A stretch of DNA of 64,000 bases from Pyrinomonadaceae bacterium. Lineage in GTDB: Bacteria; Acidobacteriota; Blastocatellia; Pyrinomonadales; Pyrinomonadaceae. Shown here in pieces: positions 1 to 64,000 of this stretch. Positions within the stretch are counted from its first letter, which is position 1; each line of letters opens with the position of its first letter. The notes under the pieces were generated by a model, which saw only the letters and a list, made by a program, of their open reading frames with translations, had not been told where the DNA came from and did no database searches. The translations under genes were made by a program, and so were the position numbers. The stretch spans positions 1,565-65,564 of the forward strand of contig DATBSH010000320.1 of NCBI GenBank assembly GCA_036559885.1, in the 5' to 3' direction.

Positions 1-171
1 AGTGTAAATACCGCGACGCGGGTTGACTTTTGGAATAAGTGGATACTGACCGATCCAATTAGAGAGTTCGTCTGTTTGTGATTGCGCGGCAGTTGAAAGC
101 GAAATCAAGAGCGCGAATGAAAGGATTAAGCCGGAGGGATGAAGGATGAGCAATGAAGTTTTCTTATTCAT
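1..171 (-). CDS. Exported protein, N-terminal fragment running off the left edge of the window
   Basis: Not in the ORF track because there is no stop in the window. Minus-strand ATG at 171..169 with AAGGA 6 nt upstream. My hand translation MNKKTSLLILHPSGLILSFALLISLSTAAQSQTDELSNWIGQYPLIPKVNPRRGIYT stays open to position 1. It has a KK n-region, a hydrophobic core and an AAQ-S cleavage-like site. Confidence 0.4.
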   Translation of the reverse strand, partial: MNKKTSLLILHPSGLILSFALLISLSTAAQSQTDELSNWIGQYPLIPKVNPRRGIYT

Positions 172-180
172 CCTTCATCC
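137..180. repeat. GGATGAA-heptamer hairpin (13-bp perfect stem)
   Basis: GGATGAAGGATGA (137..149) pairs with TCATCCTTCATCC (168..180). Same heptamer family as 911..975. Confidence 0.85.
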
Positions 181-459
181 TTGTTTCACCAAGACAGCAC
201 TTCGGAGATTTGAGATCTACCCGCCGGTGCAAGTCGTTCCGAAGGGTCCGCTCTTACTCCCATCCCCTGTCCACTTTTCAACATTCGCCGTCTTGTCATT
301 CGCCGTTTCCAAAGCGAATAGCAATTTCGGGGCACACCGGCAGCCATAGTAATGATTAACGCTGTGCGTCACTCCATTAACAGTTACTCGTGTAATCGCC
401 GATGCCATGTCAGTGCAGAATCCACAACGTAGAGTAGTCCCTTCTCTTCCTTGTTTAGC

Positions 460-885
460 TCACTTCTTGAAGAGTTTCGCAAAAGCCTGACGAGCGTCGT
501 TCGGTGTACCTGAGGAAGTTTCGCGCTCCACAATGGTTCGCGGCGCAAACAGTTCGCACGTATTGCGTGCGTTCTTGTTCACTATGCGCACTTTAATCGT
601 CTTTCGACATTCGAAGCGCGCACTCGGATCAAAGTAGGTGCATTGACGACACGTGTGGAGCTCAGCCCGGCAGTTTGCGCAAGAGCTGTTGACGTTGATG
701 TTAGGTGGCGCCGGTGCTCCGCAAGCGGCGCACTTCACCTTCTCGCCAAATGCCATCATCTTTGGCGAGCGTGGACCTTCACGATCATGAGGCTTCGATT
801 GCGGGGGCCTTGATTGCGACTTTGGTCGTTGCGGCTCACGATCGTTTTCCATGTAGCCGCGTTGGCGATATTTGCGGTCGCTCAT
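460..885 (-). CDS. Cysteine-rich zinc-ribbon-like protein with a basic, Pro/Arg-rich N-terminus
   Basis: 141-aa ORF with paired Cys motifs CAACG...CANC and CRQC...C(x) typical of zinc ribbons. No family recognised. Confidence 0.6.
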   Translation of the reverse strand: MSDRKYRQRGYMENDREPQRPKSQSRPPQSKPHDREGPRSPKMMAFGEKVKCAACGAPAPPNINVNSSCANCRAELHTCRQCTYFDPSARFECRKTIKVRIVNKNARNTCELFAPRTIVERETSSGTPNDARQAFAKLFKK

Positions 886-910
886 ATTTTTGTGCTCCAG
901 TTTAAAGCAG

Positions 911-975
911 GGATGAAGGATGAGGGATGAAGGATGAAGGGTATCGTTGAACTGCTTTCATCCTTCATCCTATCC
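911..975. repeat. Inverted arrays of heptamer GGATGAA (x4) and TTCATCC (x2.5)
   Basis: GGATGAA GGATGAG GGATGAA GGATGAA at 911..938; TTCATCC TTCATCC TATCC at 957..975. Confidence 0.85.
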
Positions 976-1007
976 TTGTTATTGTTCGCCGTGATCTTTC
1001 CTAAAGT

Positions 1008-1268
1008 CTACGCCTCTCTTGCTCTTTCTAACGCCCCTTCGAAATAAATCGCCTCTAACCCTGTTGCCCAGTATTCAATTGCCGTTTTGTTGGGCTGTGA
1101 CGTTTCCTGCCCAGTCCGTAGCACTTCACGAAATGCACTCGTTGGACTGAATTCAAGCCAGCCGGCCCATGTCCCATCAACTCGTTCTTCCCCGTAGCTG
1201 CGCACAATGTATTCAGTGCCATCGGGCCCAGCAACCCTTGTTGAGTATTCCTGCAAAAGCTCCGCCAT
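1008..1268 (-). CDS. Hypothetical small protein (86 aa from the internal Met)
   Basis: ORF 1008..1304. I prefer the ATG at 1268 (MAELLQEY...) because GAGGGGG lies 4-10 nt upstream and it avoids overlapping the upstream gene's stop at 1298. Confidence 0.55.
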   Translation of the reverse strand: MAELLQEYSTRVAGPDGTEYIVRSYGEERVDGTWAGWLEFSPTSAFREVLRTGQETSQPNKTAIEYWATGLEAIYFEGALERAREA

Positions 1269-1297
1269 ATTCCCCCCTCTTTCGAAAATCACCTGGC

Positions 1298-1831
1298 TCA
1301 GCAACGCAATCGGTTTAGGATCTCATCAGCGACATCGCGTGCCGTTCGGTTCTCAGTGGCTACAGATTCACCGAAGTGTGCGTTGCGATGGGCCTCAACA
1401 CATTCTCTGATTCGACGCGCAAGCCAGTTCCCTTCGTTTTCCGATCGATTTAGGCGGCTTGCGAGGCGCCGCTCTATTGTCTCTAAACTTGCCGCAAGAC
1501 AAAAGACGCGCGGTTGTGAACCTTGGTTTTGCAAGCCGGACAACACCTCGTCAAAATATTCGCGTGAACTAAACGTCATTGGCACGATAACCGGACCCGA
1601 GGCGAACCGGCCAAAAAGTCGAACCCCCGCACACAAAGACCTTCGCCATAACGGGATGTTCTGAAAGTCATCAGCTTCCCAGCGACGGATTCTGAACACT
1701 TTTCCCAGACGCATCAAAGCGATTCCAAACCATTCCGGATCGTAAATCAAACTCCCGGGCAAGGCGCTCCGCAGCAGGCGCGCTACCGTCGTCTTACCGA
1801 TTCCGAAGGAACCGTTGATCATTATTACCAT
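1298..1831 (-). CDS. P-loop NTPase / small-molecule kinase-like protein (TmrB / chloramphenicol-phosphotransferase-like fold)
   Basis: N-terminal Walker A NGSFGIGKTT; size about 175 aa. Family assignment is by motif only. Confidence 0.7.
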   Translation of the reverse strand: MVIMINGSFGIGKTTVARLLRSALPGSLIYDPEWFGIALMRLGKVFRIRRWEADDFQNIPLWRRSLCAGVRLFGRFASGPVIVPMTFSSREYFDEVLSGLQNQGSQPRVFCLAASLETIERRLASRLNRSENEGNWLARRIRECVEAHRNAHFGESVATENRTARDVADEILNRLRC

Positions 1832-1867
1832 TGCAAGCGTTTCTGCGTCAGAAGGCGCTCCAAACCC

Positions 1868-1979
1868 TTAGCAGTGAGTAGGACAAGCATTCCTGCCTGT
1901 CTCCTCTGACAGCCATTAGCAGTGAGTAGGACAGCCATTCTTGCCTGTCTCCTCTGACAGCCAGGAATGGCTGTCCTAC
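1868..1979. repeat. 48-bp tandem duplication followed by an inverted 15-mer
   Basis: Units 1868..1915 and 1916..1963 differ at about 3 positions. GTAGGACAGCCATTC (1926..1940) pairs with GAATGGCTGTCCTAC (1965..1979). Confidence 0.85.
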
Positions 1980-1982
1980 CAG

Positions 1983-2180
1983 TCATGAAGATCCCTTTTT
2001 CCGACTATTCATCCACAAAGCTACAGTCAGAGCGCCGACAACGCCACCGGTAACGGCAACATTGGCTCGACCTAGAATCAATGTTTGCAGGAGCGTCACG
2101 ACAACAGCAGTGACAATCGCAACCACAACAAGAATTCCGATTGACTTCGCGGTCAAACTATTACTTTGGTTTTCTGCCAT
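1983..2180 (-). CDS. Small membrane protein (2 predicted TM helices)
   Basis: ORF 1983..2213. The ATG at 2180 (MAENQ...) has GGGAGG 7 nt upstream. Hydrophobic stretches ILVVVAIVTAVVVTLLQTLIL and VTGGVVGALTVALW. Confidence 0.5.
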   Translation of the reverse strand: MAENQSNSLTAKSIGILVVVAIVTAVVVTLLQTLILGRANVAVTGGVVGALTVALWMNSRKKGSS

Positions 2181-2247
2181 GATGGGGCCTCCCGGTGAGT
2201 GAGCATTAGTCACAATTAACGATGTCTAAATCAGCAAGAGACGTGCC

Positions 2248-2718
2248 TCAGCGATGTAACCTGAACGTGTCTTGTTCTGTAACTGAGGCATCCGAAGTCG
2301 AGACAGAAGCTGCGCTCGGCGACGGATTGAGCGGTGAACCCGCATCGGTTTGCGACAAACCCAAATCTACGGCTTGCGTTTGTGTATTCAACAGACGGGC
2401 AACACGATGGGATTTCCTCGCACTCTGCAGAAATAAAAGGAGGATAATAATCAGAATGACGGCCGCGCTTTGAAGATTTGAAAAACCAAGCCAACCGCCG
2501 CTAAAGATTGTGGCGATCGATACCAGTATCAGAAAGACAGCAAGCGCAATCCGCAGACGATAGCGGAAGTTTCCTTCTTCGCCTTTAACCACTTTGATGG
2601 CCTCATCTATTCGACCATCAAGCGCGACCCGGACTGCCGACAGCGGTTTTCCACACTGACGGCAGTATTTCTTCTCAGCGTCGTTTTCGGAACCGCATCC
2701 GGGACAGAACATCTGCAT
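2248..2718 (-). CDS. Zinc-ribbon domain membrane protein
   Basis: N-terminal CPGCG...CRQCG zinc ribbon, followed by two hydrophobic helices. Confidence 0.65.
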   Translation of the reverse strand: MQMFCPGCGSENDAEKKYCRQCGKPLSAVRVALDGRIDEAIKVVKGEEGNFRYRLRIALAVFLILVSIATIFSGGWLGFSNLQSAAVILIIILLLFLQSARKSHRVARLLNTQTQAVDLGLSQTDAGSPLNPSPSAASVSTSDASVTEQDTFRLHR

Positions 2719-2719
2719 A

Positions 2720-3559
2720 TCACCGTTTCGTTTTCTCAGCTACAGCGTACAACACGTTAGCTTCAACTGCCCGCACCTCTGCGTCCTTTATGTAGTCCAA
2801 ATTCTTGAGTCGAACTACTTCGTAGTCGCGCTCGCTGAGCTGTTCCACGGTGCCGCGATAGCCTGTGCCAAGCACCATGGACCACCAGTCTTCCGGTTTA
2901 CGCACCGGCTGAGTTCCGGCTTCGGCGCCAATCTGGCACCCCGGGATTTCCGCACGAACGAACAGCTTTTCAAGAGCGGCTGGTTCCGAAATCCTGTACC
3001 AGGGATTGAATGATTTATAAAGGTCTGGCCGTACTGACTGAATGGAGTTCCAAAAACCCGTGCTCGCTGGTTCGAAGAAGCGCGCGCCCCAAGTCGTAAT
3101 CGCGAGTTTTCCATTCGGCATCACGAAGCGCCAGAGCTCTCTCATCGCCGCTTCCATGTCGGGTATAAAGAAGATACCGAAGACACAGATTACTGCGTCG
3201 AAGCTCTCGGCCTCAAGATTTAACTGAAGCAGATCGCCCTGGCGAAATTCAACGTTCCTTAACGCCCTCTGGTTCGCTTTCTTTGTGGCAAGATTCAGTA
3301 AGTTTTCTGCGAGATCAATGCCGAGCACAAAGCCACGCTCACCAACCGTTTCCGCTGCGGGAATGGCTGATGCTCCGCTGCCACAACAGACATCGAGTAC
3401 GCGCGCGCCTTCTTTTAACCCGATCCTCTCTACAGTACGACGACCGAAGCGACTCCAGAAAGAATTCGCTTCATGTTCATACGTGTCAGACGCAGCATTG
3501 TAGGCGGCGGCTGTCTTCTGCTTTGTCTCTTCGGGTGTTCCGGCGGACGGTTCCAGCAT
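2720..3559 (-). CDS. Class I SAM-dependent methyltransferase
   Basis: Motif I VLDVCCGSGASAI, motif II-like DAVICVFG; 279 aa. Confidence 0.85.
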   Translation of the reverse strand: MLEPSAGTPEETKQKTAAAYNAASDTYEHEANSFWSRFGRRTVERIGLKEGARVLDVCCGSGASAIPAAETVGERGFVLGIDLAENLLNLATKKANQRALRNVEFRQGDLLQLNLEAESFDAVICVFGIFFIPDMEAAMRELWRFVMPNGKLAITTWGARFFEPASTGFWNSIQSVRPDLYKSFNPWYRISEPAALEKLFVRAEIPGCQIGAEAGTQPVRKPEDWWSMVLGTGYRGTVEQLSERDYEVVRLKNLDYIKDAEVRAVEANVLYAVAEKTKR

Positions 3560-3583
3560 CGTTTGACTCGTCTAAGTGAGTTG

Positions 3584-4384
3584 TTATCCGCTCCGGAGGT
3601 GCGTCCAAACGTCTCCGATAGTTTGCGCAGCCGGCACGGCTCGCTGAAGCAGATAACCTGCGACACCGAAGAAAATAAGGACAATAGTTGCGGGCAATAT
3701 TGTTCGACGAATGGCGGCGCGAAGCCAATGCCGTTGCTCAATCCGCTTGACGCGCCGATATAAGCTAACCACCAGCACCCCGTCAACAAGAATCTCAGCC
3801 AATAAGGCGGGAGCAATGTAGATTATGTAAAACGAAGCCACTAGACCGGCAATCACCGCAGCGATTGCGAGGACAATTGCTATCACAACTAGACATCCTT
3901 CATCGCCCAAGTCGAAATCGAACCCTATGAGGGACGTAGTTGAGTTTCCACTTGGCGGGGACGGCGCGGGTGAAACATTGCTGGTCCAGTCATCGCCACC
4001 ACTTCCACCTCCGCCAAAATCTGCATCACCGCCAAATCCAGAAACAGGTTTCTCACGCGGGTGAATGTCTGTTGGAATGATGTCAGCAACCAAGTCAATA
4101 ACATCCGAGTCAACGTTGAGCGACCTGCCGTGAAGCCATAACCAAATTGCTAGCTGACCGAGAAATGCCAAGTAGGCGATCAAAATTGAGATGGGATATC
4201 GCACCCACATTTGGGACATGCCGGACCCAAGTAAGATAAAAGAGGTTAACAAACCGGACAGAGCAGTAGCGAAGAGAATTACTGTCATTACTAATCGAGG
4301 CGTGCTCTTCTTCGACAAACGCTGCCTAATCCGCTCGATTCGGCGCTCTCGGTTCTTTCGCTTTTCTTTAAATGTCGACGTCAT
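3584..4384 (-). CDS. Hypothetical polytopic membrane protein with a Gly/Asp-rich loop
   Basis: 266-aa ORF with a basic N-terminus, 4-5 hydrophobic helices and a central GFGGDADFGGGGSGGDD loop. Overlaps the upstream gene by 4 nt (ATGA). Confidence 0.65.
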   Translation of the reverse strand: MTSTFKEKRKNRERRIERIRQRLSKKSTPRLVMTVILFATALSGLLTSFILLGSGMSQMWVRYPISILIAYLAFLGQLAIWLWLHGRSLNVDSDVIDLVADIIPTDIHPREKPVSGFGGDADFGGGGSGGDDWTSNVSPAPSPPSGNSTTSLIGFDFDLGDEGCLVVIAIVLAIAAVIAGLVASFYIIYIAPALLAEILVDGVLVVSLYRRVKRIEQRHWLRAAIRRTILPATIVLIFFGVAGYLLQRAVPAAQTIGDVWTHLRSG

Positions 4385-5187
4385 CGTGGTGCAGAAAACA
4401 CCGCCCTCAGCAGCAAGGGCAAGTTAGCAAGCAACATCGTGAACCACACAATTTTTCTTCCTCGATCCTGGACGAGATAGAAAATGCGGCCTGGAAAATA
4501 GACCAGCAGCGCCAGCGTGCCAATGACAATAAATCTTCCGAAGACGTCAGTGAAGCTGCCTGGTCGACCAAGTGGAGTGCTTAGCATGTTCTGCCAGAAC
4601 GACTCGGCAGAGGTTAGATTGTTCCAAAGGATTTGCAGACAAATCACGTTGAGGAACATGCATAAGTCGCCGAGTATAGCGGCCTTGTGAGTAGTGAGAA
4701 ACTTCCACTTAGGCGGCCTTTTCGGTGTAACGAAATACCGGTAAATCAATACCGCGTTAATGATGGACCAAAAGAAACCGAGCAGAATAAGTATGGTTCC
4801 GACGTCTGAGCTCGTCGGTCCCGGTTCGAACACCACGTCGGTCAATATGATCGTCGCTGTACTTGCGACCAGCAGCATCATCACGAGGTAACAAAACATG
4901 AACCAGAAAATCAGACACCCCACAGCGGGATTCGCGTCAGCTTTGTCCTCATGATGAAAGGACCAGCGCTTTAGTACAGGACCGATTGGCTGGAGGAGGA
5001 ACAGACCGGCAAAGAAAAGACCTACCACCGTCTTGGCCTGAACGTCTTCTTCAGCCTGATTAACGAGGTCCTTCGACAAACGTGTCAGGAAGATCATTAG
5101 GGTGATATTGAGGACGAAGACGACGAGGTCCAGTAGAATCCCCCGATTCTGAGGCTCAAAGAGCTGTCGGAGATCGAGCTTCTTCAT
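4381..5187 (-). CDS. Hypothetical polytopic membrane protein
   Basis: ORF 4381..5262. The first 25 codons are read out of the dispersed repeat at 5209..5248, so I call the ATG at 5187 (MKKLDL...). About 7 hydrophobic helices. Confidence 0.65.
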   Translation of the reverse strand: MKKLDLRQLFEPQNRGILLDLVVFVLNITLMIFLTRLSKDLVNQAEEDVQAKTVVGLFFAGLFLLQPIGPVLKRWSFHHEDKADANPAVGCLIFWFMFCYLVMMLLVASTATIILTDVVFEPGPTSSDVGTILILLGFFWSIINAVLIYRYFVTPKRPPKWKFLTTHKAAILGDLCMFLNVICLQILWNNLTSAESFWQNMLSTPLGRPGSFTDVFGRFIVIGTLALLVYFPGRIFYLVQDRGRKIVWFTMLLANLPLLLRAVFSAPR

Positions 5188-5208
5188 CTTTGGGAATAAA
5201 TGTCCGTT

Positions 5209-5368
5209 AAAGCAGATCCACAGATTTCCACCGATTACACAGATTAAGAATTTAGAGAGCAACGTCTAGTGAATCAGCTACTCTTGCTTTAGCGAGGAAG
5301 TCTACAAGGTCGACCAGCTAAATCAGATCTAATCTGTGTAATCGCTGGAAATCTGTGGAGCTGCTTTC
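5209..5368. repeat. Miniature inverted pair of the dispersed AAGCAGATCCAC...ACACAGATTA repeat (two ~40-bp arms, 80-bp core)
   Basis: 5209..5248 is the near reverse complement of 5329..5368, and both match the ends of the cassette at 35670..36324. Confidence 0.8.
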
Positions 5369-5369
5369 G

Positions 5370-5804
5370 TTATTCGATCGCCTTCTTGATCATCGCTGCG
5401 GTTGCATCGAGTTCGTTGCGACTGGGCCGGCGTTTATAACCCGGAGGTAGAACCAATCTAAACCCATCGCCTTTGAACCTCGGGAATATGTGCAGATGTA
5501 CGTGAAAAACTTCCTGTCCGGCGGCTTCGCCGTCGGCAAGAAAGAAGTTAACGCCCTCGCATCTCAAACCACTCTTCCTTAGAGCGCGCGTAAGCTGGTG
5601 GGCCACAACGAGCATCCGGGCGCTTTCCTTTTCCTTTAGCCCCGCCACCTCTGCCGTATGTCTGTTCGGAACTACCAGCACGTGACCGCGGTTGACCGGT
5701 TGAATATCCATAAACGCCGAGCACACCTCATCTTGATGAACCATGCTCACTTCAAGTTCACCCGTGAGGAGTTTACAGATCACGCATTCTTTAGGCGCAG
5801 TCAT
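5370..5804 (-). CDS. HIT-family nucleotide hydrolase/transferase
   Basis: Histidine triad HVHLHIFPR; N-terminal C-x-x-C; 144 aa. Confidence 0.9.
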   Translation of the reverse strand: MTAPKECVICKLLTGELEVSMVHQDEVCSAFMDIQPVNRGHVLVVPNRHTAEVAGLKEKESARMLVVAHQLTRALRKSGLRCEGVNFFLADGEAAGQEVFHVHLHIFPRFKGDGFRLVLPPGYKRRPSRNELDATAAMIKKAIE

Positions 5805-6021
5805 GAAAGGGGATCAATTGAGTATCGTGCGCGATAACACGATGGAACCCGGTCTGGATTCAGTACCGTTTGCGGTAGCAAATGGTCAAGACTCAACGCG
5901 ATAGGACCGTTGCCAAACTGCTAGGGCATTGAACAAGAAAGACAGCGAGCCTGAAACCACGGTCAGGGTCAGGCCACTCAACATCATGATGTTGCTTAGG
6001 TAGCCGAAGAACTCCTAAGTA

Positions 6022-6121
6022 CACTCAACCACAGAACGGGAGCGAAGCGACCGATTTCAACTAACGATACTCTCAACGCGGGTTGAAATCGGTCGCTTCG
6101 CTCCCGTTCTGTGGTTGAGTG
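6022..6121. repeat. Perfect 40-bp inverted repeat with a 20-nt loop
   Basis: CACTCAACCACAGAACGGGAGCGAAGCGACCGATTTCAAC (6022..6061) and its exact reverse complement at 6082..6121. Confidence 0.9.
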
Positions 6122-6228
6122 CGATCGCGATCGGCCATAACACTGCGACGTGACGTTCACTGCGGCCGACATGCTACGTTGTTCGTCCGTAATCCACAGT
6201 TTCTGTGCTCACCGAGTTAAACAAAGCA

Positions 6229-6624
6229 TTATTCGGATGGCAGCAGTTCGCCGATGCAGTAGCAGAGGCCATCAGGAGCGACCACGAAGAAAACTTTATA
6301 GCGCGAGTCGCCATTATCTTGAATGGAGAATGACTCAGACGCTCCTTTTCCAAGCCCATTAGCTTTGAACTCTGCAAATGCTGCCTCAACGTCATCAACT
6401 TTGAAGAAGCATCCGTCCTGACTGGAATCGCCACCGTTTTCTGCGAGGCGGATTTGAATCCCATCTCTACCTAAGACCGCTGACCCGTGAGGTGACTTGC
6501 TGCGCGATACCAGTTGAAAACCCATCATCGATTCGTAGAAAGGAACGGCGTCATCCACGTTCGCGACAGGTAGGTTCATGTTATCACCCTGGTATCCCCA
6601 GGCGGTTTCAAAGGTTGCTTTCAT
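6229..6624 (-). CDS. VOC (glyoxalase/bleomycin-resistance) family protein
   Basis: 131 aa. The beta-alpha-beta-beta-beta pattern (VDDAVPFYESMMGFQLV ... FFVVAPDG) is typical of VOC proteins. Overlaps the upstream ORF by 4 nt. Confidence 0.75.
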   Translation of the reverse strand: MKATFETAWGYQGDNMNLPVANVDDAVPFYESMMGFQLVSRSKSPHGSAVLGRDGIQIRLAENGGDSSQDGCFFKVDDVEAAFAEFKANGLGKGASESFSIQDNGDSRYKVFFVVAPDGLCYCIGELLPSE

Positions 6625-6926
6625 TTATTTAGTCGCGGGCTGCTCCTCGGTGGATGCGGAAAGGCTGCCTCAGCACGTGGAGCTGCCTCAACTCCAGCGT
6701 ATTGAGTTCCATCCGCTGTTAGAGTTACCCAGTCATTTCCTTCTGTCGTGTGTCGAACCAGTAGTCTCCATTTCTTCTCGAGATCTTCAAAGGCCCGAAC
6801 AAGATCTGCGTTACTGAATTCGATTGTGCTGTCGAAGATCTCCTTTGCCAGCAGATCCGCCGCCGCTCGCTGACGGAAGACGTCGAAGATGTATTGTTCG
6901 ATTACCGCTAACTTTCGCTTTTCCAT
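6621..6926 (-). CDS. Hypothetical protein
   Basis: 101-aa ORF translationally coupled (ATGA) to the VOC gene. No motif recognised. Confidence 0.5.
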   Translation of the reverse strand: MEKRKLAVIEQYIFDVFRQRAAADLLAKEIFDSTIEFSNADLVRAFEDLEKKWRLLVRHTTEGNDWVTLTADGTQYAGVEAAPRAEAAFPHPPRSSPRLNK

Positions 6927-7042
6927 TTTTGTTTACCCCGTCCCTCGCATCTATCGCGCGGTCAGGTGGGGGGTGACCGGTCGGGCTTCGCGTATCTGTT
7001 TATCCTAACATCGTGCTCATCGCAAAAGTCCCCAGATAACTG

Positions 7043-7072
7043 TTACGACTTTGTTTCTAAGTACGCTAGAAT
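7043..7072 (+). promoter_or_regulatory. Candidate sigma70-type promoter (TTACGA-N18-TAGAAT)
   Basis: -35 at 7043..7048 and -10 at 7067..7072, read directly. Lies upstream of the FHA/PBP cluster. Confidence 0.3.
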
Positions 7073-7103
7073 ATCGGCGAGCCAGCAATTTTACCCTCTT
7101 CCG

Positions 7104-7131
7104 CGCAGTCAGACCGAAAGACTGCGTTTTT
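7104..7131 (+). terminator. Candidate intrinsic terminator/attenuator in the leader of the FHA-PBP-SEDS cluster
   Basis: Stem CGCAGTC (7104..7110) / GACTGCG (7120..7126), 9-nt loop, then TTTTT (7127..7131). No plus-strand gene lies upstream. Confidence 0.3.
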
Positions 7132-7172
7132 AGCATGACGCTGAGAAAGAACTCTCTAAGTCGAAACTCGTA

Positions 7173-8030
7173 TTGAGCTTTATGGTCGAACCAGGAGATT
7201 CAAAAGGCGCTGACGCAAAGCCCGAGAAAAAGCGGCGCGAAGAAGCTCTTCCCGAACGTTTACTCCGACGCGTCCTTGAAAGCATGGGCGACGTCGTGGA
7301 CCGCAAGTTCGGCCGTACCGTCGACCCAAAGATGGGATTGACGACATCGAAACTGATTGAGCGAATGAAGCGCTTGATTGATGAACGGGTGCGCGATGAG
7401 GGTAAAGGGAAAATAGCGCCTCATCACTTTCTGCTAAAAGTGGAGTGGGGCACTCATTCAGAGGCGCCACCGGAAATACTAAACGATCTGAAAAACGAAA
7501 TACTGGCCGCGGCAATCGATCACATCAACGACCACCGTTATCGCACGCTTGCTCCCGTGAGTGTCGATGCAGAAGCCGACATTTTTACCAGCGGCATTTC
7601 CGTGGATCCAAGTTTTGGCGAATTCGAAGAGCAGTTAAGACGCGAAGACTTGGAGAAGCGCGCTCGAACCGAGGGCGTTCCGACTCCACCTTCGGTAGCA
7701 CCGCCGATGCCGGATATCGAAGTGAAAGCGCGCATTAGCTTACCCAATGGTTCGCGCGAGATTCCGTTGATCTTTAAGCCGGGCGGAAAGCGACTTAATG
7801 TCGGACGTGCTTCTGACAACGAACTGACCTTAAATGATGCGAGCGTTTCCAAGATTCACGCCGCCCTCCTGATGACGTCGGAAGGCACGATTCTTGTTGC
7901 CGATACTGGATCGACTAACGGAACGTACATCAATGGCCGTCGCATTGCTTATGGTGAATCGCGGCAAGTCGATGAAGGCGACGTTCTCGGATTCGGAGAT
8001 ATCGAAGTAAGGCTGCGCAAGAGTGAATAG
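7173..8030 (+). CDS. FhaA-like FHA-domain protein (N-terminal DUF3662-like region plus C-terminal FHA)
   Basis: C-terminal FHA signature LNVGRASDNELTLNDASVSKIHAALL...TNGTYINGRRI. The start is TTG 7173 or ATG 7182. Confidence 0.85.
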   Translation: MSFMVEPGDSKGADAKPEKKRREEALPERLLRRVLESMGDVVDRKFGRTVDPKMGLTTSKLIERMKRLIDERVRDEGKGKIAPHHFLLKVEWGTHSEAPPEILNDLKNEILAAAIDHINDHRYRTLAPVSVDAEADIFTSGISVDPSFGEFEEQLRREDLEKRARTEGVPTPPSVAPPMPDIEVKARISLPNGSREIPLIFKPGGKRLNVGRASDNELTLNDASVSKIHAALLMTSEGTILVADTGSTNGTYINGRRIAYGESRQVDEGDVLGFGDIEVRLRKSE

Positions 8031-8038
8031 ACGTCGAT

Positions 8039-9925
8039 ATGACCCCGCTTCTTTCAACTCTACTTCTCTTACAAACACCGACACCCACGCCACTCCCTAA
8101 CGTGCCCGAGAAAATGCCGGCGCTGTTCACATTGATCTATGTCGGCGGCCTCGGTCTTGTCGTACTGCTGCTCATGTTCAGTCTGCTTCGTAATCGTAAA
8201 CGACCCATCGGCGCTACTGAGATCGTGGGCGACCTTCCCAAAGATGTGCGAAAACGTCTGGGCTCAACGTCCACAAATCGAGGCCTACGCGCTTTACGCT
8301 GGCTGTTCATGTTACTCGTGATAGGTGTTTTCGGTTTCCATGTTTACTGGGCGCAATACGCAGCCGAGAAGAACGAGAAGTTCCAGCAGTTGAGCTACAA
8401 AGATTTGCGTGTTCGACGATTGTCGGAATCTACACTCCGTGGCTGGGTGCTCGATCGGAGTGGGCGTCTGGACCAACCCCTTGCTTACTATCGACGTGAC
8501 TCCAACGGGGATATTCATCGCGAATATCCGATGGATAAGGCGATGGCCCACATCTTTGGTTCGGATCGTGGCGACCCGGGATTAGAACGGGCGCTCTTCG
8601 GCGTTCAAAGCGGCGCCCTGCCTGAGGCTCTCGACATTGTTAGAGGCAGAGCAGTTCAATTCAAAGGCAATCAGGATGTGCGCCTGACAATTGATCGTTA
8701 TCTGCAACAAGCGGCTGTCGATCTATTGAAGGGCAAACATGGGGCAGTAGTAATGCTCAACCCTCAGAGTGGTGAAGTCCTGGCTTTATACAGCGAACCC
8801 TCGTACAGCCTGAAAGAAGTGGAAGACGAAGCTACATGGATTCGTTTGGAGGCCAATGAACGTGACAAGCCACTCGTCAGTCGTGCCCTTGGTGCCTATT
8901 ACATCCCAGGCTCGACTTTCAAAACGGTGACGATGACTGCGGCTTTTCTCGCGGGCGAGCAAGATACAGAGTTCACGTGCAGCGGCAGCGGCTACTATGC
9001 GGCACCAGGCGCAAACGTAATCTTCGACGACGGTGGGCCAGGCGAAGTGCACGGGCATATCGGTATCGAGACTGCCTATGAAGTTTCCTGTAACCAGTAT
9101 TTTGCGCAAATGGGCGTCAAGCTTGGGCCTGAAAGATTGAAACGCGCCGCTGAGTTACTGGGCATTGGGGCATACGACACGCCAAGCGAGGCTTTAAGAG
9201 GGCGAAAGCAACCTGAAATCTGGAACGGGAGTACCGAAGCAGTCAGGAAGGCGTTGGCTCCCAGAGAAGCAACTATTGTTACCGGCAAGCAGGTTACTCG
9301 ATACGATCTGGCTTTGATGGGTTATGGACAAGGTTACGCAGGCCAAATGACTCCATTTCAAATGGCGCTCGCGGCGTCGACGATCGGCAACATGGAAGGT
9401 CGGTTGATGAAACCAAAGATTGAGTTCAACCTTGCTCCACAGATCTTCAAACAAGTAGTTACACCGCAGACCGGCGCAATACTACGATCAATCATGGGTC
9501 TCGTAACAGGTGGACCAAGTGGTACTGCGAGAGGTGTTTTTGCACCGGTGAAGGCCGCCGGTATTAACACCGGCGGCAAAACGGGAACTGCTCAGAAAGT
9601 CGTTCCGCTTTATAACCCAAAAACAGGGGAACCGGTGACGCGACACAGAGTCGAAAAAGACAACCGCGGAAATATCATTCGAGAATACGATGAGGTTGTA
9701 ATGGACGATGAGCATCCGAGGATTGACGGGTGGTTCCTTTGCATTGCTCCGCTTGAGCGTCCGCAAATAGCGATCGCGGTGATTGTAGAGGGCGGAGGGT
9801 ATGGTTCTAAATCAGCCGCACCAATCGCAGCTGCTCTTGTGATGAAGGCGCGAGATCTTGGCTATTTCAACGCTCCACGTACGCCACCGCAGCCGCCGAC
9901 TGCCACAAGACCGAGGCAGAGGTGA
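8039..9925 (+). CDS. Class B penicillin-binding protein (peptidoglycan D,D-transpeptidase, PBP2/PbpA-like)
   Basis: N-terminal TM helix; SxxK = STFK, SxN = SCN, KTG = KTGTA, in the canonical order. Confidence 0.9.
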   Translation: MTPLLSTLLLLQTPTPTPLPNVPEKMPALFTLIYVGGLGLVVLLLMFSLLRNRKRPIGATEIVGDLPKDVRKRLGSTSTNRGLRALRWLFMLLVIGVFGFHVYWAQYAAEKNEKFQQLSYKDLRVRRLSESTLRGWVLDRSGRLDQPLAYYRRDSNGDIHREYPMDKAMAHIFGSDRGDPGLERALFGVQSGALPEALDIVRGRAVQFKGNQDVRLTIDRYLQQAAVDLLKGKHGAVVMLNPQSGEVLALYSEPSYSLKEVEDEATWIRLEANERDKPLVSRALGAYYIPGSTFKTVTMTAAFLAGEQDTEFTCSGSGYYAAPGANVIFDDGGPGEVHGHIGIETAYEVSCNQYFAQMGVKLGPERLKRAAELLGIGAYDTPSEALRGRKQPEIWNGSTEAVRKALAPREATIVTGKQVTRYDLALMGYGQGYAGQMTPFQMALAASTIGNMEGRLMKPKIEFNLAPQIFKQVVTPQTGAILRSIMGLVTGGPSGTARGVFAPVKAAGINTGGKTGTAQKVVPLYNPKTGEPVTRHRVEKDNRGNIIREYDEVVMDDEHPRIDGWFLCIAPLERPQIAIAVIVEGGGYGSKSAAPIAAALVMKARDLGYFNAPRTPPQPPTATRPRQR

Positions 9926-9932
9926 TGCGAAA

Positions 9933-9974
9933 ACCGGGACACACGGGGACGCGGGGACAAGGAGACGCGGAGAG
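9933..9974. repeat. Degenerate octamer array (ACCGGGAC / GCGGGGAC / AAGGAGAC / GCGGAGAG) in the PBP-SEDS spacer
   Basis: Read directly from the sequence. Confidence 0.6.
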
Positions 9975-9992
9975 GATGTTAGTCAGAAGAGC

Positions 9993-11684
9993 GTGAAGAA
10001 TAGAGCATCATCACATTTAATAATCATCCTGATGATACTTGCGCTGGAGATTGCAGGATACATCGCAGTGCATCGCGCGGGACTGCTGCGCGGATATGAA
10101 ACTCCAGTTATTGGTGGGGTGCGTGATCTGCTGATGTTTCTACCTCTAATCGTGTTAGCACTCTGGCTCTCCAGGCAAATGCGTTTCGGCGGCAATTGGG
10201 TCCTCTATACAACTGCGATATTGCTGTTTGCCTTCGGTATGCTGATTCAGTATCGCTTGTACAGTGACCCCGAATACAACGCGCGCAACAAGTCTGCTGC
10301 TCGCGAAGAAAAAATGCAGGCGCTGAGGATGCGGTACATCATGGAGAACTATGAGCCGCTGAAGAAGCAGATGATGGGCTTGCCGCCAACGCCGGCGCAA
10401 CCTATCGACATCGACAAGCTGCCCCGCAAAGAATCGACGTATTCACTCTGGAACGCAATCACTTCAGGATCCACCTGGATCCCGATTTTTTCCTTTTTGG
10501 CTTTTGCCCTTGCCTACTCTTTTTGCGTACGTGACGGGTTCCTGCTTTGGCTACAACGCAATAGCTTCATTATTGTTCTGCTGACACTATTGCCACTTTC
10601 AATTGCCGTGGTTACTTCAAGTGCTGGTAAAGCGCTCGGCAATATGACTCCCTGGGAGCCCTCAAAGATTCCGTTTCTTGTCGGCTTCGCCGGCATACTT
10701 ACTGCACGTTACAAGGATCTCGCGGAAACATATTGGGGAGTCCCGAGGGCGCGCGATATCGTGCCGCTGCTGGTAATGGCGGCACTTCCCTTTGTTCCGT
10801 TTTTTGCGCTCAAAGATTTTGGCCAAATGCTGATCTTCAGTGGCGCATACACGACGCTTTACCTGGTTGCGGTTCGGCGCTGGCCTCAGTTGCTACTGTT
10901 CGTTGGTTCAGTACTGCTGGTTATCAGCATCCTTGTTGTAGGGGCATTGCCGCGTGATGTGCAGGAGAAGGTTCCTCTCCTCCCAACCATTGCACGACCG
11001 ATCGGGACAGCCCTTCCTTCACGAATTCAACAGCGCTTTCACCTGTGGCTGGACGGATTCGATCCGCCGTCGCCCGAAGTCTCCTGGTGGAAAAAGGATT
11101 ATGAAGAGGCGCTGAATGAGAATCCCAAGTTACGCGAACTCGCTGAGCTGTCGCCAGCGATGCAAAAGTCTGTAAATGTAGACATCTGGTTCGACAAGCT
11201 AGCGTTTCAACCGGCGCAAGCTGTTTTCGGAATTGCGTCGGGCCGCGACACCGGGCGCGGATTCGGGCTCGGGTATCCGGAAGTCATCCCCATTGCCGAT
11301 TCCGATTATGTATACGCCGCTGTTGCCGAGGAAACCGGCTTGGCCGGAGGCGCTGTTGTGATGCTTGCCGTAGTCATATTTGTGATTGCGGGTGTTCGCA
11401 CTTCGCTCGAAGCGCGTGATATGTTTACAAAGCTTTGTGCAGCTGGTCTAACTGCATTCGTTGGGTTTCAAGCGTTGGTGAACGTGGGTGGTATTCTGCG
11501 GGCGCTGCCAATGACAGGAATCACGCTGCCGTTTGTCAGCCATGGAGGGTTTAGTCTGATCACGAGCTTTGCAATGCTCGGAATGTTAATGGCCTTCTCA
11601 AATCGCAACGCTCGTGATCGAGTGATTGCCGAGCGCGCGCCGACGAAAAATGTAACTCCCCTAAAGCTGGAGGCAGTGGAATGA
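9993..11684 (+). CDS. SEDS-family peptidoglycan polymerase (FtsW/RodA/SpoVE), unusually long
   Basis: About 10 TM helices; conserved DSDYVYAAVAEETGL and TGITLPFVSHGGFSL motifs. The track ORF starts at ATG 9858, 68 nt inside the PBP gene. I prefer GTG 9993 after the octamer-repeat spacer, but the start is uncertain. Confidence 0.85.
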   Translation: MKNRASSHLIIILMILALEIAGYIAVHRAGLLRGYETPVIGGVRDLLMFLPLIVLALWLSRQMRFGGNWVLYTTAILLFAFGMLIQYRLYSDPEYNARNKSAAREEKMQALRMRYIMENYEPLKKQMMGLPPTPAQPIDIDKLPRKESTYSLWNAITSGSTWIPIFSFLAFALAYSFCVRDGFLLWLQRNSFIIVLLTLLPLSIAVVTSSAGKALGNMTPWEPSKIPFLVGFAGILTARYKDLAETYWGVPRARDIVPLLVMAALPFVPFFALKDFGQMLIFSGAYTTLYLVAVRRWPQLLLFVGSVLLVISILVVGALPRDVQEKVPLLPTIARPIGTALPSRIQQRFHLWLDGFDPPSPEVSWWKKDYEEALNENPKLRELAELSPAMQKSVNVDIWFDKLAFQPAQAVFGIASGRDTGRGFGLGYPEVIPIADSDYVYAAVAEETGLAGGAVVMLAVVIFVIAGVRTSLEARDMFTKLCAAGLTAFVGFQALVNVGGILRALPMTGITLPFVSHGGFSLITSFAMLGMLMAFSNRNARDRVIAERAPTKNVTPLKLEAVE

Positions 11685-13147
11685 GCGATAACGCAAAAGC
11701 CTTCACCATTCGAGCTTCTGCCCTTTCTGATCGCGGTCTTAATGAGCGACGACCTCTCAACGAGGATTCTTTTCTCGCTGACGTCGATCGATCCATCTTC
11801 GCCGTGGCTGACGGGGTGGGAGGCGCTGAAGCGGGTGAAGTAGCCTCACAAACGGCAATCGAGGTGCTAGACGAAGCATTCCGTCATCAAGAGGACGGCG
11901 CAGACGTCGAAGACCTGATGGAACTGGCCATTCAACGTGCCAACGCTTCGATTCACCAGATGGCCCAGGAGCACGCAAAGTTTTCTATGATGGCGACGAC
12001 TATCGTAGCCCTTCATCTGGACGGGAACGTGGCTACCTTTGGGCACGTCGGTGATTCACGACTCTATCGTCTAACGCCTGACGGCAAACTCCACCGCGAA
12101 ACAGAAGATCACTCGGTCGTTGAAGAGGAGGTTCGCGCTGGAAGGATGACCGCCGAACAGGCTGCCAATCATCCGAGTAAGAACGTAATCAGTCGAGCAC
12201 TTGGCGCTGAGGACACTGTTGAAGTCGACATGAAGACAATGGACGTCGAAGAAGGGACGGAGTTCCTGTTATGCACTGACGGCATCACGCGGCATGTGTC
12301 AGATAACGAAATTCGGCAGTTGCTCATCGTAAACGATGATCTCGAGTCAACCTGCGCCGAACTTAAACGCAGATGCTATGAGCGTGGCGCTGAAGACAAC
12401 CTAACAGTGGTCGTCGTGCGTGCAGGAAAGCGGGTGCCCATTGAAGCTCGAACTGAAGAATTTGAGTCAACGATATCGCCGGATCACTTGCAGCCCGAGC
12501 CTCAAGCCACTGCGCCGGCCTTTATTCCTGCTTCGCGCATCGCCTTTCCTGCTCCGAGCGCAGACGGCGCCGCCGTCGAAACGAATAGACCCGTGGTTGT
12601 TGGAACCCCTCCAAGCAAATCAACGGGTATTGGAAAATTCTTCGGCTTGCTATTCGTGTTGCTGCTCGTTGGGGCTGCGTTTTACGCGGGTGCTCGTTAT
12701 CACGAACGAGTGCCCTTTCTCGCAGCGATGAACAACAAGCCGACGCCGCTTCCCTCCCCCACTCCTATACCCGAAGATCCAATTCTGACCTTTGAGCGTA
12801 GTCGCCGCGAAGTAGATCGAGACCCGCACAACTGGCTAAACACACAGATTCCGAAAGAGCTCGTAGGTTCCGGTGTCCAGAGTGCCCTGGACTCTCCCAA
12901 CCCGGAGTTCTTGTATTTGTATGGTCGCGCCAACCTGTTGACGGGAAACCCGGATGAGGCGTACCGAGCGTTTGAAGCCGCCATCACGAGAGCCGGTGCC
13001 GGCGAATCCGGTACGTTTGGAACAATCAAGAAGGAAGCAGCTCTCGGTCTTGCCGCGGCAAGCCTGAAGACGCAAGCGGGCCGACAGAAGGCGCTACTTC
13101 ATTACGACGAAGCGATGAAGCCTCCTGGCGCGTCAGGTTCCCCTTAG
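11681..13147 (+). CDS. PP2C-family Ser/Thr phosphatase with a C-terminal TM segment and an extracytoplasmic tail
   Basis: PP2C motifs NEDSF, AVADGVGG, LCTDGIT, DNLTVVVV. TM segment FFGLLFVLLLVGAAFYAGA. Start overlaps the SEDS stop (ATGA). Confidence 0.9.
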   Translation: MSDNAKAFTIRASALSDRGLNERRPLNEDSFLADVDRSIFAVADGVGGAEAGEVASQTAIEVLDEAFRHQEDGADVEDLMELAIQRANASIHQMAQEHAKFSMMATTIVALHLDGNVATFGHVGDSRLYRLTPDGKLHRETEDHSVVEEEVRAGRMTAEQAANHPSKNVISRALGAEDTVEVDMKTMDVEEGTEFLLCTDGITRHVSDNEIRQLLIVNDDLESTCAELKRRCYERGAEDNLTVVVVRAGKRVPIEARTEEFESTISPDHLQPEPQATAPAFIPASRIAFPAPSADGAAVETNRPVVVGTPPSKSTGIGKFFGLLFVLLLVGAAFYAGARYHERVPFLAAMNNKPTPLPSPTPIPEDPILTFERSRREVDRDPHNWLNTQIPKELVGSGVQSALDSPNPEFLYLYGRANLLTGNPDEAYRAFEAAITRAGAGESGTFGTIKKEAALGLAAASLKTQAGRQKALLHYDEAMKPPGASGSP

Positions 13148-13207
13148 ATTCGTTCCCGATTGGCCTGGCGCGCATCTAAGAGAATTGATGCCAGTCAGGG
13201 TTGAAGA

Positions 13208-14743
13208 ATGTCAGAACTAAAGCTTCAGCAAAGCAGACTCGACGGCCGCTACGACATTTTGGAGTGTCTCGGACGTGGCAGCTACGCCGAAATATATGTG
13301 GCCAACGACAATGCTGCGCCGCAGGGAGCACCCCGAACAGTCGTTATCAAAGCGCTAAATCTAAATCTGCAGGACACGCCAGACGCAGAACTTGAACGAA
13401 CGCTCGTTACGAATTTTCAAAACGAAGCAGTTGCACTAGACCGCGTGCGCCACGCCCACGTCATCAATCGTCTCGGACACGGCACCGCCATCGATCTCGC
13501 CGGCACAACGTTTCATTACATTGTGCTCGAGTATTTGCCGGGCGGCGACATGGGCCGCCTGACGCGTGCTCGCCCTCTGTCGATTGAAAGGGCGCGCTCC
13601 TATCTCGAGCAGGTGTGCTCTGGATTAGCACATGCCCACAAGTGCGGCGTGATTCACCGAGATATCAAACCGCAGAACCTATTACTTACCGCCGATCAGC
13701 AGATTGTGAAGATCGCTGATTTCGGAGTAGCTCGTCTGGATGCACACGACGGGGCGATCACTCGAGTTGGTACGAACATTTATTCGGCGCCGGAGCACAA
13801 CCCACTGGTTCATACAGGTCAATTGGATATCGCGGCAATCGCTTCGTCCCGGGACCATCTGACGCCGGCGGCGGACATCTATTCGCTGGCTAAGACAACC
13901 TACACGCTCCTCGCTGGTGAATCACCACGACGGTTTGCACAACACACCATCACGGAATTACCGGCGCCGGTTGCCCAACAACCATGGGCGGATGCGGTTT
14001 TACGGGTTTTGAAAAAGGCTACTCAGAATCGACCTGATCAGCGATACCAAACTGTAGAACACTTTTGGGACGATCTTTACGAGGCAAGTCTGCCGCCGAC
14101 AATTCGGTTGCCTACCTTAGCAGAGGTTGTTGAGCAGCGCCGAAAACCAAGCGAAGATCTTGTCGTGGCGCAAGAAGTGCTCACGCAAGCAGCACCGCCC
14201 ACAGCGCAATTCGCACCCGAAACAAATAGTTCCGCCCGCTTGGAAACACAGGCGCAGCCGCGTCCTCGGATAGTAGTACCGGTTACCCCCGAAGAGCGGC
14301 AACAACTTCGGAGGCGCCGCAGGTTTTTGTTAAGTCGAAGACAAGCCAAACCTAAGGAACCGGAGATTCAGTCGGTGCTGCCGGCTAGCCGTGGTAAGCG
14401 CGCCTTGGTTGCGGTCGGTTTGATTCTCGCGTTTTCTGGAATGTTACTCGCAACGCACAAGTACGTGACATCTCGTTGGAATCCGCTATCGACAATCCCG
14501 CAGATCGGGCAGACTTTCATCGTCGGTCGAGAAGGTGTTACAACGACCGACGTAAAGTTGCGGCCGGACGCCAGTACCGCCAGACCTGAGATCGGACTGG
14601 CGGAACTTGGCTCCAAAGTGAAAGTCATCAGTGAGAACAACAACTGGTACGAAGTTCAAGTACTTGAACACGGACGTCCGAAGTCGGATCCTTACTCGTC
14701 TGACCGGGGCTGGCTCAACAAGCGATTCGTAAAATTTGAATGA
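13208..14743 (+). CDS. Hanks-type Ser/Thr protein kinase with a TM segment and a C-terminal SH3b-like ectodomain
   Basis: GRGSYAEIY Gly loop, VVIKAL Lys, HRDIKPQNLL, DFG, SAPE. TM segment ALVAVGLILAFSGMLLA. C-terminal VKVISENNNWYEVQVL is SH3-like. No PASTA repeats seen. Confidence 0.9.
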   Translation: MSELKLQQSRLDGRYDILECLGRGSYAEIYVANDNAAPQGAPRTVVIKALNLNLQDTPDAELERTLVTNFQNEAVALDRVRHAHVINRLGHGTAIDLAGTTFHYIVLEYLPGGDMGRLTRARPLSIERARSYLEQVCSGLAHAHKCGVIHRDIKPQNLLLTADQQIVKIADFGVARLDAHDGAITRVGTNIYSAPEHNPLVHTGQLDIAAIASSRDHLTPAADIYSLAKTTYTLLAGESPRRFAQHTITELPAPVAQQPWADAVLRVLKKATQNRPDQRYQTVEHFWDDLYEASLPPTIRLPTLAEVVEQRRKPSEDLVVAQEVLTQAAPPTAQFAPETNSSARLETQAQPRPRIVVPVTPEERQQLRRRRRFLLSRRQAKPKEPEIQSVLPASRGKRALVAVGLILAFSGMLLATHKYVTSRWNPLSTIPQIGQTFIVGREGVTTTDVKLRPDASTARPEIGLAELGSKVKVISENNNWYEVQVLEHGRPKSDPYSSDRGWLNKRFVKFE

Positions 14744-14776
14744 CGTTGAATCAGGTGCCGAACAGGAGATTTTGTT

Positions 14777-15631
14777 TTGGGGCTGCTTGAGTCGATAAGA
14801 AAATGGATTGATGGCGAGACCGGCGAGGATCTGCTGGAAGCAGCTGATGAGCACGCCAAGCCTCGTCGGGTATGGGAAGAGTTTCTCGTAAAGATTGCGC
14901 GCGAAGTGGAAGCAGCTATGCAGCGCGAGATGTTCACGCCTCCCGGCGGTCCAACATATATCCCTCGCGAATACATCGTCTACTTGAGTGCCGACGATGA
15001 CAAAGACTGGCAAGGCGACAAACGACGCGGCCTCGAACAAGGTCTCTTTCATGTTCTCTCTGAGAGAGCACGCGAACTGAGTGGCTCGACGCAGCTGGCC
15101 GTGAAGTCCTTTGCTGTGGAGTTACGAGTGGACGGGACGCTCGAGAAAGGACAATTTCGCGTCCAGCCCGTTTGGGATGAGACGGAAAGCGGGCACACGA
15201 TGGTGACGCCGCGCGCCGATCCAAGTCGAGCGTCAACAACTTTCAATCCGAACGAGACGATTCGCGAGACGGCTGAAAGCGTCGAGAGTGAACAGACGGT
15301 TGTGCGGCCCAAAGCAGCGCCGCTCTATTCAATTGAGGTTTGGCGTGAAGGTGTTCGTGAGGCAGTGGTTCCCGTAATGAAGCCCGAAATATCTATTGGC
15401 CGCGGGTCGCGAAGCGTGTCGGTCGATCTCCCGATCAAAGGTGATCCTGAAGTGAGCCGCGTCCATGCGCTGTTGTCACGGGATAATGAAGGTCGATTCT
15501 GGCTAGTGGCGAAGGGGCGAAATCCGACCCTGGTGGCTGGCCGTGAGTTGCCGCGGGAAGAAGCAACAGAGATCGCTCCCGATCAAAAGATCGGAATCTG
15601 TAACTTTGTTTTGCGTATCCAGCCGAAGTAG
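14777..15631 (+). CDS. Second FhaA-like FHA-domain protein
   Basis: N-terminal region resembles the first FHA protein (VEAAMQREMF...YIPREYIVYLS). C-terminal FHA ISIGRGSRSVSVDLPIKGDPEVSRVHALL. TTG start. Confidence 0.85.
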   Translation: MGLLESIRKWIDGETGEDLLEAADEHAKPRRVWEEFLVKIAREVEAAMQREMFTPPGGPTYIPREYIVYLSADDDKDWQGDKRRGLEQGLFHVLSERARELSGSTQLAVKSFAVELRVDGTLEKGQFRVQPVWDETESGHTMVTPRADPSRASTTFNPNETIRETAESVESEQTVVRPKAAPLYSIEVWREGVREAVVPVMKPEISIGRGSRSVSVDLPIKGDPEVSRVHALLSRDNEGRFWLVAKGRNPTLVAGRELPREEATEIAPDQKIGICNFVLRIQPK

Positions 15632-15650
15632 ATCACCAGCAGATTCTCCA

Positions 15651-16910
15651 TTAATTCTGCGCCGCAGCCGTTGTTGGTTTTGAGGTTCGTAACTCGGCGA
15701 TGAGTTCTTTTAGAAGCGTTGGTACTTGTTCGTCCTCGAGGTAGCCCTTTCCAAGGATTTTAATGATCCGGCGTTCCTTTGTTTCGCCGGTCACTTCTTT
15801 CAATATCGCACGCGCAAACGCTGCTACGACACTCGGATCAAATTGCGTCCCGCTGTTCTGACGAAGATCTCTTACAACATCCTCGAATGATCGCCGTCGC
15901 CGGTACGGCCGATCTGTGGTCATCGCGTCGAACGAATCAGCCAACGACACGATCTTCGCCCCAAGCGGGATCTGCTCGTCGACGAGCCCATCCGGATAGC
16001 CACGTCCATCCAGCCGCTCATGGTGATATTTCGCCATCAGCGGAATATCTGCGTACGGATGATTGATTGGCGCGAGTATTTCGTAGCCCGCAGATGGATG
16101 GCGGCTAAGCTCACTCGACGTCTTCGCATTGATGTGATACGGCGCATTGATAATGTCGCGATCCACAACGAGCTTACCTACATCGTGCAGATACCCCGCG
16201 ATTTGAATGCCCTCGACTTCCTCTTCGCTCCAACCCATCTCCCGCGCAATAATTTCGCTGTACTTACCAACGCGTTCTGAATGGCCCTGTGTGTATTTGT
16301 CTTTGATATCGATCGCCGCAGCGAACGCTCTCACAGTATCGCGGTATATTGCCCGCAACTCCTCATACAAACGACGGTTCTCTTCAGCCCGCTGCGCAAC
16401 TTGATCAAGCAGCTGGTGAGTGTGAATCCCAACACCTATATGCCGCGCCATCGCGCGGACAATCTCGAAGTCCTCTGGAGTAAAGTCGTCACCACTCGCT
16501 TTATCCCCGAGCAACACAAAACCTGTCAACGCTCCGCGAACGGTCATAGGTATTACAATCTCGATACCACTTGTTTCCAGCACGCTGCGGTAGCGGGCGA
16601 TGAAACCTGTGTCGTTCGCGTTCTTGACAAGTAACGAAGATAGGCCGGCGCTTAGCAGTGGATCTTTCTCTTCTTCCCGAATCTGGAAGTCAGATATAGC
16701 GTCCTTTTCCAGGCCCCAGATCGCGACACAACTTAGTGAGTCGTTGGAAGAGCATTCAACGACCGCACCCCGCCGCAACGCCAACGTTCCCAGGAGTAAA
16801 TGCATTGACGTCTGGACCATTTCATTGAAGTCGCCGGTATTAGCAACCTCCTGGCCCAGATCAGCGAGCGCGCCGAAGGTGTGGATCAGTTGCTGATTCG
16901 ATTGGTCCAT
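15651..16910 (-). CDS. GAF-domain HD-GYP c-di-GMP phosphodiesterase
   Basis: HD-GYP signatures HDVGK and HHERLDGRGYPDGL, with an N-terminal GAF-like region. Confidence 0.9.
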   Translation of the reverse strand: MDQSNQQLIHTFGALADLGQEVANTGDFNEMVQTSMHLLLGTLALRRGAVVECSSNDSLSCVAIWGLEKDAISDFQIREEEKDPLLSAGLSSLLVKNANDTGFIARYRSVLETSGIEIVIPMTVRGALTGFVLLGDKASGDDFTPEDFEIVRAMARHIGVGIHTHQLLDQVAQRAEENRRLYEELRAIYRDTVRAFAAAIDIKDKYTQGHSERVGKYSEIIAREMGWSEEEVEGIQIAGYLHDVGKLVVDRDIINAPYHINAKTSSELSRHPSAGYEILAPINHPYADIPLMAKYHHERLDGRGYPDGLVDEQIPLGAKIVSLADSFDAMTTDRPYRRRRSFEDVVRDLRQNSGTQFDPSVVAAFARAILKEVTGETKERRIIKILGKGYLEDEQVPTLLKELIAELRTSKPTTAAAQN

Positions 16911-16922
16911 CTGTGATGGTAA

Positions 16923-17300
16923 CTAGTGAACTGTCGGGAGAGCCGGCAAAACAGAAAGTCCAGACAGAGCTTCTTTCTCGTCTTTTGCCAGGACCACATG
17001 TCTGGTCAGCCCAAGCATGTCGAAGAGCGCGACGGTTTGATTGTTTACATCTGAGAACACGATTTTCGCGCCGTGCTTCTCAGCCAGACCGATTATGCCC
17101 AGAAGGATCGAGATGCCGATGCTGTTAACCAGTTCGGTATCGCTAAAGTCGATAACAAGCGCATGACAGCCAGCGTCGAGTTGGCGACGGCATTCACGTT
17201 CGATCTTTTCGCCTGTCAGTTTATTGAGGTAGTCGCTCGCGTAAACAACCGCGGTGGTGCCAACACAGTGCGACCGGATGGCAATGCTGCTCGTTTCCAT
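16923..17300 (-). CDS. STAS-domain anti-sigma-factor-antagonist-like protein
   Basis: ORF 16923..17345. The ATG at 17300 (METSS...) has GGAGGGAG upstream. STAS core ALVIDFSDTELVNSIGISILLG carries the conserved phosphorylatable Ser. Confidence 0.85.
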   Translation of the reverse strand: METSSIAIRSHCVGTTAVVYASDYLNKLTGEKIERECRRQLDAGCHALVIDFSDTELVNSIGISILLGIIGLAEKHGAKIVFSDVNNQTVALFDMLGLTRHVVLAKDEKEALSGLSVLPALPTVH

Positions 17301-17349
17301 TCGAGAGCTCCCTCCGCTTCGAATGAGTTCAGGATAAAAAAGCAAGGGG

Positions 17350-19617
17350 TTAGGTAGAACTACCGCGTAGATACTTTGTCATTCGAAGGCGAGTGCCATC
17401 GTCTACTCGCTCGAATTCGACCTCATCCATTAACGACCTGATTAGCTTCAGGCCCCATCCGCGCCGTTCTTCCGCAAGGTCAGCCGCTTCATGGTTTTGA
17501 TTGTTTGCGCCACCGCTGATGTTAGTTGGCACAACGCCGCGGCTCGAGATGGTGACGACTAATCTATCACTTTCGACGCGAAAGCGCTGATAAATTTTTC
17601 TATCGGGGCTGAAGCTGTGCTCGGAGGCATTAATACACGCTTCTACAATGGCCGTCTTGATCTGGTTGATAGCCTCGGGCCGAAAGTCTAGACGACGCGC
17701 GATTTGTTCGACCGTATTAGCGGCCAGTAGTTCGTTGTCCTCTCCCATGGGCACAACCACGAGGAACTCATCCGCTGGACCCATTGGTCCCATGGGCCGG
17801 GCAGCCTGAGCGCCTATACGGTCGAGCAGTAGCTCAACTTGCGGGCGACTCGAGCTAAAGGCGCCTCGCCGTGCCAACCGTGATCCGGCCTCATCAGTAA
17901 ACCCTTCGTTCGATAGCAGCCAGATCTGATGCCGTCTAAACCCCGCCCGGCCAGCCAGGCGTTCCAGCCGTTCGCACCAGAGCTCGGCCAGTTCCGGATC
18001 AACCTCTAATTTGGCTTCGATATCGGCCACGAGCCACACAACTTCCCGAGCATCGGTGTACACGCCCTCCTCGAACGTGTGCGCGACCATGCACCGGTTT
18101 TCGTCGACCACCTGTCGCAACTCTGGATCGAAGGATATGGCGCTGGCTACGTGAACAACTTGCGGTAACGAGATTAGCGCTGTCTCTGCCTCTAATACTG
18201 TCGCGGTTTCTTCCTGAGTGGCACCTTTCAGTCTAGCGCTGAAACGTGAATAGTCGAAAAGGATTGCGGGCAGACGTTGTCCATCAAATTGGGCCAGCAG
18301 TTCACGCAACTCGTATCGCGCGACCCGCTTGTACTGGCGGGCCATGGTGTGCGGCGCGCGCTTTAGGGAATCAGTTAACGTGTCAGTAACAACGAGAGCT
18401 CGCGCGTCGTTGAGGACATTCAAACGGTAGCGGGTTTTCAAGTAATCTTTCCACGCTTGTGGTCCATCAGCGAACTCAATGTAATTACCGTCCCAGTTTA
18501 CGAACTCTTGTATATGTAGATGGTGCAGGATGTTTTCGAGTTCGTCGCCCCTGATGTGCAACCGTCGACGACATGCTTCAAATGATGCAGCACGCTGTTC
18601 GGAAGCAAGTGATTCCCACAACAAACGAATCAGGTTTAAGCGAGTGTCGGCTGCCGGCGCTGCCTCCTCGAGCAAATCAGCAAAATGATTTTGCAGTCGC
18701 CCGCCGAGCAGCTCATCGATGTATAGACGTTCACAATCGAGATAAGAAGTTAAAGCCGTATTTTTCTCGCGGGCTGCATGAAGGAATGTAGTAATAAAGA
18801 ATGGACTACAGTTGAACTGTTGAACTAATAGGTCGCGCGCTTCCTCGCTAGTAGAAACCTGTTGCCGTCGCGCCAGATGCTCTACCAACATTCGCGCTTC
18901 TTCAACGCTCAGTTGTTCAAGTCGCAGCACATCCAGCGTTTCAAAGTCAAGCTTGGCATTGTAGGCTGACCTGAGGATCTGTCTACGTAAGCCGGCGAGA
19001 ACATATGAGACTGTCGCCCGACCAAACACGCGCAGAATTTCTGTGCCGAGAACAACCGTTCCATTTAGGTTTTCCGCAAGCTGAGCACCATCAAGCATCA
19101 CAAACGCGCGCCCGGATTTCGCCGGAATTCTCTGCGGCGCACTCAGACAAAAACGGACTAGCGCTTTGTCATCGTTACTGAATCTCTGCCGTTCGTAAGC
19201 TTCTACGAGTTGTTGGACCCATTCAAAATCAGCTGGAGGGGTTAGTTCAAGTAGATCGTGCAAGGTGAGCGCTGCATGGCATAGCGATGGCTCATCTCTC
19301 CGATAAGCGATGTATTGTTGCAGGAACGCATTTAGAAATTCGATTGCGGCACTAACTGCCGTTGTCTCGGTTCGCGTAAATGCGAAATAGATCGGAATAA
19401 CATCGGAGCGCTGGTTGAAGACTTCATCGTAAGCTTGTCGAAGCAGTTCCGAAACACCGGCCGACGGCTCCATCAACAGCAACAATCCGCGCCCCTGGTT
19501 CTCGCGTGATGCCTGTGAGACAACTCGCTGCAACTCCTCGGCGCGACCGACAAACTCCTGGCGGGCTACGCGCCCGAGAACGCGGCGAATTCTTCCGCTG
19601 GAGCTTGAACCGTTCAT
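17350..19617 (-). CDS. 755-aa multidomain protein: degenerate AAA_16/STAND-like N-terminus, PD-(D/E)XK-like middle region, C-terminal RsbW/SpoIIAB-type Ser kinase (HATPase_c)
   Basis: N-terminus FVGRAEEL...LLLLMEPSAGVSELL. Middle WLVADIEAKLEV...IWLLSNEGFTDEAGSRLARRG. C-terminus IVEACINASEH...RGWGLKLIRSLMDEVEFERVDDGTRLRM. Confidence 0.85.
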   Translation of the reverse strand: MNGSSSSGRIRRVLGRVARQEFVGRAEELQRVVSQASRENQGRGLLLLMEPSAGVSELLRQAYDEVFNQRSDVIPIYFAFTRTETTAVSAAIEFLNAFLQQYIAYRRDEPSLCHAALTLHDLLELTPPADFEWVQQLVEAYERQRFSNDDKALVRFCLSAPQRIPAKSGRAFVMLDGAQLAENLNGTVVLGTEILRVFGRATVSYVLAGLRRQILRSAYNAKLDFETLDVLRLEQLSVEEARMLVEHLARRQQVSTSEEARDLLVQQFNCSPFFITTFLHAAREKNTALTSYLDCERLYIDELLGGRLQNHFADLLEEAAPAADTRLNLIRLLWESLASEQRAASFEACRRRLHIRGDELENILHHLHIQEFVNWDGNYIEFADGPQAWKDYLKTRYRLNVLNDARALVVTDTLTDSLKRAPHTMARQYKRVARYELRELLAQFDGQRLPAILFDYSRFSARLKGATQEETATVLEAETALISLPQVVHVASAISFDPELRQVVDENRCMVAHTFEEGVYTDAREVVWLVADIEAKLEVDPELAELWCERLERLAGRAGFRRHQIWLLSNEGFTDEAGSRLARRGAFSSSRPQVELLLDRIGAQAARPMGPMGPADEFLVVVPMGEDNELLAANTVEQIARRLDFRPEAINQIKTAIVEACINASEHSFSPDRKIYQRFRVESDRLVVTISSRGVVPTNISGGANNQNHEAADLAEERRGWGLKLIRSLMDEVEFERVDDGTRLRMTKYLRGSST

Positions 19618-19635
19618 GGTTTTCGGTGTTCTGAG

Positions 19636-21309
19636 CTAATCGCGATAGAAGACCGTGCGATTCTTACCCTGGCTCTTCGCCTGGTACAGAGCACGATCGG
19701 CTGCGGCAACAACTGTTTCCGCAGTGTTCACGATTTCAGAGAACGTCGAGACGCCAACGCTGACACTTACGCGTCCCAACGGTTGCGACTTTCCGTGGGG
19801 ATAATGGGTCGTAGCGACGCGACGCCGGATGCGATCGGCAATCGCGCCAGCTTCGTCGACGGAGGTTTGGGGTAACAGGATACAAAATTCTTCGCCGCCA
19901 TATCTCGCCGGGACGTCGGCCGAGCGCAACGTCGCCTTCAAGCAGTGCGCCGTAATCTGCAACGCAAGATCACCAGCCTGATGTCCGTTGTTGTCGTTGT
20001 ACGCCTTGAAATCGTCGATGTCGATCATGAGGAAGCTCATCGCGTAGTTGTAGCGCTTCGATCGATTCAGCTCTTCAGTTAGACGCTCCTGGAGGTAACG
20101 CCTGTTGGGCAGGGCTGTGAGCGGATCTGTAATCGACATCAGCTGGAACTCTGTCGCACGTTCCTGCCACTCGGCACGCTCCAACGCCACTGCTACCTGT
20201 GGCCCGATGATCTCCAACAAGCTAAGGTCAACCTGATCGTAAGAGCTGCCATCAGATTTATCCGTTACATTGAGGACCCCAATCTTTCTGCCCCCGATTA
20301 TTATTGGATAACTGATGAATGATTTCGTCTTGTACATTCGTTCAGCCGGAGCGGCAGTGAGTCCTTCAGTATCGAGGTCCCGAACCATCAGAGCTTTGCC
20401 CGTCTGTAACACCTCACCTGAGATCCCCTCACCCATCTGCAGGCGTCCGACTGAAGTTGGGTCGGTGGCAAATCCTACGGCTGCCTTAACGATCAGTTGA
20501 TTGGCCGTCTCATCAAACACCATGAGCGATGCACGTTCCGATTGCATCAGCTCTCTGGAATTGGTGAGGATTGATTCGTAGGTTTTGGCTGGGTTATCTG
20601 AACTTATGCGCTCAAGAAAATGTTGTAACGAATCAGCGAACCGTGATCGGTATTCGAGTTCGCTTCGCAAGCGCGCGACTTCCTGCTCCAATTGATCATG
20701 TCTATCAACGGCAATCTCGGGTTTTGCTTTAACCCCGGCAGTAGCCTTCTGCGAATTAGCCTGATTGGTCCCATTCGACGATGCTGCTGTGACCTTGCCT
20801 GCGGCTCGGTTCACACGCTCGGAAAGATGATGCAATCGTTCAGTCTCGGCAAAAACGATGTTCTTAAAGACGTCCGTTGACCCAAGCTCTTGCAAATCTC
20901 CACTGCGTAACCGCTCAACCAGGTTCTGGTAATCCGCACTTTTAACAAACGCGCGACCGCCAATTACTGCAAGGTTGCGCTTACTCCCAATCTCTACGGG
21001 CTGAGTAAAGCATTGAAGACCTGCGTGGCACTTGTATTGGACCATCGTACCCGCGCTCATCGCTCGCTTGTGTGCCTCGCCGCAATATGGATCACACAAC
21101 TTCACGTAATCGGGGGACGATTGGAATGCCTCGCAAATCGAATTGTTATTCGACACTGCAATGGCCGGCGGTTGTCGCCCGTTGACTAAGAGAAGCGACA
21201 AACCTGCAGCCGCTGCCAACGCTTCCTGGGTTTCTTTCCAACCTAAAGGGGCGTCTTCCGGATGTTCCTGCACAATGGCGGAACCCGATTTGGGGGATTT
21301 CTTGACCAT
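19636..21309 (-). CDS. PocR-like sensor, coiled coil, GAF and GGDEF diguanylate cyclase
   Basis: Cys-rich N-terminus (SICEAF...LCDPYCGEAH...YKCHAGLQCF), GAF region, active-site GGEEF, and the I-site RSAD five residues upstream. Confidence 0.9.
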   Translation of the reverse strand: MVKKSPKSGSAIVQEHPEDAPLGWKETQEALAAAAGLSLLLVNGRQPPAIAVSNNNSICEAFQSSPDYVKLCDPYCGEAHKRAMSAGTMVQYKCHAGLQCFTQPVEIGSKRNLAVIGGRAFVKSADYQNLVERLRSGDLQELGSTDVFKNIVFAETERLHHLSERVNRAAGKVTAASSNGTNQANSQKATAGVKAKPEIAVDRHDQLEQEVARLRSELEYRSRFADSLQHFLERISSDNPAKTYESILTNSRELMQSERASLMVFDETANQLIVKAAVGFATDPTSVGRLQMGEGISGEVLQTGKALMVRDLDTEGLTAAPAERMYKTKSFISYPIIIGGRKIGVLNVTDKSDGSSYDQVDLSLLEIIGPQVAVALERAEWQERATEFQLMSITDPLTALPNRRYLQERLTEELNRSKRYNYAMSFLMIDIDDFKAYNDNNGHQAGDLALQITAHCLKATLRSADVPARYGGEEFCILLPQTSVDEAGAIADRIRRRVATTHYPHGKSQPLGRVSVSVGVSTFSEIVNTAETVVAAADRALYQAKSQGKNRTVFYRD

Positions 21310-21612
21310 CCAACAAAGTTCGCGTGCGTCTGGGCTCGAGTTGAAGTCGGCGCTTCGGAAATCACAGGGATTTCACGTTGACTCAAAAAGCTGAAAGGCA
21401 AAGCGCGTTTAGGCAATCAGTATAAAATTCAAACTCAAGCCTTACAACTACTTAACCAGCGTCTCTTCCTTCTTCACCTCAACCGCACGATAAAGGCTGG
21501 AATGTACCCTACAGGTAAATGTCGAATCGGGTTGGTTTTTCGCTTGAACGGCGGTTGATTTGAGGTGGGCTCTCCCTCGTAGGGATTACGAGTAGCAGGA
21601 GTGAATGGGCCC

Positions 21613-21648
21613 CCGAAAAGAAAGGCACCCTCGAACGAGGGTGCCTTT
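21613..21648 (-). terminator. Intrinsic terminator of the opp-like operon
   Basis: Perfect 13-bp arms AAAGGCACCCTCG (21621..21633) / CGAGGGTGCCTTT (21636..21648). On the minus strand they are followed by CUUUUC. Confidence 0.7.
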
Positions 21649-21685
21649 CGAGATCAAAATTACGTCGGGTCGACTCTAGGTGCTT

Positions 21686-21760
21686 CTAACGCCGACGTTT
21701 GTTAAACCGACGACGCAAGCCAGCGGCGGCGCCGACAAGGCCAGTTCCAAATAGGAGCAT
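21686..21760 (-). pseudogene. Orphan PEP-CTERM sorting-signal remnant
   Basis: The minus strand reads (TAA)-KPGPEPASMLLFGTGLVGAAAGLRRRFNKRRR-TAG, that is a PEP motif, a hydrophobic helix and an Arg cluster. There is no upstream body or signal peptide, and it is in frame with the oppF-like stop codon directly after it. Confidence 0.5.
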
Positions 21761-21784
21761 GCTTGCCGGTTCGGGCCCTGGTTT

Positions 21785-22903
21785 TTAAGAATGTTGGCCA
21801 CTTTCTAACCCCGGTGCGGCGCCAGGTGCGACGTCTTCAATGTTGGGATGGTCCGGACTTATCCGAATACATGCCGCAAAGTGGTTGGGCTTTATTTGGA
21901 CCAGCTTTGGAACGACTTCTTTGCAGGTCTCAATCATATAGGGACATCGAGTGTGGAAGCGACAGCCCTGCGGCGGATTGATAGGCGAGGGCACATCGCC
22001 TTCGAGAACTATGCGTTGTCGAGTTGCTTCGATTTCCGGATCCGGAACGGGAACAGCTGAGATCAAGGCTTTCGTGTAAGGCATCAATGGCTCGGCATAT
22101 ATGTCCTTGGCGTTAGCAAGTTCGACAAGCTTTCCCAAATACATCACCGCCACGCGATCCGATACATGCCTGATGGCTCTCAGGTCGTGCGAGATGAAGA
22201 GATACGTCAGATGCTTTTCTCTTTGCAGCCGTTCTAACAAGTTCATGATCTGAGCTTGAATCGAAACGTCGAGCGCAGAGATCGGTTCATCAGCAACGAT
22301 AAAATCAGGATCGACAGCAAGCGCGCGCGCAATTCCAATTCTTTGACGTTGCCCGCCGGAAAACTCGTGTGGATACCGTTTGATGAAACGCTTGCTCAAA
22401 CCAACGGTTTCCAATAACTCCTGCACGCGCTTCTCCGCTTCTTCACCACTTGCCAGATCGAATGTCTCAAGTGGTTCCCCAACGATCTGACCGACAGTCA
22501 TTCGAGGATTCAACGAGGCATAGGGATCTTGAAAAATGATTTGCAGATGACGTCTTTGCTCGCGCAGTCTTTTTCCAGACAGATGCGCAAGATCCGATCC
22601 CTTGTACAGGACCTCTCCCGCAGTCGGAGGAATAAGATGGAGAACCGCACGGCCCAACGTCGACTTGCCGCAACCAGATTCGCCTACGAGTCCGAGTGTC
22701 TCGCGTGCATAGACATCGATCGTAACGCCATCAACTGCCTTCACCACGCGCTTTTCGGTGTTAGTTCCGACTAGCTTGTCGACAAGGCCACCTCCACCAA
22801 GATCGAAATGAACCTTTAGGTCTCGAATGGAGATGAGCGGTTCGTCACCAGCAGCTTGCGGCGGCGGAACACTCGGATTTGCGATGAACTCCTGCGTGCT
22901 CAT
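21785..22903 (-). CDS. Oligopeptide/dipeptide ABC transporter ATP-binding protein (OppF/DppF-like) with a C-terminal extension
   Basis: Walker [10 protein letters not shown], signature FSGGQRQR, Walker [14 protein letters not shown]-terminal Cys-containing Opp-type domain. Confidence 0.9.
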
Positions 22904-22911
22904 TATGGGTT

Positions 22912-22958
22912 TTATTAGGTCTTATAGGTCTTATAGGTCCTATCGGTCCTGATCGGAC
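22912..22958. repeat. Degenerate nonamer array (TTATAGGTC family, 5 units)
   Basis: TTATTAGGTC TTATAGGTC TTATAGGTC CTATCGGTC CTGATCGGAC. The array spans the oppD-like stop codon and its last codons. Confidence 0.75.
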
Positions 22959-23962
22959 ATTTGACCTCCTGACTCAGCAAAAACCTCCTTTGCGAAATGG
23001 CACAACGAACAATGATCCGGATTCAGTTGAACAAACGGCGGAAACTCTTTATGGCAGATCTCCTCCGCCCGTTCGCATCGTGGAGCAAACGGACAACCGG
23101 GGCCTAGACGTGCGACATCCGGCGGTAGTCCCGGTATTTGATAGAGTTTTCCCTGTTCGGCAGTTGGATCAGGTACGGAGCGAAGTAAACCTTTCGTGTA
23201 CGGATTGCCCGGAGTCGCAAAGAGCTCCCTGGTTTTTGCCTGCTCGAATATCTTTCCGGCATACATCACGATCACATGGTCCGTCATTCCCGCAACAACA
23301 CCGAGATCATGCGTAATCAGAATCACACTGGTTCCGGTTTCCCGCTTCAGGCGTTTAATAAGTTCCAGAATCTGCGCCTGGATCGTTACATCAAGGGCCG
23401 TGGTCGGTTCGTCAGCTATTAACAGCTCCGGTTCGCATGAGAGCGCCATTGCAATCATCACGCGCTGCCTCATTCCTCCAGAGAATTCGTGCGGGTAATT
23501 ATCTGCCCTTTCTCTTGCGTCCGGGATACCGACCATCTCGAGCATCTTGACCGCATGTTCGTACGCCTGTGACTTCGAGTGACCGAGGTGAAGCTGCGTC
23601 ATCTCCATTAGCTGTCGCGAAATCTTTAAGAAAGGATTTAACGATGTCATCGGATCCTGAAAGATCATTGCAATGCGTCTACCTCGAACCTGACGAATCG
23701 CTTCGGTCGAAAGCAAAAGTAAATCCTGGCCATCAAAGATCACTTCACCCGAGACAATCTTGCCGGGGGGATCCGGTATAAGCCGAATGATCGAGAGGTT
23801 GCTAACCGACTTGCCGGAACCCGACTCACCAACAATACCGAGAGTCTCACCACGCTTGAGATTGAACGTGATTCCGTCAACGGCCTTCACCAATCCATCT
23901 TCCGTTTGGAAGTAGGTGCGAAGGTCGTTCACCTCCAGAAGATTTCCGTTCTTTTGACTCAT
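22940..23962 (-). CDS. Oligopeptide/dipeptide ABC transporter ATP-binding protein (OppD/DppD-like)
   Basis: Walker A GESGSGKS, signature FSGGMRQR, Walker B LLIADEPTTALD. Confidence 0.9.
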   Translation of the reverse strand: MSQKNGNLLEVNDLRTYFQTEDGLVKAVDGITFNLKRGETLGIVGESGSGKSVSNLSIIRLIPDPPGKIVSGEVIFDGQDLLLLSTEAIRQVRGRRIAMIFQDPMTSLNPFLKISRQLMEMTQLHLGHSKSQAYEHAVKMLEMVGIPDARERADNYPHEFSGGMRQRVMIAMALSCEPELLIADEPTTALDVTIQAQILELIKRLKRETGTSVILITHDLGVVAGMTDHVIVMYAGKIFEQAKTRELFATPGNPYTKGLLRSVPDPTAEQGKLYQIPGLPPDVARLGPGCPFAPRCERAEEICHKEFPPFVQLNPDHCSLCHFAKEVFAESGGQMSDQDR

Positions 23963-24005
23963 TATTTGAGACCAGACTTCACGATTATCGGAACCAAACT
24001 TATTA

Positions 24006-24047
24006 CTCTTGGCTCTACCTTCTTAGCTCTTCGCTCCTTGCTCTGTC
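24006..24047. repeat. Degenerate heptamer array (CTCTTGG family, 6 units)
   Basis: CTCTTGG CTCTACC TTCTTAG CTCTTCG CTCCTTG CTCTGTC, in the spacer between the oppC-like and oppD-like genes. Confidence 0.7.
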
Positions 24048-24084
24048 GTTTTTGTTAATTCTGTACTCCTGTCTAATCTTTTTC

Positions 24085-25170
24085 TTAAACCGTGCGCATT
24101 TGTGGATCGAGGGCGTCTCTCAATCCATCTCCCAAAAAGTTAAGGGAGAAAAGCGTAAGCGCCATCGTTACCCCCGGAAAGATCAGCTGCCAGGGAAAGA
24201 TTGCAATGTTTTGAATACCATCTGCCGCAAGACTTCCCCACGACGCTAGCGGTGCTTGCACACCAAAACCGAGAAACGACAAGAACGCTTCGGTCAGCAT
24301 GATCTGTGGAATCGTCAGCGTCGCATAGACGATCACGGGCCCTAAGGTGTTTGGCACAAGATGACGAAAGATGATTCGCGGTACGGAGACTCCGGTGGCG
24401 CGAGCCGCCAAAACGAACTCCTGGTTCTTAAGTGAGAGCACTTGGCCTCGTACTATTCGCGCCATCGTCAACCACGAAACAGAACCCAACGCTATAAAAA
24501 GCAAAGTCAACTGCCCTCGCGGTGTTTGGCTACGAAACATCGATAGCAAAACAATAACGACAATGATGTACGGCAGCGAATAAAGGACGTCGACCAGCCG
24601 CATCATCAGGTTGTCGACTCGGCCACCGAGATAGCCGGCGATTGCGCCATAGCTGACGCCGATGAGGAGCGACACGAGCGTTGAAATCACGCCGACAAAC
24701 AACGATATCTGCCCGCCCTGCAATACGCGCGCAAATTGGTCTCTTCCGGCATTGTCGGTTCCCATGGGATGCAACCAGGAAAACTTCCCATCGGGCCCGG
24801 TAAACGGCGGAAACGATTTCACCAGGCGAATGTCGTCTGTTGGAATGTAATCTGGAGTGAAACCAAGTCCGCGCTTGATAAGCGTTGGCCCGATGATAGA
24901 GGCAATAGTGATCAATGCGACGACGATGAGTCCGAATACGGCCAACTTATTTTTCAGCAACCGTCGCCAGGCATCTCTCCCCAGCGAAGTTCCGCGAACA
25001 TAACCGACCTCTTCCGGTCTCACATCTTCGGCAATAGCCATTTCCGGAGAAACGTGAATGGTGTTTGGGTCGCGAGCCGTCAATGGTGATTGCGACGACG
25101 GACCATGTGGCGTGAGTACCGATTCCGTCGATTCAATCTCTGCTGGTAGTTTTGAGGGCTTCTCATCCAT
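24085..25170 (-). CDS. ABC transporter permease (OppC/DppC-like)
   Basis: Six TM helices and an EAA-like loop (LAARATGVS..IIFRHLVPN). The N-terminal ~70 aa are hydrophilic, so the start is uncertain. Confidence 0.85.
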   Translation of the reverse strand: MDEKPSKLPAEIESTESVLTPHGPSSQSPLTARDPNTIHVSPEMAIAEDVRPEEVGYVRGTSLGRDAWRRLLKNKLAVFGLIVVALITIASIIGPTLIKRGLGFTPDYIPTDDIRLVKSFPPFTGPDGKFSWLHPMGTDNAGRDQFARVLQGGQISLFVGVISTLVSLLIGVSYGAIAGYLGGRVDNLMMRLVDVLYSLPYIIVVIVLLSMFRSQTPRGQLTLLFIALGSVSWLTMARIVRGQVLSLKNQEFVLAARATGVSVPRIIFRHLVPNTLGPVIVYATLTIPQIMLTEAFLSFLGFGVQAPLASWGSLAADGIQNIAIFPWQLIFPGVTMALTLFSLNFLGDGLRDALDPQMRTV

Positions 25171-25186
25171 AAGAAAAGGACCTCGC

Positions 25187-26110
25187 TTAATACCTCACAC
25201 GAGGATCCAAAAACGCGTAAGCAATATCGACCAGCAGATTCATCAGTAGCAGCGTGATAGCGATGAAGGCAACTATGCCGATAATCAGCGGCTCGTCACG
25301 ATTCAACGAGGCCTGAATAAAGTAGTTTCCAAGACCTGGAAGCGCGAAGATGCGTTCGACCACCACAGTGCCTGTTAACAGGAAAGCTAGCGCAGGCCCT
25401 GTATACGAGATCACGGGCATCAACCCGCCGCGCAATGCGTGTCGTACAACCACAGCCCGTTCACTTAATCCTTTGGCACGAGCCGTTCGAATGTAGTCAG
25501 ATCTAAGGACCTCGAGCATTCCGGCGCGCGTCAATCGAGCGATGTACGCCATGTACACCGCGGAGAGCGTCAGCACAGGAAGAATGAGATTTCGACTCGG
25601 GAAGCCACCCCATCGAGACGGCGGCAACCAATAGAGCGTTAGCGAAAAGACAAGAACGAGAATGGGCCCCAGAACGAAATTAGGCACGGAGATGCCAAGC
25701 ATCGCCAGCGCCATCGAGGAATAATCCCAACGCGAGTTTTGCTTGAGTGCTGCGATGGATCCGGCGGCAATCCCGACTATGAGCGCGAGAATATAAGCGA
25801 GAATTCCCACTGAGGCGGAGACTGGCAGCGAGCGAGCGATGATCGTGTTAACTGATTGCCCTTCGTACTTCAGCGATGTACCGAAGTCGGCATGCCGAAT
25901 GATATTCCACATGGTCCGGCCGTACTGCTGGTACCAAGGTTTGTCGAGACCATACTTGTCGCGGATGTTTTTTTCGATCGCGGGAGGTAGTTTCTTTTCA
26001 CCTGAATAGAAATTTCCAGGGGCGAGTTTGATAAGAACCCACGTGATCGAAATGACGACCAGGATAGTGGGAATGGTGACAAGAAGACGGCGGATTATGA
26101 ATCTGAGCAT
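25187..26110 (-). CDS. ABC transporter permease (OppB/DppB-like)
   Basis: MLRFIIRRLL... N-terminus typical of OppB/DppB; EAA loop YIRTARAKGLSERAVVVRHALR. Confidence 0.9.
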   Translation of the reverse strand: MLRFIIRRLLVTIPTILVVISITWVLIKLAPGNFYSGEKKLPPAIEKNIRDKYGLDKPWYQQYGRTMWNIIRHADFGTSLKYEGQSVNTIIARSLPVSASVGILAYILALIVGIAAGSIAALKQNSRWDYSSMALAMLGISVPNFVLGPILVLVFSLTLYWLPPSRWGGFPSRNLILPVLTLSAVYMAYIARLTRAGMLEVLRSDYIRTARAKGLSERAVVVRHALRGGLMPVISYTGPALAFLLTGTVVVERIFALPGLGNYFIQASLNRDEPLIIGIVAFIAITLLLMNLLVDIAYAFLDPRVRY

Positions 26111-26172
26111 TTGGCTACGACAGAGGGGTTCGTCTGTCTCAATCTTTGTTAGCTCAAGAAGTTAACATCGGT

Positions 26173-28143
26173 TCACTCAGCCAGACTCGGCGTTCCAAAA
26201 TCCCACTTGGATTGATCTCTCTCAATATAAACGTACTTCCACGGAAACAGGCCGCCAGGATTTGGGTACATCTCCTTCACATACGGCTTCTTTACCCAAT
26301 TCACGGCCGACGTGTCGATAGGGATAACGGGTTGCGCATCAAGCATGTATTTCTCCGCCTTGGCCAGTAGTGCATACCGCTGCTGGGGATCGAGCATGCG
26401 ATTGGCTTCATCCACCATTGCTAAGTACTTCGGGTCAAGCCAGCCGGTGCCGCTTTCACCACCGGTATAGAACAAGCTTAGAAACGTAAAAGGATCCATG
26501 TAATCTGCGGACCACGCGCCGCGCGAAAAACCTTTGTACTCTAACTTGGCCCGCGCGTTCAGGAACGTCCTCCATTCCATGTTACGAAGACTAACGGTAA
26601 TGCCCAGATTCTGTTTCCATTGCGCCTGCATCCACTCGGCCATTGCTTTGTTCGATTCCTGAGTGTTGTAGATATATTCAACCTCGCTCACCGGAAACGA
26701 GGGACAGGAGTAACTACCATCCGCTCTCTTAACGACCGGGAAACCTGCTTCCGCAAGTAATTGTCTTGCTCGATCAGGATCAAATTGATCGCCTTTAGGT
26801 TGCGGATATCCTTGAAAGATGCCTTCAGGAGTAAAGGCAGTGAGAGGTTTAACAATTCTTCGCCATTGGGCCCACGCGTTTTTGTCGATAGCGAAGTTGA
26901 ACGCCTTTCGAACCCGAACGTCATTCATCGGCGGCTTCGTGACGTTGATCTGCAGGTAATCGATCGCGGCTTCTACGGCATCCATGTAGTCCTTTTTATT
27001 ACGCACGACATCAAGCCACGCATTCGGCACTGTATGATTCAGCACCGCATCAACCTCTCCGACCTTGTAGAGATTCATGATCGCAGGGTTGTCGGACATT
27101 GGATAGAAGTGGATCTCGTCGAGCTTAACAGTTGCTGCGTCCCAATACATCGGATCTTTTTCCACAACGAGCTTGTCGTACGGTCGCCAGGTTTTGACCT
27201 TAAACGGACCGCAGGTAACGATGTGTTCGGGTTCTGTCCAACGGTCGCCGTATTGTTCAATGACCTTCCGCGGAACGAGGCGGAAAACCTGATGGGCCAG
27301 GAGTCCGCTAAAGAATGGCGCCGGTTGCACAAGCGAGATCCTGAGAACATACTTATCGAGCGCTTCGACTCCTATGTCTTCCGCCCTAACGGTAACAAAC
27401 TCCTTTCCCGTTGCGGCTGCTTTAAGTTTCGGATTCTTGTCGAGTAACTTGGTGCGGGCCTTCTGATCTCCCGGTAAAGTCAGACGAGTCGGCGTATGCA
27501 TCAACTGATGAAAAGCAGAATCAGGATCCGCATTTGGCTCCTCAGCAGTTGCTCGATATTCACTTGAAGCTGCCAAGGGTTTCGAACTAAGCGGCTCAGG
27601 CACAGGATCGTCTTGAAAATCACGCGCGAGTAAAAACTGACCTGTCGCGGGGTCTCTCACGAATACGGCTCGTGCGGTGTAAGCCTCTGCATACTTTATG
27701 TAAGCGCCGAGATAGGCATTCCGTGAAGCCAGCTCTGGTGAGAGCGCGCGCCGAAAACTGTAAACGAAATCATTCGCGTCAATTGGATCGCCATTGGACC
27801 AGCGGCCGTTGTGTCGGAGATGAAATGTGAACTCCGAGGAATCGTTATTTATGTCCCAACGTTCGGCGAGAGCGGGAATCGGGCGAAGGTTTTTCGGATG
27901 ATATTCGACAAGGCCTTCATAAATCGCCATGTAAATTCGCGCTTCCGGTTGTCCAGTACTCATTGGCGGGTCGAGAGTCTCCGGTTCATCACCGGTGACG
28001 TAACGTAGGATATTCCGTTCCGGTGGTATTGTTTTGCCAAAAAAGACCTCGTTCTTCGCGGAAATACCACACGAAAGACTGGCAATCGCCAATGTGGCGA
28101 CTGATAGCAAAGCGCCTAGTCGTTTCCAGTTTCGGACTCGCAT
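26173..28143 (-). CDS. Family-5 (peptide/nickel) ABC substrate-binding lipoprotein (OppA-like)
   Basis: ORF 26173..28194. The ATG at 28143 gives MRVRNWKRLGALLSVATLAIASLSCG with a lipobox. Large SBP_5-like body. Confidence 0.85.
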   Translation of the reverse strand: MRVRNWKRLGALLSVATLAIASLSCGISAKNEVFFGKTIPPERNILRYVTGDEPETLDPPMSTGQPEARIYMAIYEGLVEYHPKNLRPIPALAERWDINNDSSEFTFHLRHNGRWSNGDPIDANDFVYSFRRALSPELASRNAYLGAYIKYAEAYTARAVFVRDPATGQFLLARDFQDDPVPEPLSSKPLAASSEYRATAEEPNADPDSAFHQLMHTPTRLTLPGDQKARTKLLDKNPKLKAAATGKEFVTVRAEDIGVEALDKYVLRISLVQPAPFFSGLLAHQVFRLVPRKVIEQYGDRWTEPEHIVTCGPFKVKTWRPYDKLVVEKDPMYWDAATVKLDEIHFYPMSDNPAIMNLYKVGEVDAVLNHTVPNAWLDVVRNKKDYMDAVEAAIDYLQINVTKPPMNDVRVRKAFNFAIDKNAWAQWRRIVKPLTAFTPEGIFQGYPQPKGDQFDPDRARQLLAEAGFPVVKRADGSYSCPSFPVSEVEYIYNTQESNKAMAEWMQAQWKQNLGITVSLRNMEWRTFLNARAKLEYKGFSRGAWSADYMDPFTFLSLFYTGGESGTGWLDPKYLAMVDEANRMLDPQQRYALLAKAEKYMLDAQPVIPIDTSAVNWVKKPYVKEMYPNPGGLFPWKYVYIERDQSKWDFGTPSLAE

Positions 28144-28346
28144 CGGAAACTCCATCCGCCCTGAGAGCATCTCGGTGGCCGGCAGCCAACCCATCTACTA
28201 CTCAAGCGAGTTAAAGAGGATACCCGCCACGTGAGGGGTCAACGCAGGAGAGACTCTCAACTTAAGCTGAGAGTTGAGTTGAACTTACCATGCGGGGAAA
28301 AGGTTTATCAAGATTCTTGAGGTCCGGTGCGCTTTACCTTGTCGTT

Positions 28347-28459
28347 CTGATGTCCGATACGCTTTAGCTTGTCGTGACGTGCTCTATATTGGACGTGCGA
28401 TTTCTATTCGGTTGGACAATGCCGCATCTCACGACAAGCTAAAGCGTATCGGACATCAG
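28347..28459. repeat. Perfect 31-bp inverted repeat with a 51-nt loop
   Basis: CTGATGTCCGATACGCTTTAGCTTGTCGTGA (28347..28377) and its exact reverse complement at 28429..28459. Confidence 0.9.
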
Positions 28460-28460
28460 T

Positions 28461-28646
28461 TCACCGTGCCTTGTGGGACTGAAGCACCAACCGCAATGCC
28501 CAGAGACATAATCCGGCGGTCAGCAGCGTGATCAGAACAAAAAACGGTTCGGTAGCCAGGCGACCGTTCTCAGCAAAAATACGGACTACGTGCGCGATTG
28601 TGAGAAGGCCGAACAGTGCACCGGTGATGATGACGTAAGCTCTCAT
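28461..28646 (-). CDS. Small two-TM membrane protein
   Basis: 61 aa with two hydrophobic helices. Its stop abuts the hairpin at 28347..28459. Confidence 0.55.
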   Translation of the reverse strand: MRAYVIITGALFGLLTIAHVVRIFAENGRLATEPFFVLITLLTAGLCLWALRLVLQSHKAR

Positions 28647-28686
28647 AGTCTCTCTCCTGGTTAGACCAATGACCAGCGTTTGTATG

Positions 28687-29265
28687 TCAAGGTGTCGGTG
28701 TCTGCCGCTCTAGTACCGGCTCAGTGGGTTCAGGAATGCGCAGCTTATCTGCTGCAGCGGGAAATAGAATCTTCAGTGTCTCGCCCTTCAGTTGGTCGCG
28801 ATTGGCCGTGACAAACGTCCAGTTCTTACCCGCATCGTTCGAAACACCGATCATTGAAGAGCGGCCTACTAATATCCCTTCGGGTACTTTCATACGCATT
28901 GTCACCGGAACAATCGCGTAGATTTGATTCTCTACCTCAACGATGTCGGTCGGATCTCCAACAGTAGCCGACAGTACACTGAACTTCTCAGACTGCATTT
29001 CGTCGCGAACAGTCTTCAGATTATCGATGTACTGTTCGCGCCCACCCATGACCTCGATGAGTTTTGGATATGTTAGGTCAGCAGCTCGGGCGTCATCACC
29101 CTTAAGAGTTACCTGATTTAGTTCATCGGCTTGAGTTTTCAGGTTGGGATAGCGAGTTTCAAAGGAGCTTTTTGTGGTTCCGGTTTGCGGTGCGCTCTGA
29201 CGCCTACAGCCGATGGGCAAGAGTAACAAGCCAATCAGCAAGAGAGACAAGATTCTATTGATCAT
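28687..29265 (-). CDS. Hypothetical lipoprotein
   Basis: Signal peptide with lipobox LLLPIGC; 192 aa. Confidence 0.7.
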   Translation of the reverse strand: MINRILSLLLIGLLLLPIGCRRQSAPQTGTTKSSFETRYPNLKTQADELNQVTLKGDDARAADLTYPKLIEVMGGREQYIDNLKTVRDEMQSEKFSVLSATVGDPTDIVEVENQIYAIVPVTMRMKVPEGILVGRSSMIGVSNDAGKNWTFVTANRDQLKGETLKILFPAAADKLRIPEPTEPVLERQTPTP

Positions 29266-29283
29266 AACTATGGACGTAATGGG

Positions 29284-29934
29284 TCAACCGATCTTTACTG
29301 CATATCCAAGCCCATCACCAACCGCCAACACTTCCGCGCGGAGTTGTGGATGATTGACAAAGTAGTTATTGAAATCGCGCAGGGCTAACGTGGACGACTC
29401 TGACTGTTCATTTCGATCAGCGACCTTGCCGCCCCACAACAAGTTATCCACGATAACGACACCGCCGACATGCAGACGCTCTAATCCCAGGTCGAGATAT
29501 CGTCGATACTCTTCCTTAACGGCGTCGATGAAAAGAAGATCGAATGAATCCGTAAGCTTAGGCATTACCTCGAGTGCCTTGCCTCGTTCGATCCTGACCT
29601 GTTCAAGTAGACCTGCTCGAGTCAGGAAATCAGTTGACGCTCTGATCATGTCGTTGTTGGGTTCAATCGTTACAACAAGTCCAGTTCTTCCCATGCCTCG
29701 GGCCAGATGAATTACTGAATAGCCGATTGCCATGCCAATCTCGAGAGCCTTGGTCGCTCTGCTCGCTCGTGCCGTAATTTCCAGAAAGCAAGCGACCTCT
29801 CGGTCAGCAATAGGCACTCGGTGCTCAGCAGCATACTTCTCCATTTCGAGTAACAATGGATCCGGCTGTTGCAGGAGCCGATCAAGATACTCCGCTTGTT
29901 CGCGTTGAATGATTGCGTCCAGTCGTGCCTTCAT
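29284..29934 (-). CDS. Class I SAM-dependent O-methyltransferase (family 3, caffeoyl-CoA-OMT-like)
   Basis: ALEIGMAIGYS motif I, FDLLFIDA, GGVVIVDNLLWGG, typical of the cation-dependent OMT family. Confidence 0.85.
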   Translation of the reverse strand: MKARLDAIIQREQAEYLDRLLQQPDPLLLEMEKYAAEHRVPIADREVACFLEITARASRATKALEIGMAIGYSVIHLARGMGRTGLVVTIEPNNDMIRASTDFLTRAGLLEQVRIERGKALEVMPKLTDSFDLLFIDAVKEEYRRYLDLGLERLHVGGVVIVDNLLWGGKVADRNEQSESSTLALRDFNNYFVNHPQLRAEVLAVGDGLGYAVKIG

Positions 29935-29945
29935 TAGTCCTTCCT

Positions 29946-29976
29946 TAAAGCAGATCCACCGGTTTCCACAGATTAT
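29946..29976. repeat. Solo copy of the dispersed AAGCAGATCCAC... repeat
   Basis: AAAGCAGATCCACCGGTTTCCACAGATTATG, 12 nt upstream of the O-methyltransferase start codon. Confidence 0.7.
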
Positions 29977-30179
29977 GCCCTAGTCAGTAAAATTTAAAGA
30001 ACAAAGAATCTCACAAACCTATCCGCGAATTGTTCTCCATTTAATTCCAAGCCAGCGGAATCGTACGCGTTTTATTCTGAACCCCAACGGCTTTTTCGGA
30101 TCCTGTTTGAAATGATAGGTTCGTTCGGTTTGAAGATTAAAACCTTCACTTCCTTCTAGCTGGCACGCGACAGTAACCG

Positions 30180-30764
30180 TTAGGAGAGCGCCTGTACGTG
30201 GTGGTTCCGAGTCCCAGAGTTGGCGGAATGATGATCAAGTTCAAATGACCATAAACGGCCATCCTTGACGTAGACTATCCCTGCTTGCTTCGGCTCACCC
30301 TCTTCAAGCAGAGGGCGTTCGTCCTTTACACCACGGCGCCAGTGTGCCTCCCATCCAGAGAAGCCGATTGACAAAAGCACGCCAAGGCCATCCATAGCTT
30401 TGGTCATCCTCACCCTGCGTCGCACCGAGCCTGGGCCAAGATTCTTCACTTCCAACTGAAACTGGTGCGACGTCTCTCTGATGTCTGCCACGACCTTGCC
30501 TACGGCCAACATTGGCGCCCGGGAGCGTGCGAACACAACGCCGAAATAAAAGGACAGTGCTAGGGGACCTACAGCTAGAGCTATTCTGTCGGGTGACACG
30601 CCAGCGCTGGCAATCTGTTGCGGCCACCGGTCTCTTGCAAGGACACCGAGGGCAATGATCGCAGCAGGCACAAGAAGTGTGAGAAGTTTCATCACGCCTT
30701 CAGTCGCCTTTATACGCTGTTCGAGCCAGTAAATGTCGCGGACAACTTGGCGCCAGAATCGCAC
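30180..30764 (-). CDS. Hypothetical membrane protein
   Basis: 194-aa ORF with two hydrophobic helices. No motif recognised. Confidence 0.45.
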   Translation of the reverse strand: MRFWRQVVRDIYWLEQRIKATEGVMKLLTLLVPAAIIALGVLARDRWPQQIASAGVSPDRIALAVGPLALSFYFGVVFARSRAPMLAVGKVVADIRETSHQFQLEVKNLGPGSVRRRVRMTKAMDGLGVLLSIGFSGWEAHWRRGVKDERPLLEEGEPKQAGIVYVKDGRLWSFELDHHSANSGTRNHHVQALS

Positions 30765-31016
30765 CGCGCAAGGCTATCACTAGCAAGCGGAAAATCGCCA
30801 CACTTTGGACCAGAATGAGGTTGCGGAGTTTTACTGTTGGACTAATGCGGTTTTGACGAAAATTAAGCGATCGCGACGCTTCGGACGGACTCTTAGGATA
30901 TCTGGACGGGAGCTGCAGGCGGATCAGACATGAGGCAGCTCGCCTTTCCATACAGGAATAAATTCCCGACAGGTGTCCGGAGAATCCGCCTCAAATCTTA
31001 TAAGCGTTGTCGGGGC

Positions 31017-32534
31017 TCAACTAGACGTCTCGCGATTTTCCTGCGCTTCACCACCAACTGAGACATAGCGCCGGCCCAGCCCTAACTGCCGCAATTTGTG
31101 CTGCAGTGATTGCCGGTGCATATCGAGTATCTCCGCTGCGCGGGTCACGTTTCCCTGCGTGTACTCGAGACAGCGCGTGATGTAACGGCGCTCAAATTCC
31201 CTTCGGTCTTCACGAAAGTCAGCGGTGAAAGGAACGCTTAAACCCTCATCGCCTTCACCGTCTACACGCGCCGCAGCTGGACTCGCAGCGGTGATTTCGT
31301 CCGGCAGGTCGTGGACAGCGATGTCATCACCTTCAGCCATGATCACTGCGCGATCAATCGTGTTCTTTAGCTCTCGAACATTACCCGGCCAACTATATTC
31401 AACGAGACGTTTCAAGGCACCCTGACTAAGTGACCGCTGCGGCAGTTCGTAACGCTCAGAAGCCAAGCGCAGAAATGTGTCAGCCATCATCGGAATGTCT
31501 TCTCGTCGGTCTCGTAGTGGCGGGATATCAATCGTCACAACTCGCAACCGATAGAACAGATCCGCGCGGAAGTTCCCGTTGTTTATTTCTTGCTCGAGCG
31601 GCCGATGAGTGGCGCTGACAATGCGAACATCTACTGGAATCGACTCGTTTCCACCAAGTCGTTCAATGTGTCGTTCTTCCAAAGCTCGCAGAAGTTTCGC
31701 CTGGACGTTTGAGCTCATATCGCCGATTTCGTCCAGAAAAAGCGTACCGCCATCGGCCTGTTCAAACTTCCCTTCTCTTCTCGCTGCCGCACCGGTAAAT
31801 GCGCCTTTTTCGTGACCGAATAGCTCCGACTCAATCAGCTCCGACGGCAGAGCCGCGCAATTCACTGCGATGAACGCACCGTTCCGTCTCGCACTGTTTC
31901 GTTCGTGAATTTCGCGTGCAACTAGTTCCTTTCCAGTGCCCGACTCCCCTCTGACGAGCACCGTCGCATCAGTCTCCGCCACTTTCTCAATCATGCTGCG
32001 GACCCGCTGCATTGATTCCGAGTTGCCGATTAGCGCGCCACGATGCGATCGCTCCACTTCAATTCGCCGCCGCAGGGAAAAGTTTTCGCGGCGAAGCTGC
32101 ACCGTCTCGGCAGCATTCTTCACAACAAGTCGCAAGTCGTCGAGCTCAAATGGCTTTGAGAGATAGTCGTAAGCGCCTGACTTAACGGCTTCGACGGCCA
32201 GACGTTCGGAGCCATGAGCAGTAATGACAATCACAAGTGGTGCGTTATCCCCGTCTCTGAGCTCACGGAGAAACTCGAGACCTGATATGCCTGGGAGATT
32301 CACATCAAGCAGCAGGAGGTCAGGCTGTTGCTGCTTCATCAAGGCGCGAGCAGTCTCGGCGGATCCCGCTTCTGAAATGCTGTAACCGAAGGTTGAGAGG
32401 GCTCGCCGTATGCCGTAGCGGGCGGCTTCCTCATCATCGACAATCATCAATCGCAATGCGTCTTTTCTCACTTCCGGATAGTTTAGAACCTTACCGTTGG
32501 ATTTCCCTAGCGCATCGCGTGCCACACCCCACAC
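31017..32534 (-). CDS. Sigma54-dependent response regulator (NtrC/Fis family: REC, AAA+ and HTH domains)
   Basis: REC LMIVDDEE...LLLLDVNLPG. AAA+ GESGTGKE, GAFTGA loop (HEKGAFTGA), ESELFGHE. C-terminal Fis-type HTH. The 5' end is uncertain (GTG at 32534 or a downstream start). Confidence 0.9.
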   Translation of the reverse strand: MWGVARDALGKSNGKVLNYPEVRKDALRLMIVDDEEAARYGIRRALSTFGYSISEAGSAETARALMKQQQPDLLLLDVNLPGISGLEFLRELRDGDNAPLVIVITAHGSERLAVEAVKSGAYDYLSKPFELDDLRLVVKNAAETVQLRRENFSLRRRIEVERSHRGALIGNSESMQRVRSMIEKVAETDATVLVRGESGTGKELVAREIHERNSARRNGAFIAVNCAALPSELIESELFGHEKGAFTGAAARREGKFEQADGGTLFLDEIGDMSSNVQAKLLRALEERHIERLGGNESIPVDVRIVSATHRPLEQEINNGNFRADLFYRLRVVTIDIPPLRDRREDIPMMADTFLRLASERYELPQRSLSQGALKRLVEYSWPGNVRELKNTIDRAVIMAEGDDIAVHDLPDEITAASPAAARVDGEGDEGLSVPFTADFREDRREFERRYITRCLEYTQGNVTRAAEILDMHRQSLQHKLRQLGLGRRYVSVGGEAQENRETSS

Positions 32535-32598
32535 AAAAACAGAGGCGGCCCACAGTGAGGCCGTCCCTCAATTAATGACCTTGCAGACCACGATCAGC

Positions 32599-32706
32599 GG
32601 GTCTCAGTTAGTACCGTACGCGGTAGCGTCGGGTCGGCCCTTTTCAAAAACAGGGTTGCGATTACACTCTGACCCGACGCTACCCGTACGGTACTGACTG
32701 AGACCC
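32599..32706. repeat. Imperfect ~37-bp inverted repeat with a 35-nt loop
   Basis: GGGTCTCAGTTAGTACCGTACGCGGTAGCGTCGGGTC (32599..32635) against GACCCGACGCTACCCGTACGGTACTGACTGAGACCC (32671..32706), with one mismatch and one bulge. Confidence 0.9.
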
Positions 32707-32721
32707 ACTAAATCTCAAAAA

Positions 32722-33363
32722 CTACCGCTGCGTTCGGCGAGCTGATACCACCAGGATGATTGCGTCACCTGACGGACCAGCGTTCAACGTGCCGACTACC
32801 ACGGGTTCTCCTTCGCGCAAACTAATGTCCGTATTCAACCCCGTGTTCTCGTAATTGATAACTGGAAATCCTGTTCCGGTCTGGGCCACGTTTGTTCCAG
32901 TAACGATCGGAATACGTGCCCCAAAGCTAAACCGCTGCATCTGGACCACAGGATTACCTTCGGCATTACGTAACAATTTGACTGCCCCCACTTTGAACTC
33001 ACTAAAGCTCGGCGTAGCAGCCGTAGCTGTACCGGAGGGAGCGGCGAATGGTCCACCTATCCAGCGCAAATCCAATCGCCCTTCGTTTCTGACTCGATTA
33101 ACGAGAGTTGCAGCGAGTCTGTAATTCTTGAAAGGCAGCGCTGAGCGCAACTGTTTGATGACAGAATCGAGCGCCGCAGGCAATCTCGAGTCATCAACGT
33201 CTGAGTTTGTAGCAACGATAAGGTAAAGTTGTGTGTCGAGGTTTACCTCGGAATCAAAGGCCTGACTGGTTTGTTGCGCCTTTACAGCGGCGGCTCCGGA
33301 AGCCAAAACAACCGCAACCAAAAAGGCGGATAGCATCACGCCCAGAACCTTTCGCATATTCAT
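32722..33363 (-). CDS. Hypothetical secreted protein
   Basis: ORF 32722..33561. The ATG at 33363 has AAGGAG upstream and gives the signal peptide MNMRKVLGVMLSAFLVAVVLASGAAAVKAQ. Confidence 0.65.
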   Translation of the reverse strand: MNMRKVLGVMLSAFLVAVVLASGAAAVKAQQTSQAFDSEVNLDTQLYLIVATNSDVDDSRLPAALDSVIKQLRSALPFKNYRLAATLVNRVRNEGRLDLRWIGGPFAAPSGTATAATPSFSEFKVGAVKLLRNAEGNPVVQMQRFSFGARIPIVTGTNVAQTGTGFPVINYENTGLNTDISLREGEPVVVGTLNAGPSGDAIILVVSARRTQR

Positions 33364-33599
33364 GCTCTTTAATCTCCTTCTGACTGACAAAAATAGAGTT
33401 CCTAAATGAGATGGAAGAGTGCGCCGCGAAGTTATGGGCGGACCTGACCAGGCGGCAGGAGCAGATTGCAGGGGCAGGTTGTTTTTGCTTACGGACGTTT
33501 TTCCTGCTCCTGCGTGGTGCTCCTGCTCCTGACCTCGGCGCTTGCAGGTCAGCCTAAACACGCGCTACCGCGATAAAAGTTCCCACGGCTGAAAAGAAT

Positions 33600-35669
33600 T
33601 TAGTTCTCGGAAGGAACACGTAATTGAAAGGTTGAGCCGCCTAGCGAAGACGAGACGAGCAACGCGCTCCCACCCACCTCTTGCATCCTTTTGCGCACGA
33701 TCGCCAAACCGAGGCCAGTTCCTCGCTGCCGCGTAGTGAAGAAAGGCTCCCAAATTCTCTCGCGTAAATCAGCCGGCACGCCAGCACCCGAGTCCTGCAC
33801 TGAAATCAAGAGCTCAGTATCCGTTTGTTGGACAATCAGCGAGATTGTTCCGCCTCGCGCTGTTGCCTGAAGCGCATTCAGTATGAGGTTCGACAAAGCA
33901 TCGCGTAATACGGAGACGTGCTTACCGGGCAAGGAGGTAGCCGTGTGGATTTTGTGCGTTAGATCGATGCCCTGCTCGCGTGCGTTTGCTTGAAATAGGC
34001 CGACCACCGAAGTCACCAGTTCATCCACGCCCAGAGATTGTTCGACCGGGCTTTCTCTACGCGCAAAACTCAAAAGTTGTGTCACGCTCTGGCTCAGCCG
34101 ATCTGTCTCGCCGACAATCAAACTCAAGTCTTGAGCGTACTCGCTTCCGAGCTTCTCATCTTCTTTCATGACCTGGGCAATCGACTTAATGGCAGAGAGC
34201 GGATTCTTAATCTCGTGCGCTACGGTTGCGGCCATGCGGCCGAGCGAGGCGAGCCGTTCTCGTTCCGCCAACTCTCTTTCGAGCCTGACATTCTCTTGGA
34301 GAAGTCGGGAGTCGTCGATGGCGATCGCCACCTGGTCAGCCAGGATTTCAATTATCGATCGTGTATCTGGCGACAACGCACCAGCCGCCGCATCAACTGC
34401 AAGCAGTCCATTAACTTTATCCTCGCGCCTTAATGGATATGCGAGTTTGAACCCGTTCTCAATCAGCACCGGCGCGTCTTCTACCGGCAGCCAGCCGGTT
34501 TGTCGAGATAAGTTCAACACGCCATCGATCCATTCGCCGGTAGCCTCAACAGTAGAGTCATGTCCATTCTCTGATGAAGGTTCGATACCGTTAATAAAAA
34601 TCTTTAGTTTCCGCAGGCCAAGGGTTTCGGTTGTGCGTTGCTCAACGAAGTGAAGCAGGTCCGTCAGATCTCGGTATTGGCCGGGATGTGAACCGATGCG
34701 CGCCACGATTTGACGGTACAAAGCCGCTTCCCGTTCGAAGAGTTTGTGAAAGCGCTGGCCCAACCAACGTCGAAACGGTGCGGCCAGTAAAGTCAACGCA
34801 AGGATCAAAATCGCCTCGACTAAACCCGGTCTAATACCGTAGGTCTGGGTCAACCAATCACCGAGTGTGCGTATGCCGAAAACATAAATAGTCAGCACCA
34901 CCGCGGCGAACGTCACCACGATCAGGCTTTCTTCGATGATGATCTCGAGATATCTGTAGCGGTAGATGTAATACGCGAGCAAGACTGACGGCAATAACGA
35001 CCCAAGATTTGCCACAGTCTTCAGATAAAGACCTGCTACAGTTCCCTCACCGACCCCAAATGCGAGTGCCGCGAAGATCACAATGCCAACTCCGATGAAT
35101 GAAAACGCCAGCGTTTGCATGATCCGTTTTTCACTCGGATTGGGAGTCGTGCGAGCGATCAGCAATTCAGTCACTGCTATAAGACCAAGCACGTAAGCGA
35201 TCCAGAGAGCGAACGGAAACACAAAAAACGATAGCTTGGTAAGCATTGGCGCGTATTCGCCCGTCCACAGTCGTGGCAATGCAACGATTAGGAAAACGGT
35301 TGGAACATAAGAGAGGGAGACACGAATCCGCTCACTTCTGTTGAGCGTGGAGCGACCGTGCGCATTGGCCCAAAGATGAAGGTGAACGTGCAGCAAAAAT
35401 GAGTAGGCGAACGTGATGCTGATCACCGCAACTGAGTCAGCAACACGCAACAACGTGGTCCACGTATCGGAGCCGAAACCAAAGAGGCCGTGTAACGTTA
35501 TAAAGAGATTGCTGGTGTGCCAGCCGCCCATGGTGAGTGCGAGCGCGGCAAGAAGTCGCTCATGAGTGGTGAGGCTAGTCCGGTGCGAGACTAATTGAAA
35601 TGCCATCCACAGCGGCAACAGCGCACCGATGCTGTAACCGACGAGTTGTAGAATTTCAAGCGGAGACAT
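33600..35669 (-). CDS. Polytopic sensor histidine kinase (about 9-10 TM helices, GAF-like linker, HisKA, HATPase_c)
   Basis: H-box HEIKNPLSAI, N-box NLILNALQA, G1 DSGAGV, G2 GTGLGL; 689 aa. Confidence 0.9.
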   Translation of the reverse strand: MSPLEILQLVGYSIGALLPLWMAFQLVSHRTSLTTHERLLAALALTMGGWHTSNLFITLHGLFGFGSDTWTTLLRVADSVAVISITFAYSFLLHVHLHLWANAHGRSTLNRSERIRVSLSYVPTVFLIVALPRLWTGEYAPMLTKLSFFVFPFALWIAYVLGLIAVTELLIARTTPNPSEKRIMQTLAFSFIGVGIVIFAALAFGVGEGTVAGLYLKTVANLGSLLPSVLLAYYIYRYRYLEIIIEESLIVVTFAAVVLTIYVFGIRTLGDWLTQTYGIRPGLVEAILILALTLLAAPFRRWLGQRFHKLFEREAALYRQIVARIGSHPGQYRDLTDLLHFVEQRTTETLGLRKLKIFINGIEPSSENGHDSTVEATGEWIDGVLNLSRQTGWLPVEDAPVLIENGFKLAYPLRREDKVNGLLAVDAAAGALSPDTRSIIEILADQVAIAIDDSRLLQENVRLERELAERERLASLGRMAATVAHEIKNPLSAIKSIAQVMKEDEKLGSEYAQDLSLIVGETDRLSQSVTQLLSFARRESPVEQSLGVDELVTSVVGLFQANAREQGIDLTHKIHTATSLPGKHVSVLRDALSNLILNALQATARGGTISLIVQQTDTELLISVQDSGAGVPADLRERIWEPFFTTRQRGTGLGLAIVRKRMQEVGGSALLVSSSLGGSTFQLRVPSEN

Positions 35670-36324
35670 GAAGCAGATCCACCGATTTCCACAGATTACA
35701 CAGATTAATTCTTAACGTGCAAAGGTGGACTTTGGTACTCCCATGATTCCACTGCTGGGGCCTTTGCGGTAATCTAAGCGCCACAATCCCACCTTTCACC
35801 TAATCTCGAAGGAAACTTGAGTATGAATATCCTCACAGAAAACGATCCTAGAACTTATGCGATCATCGGAGCGGCGATGGAGGTTCATCGTCAACTCGGC
35901 TGCGGCTTTTTGGAACCCATCTACCAAGAGGCCTTCGCAGTTGAGTTGGTGAATCGGCAAATACCGTTTACATCTGAGTTGAGATTTCGGATTAGTTACA
36001 AGCAACGACAACTTGAAAAATACTATCGACCAGATTTCGTCTGTTTTGACTCAGTTATTGTCGAGCTCAAGGCTGTTGCGCGGCTAACACGACTTGAGGA
36101 GTCCCAAATCATCAACTATTTGAAAATTACCGGTTATGGCACGGGACTTCTAATTAACTTTGGTGGTCGTAGTTTGGAGCAGCGACGATTTGTACTTTAA
36201 TCGGTTCGTACATTATCGCATAAGTACTTCATCGTTCGGGCTGTAAGTCGGCGACACAACCACGGATCGCCAGCGGTTTACAACTAATCCGTGTAATCTG
36301 TGGAAATCGGTGGATCTGCTTTGG
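35670..36324 (+). mobile_element. Inverted-repeat-bounded cassette carrying a GxxExxY gene
   Basis: The left end 35670..35711 (GAAGCAGATCCACCGATTTCCACAGATTACACAGATTAATTC) and the right end 36284..36324 are reverse complements, with 31 consecutive identical nt by eye. Confidence 0.55.
35817..36200 (+). CDS. GxxExxY family protein (PD-(D/E)XK-superfamily-like)
   Basis: Signature GCGFLEPIY (G-x-x-E-x-x-Y). [15 protein letters not shown] resembles a D...E-x-K nuclease core. 127 aa. Confidence 0.85.
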
Positions 36325-36339
36325 CCTGCTTGGCCTGCT

Positions 36340-37929
36340 TCAGTTCACCGCGGTGCTGCGAGCCGCAGCTGTGAAGGTGATCTCGACGCGACGATTCTTT
36401 GAGCGGCCCGCAACAGTGGTATTGGGCGCCAGCGGATTTGAAGCGCCCATTCCATTCGCTTGAATCCTCATCGGATCCACTCCGGCTGATTGGAACCGCT
36501 CCGACAAAGTCCGCGCTCGGTCCTGCGTCAGTTGTTGCAGACTAACCTCATCGCCTTTGTTGTCTGTGTAGGCTTCGATCAAGATCTGATAATCGGGATT
36601 GCTGGCGACCAATGCCGCAAGTGGCTCGAGCTTAGCAGCCGCTGCAGGTGCAAGTTCGGCTCTACGTGCACTACTCCAAATAGACTCCGGCAACACAAGG
36701 CGAAAGCCGGAGGCAGTTTCTTTGAGCGTCCCATACTTCGCCAGCGTTTGCTTCAGTGTCGCTTCTGCGGCCTTTCTGTCCTGGGCACGCTTTTCAGCTT
36801 CCAACCTATCAGTTTCGGCTTGCTTCTCACCCTCAAGTCGAGCCAGTTTGATCTTCGCCACTTCACTTTCAGAACGAACCTGCTGCAATTCGTCCCGCAA
36901 CCGGGCAATCTCGACACGTTGTTCTCGCAACCGATCGTTGGCCGTGCCTAAATCTCGTTCGGCCAGCTCTCGAGCGCTCTGTTCTTTGTCGAGAGCGGCG
37001 CGGAGTTTGGCCACCTCCTGTTGCAAGTTTGCCGACGTATTCTCCGCCGTACGCACTGCATCGTCGCGCCGTTTAATTTCTTCTCGACTAAGCCTGGCAT
37101 TGCGACGCACCACCGCAACCTCTTCGGCATGCGCACCGGACGACGTAGCCTTCCTCGCCTTGATATCGATTTCCGCGAGGGGTTCGTTTAATCGCCAGGC
37201 CTTCTCAGCTTCTTGCAACTCATCTTCAGCGGTGCGTAATTCGTCAGGCGCTTCCTGGGAGGCGCCGGCATACTTCGCCAGATTGATCGCCTGCCGCGCA
37301 CCGAGCAAAGACACTGGTGTCTGACGGTAATCACGATCAGCAATTTCTGGAACGCGAGCAGTTCTGAAGTAGTCACTCGAGTTACCGATGTATTGAACGT
37401 TCGCGGTTTCTATTTGCGCGCCGCCGAGGCGTTGCGGTGGAAGATTCTCCATTACTACCATCCGGCTCGGCACTTTCATCAAGAAGTGTGGCTCCGCAGT
37501 CAGAATCATCGCAAACGTCTGCAGCGGCGTGGTGACGTCGAGCTTCGAATTCACAAAGGAACTTCCACTTCGCTTTATCTCTCCAAGATTGTCGACGTGG
37601 CCGTCGGGCGAGATAGCCCAAAGAACGTAGGTCGTATAAATACCACCTAACTCCGACGCGCGCGGCAGGTCATCGATGCTAAGTTCGACTCGAGTTCCCC
37701 GCCGTCCAGCGCGTCTCACCTTCGCCTCGCCTTTAAGCCGTGGAAGGAGTGTTGTGCCACGAAACTTCACCGTAATTGTTTCATCGAGCGGATACGTGAT
37801 GGCCACGGTCTCTCGAGGCGTATCTGACTGTCCGTTTGAAACAAACGGCGTCAACGAGATGGTGGCCAAAACGACAACCGAAAAGAGGGCAACTCGATTC
37901 AGACTTTTTGATGATGTCATTGCAGGCAA
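36340..37929 (-). CDS. OmpA-family protein with a signal peptide, a long coiled-coil region and a C-terminal OmpA peptidoglycan-binding domain
   Basis: Signal VVLATISLTPFVSNGQ, about 200 aa of heptad-like E/R/A/L-rich sequence, and C-terminal YTDNKGD...NRRVEI. Confidence 0.85.
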   Translation of the reverse strand: MPAMTSSKSLNRVALFSVVVLATISLTPFVSNGQSDTPRETVAITYPLDETITVKFRGTTLLPRLKGEAKVRRAGRRGTRVELSIDDLPRASELGGIYTTYVLWAISPDGHVDNLGEIKRSGSSFVNSKLDVTTPLQTFAMILTAEPHFLMKVPSRMVVMENLPPQRLGGAQIETANVQYIGNSSDYFRTARVPEIADRDYRQTPVSLLGARQAINLAKYAGASQEAPDELRTAEDELQEAEKAWRLNEPLAEIDIKARKATSSGAHAEEVAVVRRNARLSREEIKRRDDAVRTAENTSANLQQEVAKLRAALDKEQSARELAERDLGTANDRLREQRVEIARLRDELQQVRSESEVAKIKLARLEGEKQAETDRLEAEKRAQDRKAAEATLKQTLAKYGTLKETASGFRLVLPESIWSSARRAELAPAAAAKLEPLAALVASNPDYQILIEAYTDNKGDEVSLQQLTQDRARTLSERFQSAGVDPMRIQANGMGASNPLAPNTTVAGRSKNRRVEITFTAAARSTAVN

Positions 37930-38085
37930 CTCCTGGTTTCAAGTTGGGTTGGCCGGGAGAGCATCTGGAGCTCAACGGAAAACTACAATGCTGTTGATGC
38001 CACAAACCAAGGCATTGTTGCCGAACGGTTTAGTGAGGTCAAGAAGTGTTTTGGCCGGTTTATCGTAATTTGTGGAGGCAACGCC

Positions 38086-38253
38086 TCATCCACGCTGTTT
38101 TGTTTGAAATCGGGTTTTCCGATATGCAGCTATTTGGACGACAAGTACGGAGATTCCGGATAGGAGCAGGATATGGACCCAGCCGTGCTTGTGCAGGATG
38201 AATCTTAGTGCGAACCAAACAGCCAACAGGCCTGATCCAATCCACCACAACAT
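38086..38253 (-). CDS. lmo0937-like small membrane protein (55 aa), absent from the ORF track
   Basis: My translation is MLWWIGSGLLAVWFALRFILHKHGWVHILLLSGISVLVVQIAAYRKTRFQTKQRG. TAGGAGA lies 8 nt upstream of the ATG. The track ORF 38060..38248 is in a different frame and looks spurious. Confidence 0.55.
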   Translation of the reverse strand: MLWWIGSGLLAVWFALRFILHKHGWVHILLLSGISVLVVQIAAYRKTRFQTKQRG

Positions 38254-38320
38254 CCTGACAATCTCCTACTCAGGAGGAAAGAGCGAAGTGTAAAGGGTGA
38301 GTTATTGCTCAATGTCTTTA

Positions 38321-38383
38321 CTCTTGGCTCTTGGCTCTTTGCTCCAAGCTCCTCGCGTCTTGCGCTTAGCTCTTCGCGCTTCA
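38321..38383. repeat. Degenerate heptamer array (CTCTTGG family, 9 units)
   Basis: CTCTTGG CTCTTGG CTCTTTG CTCCAAG CTCCTCG CGTCTTG CGCTTAG CTCTTCG CGCTTCA. The last unit contains the response-regulator stop codon. Confidence 0.75.
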
Positions 38384-39109
38384 AGGTGTTTCGTTCAGCT
38401 TGTAACCCACTCCACGGACGGTGAGAACATAACGCGGGTTTTTAGGATCGGTTTCTAGTTTCTTTCGGAGCCGATTTATGTGCGGATCAATGTTTCGTTG
38501 ATAACCTTCGTAGTCAGTACTCCAGACGCGATCAAGCAGCGCATTGCGTGACCACGCGCGTCCAGGTTCTGAAGCGAGCAGTTCCAGAATCTGAAATTCG
38601 AGTGGCGTCAAATCAACGCGCAAACCATCACGCAAAACTTCATGTCGGCGCTTGTCAATTATTAAATTGCCTACCTCGATGCGTTCATCGTCACGAGGCT
38701 CACTCGTTATACCGCTACGCCTAAGCAGCGCCTCGACTCGATACTCAAGTTCGCGTGGGCTGAAAGGCTTCGCAAGATAATCGTCCGCGCCTGCTTCAAA
38801 CCCGGCCACCTTATCAGAGAGGGCGTCGTGTGCTGTCAAAAAGAGGGCCGGTGTTTGAATGCCACGATCTCTCACTCGCTTCAACAGATCAAAACCCGAC
38901 ATTCCAGGCATCGACACGTCAAAGATAAAGCAATCGAAGCGGCCCGCGATTGCGGCCTCTAAAGCGGCCTGCCCACTTTCGCGCTCATCTACTTGAAAGC
39001 CGAGTCTCCGAAAATACTCGGCGAGTAGGACGCGCATGTCGCTATCGTCGTCGGCAATCAACAAACGCTTGCCGGCGTATTTACTGGTAACTTGTGGTTG
39101 CTGTACCAC
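38381..39109 (-). CDS. OmpR/PhoB-family response regulator (REC plus winged helix)
   Basis: LLIADDDSDMR...FIFDVSMPGMSG REC. C-terminal RVWSTDYEGYQRNIDPHINRLRKKLE...TVRGVGYKL. Confidence 0.9.
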   Translation of the reverse strand: MVQQPQVTSKYAGKRLLIADDDSDMRVLLAEYFRRLGFQVDERESGQAALEAAIAGRFDCFIFDVSMPGMSGFDLLKRVRDRGIQTPALFLTAHDALSDKVAGFEAGADDYLAKPFSPRELEYRVEALLRRSGITSEPRDDERIEVGNLIIDKRRHEVLRDGLRVDLTPLEFQILELLASEPGRAWSRNALLDRVWSTDYEGYQRNIDPHINRLRKKLETDPKNPRYVLTVRGVGYKLNETP

Positions 39110-39247
39110 GTCCTCGGACCCTGTCAGGATGGATCTAACTTAATTACGCGCCCTCGCGGCAAATTATAACCTAATATGTCACAGACTCATTCCGAAGTCA
39201 TTCACAACTCAATCGAGTAGGCGCACAGAACAAGCGATTTGTCTGCC

Positions 39248-39277
39248 TTGACGCACATAAGCACAGGTCAGTATAGT
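39248..39277 (+). promoter_or_regulatory. Candidate sigma70-type promoter (TTGACG-N18-TATAGT) for the ABC exporter operon
   Basis: Hexamers read directly at 39248..39253 and 39272..39277, about 70 nt upstream of ATG 39349. Confidence 0.4.
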
Positions 39278-39348
39278 TAATTTTTTGGAGCTTTGGGCCG
39301 TCTTTTACCTCTCTTATAACAACCAGACAGAGAGTTTCGCAACCAGCG

Positions 39349-41154
39349 ATGCGTGATCTTCTTCGACTGTTAAGATATCTCCAACCTCACTGGCCCGTCT
39401 TCACGCTGGCAACTTTCTGCATGGTGCTCGTGGGCTTGTTAGAGAGCGCTATTGGCGCTCTCATTGTTCCAATATTCGATCAGGCATTTGTTCAGGGAGC
39501 CGGGACCCGTACCGCGACCTTATTCGGACTTCAACGTTTGATACCCCAGGAGCCGCTTGCCGCCTGGAAAATAATCTCGATCCTCCTTGTTACATTCACC
39601 GTCACAAAAGGAATCGCAGAATATCTGTCGACGTATTTGATGGCGCGGATTGGTCAGTCAGCAGTGCTGAAACTCCGCCAGGATCTCTACGGTCATCTGC
39701 TCGCACAATCAGCAACGTTCTTTGAGCGACATCGAACAAACTACCTTGTGTCGCGACTCGTATCTAGTGCCGCCGCGATTGAAACTGCCGTGACGAGCAC
39801 GATTCGCGACATGTTGCGAGAGACCTTTACGCTAGTCGCGTTTCTCGCAGCGTCTTTTTACTACAGTTGGCGACTGACTCTCGGGTCATTGGCGATTGCA
39901 CCAATCATTGCGCTCCTAACTGCGAAGTTTGGCACGGCTCTTCGAAACCTGGCACGCGAAAGTTTTGAAGGAAGCAAACGTCTTACCGATACAGCTCAGG
40001 AAGCCTTGGCGAATCAGGGCATTGTCAAAGCCTATCGGGCCGAGAAACGAGAGTCGGCTCGCTTCACTGAAGTTGCAAAAGCGATTGTTAGAGCAAATTT
40101 GCGCAGCGCCAGTATTTCAGGAGCCGCTCCTCCCACGATCGAACTAATCGGAATTCTATTCGTTGTGCTGCTTCTCTTCTTTGGCCAACAGGAAATCATG
40201 GCCGGCCGACTTAACGCGGCGCAGTTCGTCACGTTTCTCTTTTTTCTGTTCCGTAGCTACGACCCGATGCGCAAGTTGTCACGGTTGCAGAACAGCATGG
40301 AGCAGGCTCTCGCAGCCGCCCATCACGTTTGGGAAGTGATGGACGAGCATGCAGTCATCGTAGAGAAACCCGATGCTCTGGAGCTGCCGGCCCTTCGATC
40401 GCAGATCGAATTGCGAAATGTTTCATTCGGATATGGCAACGAATTCCGCTCCGTGCTCCGCGATGTCAGTTTACGCATACCAGGCGGCACAATGGTGGCT
40501 CTGGTCGGCGAATCGGGTGGTGGCAAATCGACTTTGACGAAGTTGATGCCGCGTTTCCATGACCCAACCTCGGGTCAAGTATTGTGGGATGGAATAGATA
40601 TTAAGGACGCAACAATCGCTAGCCTGCGTCGTCAGATAGCGTTGGTCACACAAGAGACGGTGTTATTCAATGACACTGTTCGGCACAACATCTCTTATGG
40701 CCGTCCGACTGCAACTGATGAAGAGATTGAAGACGCAGCGCGGATTGCCTTCGCTCATGACTTCATACAAGAACTGCCTCAGGGGTACGATACCATCGTC
40801 GGCGAGCGGGGAATTTTTCTGTCGGGTGGCCAGCGGCAACGTCTTGCAATTGCTCGTGCGATCCTTGTGAATGCTCCAGTCCTGATTCTGGATGAAGCGA
40901 CGTCGGCTTTGGATGCTGAATCAGAGCGACTGGTACAAAAAGCTATCGGCAATCTCGTCCGGAATCGAACAACGATTGTAATCGCCCACCGCCTATCGAC
41001 GATTCGACGCGCCGACGTAATCGTCGTCATGGAAGCCGGCCGCATTATTGAAACTGGAACTCATGCAGAGTTGCTGGCACACGGAGGTCAATATCGGAGA
41101 CTTTACGAGCTGCAGTTTGCCGACGAAGAAGAGATGGTGAGCGTAAACGAATGA
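39349..41154 (+). CDS. ABC exporter, fused permease/ATPase (MsbA-like)
   Basis: Six TM helices in the N-terminal half. Walker A GESGGGKST, signature LSGGQRQR, Walker B LILDEATSALD. Confidence 0.9.
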   Translation: MRDLLRLLRYLQPHWPVFTLATFCMVLVGLLESAIGALIVPIFDQAFVQGAGTRTATLFGLQRLIPQEPLAAWKIISILLVTFTVTKGIAEYLSTYLMARIGQSAVLKLRQDLYGHLLAQSATFFERHRTNYLVSRLVSSAAAIETAVTSTIRDMLRETFTLVAFLAASFYYSWRLTLGSLAIAPIIALLTAKFGTALRNLARESFEGSKRLTDTAQEALANQGIVKAYRAEKRESARFTEVAKAIVRANLRSASISGAAPPTIELIGILFVVLLLFFGQQEIMAGRLNAAQFVTFLFFLFRSYDPMRKLSRLQNSMEQALAAAHHVWEVMDEHAVIVEKPDALELPALRSQIELRNVSFGYGNEFRSVLRDVSLRIPGGTMVALVGESGGGKSTLTKLMPRFHDPTSGQVLWDGIDIKDATIASLRRQIALVTQETVLFNDTVRHNISYGRPTATDEEIEDAARIAFAHDFIQELPQGYDTIVGERGIFLSGGQRQRLAIARAILVNAPVLILDEATSALDAESERLVQKAIGNLVRNRTTIVIAHRLSTIRRADVIVVMEAGRIIETGTHAELLAHGGQYRRLYELQFADEEEMVSVNE

Positions 41155-42029
41155 AATCGATGACCGGATACGGACGTGGCGCAGTAAACGGAGACGACTT
41201 CTCCGTATCTGTTGATCTAAAGACCGTCAACAATCGTTTCCTCGATATTCATTTGCGCGTCGGTTCCGAGCTCGTCTCTATGGAACCTGCGATCAAGCGT
41301 CGCATAAGTTCACGACTTGCCAGGGGTAGAGTTGACGTCACTGTAAACTTCGAGAGAACAGAACAAATCGCTTATGAACTCAATCGACCTCTAATTGCGG
41401 GCTACGTTGAAGCGTTGCGACAGATGCAGGATGAGTTTCATATCGATGGTGTGCTCGATATCAACGTTCTGGCTCGAATTCCCGGCGCCCTTATTCCCGC
41501 TCGCAATGGCATCGATGAGCGAATGACGGCAGCGCTGGAACAGGCTATTGACCAAGCGCTCGACGATCTCGAGAGGATGCGACAACAGGAAGGCGAGGCA
41601 CTGCGTCTGGAGCTTACTGATCGCGTTCGGAGAATCGAGTCGCTAGTGCCAACCATAGAAGCATCAGCGGCTGGATTGGCCGACGCATACAGGATCCGTT
41701 TGCAGAAGCGAATCGGTGAACTACTCAGTCGCAGTGGACAGACCATTGAGCTTGATCCGGCGCGGTTGGCCCAAGAGGTTGCCTATCTCGCGGATCGCAG
41801 CGATGTAAGCGAAGAAATGGTCAGGCTTCGGAGTCATTTGAGTCAGTTTCAGGAAGCGCTGGACTCATCTGGGGAAACGGGCAAGATGCTGGATTTTCTT
41901 TTGCAGGAGCTAAATCGCGAGGCGAACACAACCCTTTCAAAATCAACCGACCTGAGCATCAAGGAAGCAGCACTTGGGATTAAAGCGGAAGTCGAGAAAC
42001 TTCGAGAACAGGTACAGAATGTCGAGTAA
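41151..42029 (+). CDS. yicC: YicC-family protein
   Basis: N-terminus MKSMTGYGRG and C-terminus EANTTLSKS...EKLREQVQNVE are typical of YicC. Overlaps the ABC gene stop by 4 nt. Confidence 0.85.
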   Translation: MKSMTGYGRGAVNGDDFSVSVDLKTVNNRFLDIHLRVGSELVSMEPAIKRRISSRLARGRVDVTVNFERTEQIAYELNRPLIAGYVEALRQMQDEFHIDGVLDINVLARIPGALIPARNGIDERMTAALEQAIDQALDDLERMRQQEGEALRLELTDRVRRIESLVPTIEASAAGLADAYRIRLQKRIGELLSRSGQTIELDPARLAQEVAYLADRSDVSEEMVRLRSHLSQFQEALDSSGETGKMLDFLLQELNREANTTLSKSTDLSIKEAALGIKAEVEKLREQVQNVE

Positions 42030-42690
42030 AGTTACCGCGGCTCCGACCCAAGATGAATTGTCGCCACGGAAAGTCACGCCCGGTACTCTGTTTGTCGTGA
42101 GCTCGCCATCAGGCGGTGGAAAAGGGACACTCATTCGTCGCGTTCTGGATGCAGTACCGAATCTTAGTTACTCGGTTTCTTATACGACCCGCGCGCCCAG
42201 GAACGGTGAAGTCAATGGCCGCGAATACTTCTTCGTAAACCGCGACACTTTCGAGAAAATGGTGAGCGCTGGTGAATTCCTGGAATGGGCGTGTGTGCAC
42301 GGTAACCTGTACGGAACTGCAAAGAAACAGGTGGCCGAAGAGACCGCAGCCGGCGTCGACATCATTCTGGAAGTGGATGTTCAGGGCGCTGCAAGTATTC
42401 GTGGGTTGATGCTAGACGCCGTCAGCATTTTCATTTTGCCGCCCTCTTATGAGATCTTGAAGACGCGCTTGATCGCCAGAGGCACAGATACGCCGGAACA
42501 ACTTGCCGTTCGTTTGAAGAATGCACCTGAGGAGCTGGAGCAATTTTCCTGTTTCGACTACGTCATTATTAACGACAATGTAGACCGCGCTGCAGACCAA
42601 CTGGCGGCCATTATTTACGGCGAAAGAGCGCGTTGTGAGCGTCAGGAAAAGTTAGTGAAGCAAGTAATAGATAACTTCAAATCAGCTTGA
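42019..42690 (+). CDS. gmk: Guanylate kinase
   Basis: ORF 41974..42690, using the ATG at 42019 (MSSKV...). P-loop SSPSGGGKGTL, YTTRAPRNGEVNGREYFF. Confidence 0.9.
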   Translation: MSSKVTAAPTQDELSPRKVTPGTLFVVSSPSGGGKGTLIRRVLDAVPNLSYSVSYTTRAPRNGEVNGREYFFVNRDTFEKMVSAGEFLEWACVHGNLYGTAKKQVAEETAAGVDIILEVDVQGAASIRGLMLDAVSIFILPPSYEILKTRLIARGTDTPEQLAVRLKNAPEELEQFSCFDYVIINDNVDRAADQLAAIIYGERARCERQEKLVKQVIDNFKSA

Positions 42691-42729
42691 AATCATTACG
42701 CCATTAAAAAGGAGTAGCACAAAACACTT

Positions 42730-42969
42730 ATGTCTTCCGCATCGCCTGATATTGATAGCACATTGGAACCGGCAGAAACGCCGGAAGTAGATTCTAAGTA
42801 CAGGTTAATTATTTTAGCCGCGAAGAGAAGTAAACAATTACAACGTGGTGCCCAACCCCGCATTGAAATCGATCCGCAAAAACACAAGCCAACCAGAATC
42901 GCGCTGGAGGAAGTGATACGCGGGCGTGTTCAGTTCAGTATAAGAGACAGCGAGAATCCCGCAGAATAA
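42730..42969 (+). CDS. rpoZ: DNA-directed RNA polymerase subunit omega
   Basis: YRLIILAAKRSKQLQRGAQP core, 79 aa, in conserved yicC-gmk-rpoZ synteny. Confidence 0.85.
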   Translation: MSSASPDIDSTLEPAETPEVDSKYRLIILAAKRSKQLQRGAQPRIEIDPQKHKPTRIALEEVIRGRVQFSIRDSENPAE

Positions 42970-42982
42970 GGCGTTTTGTAAT

Positions 42983-43118
42983 TGGGATGTGGGGATCTGA
43001 GATCTGGGATCTGCGATCTGAAGCGCCGATTCGTGATCTCAGATCCCAGATCACAGATCCCACATCTCAGATCTCAGATCTCAGATCTCACATCTCAGAT
43101 CCCACATCTTAGATCTCA
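42983..43118. repeat. Inverted arrays of a GATC-containing heptamer (TGAGATC x5, then GATCTCA x12)
   Basis: Left array 42983..43018, 14-nt spacer, right array 43035..43118. It fills the spacer between convergent rpoZ and ETF-QO. Confidence 0.85.
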
Positions 43119-43127
43119 GACACACAT

Positions 43128-44837
43128 TCACATCCCCTTATAATCCGGTCCACCGCCACCCTCCGGCGTCACCCAATTGATGATCTGATAAGGGTCCATG
43201 ATGTCGCAGGTCTTACAGTGAACGCAGTTTGAAAAATTGATCTGCAGTTTCCGCTGACCATCGCTCCCATCTTCGACCATCTCATACACGGCTGCCGGGC
43301 AGAAACGTTGACACGGGTTACCAAATTCTTCCGCACAACGCGTCGAACAGATGTTTAAGTCGAGCACGTGCAGGTGTGCGGGCTGATCTTCGTCATGGCC
43401 CACAGCGGCATGGTAAACATCGGTAACCTTGTTGAAGGTGAGTTTTCCATCAAATCGTAAACCGTCGTAGCGTTGCCCCAGATCATCTCCACGATATCCA
43501 TACTCCGACAGCTTCTTCATCTCACGATGACCCGGATGAGCTTTATCGCGATCGACGATTCCCCATGCACGACCTCCAGTTACAAACTGCAAACCGGTAT
43601 TGAAAAGACCGAGCCATCGACCGTGCTTGAAGCCGGCATGAAAGTTTCGCACCTTTTTTAATTCAGGAATGATCCAGCTGTCGTTGACTAATTGCTCGTA
43701 GCGCTTTAGCTGCTTTGCGGAAAAGTCCTTTGCTATTAGCGCCTCAAAGATTGCTTCGGCCGCGAGCATGCCGCTCTTGATTGCGGAGTGAATGCCTTTC
43801 AAACGCTGTGAATTGAGAAAGCCTGCGCAATCACCGACGAGTAGGACCCCGTCAGCATAAGTTTGTGGTATCGCAAAATATCCACCGGCCGCAATTGTCT
43901 TGGCTCCGTATCGAATCATCTTTCCGCCGTCCAATAGCCGTTGAATGAAGGGGTGCGTTTTGTATCGTTGGAATTCCGCGTGCGGATCAAGCAAAGGGTC
44001 TTTGTAGTCCAGCCCTGTCACGTATCCGATATTGAGGATTCGATTCTGCATCCCATAGATCCATCCACCACCATACGTGTGAGCGTCGGATGGAAATCCG
44101 AGCGTATGAGTGACTCGACCCGCTGGGTATCGATCGTCTGGCAGTTCCCATAGTTCCTTCACTCCGATGCTGTAGACCTGAGGTTCGCGACCTTCGTCGA
44201 GACCGAGCCGTTCAACCAACTGCTTCGTTAGCGACCCCCGTGGTCCTTCGCCCAGCACGGTTACCTTCGCGTGCAGATCAACGCCCGGCTCGTAATTAGG
44301 TTTCGGTTTACCTTCCTTGTTGATCCCTTTATCGCCCGTGCGAACTCCAATGACGCGATCATCATCATCGTAGAGCAAGTCAGCGCCAGGAAACTCTGGA
44401 AATACGTTCACGCCTGCCTCTTCGCATTTTTCTCCCAACCAAGCGGTGAGTCGATTAAGCGAAACGATGTAGTAACCCTGGTTCTTCAAGGGCGGTGGTG
44501 TGATTGGAGAACGAATCGCGCGCCTGGGAGTCAGGTAGAGGAAGTAATCCTCTTTAACTGGCGATTCAAGTGGCGCGCCTTGTTCAACGAAATCAGGAAT
44601 CAACTCGCGTAACGCGCGGGGATCCATGACGGCCCCGGAGAGAATATGAGAACCAATAGTTGCGCCTTTTTCGATGACGGCGATCTCGACATCTCCAAGA
44701 GGTTCGCCTCGCTTCTCGCCTTTGCTGACTGACTCATTGTGCTGTTCTATAAGGCGTGTCAAATGTAGCGCACCGCTCAGATTCGCGGGACCACCGCCTA
44801 CAAATACGACATCAAACTCTAAAGTTTCACGTTCCAT
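43128..44837 (-). CDS. Electron-transfer flavoprotein:ubiquinone oxidoreductase (ETF-QO)
   Basis: N-terminal FAD fold FDVVFVGGGPANLSGA. C-terminal 4Fe-4S cluster Cys pattern CQRFCPAAVYE...CVHCKTCDI. Confidence 0.9.
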   Translation of the reverse strand: MERETLEFDVVFVGGGPANLSGALHLTRLIEQHNESVSKGEKRGEPLGDVEIAVIEKGATIGSHILSGAVMDPRALRELIPDFVEQGAPLESPVKEDYFLYLTPRRAIRSPITPPPLKNQGYYIVSLNRLTAWLGEKCEEAGVNVFPEFPGADLLYDDDDRVIGVRTGDKGINKEGKPKPNYEPGVDLHAKVTVLGEGPRGSLTKQLVERLGLDEGREPQVYSIGVKELWELPDDRYPAGRVTHTLGFPSDAHTYGGGWIYGMQNRILNIGYVTGLDYKDPLLDPHAEFQRYKTHPFIQRLLDGGKMIRYGAKTIAAGGYFAIPQTYADGVLLVGDCAGFLNSQRLKGIHSAIKSGMLAAEAIFEALIAKDFSAKQLKRYEQLVNDSWIIPELKKVRNFHAGFKHGRWLGLFNTGLQFVTGGRAWGIVDRDKAHPGHREMKKLSEYGYRGDDLGQRYDGLRFDGKLTFNKVTDVYHAAVGHDEDQPAHLHVLDLNICSTRCAEEFGNPCQRFCPAAVYEMVEDGSDGQRKLQINFSNCVHCKTCDIMDPYQIINWVTPEGGGGPDYKGM

Positions 44838-45012
44838 TTAAATCAATTGCTGCGACCGCTCTTAAAATAGCGTGCGATCGCAGTAGCTCAAAATGAATGA
44901 CCATTCAGTGTGGAGTATAACAAACGCATTCGCGGACACGTACCAATGGTTATGCTAATTCGACTTTCTCACATCTGAACTGAATTACTGACTCTATTGG
45001 CTCTATTCGCTT

Positions 45013-45833
45013 AACGGCTGTGCCGCCTGATGTGAGGCATGGCTCCGCCTTGCCGTAAGGCGCTTCTTCAATTGCGGGCTACGCCCCAGGTTCGGGCTCT
45101 GCCCGCTCAAAGCTAGAACCCGCGCCGCCAGTGAATCGCATCCTTATCGATCATCAACGGCTCATTCTCTAGCGGACATCCTGCCCAGATTCGCGCACTA
45201 CTCCATCGATAATCTGTCGCTCGTTGCACTAAGCCAGCACGGACTGGATTCTGATGGATGTAGTTCAGCTTCTGCATAAACAGCTTCTCACTGATAATCG
45301 GAAAAACATTTCTTTCCCTTTGCCATAGCGAGTATTTGTAATTCTTGTCTCGCTGTTGATGCTCAAGCTTCTTCAATGAGCTCGCGTAATTGTTTTCCTT
45401 CAAATAGTCAATAACCCTTCGCGCAGTCAGGCCCTTCAGCACCCGCAGAAGATCAGACGTCGTCGACGGTCGATTAGTAAGCAGGTGTAGATGATCAAGC
45501 ATTACTACATACGCAAAGAGAAGAAAACCTGCCGTTTTTCGCGCCTCATCAATTGCGCCGCACAGTAATTCTCGCATCTGATCGGTGCGAAAAACATTGA
45601 GCCTGTGGTTCGTTACAAGCGTGATGTAAAGGACGGGTGAATCGTGAGAAATGAGGAAACGGTGAGTCATGAGGGAACTCTCCTTTTTGTGTGAGTGATT
45701 AAACCTGCTAGCAAAGTTACGCTGATCTCGATGAGGAGTAAAGGGCGAGCCCGAACCTAGGGCGTAGCCCAAAAATTACGAGCGAGCTAACGGCAAGGCA
45801 GAGCCATGCCTCACAACAGGCGGCTTAGCCGTT
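45013..45833 (-). mobile_element. RAYT/IS200-like Y1 transposase unit bounded by two-module imperfect inverted repeats
   Basis: Module 1 at 45013..45056 is the near reverse complement of 45789..45833. Module 2 at 45076..45104 (GGGCTACGCCCCAGGTTCGGGCTCTGCCC) is the near reverse complement of 45743..45770. Confidence 0.6.
45113..45670 (-). CDS. REP-associated tyrosine transposase-like protein (Y1 HUH, IS200/IS605 Transposase_17 family)
   Basis: ORF 45113..45772, using the ATG at 45670 (MTHRF...) with AAAGGAGAG upstream. HUH motif DHLHLL; C-terminal YIHQNPVRAGLV...YRWSS. Confidence 0.8.
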   Translation of the reverse strand: MTHRFLISHDSPVLYITLVTNHRLNVFRTDQMRELLCGAIDEARKTAGFLLFAYVVMLDHLHLLTNRPSTTSDLLRVLKGLTARRVIDYLKENNYASSLKKLEHQQRDKNYKYSLWQRERNVFPIISEKLFMQKLNYIHQNPVRAGLVQRATDYRWSSARIWAGCPLENEPLMIDKDAIHWRRGF

Positions 45834-45951
45834 ACGAAACTTGAGCGAATACTCGAAACGGTAGAGCATGCGAGCTCCTGCAGTACGCTCGCTCCTCAAA
45901 ACCTTCGCTGAACTTTATCGCTGGTGTACACTCTTGTTGATCGATCGGCAC

Positions 45952-46764
45952 ATGAGACTCCGAACCAACAACCTGTTGGGCCTGATCATCGTTTCTATCC
46001 TGGTTGCAGCTGCCTGCTTGACGTTGTGGGTTGGCGGCGCCACGCGTGCGCTAATCCGCAAACCTGCTGCGTCCCGCGCCAACTCTACGCTCGACGCGCT
46101 GCCTCCAACATTCATTTGGGCTTGGGAACGTCCTGAGCGACTGAATTTCATCGATCCTCGACGGGTCGGTGTCGCGTTTTTAGCTAAGACAGTCAGCCTT
46201 CACGGCGATACCATTTCTGTCCGGCCTCGTCTACAACCACTGACACTGCCGCCGGGTGCGAAACTGGTCGCAGTGGTAAGAATCCAACCGAGCGCCGCCA
46301 GTACGCCAGCGCTATCGCCATCTCAACTCGAAAGAACTGCGACCGAAGTAGCTGAACTCGCAGCGCTCCGAGGAGTCGCTGCGGTACAAGTCGACTTCGA
46401 CGCACGAACCTCAGACAGAGGCTTTTATCGCCAGCTCCTCTTCCGGATCCACGAGCAACTGCCAACATCTACACCACTCTCAATGACTGCCCTCGCCTCC
46501 TGGTGTACCGGAGATAAGTGGCTTTCGGATCTACCAGTCGACGAAGTAGTGCCAATGTTTTTTCGCCTTGGCGTTGACGGCAACAACTTCGTATCGCGGT
46601 TACAATTCAACAATCAGCGTTTTGCTTCACCGTGTAATCAATCCGCTGGTGTATCGACTGACGAAGTAATTCCTTCACCTCCGAATAAACGGCTTTACAT
46701 CTTTTCACCAAAGCCCTGGACGGCAAGTTCAGTAGAGGCCGCACTGGAGACTTATCGCAGATGA
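45952..46764 (+). CDS. Hypothetical membrane-anchored protein
   Basis: ORF 45868..46764. The ATG at 45952 gives MRLRTNNLLGLIIVSILVAAACL (signal anchor). No motif recognised with confidence. Confidence 0.6.
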   Translation: MRLRTNNLLGLIIVSILVAAACLTLWVGGATRALIRKPAASRANSTLDALPPTFIWAWERPERLNFIDPRRVGVAFLAKTVSLHGDTISVRPRLQPLTLPPGAKLVAVVRIQPSAASTPALSPSQLERTATEVAELAALRGVAAVQVDFDARTSDRGFYRQLLFRIHEQLPTSTPLSMTALASWCTGDKWLSDLPVDEVVPMFFRLGVDGNNFVSRLQFNNQRFASPCNQSAGVSTDEVIPSPPNKRLYIFSPKPWTASSVEAALETYRR

Positions 46765-49034
46765 ATAGATCCGTTCGATCCCTGTTCGCTGTATTGTTAA
46801 GCCTTCTTATCTTTAGCCCGACAGTATCACTTGCCTGCGGACCATTCTCTTTAGGCGCCGTATTCGTATTCACGGTGCATCCTGCGTTTCCCCTCGAGCG
46901 TTTTGCGCGGGGAGAACTTGGCGTAGTTCAACCGAGCTATGCGCGTTCATATTTGGTCGTTGCTTATCGGCATTTGTCGGGAGTCGGTTTCAATGCCCAA
47001 GAACAGAAGATGTTAACGGAGTTGTGGAAAGACCGGCTCGATTACGGTTGGCAACTCGGAGAAGAAGAGTGGATTAAAGCGTGGGTGACTGCAAGGCAAA
47101 ATGTTCCAGGCTTATCTGACCCCCCGACAATCGAAGTTTACCGGAATCGTGAGAAGCCAAACGAGTATGAAACTTTCTTAAATTGTCAGAAAGATGCGTT
47201 TGATACCGCAATCGCCACTTTGAATTCGCGAATAACGAAATATGGCGCAGACAGTGCCGGTGTGAAAGGTTGGGTCGCAGCTCAGGATCAGGTCTTTTCC
47301 AATTGTAAAGAAGGAAGACAGGTGCCCGCCGCGCCTACAGCAGAGTCAGATTCACTTCAGCGCGCCGATCGAGAGTATCAAATAGCAGCGGCGAACTTTT
47401 ATGCAACGAACTTTGACGAGGCCGTTCGCGGTTTCGACTCCATTGCTGCCGATAACAATTCCCCGTGGCAAGTCACTGCGCCATACCTTGCCTCACGGTC
47501 ACTGATTCGCAAAGCCAGTTTGGCCACACCCGATAGTAAAACTGAACCACTTCGAGAAGCCGAACAACGCTTAATCAAAATTCTTGCAAATAAACGGTTG
47601 GCTACTTCGCACGCGGCCACTTCGCGACTCTTGGATCTCGTTCGACTGCGATTGCATCCTACTGATCGACTTCACGAGCTGGCAAAGAAACTCACAACCC
47701 GGAACAATCCGTCCTTAAAGCAGGATCTCTGGGATTACACGGTTTTGCTTGATGGTTTTCTGGAGACGGCAGAGGGTGAAAGGGCCAAGCCTAGTGCAGA
47801 GATCCGCAATGAAGATCTAACCGATTGGATCTATACGATTCAATCCTCAGCTGAAGACAGCGTCAATCATTCGACCGCGAAATGGCGCTCAACTCATTCC
47901 CCTGCGTGGCTCGTAGCAGCACTTTCGAAGGCTAATGCTGGGAACCCTAACAGTTCAGAGCTTCTGACTGAGGCGCTACGAGTAAGTACTGACTCACGCG
48001 CTTTTCCCTCAGCACGGTTTCACGCTGTCCGACTATTAATGGAATCCGGTAAGCGAACAGAAGCGCGCCGTGTGCTTGATGAGGTATTACAACGACAGCG
48101 TACCGCGTTGGACCAGGCATCGCAAAACTTGCTGCTGAGCCAACGTATGCGACTTGCAACAGACTTAGCGGACTTTCTAGCCTCAGCGCCTCGAATGCCT
48201 GCTGGGCTCAGCTGGGATGAGGACGGCCGTGAGATTCCAGCGGACGATTCCGAAGTTTCTCCAGAAGCCAAAACGTCACGAAACAAACAGTTTTTCGACT
48301 TTGATGCGGCGAATGTCTTGAACAAACATCTTCCACTATCGCTCTTAAAAGAGGTGGCGAAGAGTTCGGCATTGCCAGATCATCTCCGGCGAGATGTAGC
48401 ACAAGCCGCATGGTTAAGAGCCGTAATACTTGATGATCTAAAAACGGCGGACGAGTTGGCTCCCGTATTGAAGACGCTTGTGCCCGCGCTTTCCCCGGCT
48501 CTGGATCAGTTCGTGGCGGCACAGCAGCCGGCGGCTAAAAAGTTTGCCGCGATGTTTATTTGGCTGAAGACTCCAGGCCTGGAACCAGTCGTGGATCAAG
48601 GCATCGGGCGGGAGGGTTCATTAACCGAACAGGATCAGTATCGAGATAACTGGTGGTGTGGCGCAGCGTTCGCCAAGACCGTCGGCACCTCAGACGATGA
48701 AGAGAAGCTACCGTCATTTACCGCGACGTATGTGGACGAACCTCCAGCTTTCTTGAGTGCAGCGCAAAACACCGCAGCCGAGCGAGAGTATTCTCTACTC
48801 GACAATTTTGGCGCCGCGCCCAATTACCTTTCCCGTCAGGTGATCCAATGGGCGAATAGCAATCCGACTGACCCGCGCGTACCTGAAGCGCTTCACCTCG
48901 CTGTGAACTCGACGAGACACGGATGCACTGACAAGGACACCGGACGTTGGTCAAAGGCCGCTTTCGATTTACTGCATCGCCGATACGGCAACACGACTTG
49001 GGCAAAGAAAACAAAGTACTGGTTCAAGGACTAA
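46761..49034 (+). CDS. Large hypothetical lipoprotein/secreted protein (757 aa)
   Basis: Signal peptide plus lipobox-like SLACG. Mostly helical composition. The start overlaps the previous stop (ATGA). Confidence 0.7.
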
Positions 49035-49053
49035 GAACAAGGGGCCCTTTCAA

Positions 49054-51111
49054 ATGACAGAACAACACGAATTCACAAACCACTTAATCAACGAGACGAG
49101 TCCGTATCTTCTGCAGCACGCTCACAATCCCGTCGATTGGTATCCGTGGGGTGTAGAAGCATTCACCAGGGCAAAAAAAGAGAATAAACCAGTGTTACTG
49201 AGCATAGGCTATTCTGCCTGTCACTGGTGCCATGTGATGGCCCACGAGTCGTTCGAAGACGAAGAGATCGCCAAGTTGATGAATGATCTTTTTGTGAATA
49301 TCAAAGTAGATCGTGAAGAGCGGCCAGATCTCGATCAGATCTACATGAACGCTGTGCAGATGATGACGCATCATGGCGGTTGGCCGATGACGGTGTTCCT
49401 AACGCCTGATGGCGTGCCGTTTTATGGCGGGACGTATTTTCCACCTCTTGATCGCTACAACATGCCTGGATTTCCCCGGGTCTTGATCAGCGTTGCAGAA
49501 GCATACCGAGAGCGGCCGGACGATATCGCGGCAACGTCCTCTTCCGTCTTGAAAGAACTGGAACGCATCAGCACGACCGGAGGTTCAGTTGGATCAATTG
49601 AGGTTGAGACTCTCGATGCCGCGTATGTTGGACTTGTGCGGACTTATGATTCGAACAACGGAGGTTTCGGTGGGGCGCCGAAATTTCCGCCATCCATGTC
49701 ACTGGAATTCCTGCTTCGGATACACGCACGTTATGGCAAAGAAGAACCGCTTAACATCGTTCGCCATACGCTGACGAAGATGGCCAACGGCGGAATTTAC
49801 GACCACCTCGGCGGCGGTTTTCATCGTTACTCAGTCGACGCAAAGTGGCTCGTTCCACACTTTGAGAAGATGCTCTATGACAATGCCCTGCTGTCGCGTT
49901 TGTATCTTCACTACTATCAAGCGACTGGAGACGAAAACGCGCGGCGCACAGCCGAAGGCACTCTCGATTACGTGCTGCGCGAAATGACAAGTCCCAATGG
50001 CGGTTTTTATTCGACACAAGACGCGGATTCTGAAGGTCACGAAGGAAAATTTTTCGTCTGGAGTATTGAGGAGATCAGAAGTGCCTTGGGCGCGGATGCA
50101 GAATTATTGATTACTTATTACAACGTGACGCGGGACGGAAACTTCGAAGGCAAGAACATCTTAAACGTCACAACCGCGCTGGATGACGTCGCTGCAAAGT
50201 TAGGCATTGATCCCGCGACTGCGCACGAGAAGCTCGAACGTGCTCGACGAAAGCTTTTCGAGTTACGCGAGCAACGCGTCAAGGCAGACCGCGATGAAAA
50301 GATTTTGACAGCTTGGAATGGATTAATGCTCGCCGGCTTTGCGGAAGCTGGAGCGATTCTCAACCGAACCGACTACACGGATGCAGCGCGCCGGAACGCG
50401 ACATTCCTGTTGGAGAACCTCCGGCACAAGGGTTTGTTATTACGGACCTACAAAGACGGACAAGCAAAGCTCAATGGATACCTTGAAGACTACGCGTTTG
50501 TCATTGAAGCCTTCGTCACTCTTTCGGAAACGACAGGTGAGTTGCGCTGGCTGTTGGAGGCGATCTCCCTGACGGACCGAATGATCCAAGAATTCTGGGA
50601 TGAGGAGAACGGCGGTTTCTTCTTTACGGGGAGAAGCCACGAAGACCTTATAGTCCGCTCAAAAGACTATTTTGACAATGCGACTCCTTCTGGAAACTCA
50701 GTTGCGGCTGCAGCACTACTTCGGCTTGCCGTGCTAACCAACAACGATGATTACCGAAACCGCGCAGTCGCGATCCTCCACGAAGTCGCCGACTCAGCAC
50801 GACGCTATCCGAATGGTTTTGGGTATGCACTGGCCGCAGCAGATTTTTACCTTTCGACTCCTAAAGAGATTGCGATTGTTGGTGACGATCGCGGCGCGAT
50901 TGGGGAATTCGTCAGAGAGGTTTGGCGAAATTATTTGCCGAATAAGGTCGTCGCCTCGGCAACGGCCGCTGATAACCCTGACAGTAGTCCCGTCGTGTTG
51001 CTTCACCAAAGGCCGGCAGCCGGCCCGGCTACTGCCTACGTCTGTGAGAATTACACCTGTCAGGCACCTTCCGTCAGTCTTGAACAGTTGAGACATCAAC
51101 TCCGCACGTAA
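49054..51111 (+). CDS. Thioredoxin-domain protein of the YyaL/DUF255 family (thioredoxin fold plus alpha/alpha-barrel)
   Basis: NPVDWYPWG...[19 protein letters not shown]-terminus is typical of DUF255/YyaL; 685 aa. Confidence 0.85.
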
Positions 51112-51181
51112 ACTTGTGAAAAACAATCCACTTCCCCGATTGCACGCCCTATGTCTCCGCCAAGGTCTCAGAATAGTTCTC

Positions 51182-51237
51182 TTGACTCAATTTACTGTGA
51201 ACGTTATATTTAGCCCTGTGCCAAACAATGTTTGGCA
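51182..51237 (+). promoter_or_regulatory. Candidate sigma70 promoter (TTGACT-N17-TATATT) followed by a perfect palindromic operator-like site
   Basis: -35 at 51182..51187 and -10 at 51205..51210. The palindrome TGCCAAACA-A-TGTTTGGCA at 51219..51237 lies just downstream of the -10 hexamer. Confidence 0.45.
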
Positions 51238-51352
51238 TCTTGCCGCACGGCACACCTCAATTAATTAGCACCCTCGCGCGCCTTCGCAAGGCAAACATCC
51301 GATCCATTTCCCGGCGATATTTTCGCCGACAGATCCAAGGGGTTGACTGGGC

Positions 51353-53881
51353 ATGCCTAATACGAACTGGAAGAGCGAGGCGCTTCTTACCGGAATAGCC
51401 TTCGCTTCTCTTGTATTGCTCGTTCTGGCGGTGATTTCCACGGTCGAACTGCCGCTGGGCTCGAGCCTCGCGCCATTACTCGTCCTCCTGCTGCTGACTT
51501 TTGCCGCAGGAGGCCTCACTGTGTCCGTAACGAGTACTGACGGCGTGGGTCGCAGTCGAAAGTCGATAGCTGACGCGTTCGTGTTTTTGGCAGTGATGCT
51601 TTACGCAGTTCCCCCAGCTGATACCGTCGGGCCAGCTGTCATTCTCGCTGCCCTGGTCGGCTTTACCTCAACATACAGATTAACCCACCGTCGGGTCATG
51701 ATCTTCACAACCGGAATGGCGATCATCTCTACCTTTGGCGCCGCTTCGCTGTATGGTTGGCTCGTCGATCTCTTCGCTGGAGATACGCAGCCGATATTGG
51801 ATCGCACGCTATCGCTAGACGTGTTCCTCGTACCTGTATTCGCTCTTGCCGCGCTGCAATACACGTTGAGTACCGTTGTAACAGCGTGGTTCGTCAGCAT
51901 CGACGCGGGACGATTCAGACTGCTGCCGTCGAAGGAAAGCGTTGTTTGGACGCTGACGACACAGTTAGCATGCGCAGCCTCGGCGGTTCTCTTTTATTCC
52001 GCGATCCGCAATAAAGGGATCTCTTACGCCCTGCTCGGTCTGTTAATCACTGCTCTTGTTCACCTTCTGTACCGGTTCAATCAAAAGCGAATGGAAGATC
52101 TGAGACAGGCAGAGGCTGAACGACGTCGACATATTGAAGAGATGGCGATCATTCACATGAACACTATCGAATCGCTTGCCATCGCGATTGACGCAAAGGA
52201 TCAGACCACGCACGGTCATGTGCGTCGCACGCAGATCTATGCGACTGAGATGGGAAAACTCTTCACCGTTACCGAACCAGAGGTTCAGGCACTTCGCGCC
52301 GGCGCACTGTTGCACGATATCGGCAAGCTGGCCGTGCCGGAATACATTCTCAACAAGCCGGGCAAGCTTACCGAATCTGAGTTCGCCAAAATGAAAATCC
52401 ATCCGACCGTCGGAGGCGACATTCTCAAACGAGTCAACTTCCCTTACCCGGTCGAAGATATCGTTCGGTATCACCATGAAAAATGGGACGGTAGTGGGTA
52501 TCCAAAAGGCTTGAAAGCTGAGGCAATACCGCTGGTTGCTCGCATCATTTCCGTCGTTGATTTCTACGACGCCACGAGATGTGATCGCCCATATCGGAAA
52601 GGTATGACCCGGGAAGAGTCCCTGGCTCTGCTGAAGCGCATGAGCGGGAACGCATTTGATCCAAGGGTTGTCGAGATCTTCACCGCTCACGTTGAGGAAT
52701 TCGACAATCTCATCGGAGCAGAAGATATTCAGGAGCAGGTTCCTTCGGAGCCTCTCGTCGATAACATTACCGGTACGCGGCCAGATGCCGGTCTTGCCTC
52801 TGACGTACTCGGAACTCAAGAGGATGTGTCGGGCTTTCGCTCAATCACTGAAGCGCAACGCGAAGTGTTTGCACTGCATGAAATCGCGCAAACTATCGGC
52901 TCATCACTCAATCTCAGTGATACGGTCACGCTTGTTTCCAACAAACTACGCGCGATTGTTCCCTTCGACACCTGCATCATCTTCGTCGTCGATGAGCGCA
53001 CCGGCAAAGCTGTGGCGGCTCACACCGCCGGAGAACATTCCGATGTTTTTTCTAAACGTCGTATGCCCGTTGGCGATGGAATCAGCGGATGGGTAATTGC
53101 CAACGGACGTTCAATGTGTAATGCCTCACCGGAACTGGATTTTGTCGGCGTTCCTGACGATATCGTCAAGCAGTATCGTGGTGTACTTGTTTCGCCTTTG
53201 TTGCGTGAAGACGGAGCGTTTGGTGCGATCGCTTTGTACTCGAAGAGCCGCACTTCTTATACGACTGAGCATGTTCGATTGCTTGAATCAGTGTGTCAAC
53301 ATGCTTCCAGCGCCCTCAATAACGCGCTCACGTTTGAGAAAACCAGAGAGAGTGCGCTCGTTGATTCATTAACCGAGCTGCCGAACGCGCGGGGATTCTA
53401 CATGCTGTTGGAGCAACGAATCGCGGAGTGCGAGCGCATGAACCGCGAATCACTCGCAGTCGTAAGTATGGATATCGACGACTTTAAGGCAATCAATACC
53501 CAATACGGACACGCTATGGGCGATCGTTTATTAGCTGCGGTAGCAGGCGTGATGCGTCGCGAACTTCGGCAGATGGACGTCCTCACGCGTTACGCCGGCG
53601 ATGAGTTTGTCGCGATCATGCCGATGGCTTCGGCTTCCATGCGGTCGCAGATCGTCGACAGAATGCGCTCGGCTATCGAAAATCATAAGTTCGCCGTCCG
53701 CACTGACAAGATTGTTCAATTGGGAGTCAGCATTGGCGTCGCTTGTTTCCCTGAAGATGGGGAAACGACTGAAGAGCTACTGACTGCGGCTGCCCGCAAG
53801 ATGCAGCAGGACAAACACGGGCGTAAAACTATTTTGACCCTCTCAAATGCGCCGGTAAGTTCAATCGATATGTTGCGGTAA
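51353..53881 (+). CDS. Membrane-bound composite c-di-GMP protein: about 7 TM helices, HD-GYP, GAF and GGDEF (AGDEF variant)
   Basis: HD-GYP HDIGKLAVPE and HHEKWDGSGYPKGL, a GAF-like region, then GGDEF domain RYAGDEFV with the I-site RQMD five residues upstream. Confidence 0.9.
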   Translation: MPNTNWKSEALLTGIAFASLVLLVLAVISTVELPLGSSLAPLLVLLLLTFAAGGLTVSVTSTDGVGRSRKSIADAFVFLAVMLYAVPPADTVGPAVILAALVGFTSTYRLTHRRVMIFTTGMAIISTFGAASLYGWLVDLFAGDTQPILDRTLSLDVFLVPVFALAALQYTLSTVVTAWFVSIDAGRFRLLPSKESVVWTLTTQLACAASAVLFYSAIRNKGISYALLGLLITALVHLLYRFNQKRMEDLRQAEAERRRHIEEMAIIHMNTIESLAIAIDAKDQTTHGHVRRTQIYATEMGKLFTVTEPEVQALRAGALLHDIGKLAVPEYILNKPGKLTESEFAKMKIHPTVGGDILKRVNFPYPVEDIVRYHHEKWDGSGYPKGLKAEAIPLVARIISVVDFYDATRCDRPYRKGMTREESLALLKRMSGNAFDPRVVEIFTAHVEEFDNLIGAEDIQEQVPSEPLVDNITGTRPDAGLASDVLGTQEDVSGFRSITEAQREVFALHEIAQTIGSSLNLSDTVTLVSNKLRAIVPFDTCIIFVVDERTGKAVAAHTAGEHSDVFSKRRMPVGDGISGWVIANGRSMCNASPELDFVGVPDDIVKQYRGVLVSPLLREDGAFGAIALYSKSRTSYTTEHVRLLESVCQHASSALNNALTFEKTRESALVDSLTELPNARGFYMLLEQRIAECERMNRESLAVVSMDIDDFKAINTQYGHAMGDRLLAAVAGVMRRELRQMDVLTRYAGDEFVAIMPMASASMRSQIVDRMRSAIENHKFAVRTDKIVQLGVSIGVACFPEDGETTEELLTAAARKMQQDKHGRKTILTLSNAPVSSIDMLR

Positions 53882-54100
53882 TAACTGCGCAACACCGCCT
53901 TTTTGCGCCGACCTCTTCTCCTCGCGTATAATTCGACACCTCAAGTCGCGCGCGATCACTGATCGAACTGTTCTCACCGTTGGATCAGTTCGCGCGTGCG
54001 ATACGAGCGGTACTGAGCATACGAGACCAATTGATGGACTCCCGAGGCCCGCTTTACTGCGGGCATTATTTAGTGCGGGATCCTGAGTTACGCGGAATTC

Positions 54101-55228
54101 ATGAGCAAACAAGCAGCAGAACCGACATCAAGAGCGGGCGCAGAAGAAAAGAGCGCCACTGGAGTTATAGAAGCCCCTCCCGACCGCGCCAACCTAACTA
54201 AAGAAAAGGCAGCCGCAAAAGAACGACAAAAGGATAAATTAAGCGGACTCGATTCCGACACGCTGATCCATCTGTACCGGCAAATGCTGCTTATCCGGAG
54301 ATTCGAGGAGAAAGCAGCAGAAGCTTACAGCTCGGGCAAGATTGGCGGCTTCTGTCATCTCTATATCGGGCAAGAGGCAGTCGCGGTCGGCGCAATCTCT
54401 GCAATACGAACTGACGATTACGTTCTCACGAGCTACCGAGAACACGGACACGCAATCGCGAAGGGCATGTCGTGTGATGCAATCATGGCGGAGCTGTTTG
54501 GTAAAGTCACCGGCTGTTCAAAAGGCAAGGGTGGCTCAATGCACATGTTCGATAAACGTGTGAACTTCCTCGGTGGTCATGCGATTGTTGGCGGCCAGAT
54601 CCCTTTAGCGACGGGCACCGCTTTCGGCTCAAAATATCAAGGCACCGACCAAGTAACGCTTTGCTTCTTTGGTGAAGCCGCGGTCAACCAGGGAGCATTT
54701 CACGAATCGCTAAACATGGCCCAGCTGTGGAAGTTGCCTTGTATTTACATCTGCGAGAACAATCAGTACGGGATGGGAACATCACTCGAACGAGCAATGT
54801 CGCTGCGTGACATCGCGCAGAAAGCTTGTGCCTACGAGATTGCGTCCGAGTTTGTAGATGGTATGGATGTGCTGGCAGTGCGAGAGTCTGTGCTACGCGC
54901 GGTCGAACGGGCTCGCAAAAATTACTTACCAACCTTGTTAGAGGTTCGCACCTATCGGTTCATGGGCCATTCAATGTCAGATCCGGGAAACTATCGCACG
55001 CGCGCCGAAATCGAGAAATATCAGGAGCGCGATCCGATCAAACTCTTTTCAGCAACTCTGCGGGAAGAGAAGGTAGCAGACGACGCACTACTTGAACGAT
55101 TAGATAAGGAAGTACGCGAAGAAGTAGAACATGCCGTTCGCTTCGCCGATGAGAGTCCTGAACCTCCTCCTGAAGATCTTTACACCGACATTTACGCAAC
55201 TCCCATTAATTCTTCTCGAGCGAAATAA
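54101..55228 (+). CDS. pdhA: Pyruvate dehydrogenase E1 component, alpha subunit
   Basis: TPP-binding GEAAVNQGAFHESLNMA...ICENNQYGMGT and YRFMGHSMSDP. Confidence 0.9.
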   Translation: MSKQAAEPTSRAGAEEKSATGVIEAPPDRANLTKEKAAAKERQKDKLSGLDSDTLIHLYRQMLLIRRFEEKAAEAYSSGKIGGFCHLYIGQEAVAVGAISAIRTDDYVLTSYREHGHAIAKGMSCDAIMAELFGKVTGCSKGKGGSMHMFDKRVNFLGGHAIVGGQIPLATGTAFGSKYQGTDQVTLCFFGEAAVNQGAFHESLNMAQLWKLPCIYICENNQYGMGTSLERAMSLRDIAQKACAYEIASEFVDGMDVLAVRESVLRAVERARKNYLPTLLEVRTYRFMGHSMSDPGNYRTRAEIEKYQERDPIKLFSATLREEKVADDALLERLDKEVREEVEHAVRFADESPEPPPEDLYTDIYATPINSSRAK

Positions 55229-55234
55229 AACCAG

Positions 55235-56218
55235 ATGGCGACAATCACCATACGCGAAGCTCTCAATCAAGCACTGCGGGAGGAATTAACCCGCGATGAA
55301 AAGGTTTTTCTAATGGGCGAGGAAGTAGCCGCCTATCAAGGAGCTTACAAAGTTACCAAAGGTTTGCTCGAAGAATTCGGTGACAAGCGGGTCATCGATA
55401 CGCCCATTACGGAATTGGGCTTCGCCGGACTTGGCGTTGGCGCTGCAATGGTTGGGCTCCGTCCGGTGGTCGAGTTTATGACTTTCAATTTCTCGATTCT
55501 GGCAACTGATCAAATTGTTAACTCAGCAGCCAAGATGCTTTACATGTCTGGTGGTCAGTACAACATTCCGATTGTTTTTCGAGGCCCCGGCGGCTCTGCA
55601 TTCCAGGTTTCATCGCAACACTCGCAGGCACTGGAATCCTGGTACGCCTATTTTCCAGGGTTAAAGGTCGTGATGCCTTCAACGGCGGCAGACGCTAAAG
55701 GATTGCTCAAATCGTCCATACGTGACGACGACCCGGTAATCTTTATTGAGCAGGAGCGAATGTATGGCAATAAAGGCGAAGTACCGGATGATCCGGATTT
55801 TACGATACCGCTTGGTGTCGCTGAGGTGAAACGAGAAGGAACCGACGTCACGATAGTCGCTCGATCTCTCATGGTCCCGGTAGCTCTCAAGGCGGCCGAT
55901 GCTTTGGAAAAAGAAGGCGTCTCGTGTGAAGTGATCGATCCTCGGACCATCCGCCCCCTGGATATTGACACAATTGTAGAATCAGTGAAGAAGACGAACA
56001 GAATTGTGCTTGCTGAAGAGTCGCATCCGATTTGCAGTGTCAACGCGGAAATCAGCGCAGAAATTATGGAGCGCGCATTCGATCATCTGGACGCGCCTGT
56101 GAAGCGTGTCTCAGGCGCTGATGTGCCGATGCCCTATGCAAAGAATCTTGAGCAATTGGCAGTTCCAGACGTCCAACAGATCATTTCAGCCGTACGCGAA
56201 GTAGCTTATCTCGACTGA
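55235..56218 (+). CDS. pdhB: Pyruvate dehydrogenase E1 component, beta subunit
   Basis: Transketolase-like pyrimidine-binding region [26 protein letters not shown]; 327 aa. Confidence 0.9.
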
Positions 56219-56236
56219 GCTTCGTTTAACTTTCAT

Positions 56237-57538
56237 ATGGCAAGTAAGGTAATCATGCCCAAGCTCTCTCCAACTATGGAAGAGGGCCAGATCGCCAGGT
56301 GGTTGAAGAAAGAAGGCGATAAGGTGTCGATGGGCGAACCTCTCGCTGAAATCGATACCGACAAGGCGACGATGGAAATGCAGGCGCTGGCAAACGGAGT
56401 CCTGCGGAAGATATTGGTAAAGGAAGGTGAGTCAGTGCCACTCGGGCAACTCATCGGCGTTATCGCTGAACCAGACGAAGATATCTCGTCTGTCCTGAAC
56501 GAGGCACCTGCCAAACAAAGTGCAGCCGCCGCGCCACAGAAAGAAGCTCAGCCAGCATCGTCGCAAGGCGAGCAAGCAACACCGCCACCTCCAAAACCGG
56601 AAGCAAAGCCAGCCGAGGCTGCATCGGGTAATGGTGCATCCGGAAGACTGATCGTATCGCCCCTGGCGGCTCGTATGGCCGCTGAAGCTGGACTGGACTT
56701 GCGTTCGCTTCAAGGCAGCGGCCCGGGTGGACGCATCATAAAGAGGGATGTCGAAGCGGCGCTCAGCCGGGAGCCGGCAGCAGCTCCGGCCAGTAAACAA
56801 CCGACATTTCGGGTTATCGAAGGAAAGGCCCAGCAGCCCCTCGTTGCAGGTGCTTCAGCGTACCGTGACGTACCAGCAAGCGAGATTCGCAGGACAATTG
56901 CCCGACGACTTGTTACGTCGCTCGGTCCTGTTCCGCATTTCTTCCTTACTTCTGAGATTGAAATGGATCGCGCTGCCGAAATGCGACGCGGAATCAATTC
57001 GCTCGATCCTGACCTCAAGATTAGCGTCAACGACATCATCATCAAGGTTACTGCCGCCGCGCTGATGCAGCATCCAGAAGTTAACGCATCGTTTCAAGAT
57101 AAGTTCGTGCGTTACTATGAACATGTCGATATCGGTGTCGCCGTGGCGATTGAGGACGGTCTGATAACGCCCGTAGTTCGCAGTGCCGATTTAAAATCAC
57201 TTAGTCAGATAGCCAGTGAGGTACGTGAGCTCGCAGAACGGGCAAGGTCCAGGAAACTGAAGCCAGAGGAATATACCGGTGCGACATTTTCGGTTAGTAA
57301 CCTCGGCATGTTTGGAATTGACGAATTCACTGCCATCATCAATCCGCCAGAGGGTGGCATACTCGCCATCGGTGCAATGACTCCGCGACCGGTGGTTCGT
57401 GACGGTGAGGTCGTCGTCAGACAGATCATGCGTGTGACAATGTCATGTGATCACCGAATCATTGATGGAGCTACCGGTGCCAAGTTTTTACAAACCTTTA
57501 AGAAGATATTAGAGAACCCGCTGTATCTGGTGGTTTGA
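56237..57538 (+). CDS. Dihydrolipoamide acetyltransferase (E2) with one lipoyl domain
   Basis: Lipoyl-Lys motif EIDTDKATMEM, Ala/Pro linker, E3-binding-like segment, catalytic SCDHRIIDGA. Confidence 0.9.
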   Translation: MASKVIMPKLSPTMEEGQIARWLKKEGDKVSMGEPLAEIDTDKATMEMQALANGVLRKILVKEGESVPLGQLIGVIAEPDEDISSVLNEAPAKQSAAAAPQKEAQPASSQGEQATPPPPKPEAKPAEAASGNGASGRLIVSPLAARMAAEAGLDLRSLQGSGPGGRIIKRDVEAALSREPAAAPASKQPTFRVIEGKAQQPLVAGASAYRDVPASEIRRTIARRLVTSLGPVPHFFLTSEIEMDRAAEMRRGINSLDPDLKISVNDIIIKVTAAALMQHPEVNASFQDKFVRYYEHVDIGVAVAIEDGLITPVVRSADLKSLSQIASEVRELAERARSRKLKPEEYTGATFSVSNLGMFGIDEFTAIINPPEGGILAIGAMTPRPVVRDGEVVVRQIMRVTMSCDHRIIDGATGAKFLQTFKKILENPLYLVV

Positions 57539-58485
57539 TGCCCTCAGACAGCCAGGGATCAACCCACCCCGTCGCTCCTCACCTCGCTCTCATCGCGGTG
57601 CAAATTCTTTTTGGAACCTGGCCAGTGCTAGGCAAATTTGTGCTGCGTTCAATGTCTAGTTCTCTGCTCGTTGCGAGCCGTCTGACGGGTGCCGCTATTG
57701 TCTTTCTGATCATCCAGGGAAACATTCGACCATTGCTGCAGATGCGGCGACGCGACTTGCTGCTGATAGCTTTATCAAGTGGTATTGGCGTGGTCGGAAA
57801 TCAATTTCTGTATGTCAAAGGGCTCTCATTAACCACCGCCATCAATGCAACTCTGATCAGCACTACGATTCCGGTCTTCACTCTCCTGGTTAGCATTGTG
57901 TTTGGCTACGACCAATTATCGTTGAGACGAGTAACCGGCATGGTCCTCGCGATAACCGGCGTGCTGTACCTGGTTAACCCTTTTCGTGGCGATTTCTCAA
58001 CTCAAACAACAATCGGAAACATTTTGATTGTTTCCAATTCACTTCTTTACGGAACCTACATCGTAATTTCGAAAGATTTGTTCGAGCGTTATGGGGCGCT
58101 GAATGTCATTACCTGGATCTTTTTGGCAGGCATCATTGTCACGATTCCTGTCGGCATCGTGGCAATGCGTAATCAGGACTTGCAGTCGATTAGCGGCGCA
58201 GTGTGGCTTTCCGTAGCTGTCGTAATTCTGCTTCCGACCGTAGGTGCGTATTACCTAAACGCGTGGGCTTTAACGAAGGTCCCGCCGAGCATCGTGGCAG
58301 TTTATATTTATCTACAACCGTTAATCGCGTTCGGCCTCGCACCGGTTCTGCTGGGCGAAACGTGGAATTCACGAACTATCGTGAGTTCAATTCTAATCTT
58401 CGCAGGCGTTGCAATCGTGACCCGACGCGGGCGAAGCCTCGCGATTCGCGAGATAAGCGAGCACCCTGACGCGTTGGCTAGATAA
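57535..58485 (+). CDS. DMT-superfamily (EamA-like) transporter
   Basis: Ten hydrophobic helices in two EamA-like halves. The start overlaps the E2 stop (ATGA). Confidence 0.8.
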   Translation: MMPSDSQGSTHPVAPHLALIAVQILFGTWPVLGKFVLRSMSSSLLVASRLTGAAIVFLIIQGNIRPLLQMRRRDLLLIALSSGIGVVGNQFLYVKGLSLTTAINATLISTTIPVFTLLVSIVFGYDQLSLRRVTGMVLAITGVLYLVNPFRGDFSTQTTIGNILIVSNSLLYGTYIVISKDLFERYGALNVITWIFLAGIIVTIPVGIVAMRNQDLQSISGAVWLSVAVVILLPTVGAYYLNAWALTKVPPSIVAVYIYLQPLIAFGLAPVLLGETWNSRTIVSSILIFAGVAIVTRRGRSLAIREISEHPDALAR

Positions 58486-58590
58486 GAACAGAATTAAGCC
58501 CCCGATTTACACAGATAAAACGCAGAATATAAAAAGTGGTGACGAATAGTAACTAGTCATCACACTGGCGTTTCAGTCCCACATTTCAAG

Positions 58591-58715
58591 TGCAGAAAGA
58601 TTGCAGGTTAGGAAGGGTGGCTTGCCCCCGCTCAACGGACTATACACTCAATGTTGAATGATAGCGCATGTTGAGAGGGGGGCAAGCCACCCTTCCTAAC
58701 CTGCAATCTTTCGCA
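58591..58715. repeat. Long hairpin: 35-bp perfect core stem extendable to about 43 bp, 33-nt loop
   Basis: GAAAGATTGCAGGTTAGGAAGGGTGGCTTGCCCCC (58595..58629) and its exact reverse complement at 58678..58712, plus flanking pairs with bulges. Confidence 0.9.
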
Positions 58716-58760
58716 CCTTGAACCTGAACAGCGTATCTACAATTACTGCGGAACGACCGG

Positions 58761-60551
58761 TTACGCTGCTTGAACAGTTTCGTCTCTGTTAAAGCAGGTA
58801 AAGATTTCAGCAGCGTCGAGCGTATCTCGCTCCATCAACATGTCCACCAGACGTCCTATCGATTCGCGCTCTTGCGCGACCACTGCGCAAGCTCTTTCCA
58901 ACTGTGTGTTGATTAACTCGTTGGTTGCTTCCTCGATCTTGTCGAGCAACGTCTGGCTATGTGGCTGATCAGGCTGGCCAAGATGGATCGGACCGAGCCG
59001 ACTCATACCAAACTCACTAACCATTTTTCGCGCGATCTCAACTGCGCGTTCGATGTCGTTCGACGCACCGGCAGTCATAGTCTGCAACAAGACCTGTTCC
59101 GCAGCTCGACCGCCCAGCAACAGCGCGATTTGATCTTCCAGATATTCTCGCTTCTTCATGAGCCGATCACGTTCCGGTAAAGACTGCGTGACGCCTAGTG
59201 CTCTGCCCCGCGGCAAGATAGAAACCTTGTGAATAGGATCGCCGTTCTTCACGGCCAGGCCCACTGCTACGTGCCCGGCTTCGTGTACCGCCGTCGCGTA
59301 TCGCTCCTCTTCATCCATAATGAAGCCTTGACGCTCAGCGCCCATCAGGATTCGATCACGCGCGAACTCGATATGTGGCCGAGCGACAAACTCTGATTCG
59401 TCGCGCGTCGCGGCAATGGCTGATTCGTTCATGAGGTTCGCCAACTCTGCGCCCGAGAAACCCGGCGTTCCGCGGGCAATCCATTTGAGATCGAGTCCCG
59501 GTTCGAGCTTCAGATTGCGCGCGTGAACCTGAAGGATGGCCTCACGGCCTCGAACGTCTGCGAGGTTCACCGCTATTTCGCGATCGAATCTGCCAGCGCG
59601 GGTCAAGGCCTTGTCGAGAATGTCAGGACGATTCGTCGATGCAATCACAATTATGGTACTTGATTGATCAAAACCGTCCATCTCAATAAGCAATTGATTG
59701 AGGGTCTGGTCCTGATCAGCAGAAGCCGAGTCGCCGCCACGACCACGCTGTCTACCAAGCGCGTCCACTTCATCGATAAAGATGATGCACGGCGATAGCT
59801 TTCGCCCCTTCGCAAACAGGTGACGCACACGTGCGGCGCCGAGGCCGGCAAACTTCTCCTGAAAACTCGATCCCGAAGCAGCGAGAAACGGAACACCAGC
59901 TTCTTTCGCTGCCGCACGAGCCAGAAGTGTCTTGCCAGTTCCCGGCGGTCCATAGAGCAGAATGCCTCGTGGCACGCGTCCACCGAGGCGGCCAAATCTA
60001 ACCGGGTCTTTTAGAAACTCGATTGTCTCAGTCAGCTCATTCCGTGCTTCGTCAACGCCTGCAACGTCGTCGAAGCCCACATCTTGTTTTCCATTGTGAT
60101 CAGAGACTTCAAACGAGCCCCGCCCGCTCATACTCGCGTAAACTCTCCAACCCACAATACCAATTGCCGCAACCATCAGAATCGGCAGTAACCAGTTCAA
60201 GAGCGTTACCTCAAGTCCGGGTTGCACGGGACGAAATTCAATCGGTACGTTGTTCTTCCGAAACAGCTCGATCACTTCCTGTTGGGCAGCTTGGCCGGTA
60301 ACCGTTGCTTCAATAAGTGAGCCGTCAGCCTTCCTGACAGTCAATGACTCGCCTTCGATGACCAGGGCGACGCCGCCGCTCGTTTGCGCGATGTTATACA
60401 GTTGGGAGTAGTTGATCTTTTGAACTACGGGCTGAGACCTTTGGTACAGAATGATGCCGGTTGTAAGTACCAACACTATCAGAGCGGATGCGATGCTGAT
60501 GACCATCGTCTTCCGTGAACGGAGAAACGACTTCGGCAAGGGGGTGGGCAT
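58761..60551 (-). CDS. ftsH: FtsH-family ATP-dependent zinc metalloprotease
   Basis: ORF 58761..60608. The ATG at 60551 has GGAGG 7 nt upstream. Two TM helices, Walker A GPPGTGKT, Walker B IIFIDEVD, zinc site HEAGH. Confidence 0.9.
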   Translation of the reverse strand: MPTPLPKSFLRSRKTMVISIASALIVLVLTTGIILYQRSQPVVQKINYSQLYNIAQTSGGVALVIEGESLTVRKADGSLIEATVTGQAAQQEVIELFRKNNVPIEFRPVQPGLEVTLLNWLLPILMVAAIGIVGWRVYASMSGRGSFEVSDHNGKQDVGFDDVAGVDEARNELTETIEFLKDPVRFGRLGGRVPRGILLYGPPGTGKTLLARAAAKEAGVPFLAASGSSFQEKFAGLGAARVRHLFAKGRKLSPCIIFIDEVDALGRQRGRGGDSASADQDQTLNQLLIEMDGFDQSSTIIVIASTNRPDILDKALTRAGRFDREIAVNLADVRGREAILQVHARNLKLEPGLDLKWIARGTPGFSGAELANLMNESAIAATRDESEFVARPHIEFARDRILMGAERQGFIMDEEERYATAVHEAGHVAVGLAVKNGDPIHKVSILPRGRALGVTQSLPERDRLMKKREYLEDQIALLLGGRAAEQVLLQTMTAGASNDIERAVEIARKMVSEFGMSRLGPIHLGQPDQPHSQTLLDKIEEATNELINTQLERACAVVAQERESIGRLVDMLMERDTLDAAEIFTCFNRDETVQAA

Positions 60552-60950
60552 AAAAAACCTCCATAAAACTGGTGCCCGCGCACCGGCTGTTAGATCTCTG
60601 AAGGGCAAAGAATCGGGGTTGTTAAAGCGACGGGGCTTCGGAAGGAGCGAACCGCACGCGAAAACCGAGATAGGCTTAAAACCACGACGCGCCTGTCAAG
60701 CTTACAGCAAGCGCAGCTTCACTTTAGCAGCCCCCAACGGCTTAAGTCCAGCACAAGATTCTCAATTCTGGAGAACGCTTCCGTGGTTGCGTTTGCTGAA
60801 CTAATTTGTGTCGCGACCGCGTTGACTGGCGTGTTTTCGTACGCGTCTCCGGACACACACGCGCCGTTTGATGCAGTAAACACCCTTAAATTTCGCGGAA
60901 CATCTCGCAAGTTCGCGGATTACGGTGAGATAGCCCATCGTAGCCCAAGC

Positions 60951-60966
60951 TGGCATGGTCGTTGCT
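60951..60966 (+). promoter_or_regulatory. Candidate sigma54 (-24/-12) promoter
   Basis: TGGCATGGTCGTTGCT matches TGGCAC-N5-TTGCW with exact GG/GC spacing. It lies 73 nt upstream of ATG 61039. Confidence 0.5.
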
Positions 60967-61038
60967 CAAAAACGACGCGTGACTTTTGTTCCAACTGTTC
61001 TGTAGGAGTGAGTGGTTACAAAAGGAGGGTAAAGCAAA

Positions 61039-61191
61039 ATGCTGTGGACGATCTTCGTAATTCTTCTCATATTGTGGCTGCTTGGCGTGGTTAGCAGTTA
61101 CACGCTGGGAGGGTTCATACATCTGTTGTTAGTGCTGGCACTCGTGGTGCTGCTCATCAACATAATCGGTGGCCGACGTACAGTCGTTTAA
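61039..61191 (+). CDS. lmo0937-family small membrane protein (50 aa), absent from the ORF track
   Basis: My translation is MLWTIFVILLILWLLGVVSSYTLGGFIHLLLVLALVVLLINIIGGRRTVV. AAAGGAGGG lies 9 nt upstream. This is the classic family pattern MLWTI...GG.IHLLLV...GRR. Confidence 0.75.
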   Translation: MLWTIFVILLILWLLGVVSSYTLGGFIHLLLVLALVVLLINIIGGRRTVV

Positions 61192-61270
61192 GGCAAACGT
61201 ACACACTGTTTGCCCTGCCCGACGCCCGACTAACTAACGCCGCTACTGAGCGGATTAGCTCGGGCGTCAC

Positions 61271-63016
61271 TTATTGTAGTTGTTCGGACGACAGGGCAAG
61301 CGATTGAGAAATTCGCCCTACTGGATACAGATTCATCTGTTGATCCCAGTAGGGCGATTTCCTGTAAAAGAATTCCAATCTTGCAGCTGGACTAGCAGCG
61401 AGGTCTGCGTCAGTGGCGAGAGCTGCTTCGAACTCTTCCTCTAGCTCGGGGTCCTTAGCCAGCATTTCTCGCGCAAGGACTTCAATGATGTAGGGCTCCG
61501 CGTATTCCTTCTTTTCGAATACCGCATTGAAGAATCCCCATCGAACGAGCGAGTCGGGAGCTTGCGGCTCCAAAAGACTAATCGCGAGTTTTGCTAATGG
61601 CTGAGCAACAGGAATTATCAGTGAGCCAGGCGCAAACTTTCTCGAGGTACGCACAGTGGAAACTCTAAAACTTGGCATGTGTCGTCCCTCAAAAGGACCA
61701 GCGGGCCAGCGAACATCTTCAAACCTATACGTTTCAACTTCCAACTCCGCCGACCTGTTCAAGAGCTTGAACCTCAAGCCATGCGTTTTGATTACCTCAA
61801 TCACGGCTTCCCATTCGCGCGGCACAATGTATTGAAGAGGAGGAGTAACGGAGGTCTTAATCTTCAAGGTTTGATACATCGGTATCGTTAGATCCAAAGG
61901 TTCCTTGCCGAAGATAACTCGTAAATCACCGGATATATCACTCTCCTCAACTTCATTCTTCGTCGCTTTCAAGTGAAACGGCGTAGGTTCTTCAGTGATC
62001 TGGAATTCAATCGGATATCCCTGCTGCTCCTTCCCGAGCGCGATCGCCCTCTGGTCAGCTTCAATACCGACCTCAATCAGCCGTTTTGGATCGCGATTAA
62101 CCTCTTCCAAAGCAAACCGTAGAAAGTCGTAGGTGCCGATGACACGGGATCGATAGTCCTTGAGCATGTGCGTTTCGATCAGAATCGCGGGACGATTCCG
62201 CAGCGGAACATAGCCGGTTGAGAATCGTGGCGAACCGTTGAAGTCTCGTGTGCCTAAGGTTAGATCTCGGTTATCGATGAACTCGAGGTACCAGGAGATA
62301 ATGTTGCCTGCTTGCTCAGTGGCGGGCACCACCCGCTGACCGAATACATCTCTTTCCCATTGCAGTACTCCCGCATCAACGCCGGCATGATGTTCATGAT
62401 GGTATGTAATGTTGCAACGATAGTCGGCGCCGTCTGTAACGTGACAATCGATGAACAAATCGGGCTGCCATTCATTCCATAGCTGCAACCAGGCGCGTGT
62501 TTCAGGCGTGTCTGCCTTCATGTAATCGCGATTGAGATTCTGATACGTCGCCGTACTGCGCCAACCCATCTCTTCTGGACCATTCTGATTGATTCGATTG
62601 AAAGCGCTCGACCGTTCGTGGCCGTCAGCGTTGTAAATCGGAATAAACAGGAGTACGACATTCGACAATAAGCCCGCGAGTGACTTCGTAATGAACACAT
62701 CTCGAATTAGGGCGAATCCCGCATCTTTACCGTCAGGCTCACCAGCGTGGATGCATGCTTGAATCAAGACGACAGCTTTGTTTGATTGATGGGCAGCGGC
62801 AGGAGACATAGCACCAGCTTCACAGGCGATGAGCAGTGGCAGATCGTGACCCTGACCGCTGTGCCCAAACGTTCGGTACTCGATCAAAGCCGACGCGTCA
62901 GCTAACTTCTTCGCGTATGCGATCGTGTCGGCGTAGTTAGGGGTTTGTTGGTAATTGGTTTTCTCGGCGTGCGTTAGCCATTCAGAGGGGGCGAACATGA
63001 TTGGTTGTTGAGACAC
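61271..63016 (-). CDS. M14-family zinc carboxypeptidase-like protein
   Basis: Zinc-binding HxxE in CIHAGEPDGKD. NADGHE and later His residues are consistent with the M14 fold. 581 aa. Confidence 0.75.
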   Translation of the reverse strand: MSQQPIMFAPSEWLTHAEKTNYQQTPNYADTIAYAKKLADASALIEYRTFGHSGQGHDLPLLIACEAGAMSPAAAHQSNKAVVLIQACIHAGEPDGKDAGFALIRDVFITKSLAGLLSNVVLLFIPIYNADGHERSSAFNRINQNGPEEMGWRSTATYQNLNRDYMKADTPETRAWLQLWNEWQPDLFIDCHVTDGADYRCNITYHHEHHAGVDAGVLQWERDVFGQRVVPATEQAGNIISWYLEFIDNRDLTLGTRDFNGSPRFSTGYVPLRNRPAILIETHMLKDYRSRVIGTYDFLRFALEEVNRDPKRLIEVGIEADQRAIALGKEQQGYPIEFQITEEPTPFHLKATKNEVEESDISGDLRVIFGKEPLDLTIPMYQTLKIKTSVTPPLQYIVPREWEAVIEVIKTHGLRFKLLNRSAELEVETYRFEDVRWPAGPFEGRHMPSFRVSTVRTSRKFAPGSLIIPVAQPLAKLAISLLEPQAPDSLVRWGFFNAVFEKKEYAEPYIIEVLAREMLAKDPELEEEFEAALATDADLAASPAARLEFFYRKSPYWDQQMNLYPVGRISQSLALSSEQLQ

Positions 63017-63202
63017 AGAATAGGACCTGTACGACCTATAGTTTCAATTTCCCCTTGCAGCTGCGGCACTCCTCACGCCTTCGCGCGTTAAGAGTGCCGC
63101 AAGCCGCACACCGGATGTACATCGTGTTTGCAAACCAGTGAGTAATGAATGCGCTGGCTCCTAGAATTACAACAAGCACGGCGACATTCAGGAGAAACTC
63201 CT

Positions 63203-63979
63203 TCAAGCCTTGTAAATCTCCACGACTGTAACTTGATAACGTCGCCCGCGTTCATATCCTTGCCGGAACGCGCTGTCAAGTTCAGCTTCGCTGTGCGAGT
63301 TCCTCAGTTCCTGTTGCACTTCTTCGAAAGGTTTACCTCTGCGCTTCGGGTGGAGCGCCGCCTGAAATCCACGCCGGTAGTTCTCTTCGTCACGTTCGAA
63401 GTCGCCGCCTTGTGTCTGGTACGCCGTTCGTTCGTCGTTTCGACGTTCCTTCCACCAGTTCTCGCGCAGTTCATCGACATCTAACGAGCCATGTCGACGC
63501 ATTATGTCTCTGACGCGGTCTTCATCGCTATCAACAAAAGAGACTACAACTGAGCGACCCTTTCGCAGCGCGTCCTCATAAACGAATAGATCCTCATGCG
63601 GCAACCCCTCGCCTAACGCTTGTTCAGCCGCCTCACCTACTATCGCTCCTGTTGCAACGCCAGCAGCGCCAAGCACAGCTCCCGCTAACACACCTGCTGC
63701 GATAACCGGTCCAACACCTGGCACCGCCAGGCTCGCGGCAGCTGCACCTAAGGTTGCTCCGCTAGCCACGCCCATCGCACCACCGACAACTGCTCCCATC
63801 GCTTTTCCTAGACCAGGACGTTCGCTATCAGTGACGTGTGCTCTTGCCTCAAGCTCCTCTTCTTTCATTTCCGGGGTCAGCAAGCCAATGTGCTCCGCTT
63901 TGATATTGGCTGCCCGCAATTCATTAACAACCTGCTCCGCCTCCGCTCTTGATTCGAATACACCGGTGATTATCGCCAT
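63203..63979 (-). CDS. General-stress-protein-like protein (YflT/GsiB-type N-terminal domain, Gly-zipper membrane segment, charged C-terminus)
   Basis: N-terminus MAIITGVFESRAEAEQVVNELRAANI...IGLL. Central GxxxG-rich segment GAVVGGAMGVASGATLGAAAA... Confidence 0.65.
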   Translation of the reverse strand: MAIITGVFESRAEAEQVVNELRAANIKAEHIGLLTPEMKEEELEARAHVTDSERPGLGKAMGAVVGGAMGVASGATLGAAAASLAVPGVGPVIAAGVLAGAVLGAAGVATGAIVGEAAEQALGEGLPHEDLFVYEDALRKGRSVVVSFVDSDEDRVRDIMRRHGSLDVDELRENWWKERRNDERTAYQTQGGDFERDEENYRRGFQAALHPKRRGKPFEEVQQELRNSHSEAELDSAFRQGYERGRRYQVTVVEIYKA

Positions 63980-64000
63980 GATCGATATCCCTCCGTTTTG

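Follow-up and report, generated by a model that had tools for sequence, protein, structure and literature searches.

A conserved four-gene cassette that may couple c-di-GMP synthesis and hydrolysis through an atypical RsbW/STAS partner-switching pair

A four-gene cassette from a Pyrinomonadaceae bacterium, conserved in at least two phyla irrespective of the genes that flank it, encodes the parts of a candidate c-di-GMP control system. We hold with moderate confidence, as about an even call, that the cassette acts autonomously, with a diguanylate cyclase and an HD-GYP phosphodiesterase coupled through a partner-switching pair that consists of a single-domain STAS protein and an atypical RsbW-like protein built on a degenerate STAND-type NTPase scaffold.

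Results

Four closely spaced genes probably form a transcription unit of their own

The window analyzed here, a 64,000-nucleotide stretch of Pyrinomonadaceae DNA (GCA_036559885.1 DATBSH010000320.1:1565-65564), contains between positions 15651 and 21309 four minus-strand open reading frames separated by 18, 49 and 12 nt (Table 1), just as an original prediction made from the sequence had placed them. Read 5' to 3', they encode a PocR-GAF-GGDEF protein, a 755-residue protein that ends in an HATPase_c_2 domain, a 125-residue STAS protein and a GAF-HD-GYP protein. A Pfam search recovers every domain that had been called (PocR, GAF, GGDEF, HATPase_c_2, STAS and HD_5), and the motifs named with them (GGEEF, RSAD, HDVGK, HHERLDGRGYP and the STAS serine) can all be read in the sequence.

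The upstream opp operon closes with an intrinsic terminator, comprising a 13-bp G+C-rich stem and a UCUUUUC tail (-26.9 kcal/mol; z = -3.8 relative to shuffled sequences), and a non-coding leader of about 300 nt precedes the GGDEF gene. Because of these two features the cassette probably has its own transcript, in agreement with the single transcription unit proposed at the outset. The leader contains neither an ORF nor an Rfam match; it holds a single weak sigma-70-like match (21447-21419), occurring at a frequency no higher than expected by chance, and the cassette promoter presumably lies somewhere within this segment.

Table 1. Coordinates of the cassette, its upstream boundary and the neighboring phosphatase gene, counted from the first letter of the window.
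Feature	Position	Strand	Remarks
Intrinsic terminator, end of upstream opp/dpp ABC-transporter operon	21613..21649	-	5' boundary of cassette unit
Leader, presumed promoter region of cassette	21310..21612	-	non-coding
Diguanylate cyclase (predicted), 557 aa	19636..21309	-	PocR sensor, coiled-coil linker, GAF, GGDEF
Kinase-like protein, 755 aa	17350..19617	-	NTPase-like, middle and RsbW-like domains
Residues 1 to ~400, ATPase_2 (Arch_ATPase)/AAA+-STAND-like P-loop and winged-helix region	18418..19617	-	AF2, Foldseek
Residues 405 to ~605, alpha/beta middle domain	17803..18405	-	no Pfam match; AF2, Foldseek
Residues 617-755, RsbW/SpoIIAB-type HATPase_c_2 domain	17350..17769	-	Pfam, RsbW 6m36
Single-domain STAS protein, 125 aa from ATG	16923..17300	-	Pfam STAS, 2.1e-10
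Candidate c-di-GMP phosphodiesterase, 419 aa	15651..16910	-	N-terminal GAF, then HD-GYP (HD_5)
PP2C gene	11681-13147	+	2.5 kb beyond HD-GYP gene, in convergent cluster

Both c-di-GMP enzymes carry their catalytic signatures

The product of the first gene matches PocR (E = 1.5e-13), GAF_2 (2.2e-16) and GGDEF (7e-49), and its I-site and active site, RSAD(462)-x5-GGEEF(471), span residues 462-475; this combination of a GG[D/E]EF motif with an RxxD I-site predicts an active diguanylate cyclase. The arginine and aspartate of the I-site are kept in 119 of 119 orthologues, GG[ED]EF is present in 113 (the other six have AGDEF), and five cysteines of the PocR sensor (59, 72, 76, 94 and 100) are conserved in at least 114. 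Against the NCBIfam SiaD model, the GGDEF domain scores 164 bits, below the cut-off of 290. At the far end of the cassette, the HD-GYP protein (HD_5, E = 2.4e-33; GAF, 1.4e-5) bears HDVGK at residue 242 and HHERLDGRGYP at residue 296, the HD and HHExxDGxGYP signatures expected of an HD-GYP phosphodiesterase; all of 72-74 orthologues carry HD[IV]GK and HHERxDGRGYP. Comparison of the cassette motifs, that of the STAS protein included, across 72-78 close orthologues likewise showed no variation.

An RsbV-like STAS protein accompanies an atypical RsbW-like protein

The STAS gene starts at an ATG preceded by the Shine-Dalgarno sequence GGAGGGAG, and a TTG start 45 nt 5' of this ATG is also open. 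Alignment of the motif DFSDTELVNS60IG to SpoIIAA (1auz/1th8) places NS60IG on DSSG and Ser60 at the position that is phosphorylated in SpoIIAA and RsbV. With its STAS fold and a serine in a D/N-S-x-G loop, the protein appears to belong to the RsbV/SpoIIAA type, although it scores 33 bits against the NCBIfam superfamily model, below the cut-off of 53. Across 143 orthologues the pattern F..T.L[VI]NSIG[IV]SILLG shows little or no variation, and Ser60 shows none.

The 755-residue protein had been predicted to end in an RsbW/SpoIIAB-type serine kinase. Its RsbW-like C-terminus is borne out: HATPase_c_2 is the sole Pfam match (E = 1.8e-18, residues 633-748), the domain aligns residue by residue with RsbW (6m36; E = 1.5e-9), and a Foldseek search with its model retrieves the same structure at a TM-score of 0.94 and an rmsd of 1.9 A, identifying the HATPase_c_2 (Bergerat) fold. 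The N-box is kept (E659 is invariant and N663 conserved in at least 90% of sequences), as is the G2 box, RRGWGLKLI. In the alignment, by contrast, the G1-box aspartate, which begins the DEG motif of RsbW and SpoIIAB, is replaced by Ser692; PMC9137472 describes this aspartate as absolutely conserved and as the hydrogen-bond partner of the adenine base. Among 151 family members this position is Ser in 130 and Asn in 19, with a gap in two and Asp in none. Kinase-inactive RsbW homologues exist (PMC7693655), and the domain falls short of the NCBIfam equivalog cut-offs for both RsbW (58.3 bits versus 145) and SpoIIAB (50.6 versus 135). Because Ser692 replaces the G1-box Asp, one cannot take for granted that the domain phosphorylates Ser60 of STAS; the kinase activity implied by the original prediction is thus not assured.

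Nor is the protein a plain RsbW kinase, since its first 600 residues hold an ATPase_2/STAND-like P-loop domain and a middle domain, and the whole is an NTPase-middle-RsbW fusion. An AF2 model of the N-terminal domain (pLDDT 87.7) finds as its best Foldseek match the Pyrococcus Walker-type ATPase PABY2304 (PDB 2qen), an archaeal-type ATPase_2 protein (PF01637) whose fold is common to residues 1 to ~400, followed by ORC/Cdc6 and Apaf-1/CED-4; far relatives of the kinase-like protein match ATPase_2/AAA_16 (PF01637 included) and retain GK[ST]. The fold is therefore that of ATPase_2/STAND proteins, but the GxxxxGK[ST] Walker A motif and the acidic Walker B pair are not preserved: GVS stands in place of GKS/T (PSAGVSE) and Walker B reads VMLDGA. 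The Walker A lysine of ATPase_2 proteins is found in 13 of 151 family members and has been lost from the window protein and from 138 of 151 relatives. For the middle domain, modelled separately by AF2 (pLDDT 86.6), the top Foldseek matches are AspBHI, MspJI, Cdn1, EndoMS and AF1548, all with E-values of at least 0.01; we take this weak likeness to the PD-(D/E)xK restriction-endonuclease fold as a lead only.

Gene order is retained amid unrelated flanks

The cassette is abundant in soil Acidobacteriota and is present in Thermodesulfobacteriota too. A check of gene-order conservation, suggested with the original prediction, came out in its favor: the order is not unique to the source genome and is kept, with entirely different flanks, in more than 100 loci or genomes from at least two phyla, the sampled loci coming mostly from one class, Blastocatellia, in which the neighborhood from opp to FhaA is syntenic. 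The four genes sit amid unrelated flanks in a Thermodesulfobacteriota MAG (locus L164) and at two further loci, L163 and L167. In 131 of the 132 related loci the kinase-like gene has a GGDEF gene immediately upstream, the two often overlapping or sitting a few nucleotides apart, and junctions throughout the called genes of relatives are short or overlapping. Of 110 loci, 103 have the STAS and HD-GYP genes after the kinase-like gene, and five lack the pair and retain the cyclase and kinase-like gene only; the kinase-like protein must therefore have a role independent of a neighboring STAS protein.

Mirror-tree partial correlations were computed on 89 complete cassettes with 200 bootstraps. In this analysis, whose signal is weak and confounded by shared phylogeny and differences in evolutionary rate, STAS paired best with the phosphodiesterase GAF domain (178 of 200 bootstraps) and next with the RsbW-like domain; that domain, in turn, had STAS as its best non-self partner (177 of 200), and for the N-terminal scaffold the top partners were the cyclase PocR and GAF domains (179 of 200). 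These values hint that STAS pairs with the phosphodiesterase GAF domain in preference to the cyclase, and that the N-terminal part of the kinase-like protein pairs with the cyclase. Together with the pattern of gene presence and absence, they are compatible with STAS or the kinase-like protein gating one of the two enzymes.

A PP2C gene lies near the cassette but outside it

The operon had been described as having no sigma factor and no PP2C, which is literally true within its limits. A PP2C gene is, however, found nearby (Table 1) in a convergent FhaA-Hanks kinase-PP2C-RodA-PBP cell-wall cluster whose end lies 19 nt away from the stop codon of the HD-GYP gene. This PP2C is of the Stp1/IreP type (229.4 bits against an NCBIfam cut-off of 230); among the four cassette genes themselves there is no PP2C, and hence no cognate phosphatase of the RsbU, RsbP, SpoIIE, HsbR or SiaA type. 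In the 72 loci whose sequence covers the downstream 8 kb, FhaA occurs in 56 and PP2C in 47. At L163, L164 and L167, PP2C is absent within 8 kb on either side of the cassette, and outside Acidobacteriota the neighboring PP2C is not conserved with it. As for sigma factors, none of the larger ORFs in the window encodes a sigma-70-family protein and none adjoins the cassette in the inspected neighborhoods; a lone ECF sigma gene lies 7 kb upstream of the two-gene variant at L166.

Discussion

Literature searches yielded no description of the four-gene architecture, consistent with its having been flagged as unfamiliar from the start, or of a fusion between an ATPase_2 protein and an RsbW-like domain. 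By encoding a kinase-like protein, a STAS-type protein and a cyclase together, the cassette has the make-up seen where HsbD, SiaD or BgrR is the target. The HsbA/HsbD pair of P. aeruginosa, invoked early on as a precedent for a STAS protein acting on a cyclase, is apt, in that phosphorylated HsbA binds HsbD and c-di-GMP goes up (PMC5085249). The HptB-HsbR-HsbA-HsbD system shares with the cassette an RsbW-type kinase domain, a single-domain phospho-Ser STAS protein and a neighboring diguanylate cyclase. HsbR, however, unites receiver and PP2C domains, both absent from the cassette, in one phosphorelay-driven protein, and HsbA additionally targets the anti-sigma factor FlgM; the Hsb module, conversely, has neither the phosphodiesterase nor the STAND-like scaffold of the cassette, and in the cassette the G1 Asp is missing.

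SiaABCD, also from Pseudomonas aeruginosa, resembles the cassette in placing a kinase, a STAS-like protein and a cyclase in one operon, where SiaC is phosphorylated by the kinase SiaB, dephosphorylated by the phosphatase SiaA and, in its unphosphorylated form, binds the cyclase SiaD and activates it (PMC8457831). SiaC is a Thr-phosphorylated DUF1987 protein, whereas the cassette encodes a Pfam STAS protein; moreover, the PP2C SiaA is integral to a system that lacks both a phosphodiesterase and a large kinase scaffold. A further likeness is to BgrSTUWV-BgrR of Sinorhizobium meliloti, a partner switch in which, as cited in PMC8457831, the STAS protein BgrV controls the diguanylate cyclase BgrR. 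With the classical RsbW-RsbV-sigmaB and SpoIIAB-SpoIIAA-sigmaF modules the cassette has in common both folds, the N-box, the G2 box and the STAS phospho-Ser position; it differs in having no sigma factor, no RsbU/SpoIIE-type phosphatase and a replaced G1 Asp, and in confining its RsbW-like domain to the C-terminal fifth of a 755-residue protein. The Bgr system includes a PP2C (BgrU) and the additional upstream components BgrS and BgrT; we know of no report of an HD-GYP enzyme or a STAND fusion in it.

As to who binds whom in the cassette, we infer a scheme in which the kinase-like protein would be physically associated with the cyclase, because their genes form an obligatory adjacent pair. The RsbW-like domain would bind STAS and probably phosphorylate Ser60, and one form of STAS, phosphorylated or unphosphorylated, would engage the HD-GYP enzyme at its GAF domain, the cyclase being a less likely target. 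A change of state in the scaffold or the sensors would then shift c-di-GMP synthesis and degradation in opposite directions. Given a cassette with no dedicated phosphatase, phosphorylated STAS would be reset by a PP2C encoded elsewhere or by protein turnover; in Acidobacteriota, the neighboring Stp1-type enzyme might serve this purpose.

The altered nucleotide pocket can be read differently, with the RsbW-like domain binding GTP or c-di-GMP instead of working as an ordinary kinase dependent on ATP. On this reading the four genes would make up a self-contained local circuit, with the cyclase as writer, the HD-GYP enzyme as eraser, the scaffold protein as reader of the c-di-GMP or GTP level nearby, and STAS as an output to a target encoded elsewhere or a feedback element. 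In favor of such a role, no family member has Asp at the G1 position, where 149 of 151 carry Ser or Asn, yet strong constraint persists on the N-box and an Arg/Trp-rich lid (RRGWGL), and the cyclase and kinase-like gene remain paired where STAS and HD-GYP are absent; the histidine kinase CckA offers an example of c-di-GMP bound by a catalytic ATPase domain, and exchange of a carboxylate for a hydrogen-bond donor is a classic purine-specificity change. We nevertheless think this unlikely, as we identified none of the known c-di-GMP binding motifs, the conserved Glu/Asn N-box most simply denotes Mg-nucleotide catalysis, and the invariance of Ser60 argues for genuine phosphorylation. Equally improbable, in our view, is its fuller form, a complete portable circuit on a degenerate STAND scaffold whose partner switch is driven by a nucleotide second messenger and not by a phosphatase.

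The missing G1 Asp also fits a kinase-like protein that is a binding scaffold (anti-factor) only, Ser60 being phosphorylated by the neighboring eukaryote-like (Hanks-type) Ser/Thr kinase and dephosphorylated by the Stp1-type PP2C; though we rate it doubtful, this arrangement would link c-di-GMP turnover to cell-wall growth signaling. The 19-nt spacing of the FhaA-Hanks kinase-PP2C-RodA-PBP cluster and the recurrence of FhaA (56/72 loci) and PP2C (47/72) favor it, and there is a precedent in the Hanks kinase PknD, which phosphorylates the anti-anti-sigma homologue Rv0516c (PMC1847690). Yet L163, L164 and L167 carry the cassette with neither kinase nor PP2C as neighbors, the cluster has the composition of a well-known actinobacterial-type cell-wall set, such that its adjacency may be plain Acidobacteriota synteny, and a dead kinase would not be expected to keep its N-box and G2 box so strongly. 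There is, at similarly low probability, the prospect that the genes are co-located with no protein-protein coupling, each enzyme answering only its own PocR or GAF sensors and the RsbW-like/STAS pair controlling a sigma factor or other target elsewhere. Sigma factors are indeed the targets of classical partner switches, and because Blastocatellia are syntenic from opp to the FhaA cluster, order conservation there says little. The order persists, however, with wholly different flanks and in a second phylum; of 132 loci, 131 have the cyclase and kinase-like genes side by side, STAS and HD-GYP come and go as a pair, and the inspected neighborhoods place no sigma factor beside the cassette.

We accordingly prefer the coupled cassette, which looks like an undescribed variant of the partner switches that control c-di-GMP synthases. 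To our knowledge, the targets of partner switches are sigma factors and, in the three cases studied, a single diguanylate cyclase each, with a PP2C phosphatase as the signal input in all of them. The cassette would extend this logic, in that the switch is bracketed by both a synthase and a hydrolase, has no dedicated phosphatase, employs a 755-residue STAND-type scaffold in place of a small RsbW and possesses a non-canonical nucleotide pocket. The Acidobacteriota are a major, poorly studied phylum in which, as far as we know, c-di-GMP signaling is essentially unexplored. If the coupling is true, the cassette would offer a compact four-protein system for probing how c-di-GMP synthesis and degradation are reciprocally wired, as well as a test of whether a GHKL kinase domain can function without its canonical adenine-binding Asp.

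The four genes likely form a separate transcription unit

The original prediction placed four minus-strand genes here and read them as a diguanylate cyclase, an RsbW/STAS pair and an HD-GYP phosphodiesterase. All four reading frames lie where it put them, at intervals of 18, 49 and 12 nt, each of its domain calls was recovered by Pfam profile search, and the motifs that it quoted (RSAD-x5-GGEEF, HDVGK, HHERLDGRGYP and DTELVNS60IG) are present in the sequence. In the STAS frame an alternative TTG start, 45 nt upstream, is also open; the ATG at 17300 is directly preceded by GGAGGGAG and gives a protein of the same length as the called orthologues.

The opp/dpp transporter operon upstream ends in an intrinsic terminator (13-bp stem, -26.9 kcal/mol, z = -3.8), and from this terminator a non-coding leader of ~300 nt runs to the cyclase start, within an intergenic gap of 475 nt in total. 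This terminator and leader indicate that the four genes likely constitute a transcription unit of their own. Scanning the cassette for consensus promoters and terminators gave counts no higher than in shuffled controls, so that the scan is uninformative. A riboswitch or other known RNA in the leader was ruled out by an Rfam search of the ~300 nt from the opp terminator to the cyclase start codon, which returned no family, whether at the gathering threshold or with E relaxed to 1.

Coordinates of the cassette and of other features in the window
Feature	Position	Strand	Length and basis
Cyclase gene, PocR + GAF + GGDEF	19636-21309	-	557 aa, Pfam
Kinase-like gene, HATPase_c_2 at residues 633-748	17350-19617	-	755 aa, Pfam
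STAS gene	16923-17300	-	125 aa, Pfam STAS
GAF + HD_5 (HD-GYP) gene	15651-16910	-	419 aa, Pfam
Cluster FHA - PBP transpeptidase - RodA/FtsW - Stp1-type PP2C - Hanks Ser/Thr kinase with SH3 - FhaA	7173-15631	+
PP2C gene	11681-13147	+
Opp/Dpp-type peptide ABC transporter operon (SBP_bac_5, 2 permeases, 2 ATPases)	21785-28194	-
Sigma-54-dependent response regulator and adjoining GAF-containing histidine kinase	31017-35669	-
IS200-like Y1 transposase ORF	45113-45772	-	Pfam Y1_Tnp, 2e-7
Fused HD_5 (278-439) + GAF (519-655) + GGDEF (668-823)	51353-53881	+	842 aa

The cassette is conserved as an autonomous unit

Homologues of the kinase-like protein number more than 1,000 in the protein collection, and its N-terminal region falls into 514 clusters at 50% identity, mostly of 710-760 aa. 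We collected 167 loci, comprising 80 in species genomes of GTDB, every one from Blastocatellia/Pyrinomonadaceae, 80 metagenome loci seeded with the most distant clade, and 7 from gene look-ups. In 131 of the 132 loci with enough sequence, the gene just upstream of the kinase-like gene is a GGDEF gene; the kinase-like gene is followed by both STAS and HD-GYP genes in 103/110 loci and by neither in 5. The gene order, which the original prediction had proposed to search for in other genomes, is therefore not unique, and its retention in more than 100 loci rules out chance.

The Blastocatellia loci share synteny across the entire neighbourhood, with opp upstream and the FhaA cluster downstream, so that conservation of the cassette there is weak evidence. 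Synteny alone is ruled out as the full cause by loci L163, L164 (a Thermodesulfobacteriota MAG) and L167, in which the same four genes stand between entirely different, unrelated flanks; this recurrence indicates that the cassette is an autonomous unit. Its documented taxa are Acidobacteriota (Blastocatellia/Pyrinomonadaceae) and the one Thermodesulfobacteriota MAG, the cluster look-up having given few names. The Opp/Dpp operon lies directly upstream in all Blastocatellia loci (the window and L001-L082), and in the window the strong terminator parts the two units; SBP_bac_5 and ABC ATPase genes also stand upstream in L167, the flanks of which are otherwise different.

The pattern of presence and absence says that the cyclase and the scaffold protein (as we also call the kinase-like protein) are an obligatory pair, and that STAS and phosphodiesterase are gained or lost together. 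Two-gene variants, with PocR-GAF-GGDEF and scaffold genes and neither STAS nor HD-GYP downstream, occur at loci L103, L135, L152, L165 and L166; in the last, the next gene encodes an aldehyde dehydrogenase, and genes for an ECF sigma factor and a Hanks kinase lie 7 kb upstream. In the distant cassette of L163, the STAS gene (L163:10334-10981) encodes a 215-aa protein of two STAS domains in tandem, with the motif TE[LF][IV]NSIGIS in each half.

Conservation extends to the sensory end of the cyclase, where five PocR cysteines within residues 59-100 (C59, C72, C76, C94 and C100), including a CHAGLxC motif, are kept by 114 or more of the 119 orthologues. These cysteines suggest that the cyclase takes its input from a metal, Fe-S or redox cofactor in the PocR domain.

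The kinase-like protein carries a predicted STAND-type module

An AlphaFold2 model of the 755-residue protein (pLDDT 87.7) was used for structure comparison. Its first ~400 residues match the Pyrococcus Walker-type ATPase PABY2304 (2qen), followed by ORC/Cdc6 and Apaf-1/CED-4. Distant relatives of the scaffold have Pfam ATPase_2 and AAA_16 matches and keep GxxxxGK[ST]; the window protein has PSAGVSE as its Walker A and VMLDGA as its Walker B, and the Walker A lysine is retained in just 13 of 151 family members. Together, the fold matches, the relatives' Pfam matches and the missing lysine identify the N-terminal part as a predicted NTPase module of the STAND/AAA+ type, whose catalytic lysine is gone in the clade of the window protein. 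Degeneration runs the opposite way in one Blastocatellia subclade of scaffold proteins (P0229 and P0247 in alignment A1), which keeps Walker A and has lost the N-box Asn and the G2 box of the RsbW-like domain (EACLSLSA).

Residues 405-605, for which Pfam has no match, are modelled as an alpha/beta domain of their own. Its top Foldseek matches are the PD-(D/E)xK nucleases AspBHI, MspJI and EndoMS, all at E >= 0.01, and a nuclease fold of this type is accordingly left as a lead only. An anti-phage defence system, prompted by the STAND NTPase and the nuclease-like fold, found no support in PADLOC, which gave no match for the cyclase, kinase-like protein or STAS, and for the HD-GYP protein nothing except weak matches to Cas3 and Cas10 through the generic HD domain.

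The RsbW-like domain lacks the G1 aspartate

The original prediction assigned the C-terminus to an RsbW/SpoIIAB-type serine kinase domain. Its RsbW-like fold stands (TM 0.94 to RsbW in the AlphaFold2 model), as do the N-box (E659, N663) and G2 box (RRGWGLKLI), both strongly constrained; however, this part comprises only the last 135 residues, and the G1 Asp is absent. Residue-level alignments to RsbW and SpoIIAB place Ser692 at that position (ISSRG versus ADEG/RDEG), and among 151 family members of 31-100% identity the residue is Ser in 130, Asn in 19, a gap in 2 and Asp in none. The G1 Asp is described as absolutely conserved and as hydrogen-bonding the adenine base (PMC9137472), and kinase-inactive RsbW homologues are on record (PMC7693655). 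On the partner side, STAS Ser60 is unchanged across 143 orthologues, and the motif around it, F..T.L[VI]NSIG[IV]SILLG, is unchanged or nearly so. Our reading of these sequences is that the domain probably keeps nucleotide binding, though of a non-canonical kind; ATP-dependent phosphotransfer of the conventional kind cannot be assumed.

A neighbouring PP2C lies outside the conserved unit

As the original prediction stated, the operon itself holds neither a sigma factor nor a PP2C. The larger ORFs of the 64-kb window include no sigma-70-family gene, but a PP2C gene lies 2.5 kb from the cassette. The window yielded a single sigma-related gene, that of a sigma-54-dependent response regulator (REC, Sigma54_activat, HTH_8). 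The PP2C belongs to an FHA-to-FhaA cluster, similar to the actinobacterial cell-wall signalling cluster, that converges on the cassette with stop codons 19 nt apart. Where 8 kb of downstream sequence is available, FhaA is near the cassette in 56/72 loci and PP2C in 47/72, and this co-occurrence of the PP2C keeps a cross-talk hypothesis alive. However, the enzyme is outside the conserved unit, and in L163, L164 and L167 the 8 kb around the cassette contain no PP2C. Its score of 229.4 bits, with the cut-off at 230, marks it as Stp1/IreP-type; on this type and its absence from distant cassettes we rejected it as the missing RsbU-type phosphatase, an identity that survives as a minor rival. Some 30 kb from the cassette, the 842-aa HD_5-GAF-GGDEF protein joins make and break domains in one chain.

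Covariation and a proposed partner switch

Mirror-tree analysis used partial rank correlations of pairwise distances across 89 complete cassettes, with the mean of all other domains as control and 200 bootstraps over loci. The best partner of STAS was the GAF domain of the phosphodiesterase (178/200 bootstraps), followed by the RsbW-like domain; the best non-self partner of the RsbW-like domain was STAS (177/200), and the best partner of the N-terminal scaffold was the PocR or GAF domain of the cyclase (179/200). These pairings agree with the presence and absence of the cassette genes. They are weak evidence, since the control leaves part of the effect of common phylogeny and of unequal rates in place.

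From the anatomy and conservation observed here we infer every interaction in what we take as the most likely mechanism, a partner-switch module to which we give about even odds. The scaffold protein would sit on the cyclase, its RsbW-like domain would engage STAS, probably phosphorylating it, and STAS, in one state, would act on the HD-GYP enzyme through its GAF domain, setting synthesis and degradation of c-di-GMP reciprocally. Three rival explanations are less likely. The altered pocket, with its N-box and G2 box constrained and its adenine-contacting Asp replaced, may instead be a reader that senses GTP or c-di-GMP, a model against which the invariant STAS serine argues. In a pseudokinase model, STAS would instead be the substrate of the Hanks kinase (13208-14743) and the PP2C encoded next door; that PP2C accompanies many cassettes and is missing near L163, L164 and L167. 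Finally, the four genes may be adjacent without coupling, a co-location for which the syntenic Blastocatellia loci leave room and against which the loci with different flanks argue.

Relation to known systems

The core idea behind the partner-switch module, control of c-di-GMP enzymes by partner switching, is already known. The phosphorylation state of a STAS protein controls a diguanylate cyclase in HsbA/HsbD (PMC5085249), that of a STAS-like protein does so in SiaC/SiaD (PMC8457831), and BgrV/BgrR, cited in the latter paper, is a further case of such control by a STAS protein. The cassette would work like these three systems; unlike them, it has no PP2C component, includes an HD-GYP phosphodiesterase, fuses its kinase-like domain to a STAND-type scaffold and has a non-canonical G1 box. 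From the classical RsbW/RsbV/sigma module it differs in having no sigma factor and no G1 Asp, and in falling below the NCBIfam cut-offs. No description of the four-gene architecture was found in the open-access literature, which cannot prove novelty. The observation behind the original prediction is confirmed and its interpretation partly supported. The cassette itself is widespread, has clean boundaries and, with its four proteins, lends itself to direct tests.

Follow-up and report, generated by a model that had tools for sequence, protein, structure and literature searches.

What role could a protein have that carries an RsbW-type domain at the end of a far longer chain? The question is raised by gene X, located in a window of 64,000 nucleotides (the whole stretch of DNA that was analysed). 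The initial annotation had described its product as three regions, a dead STAND/AAA_16-like NTPase, an Mrr/DUF234-like middle region and an anti-sigma-type Ser kinase.

Architecture of X

17350..19617, minus strand: gene X, ATG start, TAA stop at 17350-17352, 755 aa (ORF list, translation check)

All peptides quoted in the initial annotation were found in X: FVGRAEELQRV (aa 22-32), GRGLLLLMEPSAGVSELLRQ (aa 42-61) and AFVMLDGAQ (aa 171-179) in the N-terminal part, VVWLVADIEAKLEV (aa 526-539) and HQIWLLSNEGFTDEA (aa 563-577) in the middle, and EACINASEH (aa 659-667) and RGWGLKLIRSLMDEVEF (aa 719-735) in the C-terminal part. Full-length homologues are present at 99-67% identity. L45-P51, G54-L58, M174, D176-G177 and the GHKL boxes do not vary in 24 close relatives, and conservation of single columns was counted in 91 diverse representatives of the family, whose members carry P-numbers. 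Because they are kept in both the 24 close and the 91 diverse relatives, the quoted features are, judging from these alignments, under selection and not due to chance.

The open reading frame is real, and the three-part reading holds at the level of folds. The AlphaFold model of full-length X is confident (pLDDT 90.4, pTM 0.84). As modelled, X consists of five parts, namely NTPase core with lid, winged helix, helical linker, PD-(D/E)XK-fold domain and GHKL domain. Two of these had been missed in the three-region layout, the winged helix at about aa 321-385 and the long linker at about aa 386-436:

18913..19560, minus strand: catalytically degenerate alpha/beta core of a P-loop NTPase (AAA+/STAND type, ATPase_2/AAA_16 kind), aa 20-235 (model, Foldseek, Pfam scores of homologues)
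18658..18912, minus strand: helical lid, then a helical domain, following the core, aa 236-320 (model helices 238-319)
18463..18657, minus strand: winged-helix domain, aa 321-385 (model, 2qen alignment)
18310..18462, minus strand: two long helices joining winged helix and middle domain, aa 386-436 (H387-401, H406-433)
17809..18309, minus strand: PD-(D/E)XK-fold domain, a sequence orphan, aa 437-603 (domain model, Foldseek)
17770..17808, minus strand: disordered linker, aa 604-616 (pLDDT <50 at 606-613; length varies in alignments)
17353..17769, minus strand: RsbW/SpoIIAB-type GHKL domain (HATPase_c_2), aa 617-755 (Pfam, PDB, structure)

A literature search found no paper describing this domain combination, in line with the earlier statement that no characterised protein combines the three parts. 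The X family is large, uncharacterised and acidobacterial; searched by itself, the N-terminal body has matches in 511 clusters at 50% identity. The family occurs across Blastocatellia, with a short form in Nitrospirota that contains neither the two-helix linker nor the middle domain.

A decayed P-loop in the N-terminal domain

The NTPase core strands lie at residues 44-49, 73-79, 170-176, 204-210 and 228-233 of the model. The best PDB match of the N-terminus in Foldseek was 2qen (E 3.6e-8, TMt 0.63), followed by Apaf-1, ORC/Cdc6 and CED-4, with NRC2/4 also among the matches; the 399 aligned columns with 2qen support an AAA+ core, lid and winged helix fold. A Pfam search of X itself gave no ATPase_2/AAA_16 match at E<=1. 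Full-length homologues exceed the gathering scores of ATPase_2 (33.2; P0262 with 37.8, P0268 with 38.7) and of AAA_16 (32.6; P0229 with 41.7, P0228 with 35.8), and the lid region shows profile matches to clamp-loader Walker B-to-lid regions.

19447..19488, minus strand: degenerate Walker A, GLLLLMEPSAGVSE, aa 44-57; Lys replaced by Val55, G54 and S56 kept, first and middle Gly replaced by M49 and S52
19087..19110, minus strand: Walker B strand RAFVMLDG, aa 170-177; D176 kept, second acidic residue replaced by Gly
18979..18996, minus strand: end of strand beta-4, AGLRRQ with R211-R212, aa 208-213 (column counts)

X does not match the Walker A pattern GxxxxGK[ST] and reads M-E-P-S-A-G-V-S instead. 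In the model this putative P-loop is placed between beta strand 44-49 and helix 55-69, and AFVMLD forms strand 170-176, which is the topology of Walker A and B. The Lys is found in only 10/91 representatives, while G54 is present in 91/91 and S/T56 in 89/91. An intact GxxxxGK[ST] occupies the same column in P0262, P0268, P0206, P0228, P0229, P0248, P0252 and P0258. Since distant full-length homologues carry the motif at this place and score above the ATPase_2/AAA_16 thresholds, the sequence MEPSAGVS is a decayed P-loop, and the family of X either arose from forms whose P-loop is intact or is their sister group. The proposed pseudo-NTPase with a dead Walker A thus gained support both from the 2qen match and from the alignment with bona fide ATPase_2/AAA_16 relatives. 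Its P-loop had been said to have lost the Gly positions, which applies to the first and middle Gly but not to the unvarying G54.

The Walker B Asp (D176) is kept in 90/91 members, and the following position is D in 35, G in 21 and N in 11. At the end of beta-4, R212 (85/91) directly follows strand 204-210 and is preceded by R211 (82/91). R212 may be a STAND-type sensor-1 Arg ('TTR'-like motif). The table of K55 versus R211 reads 3/7/79/2 (91 members); R211 co-occurs with the loss of the Walker A Lys. A STAND-type C-terminal repeat sensor (TPR, WD40 or LRR) was not found in X, the C-terminal half of which is taken up by the nuclease-fold and GHKL domains.

The winged helix is built from H323-338, E343-345, H346-353, H357-369, E373-375 and E379-382 in the model, and homologues show weak HTH matches (HTH_IclR, HTH_36, HVO_A0114) at this position. 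Judged by its sequence, ELENILHHLHIQEF, the putative recognition helix has no basic character.

A PD-(D/E)XK fold in the middle domain

The middle domain was modelled with high confidence (pLDDT 96, pTM 0.91). It has an alpha-beta-beta-beta-alpha-beta core (H468-477, E486-492, E509-515, E525-533, H541-558, E563-569). Foldseek matched MspJI, EndoMS/NucS, AspBHI, Can2, the Avs3 nuclease, AF1548, Cap4 and Mus81 with a probability of up to 0.99, yet the best E-value was only 7e-3. Pfam profile searches with 40 middle-domain sequences gave no relevant match at E<=10, neither to Mrr_cat (PF04471) nor to DUF234 (PF03008), and a PDB sequence search with the domain gave no match. The assignment as an Mrr/DUF234-type region therefore stands as far as the PD-(D/E)XK fold is concerned, but not for membership in these families.

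18004..18036, minus strand: [ED]-x-[DE]-x-K motif WLVADIEAKLE at the end of beta-3, aa 528-538 (column counts)

In X the motif residues D532-x-E534-x-K536 are located at the end of beta-3. The motif columns are well kept: W528 in 82/91, an acidic residue at 532 in 72/91 and at 534 in 79/91, K536 in 84/91 and E538 in 72/91. F573 is found in 91/91, and E507 and Q593 are also conserved in the family. The ExDxK motif is present in 67/81 members without the Walker A Lys versus 1/10 of those containing it.

An RsbW-like GHKL domain of doubtful kinase activity

The C-terminus was correctly recognised as an RsbW/SpoIIAB-like fold. HATPase_c_2 (PF13581) was matched at aa 633-748 with 67.2 bits (cutoff 27.4; 1.8e-18), a PDB sequence search returned 6m36 (1.5e-9), and the structure matches RsbW (6m36/6m37) with TMt 0.87-0.94 and rmsd 2.1-3.2, and SpoIIAB with TMt 0.74-0.77. 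The NCBIfam equivalogs for RsbW/SpoIIAB were not reached (NF003144, 58.3 vs 145; TIGR01924, 52.3 vs 155; TIGR01925, 50.6 vs 135). The N box (ExxxNAxxH; E659 in 91/91, N663 in 88/91, H667 in 87/91) and the G2 box (GxGL; G720 in 88/91, G722 in 89/91) are strongly conserved.

17530..17550, minus strand: G1 box ISSRGVV, Asp of the canonical DxGxG replaced by Ser692, followed by Arg693, aa 690-696 (HMMER alignments)

In GHKL enzymes the Asp of the G1 box binds adenine and is required for kinase activity. HMMER aligns S692-R-G-V-V of X with D-E-G of RsbW and SpoIIAB, and column 692 holds Asn in 68 and Ser in 23 of the 91 representatives but Asp in none, with R693 next to it in 83/91. The Ser or Asn corresponds to the D78N exchange of RsbT, which is kinase-dead yet still binds its partners (PMC11821858). 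Because of this correspondence, kinase activity of the GHKL domain of X is doubtful on sequence grounds, and the description of the C-terminus as a Ser kinase found no support. The GHKL domain is degenerate in P0229/P0281 and P0248, members in which no STAS gene lies close by; the HATPase_c_2 E-values there are 5.9e-5 and 1.4e-3.

Linkage to genes of c-di-GMP turnover

X is the second gene of a tight operon in the order PocR-GAF-GGDEF cyclase, X, STAS, GAF-HD-GYP phosphodiesterase, with gaps of 18, 4 (49 if the STAS gene is taken to start at its ATG) and 12 nt:

19636..21309, minus strand: PocR-GAF-GGDEF diguanylate cyclase, upstream neighbour of X at a gap of 18 nt (Pfam)
16923..17300, minus strand: STAS-domain anti-sigma-antagonist-like partner, 4-49 nt downstream of X (Pfam STAS 2.1e-10)
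15651..16910, minus strand: GAF-HD-GYP phosphodiesterase, downstream neighbour of the STAS gene at a gap of 12 nt (Pfam HD_5 2.4e-33)

The cyclase has an intact GGEEF motif with an RxxD I-site, and the phosphodiesterase has intact HDVGK and GYP motifs. The STAS gene probably starts at ATG 17300, which is accompanied by the RBS GGAGGGAG, whereas the mechanical ORF start is TTG 17345. A phosphorylatable Ser aligned to S58 of SpoIIAA is present in 78/78 orthologues of the STAS protein.

Of the 80 Blastocatellia loci (47-69% identity), practically every one of sufficient extent has the same arrangement of GGDEF, X, STAS and HD-GYP genes, and the cyclase adjoins X in all 80 loci as well as in most distant members sampled. 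Synteny within Blastocatellia spans the whole region together with ABC transporter and FHA/STK/PP2C genes; the majority of these loci therefore do not count as independent evidence, which is provided by a few distant ones instead. The four genes also stand together at P0262 (25% identity), the locus of P0268 shows X, STAS and HD-GYP in this order, and GGDEF precedes X in P0228, P0141, P0248, P0281, P0337 and P0390. In the Nitrospirota short form the order is PTP-type phosphatase, X, STAS, GAF-HD-GYP and EAL. The HD-GYP gene is consistently paired with the STAS gene across the sampled loci; in the subclade with Asn in the G1 box this pair is displaced, lying about 7 kb away in locus L092, and none was found within 8 kb in locus L091. 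In summary, X is tightly linked to the upstream cyclase and in most lineages also to the downstream STAS/HD-GYP pair. The 80 best-matching genomes carry it once each, in synteny with housekeeping and signalling genes and not in a variable island.

Sigma-70 family genes were found neither among the ORFs within about 10 kb of X nor in the distant loci, and the conserved partners are c-di-GMP enzymes, which speaks against the anti-sigma setting implied earlier. The sole sigma-related gene noted was a sigma-54 activator at 31017-32534. The X operon contains no dedicated PP2C phosphatase. A PP2C gene at 11681-13147 is part of a separate, divergent cluster (FhaA/PBP/RodA/STK), and the distant loci do not have it.

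A possible partner switch and its alternatives

X is most likely an RsbW-like partner-switch protein with a new architecture. On balance we favour the reading that it forms the centre of a conserved c-di-GMP partner-switch module of four genes, the wiring of which is deduced from gene order. The GHKL domain would bind the STAS protein at its unvarying Ser motif, as RsbW does with RsbV, and would either phosphorylate this Ser or sequester the STAS protein in a nucleotide-dependent manner, the latter being considered because the G1 Asp is absent. Free STAS protein would then bind and modulate the adjacently encoded HD-GYP phosphodiesterase. The body of pseudo-ATPase, winged helix and nuclease fold, for which a role in signal input is plausible, would act as oligomerisation and input platform and couple the switch to the co-encoded cyclase, so that c-di-GMP synthesis and degradation would be set reciprocally. 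Against this reading, the kinase step may be absent given the predicted consequence of the lost G1 Asp, the operon has no PP2C phosphatase, the STAS/HD-GYP pair is displaced in the G1-Asn subclade, and a partner switch does not account for the nuclease fold and its conserved ExDxK motif.

A variant that we regard as possible, if not the preferred one, is a pure pseudo-enzyme scaffold, in which both P-loop and GHKL pocket would be inactive and X would bind STAS protein and cyclase stoichiometrically without a phosphorylation cycle. The missing Walker A Lys, the Ser or Asn at the G1 Asp in 91/91 members as in partner-binding but kinase-dead RsbT D78N, and the operon without PP2C phosphatase are consistent with this. 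Near invariance of E659/N663/H667, G720/G722 and R693/G694 argues instead for a ligand-binding pocket, and the unvarying STAS Ser and the PTP-type phosphatase gene directly before the Nitrospirota short form also speak against a mere scaffold. It is conceivable, though we think it unlikely, that both nucleotide pockets are re-tuned and not dead, which would make X a guanine-nucleotide-sensing partner switch. The change of the G1 Asp-Glu to a conserved Asn/Ser-Arg next to unvarying N and G2 boxes would then reflect a shift from adenine to guanine preference, and X would sense or use GTP or c-di-GMP. Loss of the Walker A Lys together with gain of R211 beside the sensor Arg would be a relocation in 'with-no-lysine' style that keeps phosphate binding, the ExDxK site of the nuclease fold would serve as an additional site for a ligand or for catalysis, and the level of c-di-GMP or GTP would feed back via X to the adjacent cyclase and phosphodiesterase. 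We give a similarly low probability to a classical anti-sigma factor, an RsbW/SpoIIAB-like serine kinase which would sequester an alternative sigma factor encoded elsewhere and be antagonised by the STAS protein, with the c-di-GMP link being co-regulation only. Its HATPase_c_2 domain with sub-threshold equivalog matches, the strong structural match to RsbW and SpoIIAB and the cognate STAS gene with its unvarying Ser fit such a factor; however, no sigma factor gene came up within about 10 kb, the sigma-54 activator being the only related gene, the NCBIfam scores of 58 and 51 bits stay far under the cutoffs of 145 and 135, the G1 Asp is missing, and across phyla the STAS gene always accompanies HD-GYP and X accompanies GGDEF.

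Two further explanations start from the N-terminal and middle domains. An improbable one is a DNA-associated regulator of the ATPase_2/ORC-Cdc6 type with a transcriptional or chromosomal role, in which winged helix and nuclease fold would bind DNA under tuning by the STAS protein. DNA-bound ORC1/Cdc6 and the clamp loader are indeed among the structural matches, X has a winged helix, and PD-(D/E)XK domains mostly act on nucleic acids, but the putative recognition helix lacks basic character, the ATPase activity of X appears lost, and conserved DNA-related genes were not seen nearby. Least probable is anti-phage defence of the STAND/Avs type, with an NTPase switch activating a PD-(D/E)XK effector that cleaves DNA. 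It would account for a STAND-like NTPase joined to a nuclease-fold domain with conserved ExDxK and for the matches to Avs3, Cap4, Can2 and MspJI. Yet PADLOC returned nothing for X and P0262 and, for P0229, a mad8 match that was only marginal, the P-loop is dead in the clade that bears ExDxK, and X is single-copy and syntenic in the 80 best-matching genomes, outside variable islands, has no C-terminal repeat sensor and keeps signalling enzymes as partners.

Partner switches and c-di-GMP signalling are two main decision circuits of bacteria, and to our knowledge few cases have been described in which a partner switch drives c-di-GMP or the reverse. The family of X would connect both a cyclase and a phosphodiesterase with a single switch protein in Blastocatellia, abundant soil Acidobacteriota whose signalling has hardly been described. 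It also offers a natural pseudo-enzyme series, from an intact P-loop to a Lys-less P-loop with a new Arg and ExDxK, plus a short form devoid of the nuclease fold, and could show whether a GHKL domain without G1 Asp still binds nucleotide.

Comparison with known systems

With RsbW/SpoIIAB and their partners RsbV/SpoIIAA, X shares the fold, N box and G2 box of its C-terminal 135 aa as well as the STAS gene with Ser directly following. It differs in its fivefold size, owing to about 615 additional residues at the N-terminus, in the Ser/Asn at the G1 Asp, in having no nearby sigma partner and in scoring far under the NCBIfam cutoffs. The N-terminal domain has FVGR-x-x-EL, the place of the P-loop, the Walker B hhhhD, the Arg after beta-4, helical lid, winged helix and the order of elements in common with ATPase_2 (PF01637; 2qen PABY2304, 2fna) and AAA_16 (PF13191). 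Unlike these, it has lost the Walker A Lys and two of three Gly, has Gly as second Walker B acidic residue, is fused to nuclease-fold and GHKL domains and has no Pfam match in X itself. MspJI/AspBHI, EndoMS/NucS, Cap4, Can2, Avs3 and AF1548 share with the middle domain the core fold and the acidic-x-acidic-x-Lys at the end of beta-3; the domain of X shows no apparent sequence kinship with Pfam families, Mrr_cat and DUF234 included, has structural E-values of 7e-3 or worse and is part of a probable signalling protein.

The closest functional parallels may be partner switches of Pseudomonas aeruginosa that control diguanylate cyclases, HsbR-HsbA-HsbD (PMC5085249) and SiaABCD (PMC8457831). There, an RsbW-like protein, a partner switched by phosphorylation (the STAS-domain HsbA, or SiaC) and a GGDEF protein are encoded together, as are the corresponding genes, on the level of genes alone, around X. 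Their output is the c-di-GMP level and not a sigma factor, and we propose the same logic for X. The HsbR/Sia kinases are small or fused to receiver and PP2C domains and their systems include a PP2C phosphatase, whereas the X operon has no phosphatase; X in turn adds pseudo-ATPase, winged helix and nuclease fold, and its STAS gene is constantly accompanied by one for an HD-GYP phosphodiesterase.

A conserved family of multidomain RsbW-like proteins

The ORF placed at 17350..19617 on the minus strand in the initial annotation is exact: it opens with ATG, closes with TAA and comprises 755 codons, and the peptides cited there are all found in its translation. Among 5.8 billion proteins, a word-indexed search identified 1199 relatives of this multidomain RsbW-like protein, here called X. 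The best 120 of the 1199 are 742–762 aa long and cover 98–100% of the query at 67–99% identity; those carrying a name are labelled 'RsbW' or 'ATP-binding protein [Pyrinomonadaceae bacterium]'. X is a genuine gene, and a conserved one. When the N-terminal 610 residues alone were searched exhaustively with HMMER, 511 clusters at 50% identity were recovered (E≤1e-3). The best 150 of these are mostly 700–780 aa long and align to about residues 10–605 of X at identities down to 22%, while shorter entries look like fragments. Since the N-terminal matches span this whole range, the entire architecture, beyond the C-terminal domain, represents an old conserved family. One genome per GTDB species was pattern-scanned, which confirmed at least 588 relatives, the best 80 of which show 47–69% identity and are nearly all labelled Pyrinomonadaceae, Blastocatellia or Acidobacteriota. 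One relative, 60% identical to X, lies on a 3.9-kb contig binned as 'Deltaproteobacteria bacterium' (locus L016, VBKE01000560.1). Its GGDEF and STAS neighbours match Pyrinomonadaceae loci, and the contig is probably acidobacterial and mis-binned.

Domain architecture of X

Searching Pfam and NCBIfam with the whole of X matched the GHKL domain alone. An AlphaFold2 model built from 91 diverse family members is confident (mean pLDDT 90.4, pTM 0.84), and the domain assignments are very probable.

Domain layout of X in the model
aa ~20–235: alpha/beta core with five parallel strands (44–49, 73–79, 170–176, 204–210, 228–233)
aa 236–320: helical lid
aa 321–385: winged helix
aa 386–436: two long helices
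aa 437–603: compact alpha/beta domain
aa 604–616: disordered linker
aa 617–755: C-terminal alpha/beta sandwich

The N-terminal region is a decayed ATPase

The N-terminal region of X has no Pfam match. Foldseek against the PDB ranked first the Pyrococcus abyssi Walker-type ATPase PABY2304 (2qen), a structural representative of Pfam ATPase_2, at E 3.6e-8 over 399 aligned columns and with a TM of 0.63 normalised to the target; it is followed by Apaf-1, ORC4, ORC1/Cdc6, CED-4, clamp-loader subunits, RuvB and plant NLRs. Distant full-length homologues do exceed Pfam gathering scores: P0262 and P0268 reach 37.8 and 38.7 bits for ATPase_2 (gathering score 33.2), P0229 and P0228 reach 41.7 and 35.8 bits for AAA_16 (gathering score 32.6). 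At the Walker A column X reads LLLLMEPSAGVSEL, whereas these homologues read GSRGIGKSEV, GERRVGKTEV, GQPQVGKTEL and GPPRAGKTEV. The MEPSAGVS segment of X sits between strand 44–49 and helix 55–69 of the model. Given the intact P-loops at the same column and this strand-helix position, MEPSAGVS is a genuine, decayed Walker A motif.

Only 10 of the 91 representatives keep the Walker A Lys; the column otherwise holds Ala (42), Val (10), Ser (9), Thr (6), Leu (6) or Cys (3). Together with the structural matches and the Pfam scores of the homologues, this bears out the 'dead STAND/AAA_16-like NTPase' of the initial annotation, whose naming was right in kind and can be refined to ATPase_2 as the closest family. 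The P-loop Gly positions had been described as lost, which holds for two of the three but not for G54, invariant in all 91. Neighbouring positions are also kept (P51 in 88/91, S/T56 in 89/91, E57 in 85/91), as is the Walker B Asp176 (90/91). The residue following Asp176, normally acidic, is Gly in X and often Gly, Asn or Ala in other representatives. Immediately after strand beta-4 lies R212 (85/91), which may occupy the STAND sensor-1 Arg position.

In a rough neighbor-joining tree, midpoint-rooted, the basal split separates a nine-member clade with the Walker A Lys from a large Lys-less clade, in which P0184 is nested as the single Lys-bearing exception. Arg211, beside R212, appears in the Lys-less clade: Lys and R211 occur together in 3 representatives, Lys without R211 in 7, R211 without Lys in 79 and neither in 2. 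Likewise, a middle-domain motif, W-h-A-A-[ED]-h-[DE]-S/A-K-L-E, is found in 67 of 81 Lys-less members versus 1 of 10 with Lys. These counts reflect essentially one evolutionary event and hence are not independent statistics; the loss of Lys accompanied by gain of R211 and the motif is suggestive of a functional shift.

The middle domain adopts a nuclease fold

Residues 436–606, modelled separately with 40 homologues (pLDDT 96, pTM 0.91), show the element order of the restriction-endonuclease fold: helix, three antiparallel strands, long helix, strand, helix, strand, helix. The best Foldseek match is MspJI (E 7e-3, probability 0.99). EndoMS/NucS, AspBHI, Can2, the Avs3 nuclease, Cdn1 and AF1548 (probability 0.97) are also matched, as are Cap4, Mus81 and the La Crosse virus cap-snatching endonuclease, so that almost all top matches are PD-(D/E)XK nuclease domains. 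As the E-values are modest, the assignment is one of fold, not of family. Scanning Pfam at E≤10 with 40 middle-domain sequences gave scattered single matches and no DUF234, Mrr_cat, NERD, Cap4-type or other relevant family, and a profile of the domain against PDB sequences gave nothing except chance matches to designed helical proteins. Judged by sequence, the domain is an orphan. For the 'Mrr/DUF234-like PD-(D/E)XK region' proposed initially, the fold is supported and membership of Mrr or DUF234 is not. The D-x-E-x-K noted at the same time corresponds to D532, E534 and K536, which lie where the third strand ends, the expected site of (D/E)xK, and forms a putative nuclease-type motif. It is followed by a conserved W566-L-I-x-x-E-G-F573-[ST]-x-E-A segment.

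The C-terminal GHKL domain lacks the G1 aspartate

The C-terminal domain matches HATPase_c_2 (1.8e-18) and RsbW (6m36; sequence match 1.5e-9, structure TM 0.87–0.94). Its N box (E659, N663, H667) and G2 box (G720-W-G722-L) are almost invariant in the 91 representatives. HMMER aligns S692-R693-G694 to the D-E-G of RsbW and SpoIIAB. Column 692 of the G1 box holds Asn in 68 and Ser in 23 of the 91 representatives, Asp in none, and is followed by Arg in 83; a short form from Nitrospirota has Thr at this position. The G1 Asp of GHKL enzymes contacts the adenine base. Asp78 of RsbT is presumably the G1 box Asp matching column 692 of X. An RsbT D78N variant is kinase-dead, yet binds RsbS and activates RsbU (PMC11821858). 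The 'RsbW-type kinase' of the initial annotation is therefore secure as an RsbW-type domain but doubtful as a kinase, and it is somewhat more likely than not that the domain is no conventional ATP-dependent kinase. The rest of the pocket is nearly invariant, which argues that it still binds some ligand.

X belongs to a c-di-GMP operon

X occupies the second position in a tightly packed operon on the minus strand.

Operon carrying X
19636..21309, minus: PocR-GAF-GGDEF, 18-nt gap before X
17350..19617, minus: X
16923..17300, minus: STAS protein, probable ATG start at 17300, RBS GGAGGGAG, 12-nt gap before GAF-HD-GYP
15651..16910, minus: GAF-HD-GYP, downstream of STAS

The mechanically called STAS ORF (16923–17345, minus) begins at a TTG 4 nt past the stop codon of X. 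The ATG 45 nt inside it, preceded by the RBS, is the more likely start and gives a 125-aa product. The cyclase carries GGEEF and an RxxD I-site, the phosphodiesterase HDVGK and GYP motifs. Rfam detected no family in 15400–22000, c-di-GMP riboswitches included, and promoter-like and terminator-like sites in the leader region were no commoner than in shuffles. A receiver/sigma-54 activator/HTH_8 response regulator at 31017–32534 (minus) is the sole sigma-related gene seen when ORFs up to about 15 kb from the operon were checked.

The order GGDEF, X, STAS, HD-GYP recurs in essentially all sufficiently long loci of the best 80 of at least 588 relatives. Because the flanks of these 80 loci are also syntenic, the distant members are the decisive context evidence.

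Gene context of distant homologues
P0262 (25% identity, P-loop intact): same four genes
P0268 (P-loop intact): X, STAS, HD-GYP
P0228, P0141, P0248, P0281, P0337, P0390 (various forms): GGDEF immediately upstream of X
P0390 (G1=Asn subclade): STAS/HD-GYP pair about 7 kb downstream

In the loci examined STAS and HD-GYP are always paired. In a few genomes (L064, L067 and L072; L092 at 10254–17246) X and STAS/HD-GYP are split by 2–7 kb of unrelated genes, in L092 including a PIN-domain gene, proteases and Ogg. Locus L091 has no STAS gene within 8 kb. Accordingly, the four-gene module behaves as two separable pairs. P0229/P0281 and P0248, which have no nearby STAS gene, carry a decayed GHKL domain. 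The Ser that presumably corresponds to SpoIIAA S58 and RsbV S56 is invariant in 78 STAS orthologues (motif T-E-L-V-N-S-I-G-[VI]-S-I-L). Other neighbours were a sigma-54 activator with TPR repeats near P0262 (locus L081), a PilZ-domain gene (L090 361–1044) about 7 kb from the P0281 locus, and a divergent DUF2383 gene upstream of the GGDEF gene in both examined G1=Asn loci (L091 4882–5412; L092 4956–5495).

A short relative of 545–572 aa occurs in Nitrospirota (P0289–P0299 and L088 6001–7683; one cluster is labelled Dissulfurispiraceae). It aligns with residues 8–409 and 631–769 of P0262, and the gap indicates that it has neither the helical linker nor the nuclease-fold domain; it retains ATPase_2/AAA_16 with an intact GKT, the winged helix and the GHKL domain. 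Within an older ATPase_2-GHKL fusion, the nuclease-fold domain constitutes an insertion or an optional module. The operon of one short form (P0294) reads PTP/DSPc phosphatase, short X, STAS, GAF-HD-GYP, EAL.

A plus-strand cluster converges on the c-di-GMP operon, and its FHA, kinase and PP2C genes are kept beside the operon in many Blastocatellia loci.

Neighbouring cluster
7173–8030, plus: FhaA_N-FHA protein
8039–9925, plus: PBP transpeptidase
9858–11684, plus: FtsW/RodA
11681–13147, plus: PP2C-TPR phosphatase with hydrophobic segment
13208–14743, plus: Ser/Thr kinase with C-terminal SH3 domain
14777–15631, plus: second FhaA_N-FHA protein

The listed ORFs of PBP and FtsW/RodA share 68 nt, and the TTG start of FtsW/RodA is probably too far upstream. 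The cluster resembles the actinobacterial fhaA-fhaB-pstP-rodA-pbpA-pknA-pknB cell-wall signalling cluster, here carried by an acidobacterium. Its PP2C was considered as the switch phosphatase and set aside, being part of a separate, conserved FhaA/PBP/RodA/STK cluster and itself missing from the distant loci.

A possible partner switch wired to c-di-GMP enzymes

The domain layout, the decayed motifs and the conserved gene linkage are established; beyond these, we slightly favor a partner switch wired to the c-di-GMP enzymes. The GHKL domain would bind the STAS protein as RsbW binds RsbV and would either phosphorylate its invariant Ser or sequester it; freed STAS would act on the companion HD-GYP enzyme. 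The pseudo-ATPase, winged helix and nuclease-fold body may serve oligomerisation and input, linking the switch with the PocR-GAF-GGDEF cyclase always encoded ahead of X.

A classical anti-sigma factor is unlikely, as the ORFs examined within about 10 kb of the operon include no sigma factor gene and X scores far under the RsbW and SpoIIAB equivalog cutoffs. Nor is X likely to be a STAND-nuclease defence protein: PADLOC finds no match for it, on which ground this reading was rejected, the P-loop is dead in the ExDxK-bearing clade, and the stable locus is inherited vertically. A DNA-bound ORC-like regulator draws no support from gene context and seems improbable. In a further reading, also unlikely, the G1 box with its Asn/Ser-Arg pair and the P-loop that lost Lys and gained Arg would be pockets re-tuned for guanine nucleotides (GTP or c-di-GMP); if so, X would sense the very messenger under its control and provide feedback.

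The fold class of each domain is already known, as are partner switches feeding c-di-GMP. The initial view that no characterised protein combines the three parts agrees with the literature searched, which describes analogous systems only (Hsb, Sia, stressosome) and neither this fusion nor the module. New relative to it are an ATPase_2-type (pseudo)ATPase, winged helix and nuclease fold fused to an RsbW-like domain, the systematic lack of the G1 Asp, the constant STAS/HD-GYP pairing, and a natural series comprising intact, Lys-less and short forms. In P. aeruginosa, partner switches set diguanylate cyclase activity in HsbR-HsbA-HsbD and SiaABCD (PMC5085249, PMC8457831), and the switch proposed for X would follow the same logic.

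Follow-up and report, generated by a model that had tools for sequence, protein, structure and literature searches.

A GATC-type heptamer palindrome between rpoZ and the ETF-QO gene is one member of a fast-changing class of hairpins in a Pyrinomonadaceae genome

The rpoZ/ETF-QO spacer and its hairpin

The window analysed is a stretch of 64,000 nt from the genome of a Pyrinomonadaceae bacterium (assembly GCA_036559885.1, contig DATBSH010000320.1). The gene rpoZ, encoding RNA polymerase omega (79 aa), lies at 42730-42969 on the plus strand (Pfam RNA_pol_Rpb6, E 1.6e-14). ETF-ubiquinone oxidoreductase (ETF-QO, 569 aa) is encoded at 43128-44837 on the minus strand (Pfam Fer4_ETF_QO 3.3e-41, ETFQO_UQ-bd 2.8e-34). 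These Pfam matches confirm the convergent gene pair named in an earlier note on this DNA. The genes yicC and gmk precede the pair. At 87-92% identity, the ETF-QO protein matches those of Pyrinomonadaceae (Acidobacteriota, Blastocatellia) MAGs.

The spacer between the two genes contains two opposed arrays of a heptamer rich in GATC. The left, G-richer arm (42983-43020) starts 13 nt past the rpoZ stop codon and was called by TRF with period 7, 5.3 copies of TGGGATC and a score of 46. Its units are TGGGATG, TGGGGATC, TGAGATC, TGGGATC and TGCGATC, followed by TG. A loop of 14 nt (43021-43034) separates it from the right arm (43035-43120), which was called with period 7, 12.3 copies of GATCTCA and a score of 116 and ends 7 nt from the ETF-QO stop codon. 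The right arm also has a 28-nt period (3.0 copies, 89% matches, TRF score 131). It is made of three 28-nt blocks of four units each, with a mutual identity of 23-25/28. The earlier note had described opposed arrays of TG(A/G/C)GATC and GATC(T/C/A)CA with a 14-nt spacer and had counted 13 GATC sites; both descriptions hold, with exactly 13 sites within 42983-43118. Several unrelated heptamer families within the one window, which it had also reported, were seen by TRF. A 53-aa ORF with a TTG start (42982-43143, plus strand) spans both arrays and is probably a translation of the repeat and not a gene.

The minimum free energy (MFE) fold pairs 42984-43021 with 43031-43068. The stem comprises 33 Watson-Crick and two G-U pairs, 35 in all. 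Both ends of the loop lengthen the stem, leaving 7 nt unpaired. The paired part of the right arm (43035-43068) consists of the first 28-nt block and CATCTC of the second. Folding analysis left the seven surplus right-arm units (43069-43120) with no left-arm partner; they fold weakly on themselves via an AGATCT palindrome or pair in alternative registers. The folding energy of the spacer is -80 kcal/mol on the plus strand and -88 kcal/mol on the minus strand, with z-scores of -8.0 and -7.8, respectively, and none of 200 shuffles was equally stable.

The left arm can be paired in at least three registers. Removal of the first 28-nt block from the right arm still gave a hairpin of -58.5 kcal/mol, and removal of the first two gave one of -43 kcal/mol. 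Since long hairpins persist after these deletions, several pairing registers are possible, as the earlier note had held of the complementary arms. One change in the stem is compensated. The outermost left unit has GATG (42986-42989) and the facing part of the right arm has CATC (43063-43066), so that G42989 pairs with C43063. A known RNA family for the hairpin was sought and rejected, as the whole window gave no Rfam match at gathering thresholds.

Heptamer arrays across the genome

The assembly comprises 6.18 Mb in 487 contigs with a GC content of 52%. Seven is its commonest tandem-repeat period, with 809 TRF rows compared to 589 for the next period. The period-7 rows total 26 kb and fall into 163 unit families, of which the GATC family (AGATCTC, AGATCTG and near variants) accounts for 43 arrays. 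The earlier note had proposed a genome-wide catalogue of 7-nt arrays and would have been refuted by their absence elsewhere in the genome; once overlaps were merged the catalogue comprised 781 arrays, an outcome in the note's favour. The arrays are STRR-like in build, a likeness that the same note had drawn, and they occur in many unrelated unit families.

Most of these arrays are arms of hairpins. Opposed pairs within 200 nt numbered 184 and took up 366 of the 781 arrays, while neighbours in the same orientation numbered five. A further 119 arrays had a nearby inverted partner of at least 12 nt, compared to seven in a reversed-sequence control. Together these make about 62% of the arrays hairpin arms. 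Nested hairpins are frequent, with GATC arrays inside CTTTGGN arms and AAATCCG arms inside the arms of the 10-mer CCACAGATT.

Positions were assigned with our own crude ORF calls, in which 84% of the genome is coding and small genes, rpoZ included, are missed. On these calls the opposed pairs were 90% non-coding. They lay in 98 same-strand spacers, 29 convergent spacers and 18 divergent spacers, and 20 were at contig ends. Pair density per kb between divergent genes was half of that elsewhere. In same-strand spacers the hairpin started a median of 7.5 nt past the upstream stop codon; 67 hairpins were closer to the stop and 30 were closer to the next start. The entire spacer was occupied by the hairpin in 40 of the 98 cases, and the downstream gene must then be transcribed through it. 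Canonical terminators are rare in this genome, being found at 132 of 4416 gene ends compared to 87 in an antisense control.

The arms have a fixed polarity. Arm order was constant in the four largest families (43/43, 34/35, 30/30 and 21/21). In 26 of 30 families (p=6e-5) G exceeded C in the 5' arm, and the G-richer arm comes first on both strands. Arms of different copies of one family mismatch by 3-6%. The loops behave differently from the arms. Among 128 loops of at least 25 nt, 97 were singletons, and three subfamilies share loops. The possibility that loops are filler copied from elsewhere was rejected, as 89 of the 128 had no other match in the genome. Co-variation of the two arms, compared within and between copies, was clear only for AAATGAC (6% vs 11% mismatch). 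It was slight for AAATCCG and absent for AAGGATG and AATCGGC, whose arms are nearly identical across copies and so leave none to be seen. Near-identical arms around unique loops point to dispersal or concerted evolution, and independent local slippage alone is insufficient to account for them, which counts against slipped growth in place as the whole explanation.

Contig ends carry 20 of the 184 opposed pairs and 52 single arrays. Many of the 487 breaks in the assembly are therefore probably due to the heptamer repeats.

The period-7 excess was also found in 80 related Pyrinomonadaceae loci and was patchy in other Blastocatellia families. In the latter, opposed heptamer arrays were seen in G020, G021, G023 and G025 (loci L094, L095, L097, L107 and L110), with units such as AGAAAGT/ACTTTCT, GGGTTCC/AACCC.. 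and AAGGCAA/CTTTTGC. Samples of 20-40 kb from G019, G026, G028 and G029 had no opposed heptamer arrays. The heptamer-repeat palindromes form a lineage-wide class whose polarity is fixed and which strongly favours the bases immediately past stop codons. The hairpin in the rpoZ/ETF-QO spacer is one ordinary, fast-changing member of the several hundred in its genome.

The same spacer in other species

The convergent rpoZ/ETF-QO pair is kept in about 130 genome and metagenome loci and the sequence of its spacer is variable. Many species have a spacer of 1-17 nt. In many others the spacer holds an opposed array of another unit, for example GGATGAA, ATTGCCG, CAGTAGN, GTGATAN, CTCTGTG or ACGCAAAG. 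GATC-family units, in numbers from 3 to 11, occupy the spacer of about seven species (L018, L023, L082, L121, L127, L171). A specific preference of GATC arrays for the rpoZ/ETF-QO spacer was considered and rejected, as about seven of about 130 species is not clearly above an array share of about 5%. Since many relatives have only 1-10 nt between the two genes, a hairpin at this spacer is dispensable.

In a tree built on ETF-QO the source genome groups with L082, L113 and L001. L082 is the closest relative (ETF-QO 92% identical) and has a 44-nt spacer with about five GATC-family units. Its sister L113 has a 96-nt spacer with a GGATGAA hairpin, and L001 has a spacer of 2 nt. These three spacers all differ, so the spacer turns over on a shorter scale than protein divergence of a few percent. 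The other GATC-bearing spacers are scattered over the tree, and the family shows five changes for five rows and no clustering. A contig of the same species was sought in genome and metagenome collections and none was found; the best matches had 91-92% protein identity. The comparison of array copy number that the earlier note had suggested for strains could be made between species, where it gave about 17 units here, about five in L082 and 3-11 in the others; the copy number is thus not identical, which again favours the note. The class turns over very quickly between species.

Two near-identical strains, L132 and L135, have a hairpin of the ACGCAAAG type that differs by a coordinated replacement in both arms, with GGAAG on one and CTTCC on the other, and pairing is kept. 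In a more distant clade, whose ETF-QO is 61-65% identical, bidirectional terminators of the classical type occupy this spacer. The loci of this clade (L178, L180, L183, L186, L187, L190 and L191) each have an A-tract, a GC hairpin and a T-tract.

Origin and role of the hairpin

The explanation held with moderate confidence is that the spacer carries a foldback microsatellite which would have grown in place and may act as a 3'-end RNA structure. A GATC-type heptamer palindrome may have been seeded in the rpoZ/ETF-QO spacer, either in an ancestor shared with L082 or soon after. It would have expanded in place through slipped-strand replication. The four-unit block of the right arm would then have been triplicated, as the likeness of the three 28-nt blocks suggests, and such a triplication would explain why 12 units face five. 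Complementarity of the paired part would have been maintained, to which the compensated GATG/CATC change points. In each of the two convergent transcripts that run into the spacer, a stem of about 35 bp is predicted to form shortly past the stop codon. It could serve as a barrier to 3' exonucleases and/or as a site for RNase III or pausing, as REP/BIME hairpins do in enterobacteria. The hairpin may act as the mRNA 3' stabiliser that the earlier note had offered. The bidirectional terminators of the distant clade, and the near absence of terminators from the source genome, are evidence that a hairpin belongs at this site.

The same hairpin could be a neutral or selfish palindromic microsatellite at the DNA level, with no RNA-level or protein-binding function for the cell. 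Such an element would originate and grow via slippage and hairpin-templated repair and would accumulate where it does least harm, past stops and not in promoters. Its turnover would fit this account. Sister species carry different unit families, many relatives have 1-10 nt in place of a hairpin, and the GATC family needs as many changes on the ETF-QO tree as it has rows. Arrays also break the assembly, as the 20 pairs at contig ends indicate. The authors who described heptamer arrays in Xanthomonas likewise found no role for them (PMC4692102). Selection at the RNA level was looked for as an excess of sense-strand G-U among the stem mismatches and was rejected, with 45 G:T compared to 58 A:C (p=0.24); the stem mismatches thus do not suggest that the RNA fold is under selection. 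Given the missing G-U excess and the many relatives that are hairpin-free here, a neutral or selfish origin keeps a real chance, although we do not expect it to be the answer. It sits poorly with the very tight median start of 7.5 nt past stop codons. The G-rich-arm-first rule across families is not predicted by it either, though a bias of insertion or tolerance could yield the rule. Compensated changes that keep pairing, both at G42989-C43063 and between L132 and L135, also speak against it, as does the presence of hairpins where the distant clade has a true terminator.

Growth in place is itself questioned by a further reading, in which the hairpin was inserted as an empty mobile cassette and the rpoZ/ETF-QO copy is a derivative that has no cargo. 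The full forms would carry one small gene, encoding either a four-helix-bundle protein of the 23S-rRNA-IVS type (PF05635) or a GxxExxY PD-(D/E)XK protein (PF13366). Each of the eight testable genes of these two kinds in the genome is enclosed by inverted repeats, 20-42 nt long, that consist of short tandem units. One is in the window (35670-36324; G000:C320:37235-37885), and the others are on contigs C39, C473, C249, C299, C352, C368 and C191 of the same assembly (G000). One of the eight has GGATGAA arms in the usual polarity, and a GATC-family array adjoins a ninth gene. When random small genes were scored alike, 6 of 400 were bracketed, and four of these six were PF05635/PF13366 genes themselves. 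The near-identity of arms between copies and their fixed polarity would also suit a mobile element. Against this, 97 of 128 loops of the short hairpins are singletons, and the loops are unlike the cargo genes. The proposal that they are remnants of cargo genes was rejected, as blastn and tblastx searches inside the loops matched arrays only. The idea of emptied cassettes is therefore speculative. There is no linked transposase, and the asymmetry of the arms and the 28-nt blocks in this spacer resemble local slippage. An inserted cassette is thus an unlikely source of the hairpin. It is equally doubtful, for the class as a whole, that heptamer hairpins are empty cassettes whose arms are recognised or processed by Avd-like four-helix-bundle or GxxExxY proteins. 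If it were true, STRR-type repeats, rRNA intervening sequences and orphan genes would form one class of elements.

A REP-associated tyrosine transposase (RAYT) is encoded about 2 kb from the spacer, at 45113-45772 on the minus strand (NF047646, 94.9 bits). Its flanks (window 45013-45833) form a two-module imperfect inverted repeat and are not heptamers. The genome has nine Y1_Tnp hits, and none of the nine had a heptamer array within 1.5 kb. A link between the hairpins and a REPIN/RAYT system was rejected, as the RAYT flanks differ and no Y1 gene is near heptamer arrays.

GATC sites, terminators and quadruplexes

Under the foldback microsatellite that we favour, the GATC sites would come with the repeat unit and would not be what is selected. 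The earlier note had offered a methylation or protein-binding platform as one role, in which the 13 Dam-type sites would be the selected feature. Nowhere else in the genome are GATC sites so densely clustered: the spacer has 13 in 136 nt, where the genome-wide 6.3 per kb would predict about 0.9, and the next densest cluster has 11. GATC is also over-represented genome-wide, with an observed/expected ratio of 1.62 compared to 0.23 for CTAG and 0.30 for TATA. A Dam-family adenine methylase is encoded at G000:C223:3666-4586 (L193:367-1287; TIGR00571, 292 bits) and has the GATC-specific M.DpnII as its nearest match (2dpm, E 2.5e-79). C27 carries another, weaker Dam-family gene. As an M.DpnII-like methylase is encoded, the GATC sites of the spacer may well be methylated. 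Selection for the sites is another matter. GATC is present in only 58% of the units across the 43 arrays of the GATC family, and about 160 other heptamer families of the same build have no GATC. Relatives have other units, or nothing, in this spacer. At one place in the stem both facing arms have lost GATC (GATG/CATC), which shows that pairing and not the site is kept. The GATC richness is therefore probably a by-product of the repeat unit. These observations weaken the proposed platform and make it very improbable.

The stable hairpin between convergent genes suggested a canonical bidirectional intrinsic terminator, and the left-arm TGGGATC resembles the quadruplex-forming GGGNATC repeat of Xanthomonas. 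On neither strand is the hairpin followed by a U-tract, the tails being CACACATTCA on the plus strand and AATTACAAAA on the minus strand. A consensus terminator scan had no match in the spacer, and over 20 kb it gave 24 sites compared to 21.8 expected. At least six T in the next 10 nt were found for 7% of the heptamer hairpins genome-wide. The missing U-tract and the 40 of 98 hairpins that fill a whole same-strand spacer show that the hairpin is not a canonical terminator, and the register-tolerant terminator of the earlier note is weakened accordingly. For a quadruplex the plus strand offers three G3 tracts, and neither strand has a four-tract motif with loops of at most 7 nt. A terminator of the canonical kind or a quadruplex element can thus be set aside as scarcely credible.

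Significance

The class takes up much of the intergenic DNA of Blastocatellia. Neither the function of heptamer repeats nor the preference for 7 nt has been explained since they were described in cyanobacteria (1990) and Xanthomonas (2015). The Pyrinomonadaceae make hundreds of species-level comparisons of one spacer available. The spacer also provides a natural experiment on whether heptamer hairpins take the place of terminators in a nearly terminator-less lineage, because it holds a terminator in the distant clade and unrelated heptamer hairpins or nothing elsewhere. For annotation, the arrays account for assembly breaks and for spurious ORFs such as 42982-43143.

Comparison with known systems

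Foldback (FB) transposons of Drosophila and other eukaryotes have long inverted terminal arms of short tandem repeats, and the arms are unequal in length and vary between copies. The central loop varies as well; it may be missing or may carry a gene. FB transposons are eukaryotic, kilobase-sized and have known or presumed transposases, so the likeness to the hairpins described here is one of architecture only. MITEs are defined by a conserved internal sequence between terminal inverted repeats and by a target-site duplication; for the heptamer hairpins, 97 of 128 internal sequences were singletons and three subfamilies had loops in common.

REP/BIME elements of proteobacteria are extragenic palindromes found in hundreds of copies at gene 3' ends and inside operons. 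REP doublets form long hairpins with less conserved spacers, and at the RNA level they shield the upstream mRNA from 3' exonucleases. The heptamer hairpins are similar in being extragenic palindromes at gene 3' ends, and by analogy they may protect mRNA. Unlike them, REPs are not tandem repeats, and REPINs flank their cognate RAYT while the heptamer hairpins do not.

In cyanobacteria, STRR arrays can supply the two strands of one helix, as in RNase P RNA and nif intergenic regions. STRR in the strict sense belong to heterocystous cyanobacteria (Calothrix, Anabaena, Nostoc), and the host here is a member of the Pyrinomonadaceae. Heptamer repeats of cyanobacteria (STRR), Beggiatoaceae and Bacteroidetes are intergenic and strain-variable, with several families per genome (PMC4679880). 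In Beggiatoaceae the TAACTGA repeats lie immediately before start codons and run in direct orientation, apart from one inverted case (PMC4679880). The arrays described here differ in being mostly inverted pairs right past stop codons.

The literature searched contained no publication on heptamer repeats in Acidobacteria. The repeat type itself is already described in Xanthomonas and cyanobacteria, and paired arrays outside cyanobacteria have been published (PMC4692102). Rehm et al. (2015) reported GGGAATC in Xanthomonas campestris and X. axonopodis and GGGGA(C/T)T in Nostoc PCC 7120 (PMC4692102). The Xanthomonas heptamers occur genome-wide in 2-26 copies and are mostly intergenic, with 70-75 convergent array pairs per genome that are able to form stem-loops (PMC4692102). 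Their G-rich strand lies within 50 bp past stop codons, they are under-represented between divergent ORFs, and their length varies strongly between related species (PMC4692102). The authors found no function for them (PMC4692102).

The spacer hairpin has the tandem units, the inverted pair and the position and polarity of paired heptamer arrays of this type. It has three G3 tracts on the plus strand; a GGGNATC quadruplex of the kind described by Rehm et al. has four or more. As in Xanthomonas and Nostoc, tandem 7-nt units form convergent pairs that are intergenic, placed past stops and rare between divergent ORFs, and the TGGGATC unit is close to the Xanthomonas GGGNATC. Unlike in Xanthomonas, the host phylum is Acidobacteriota (Blastocatellia), there are about 160 unit families in place of one dominant G-rich unit, and most families, the spacer copy included, cannot form quadruplexes. 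The share of arrays that are paired, about 62%, is also far higher here than in Xanthomonas.
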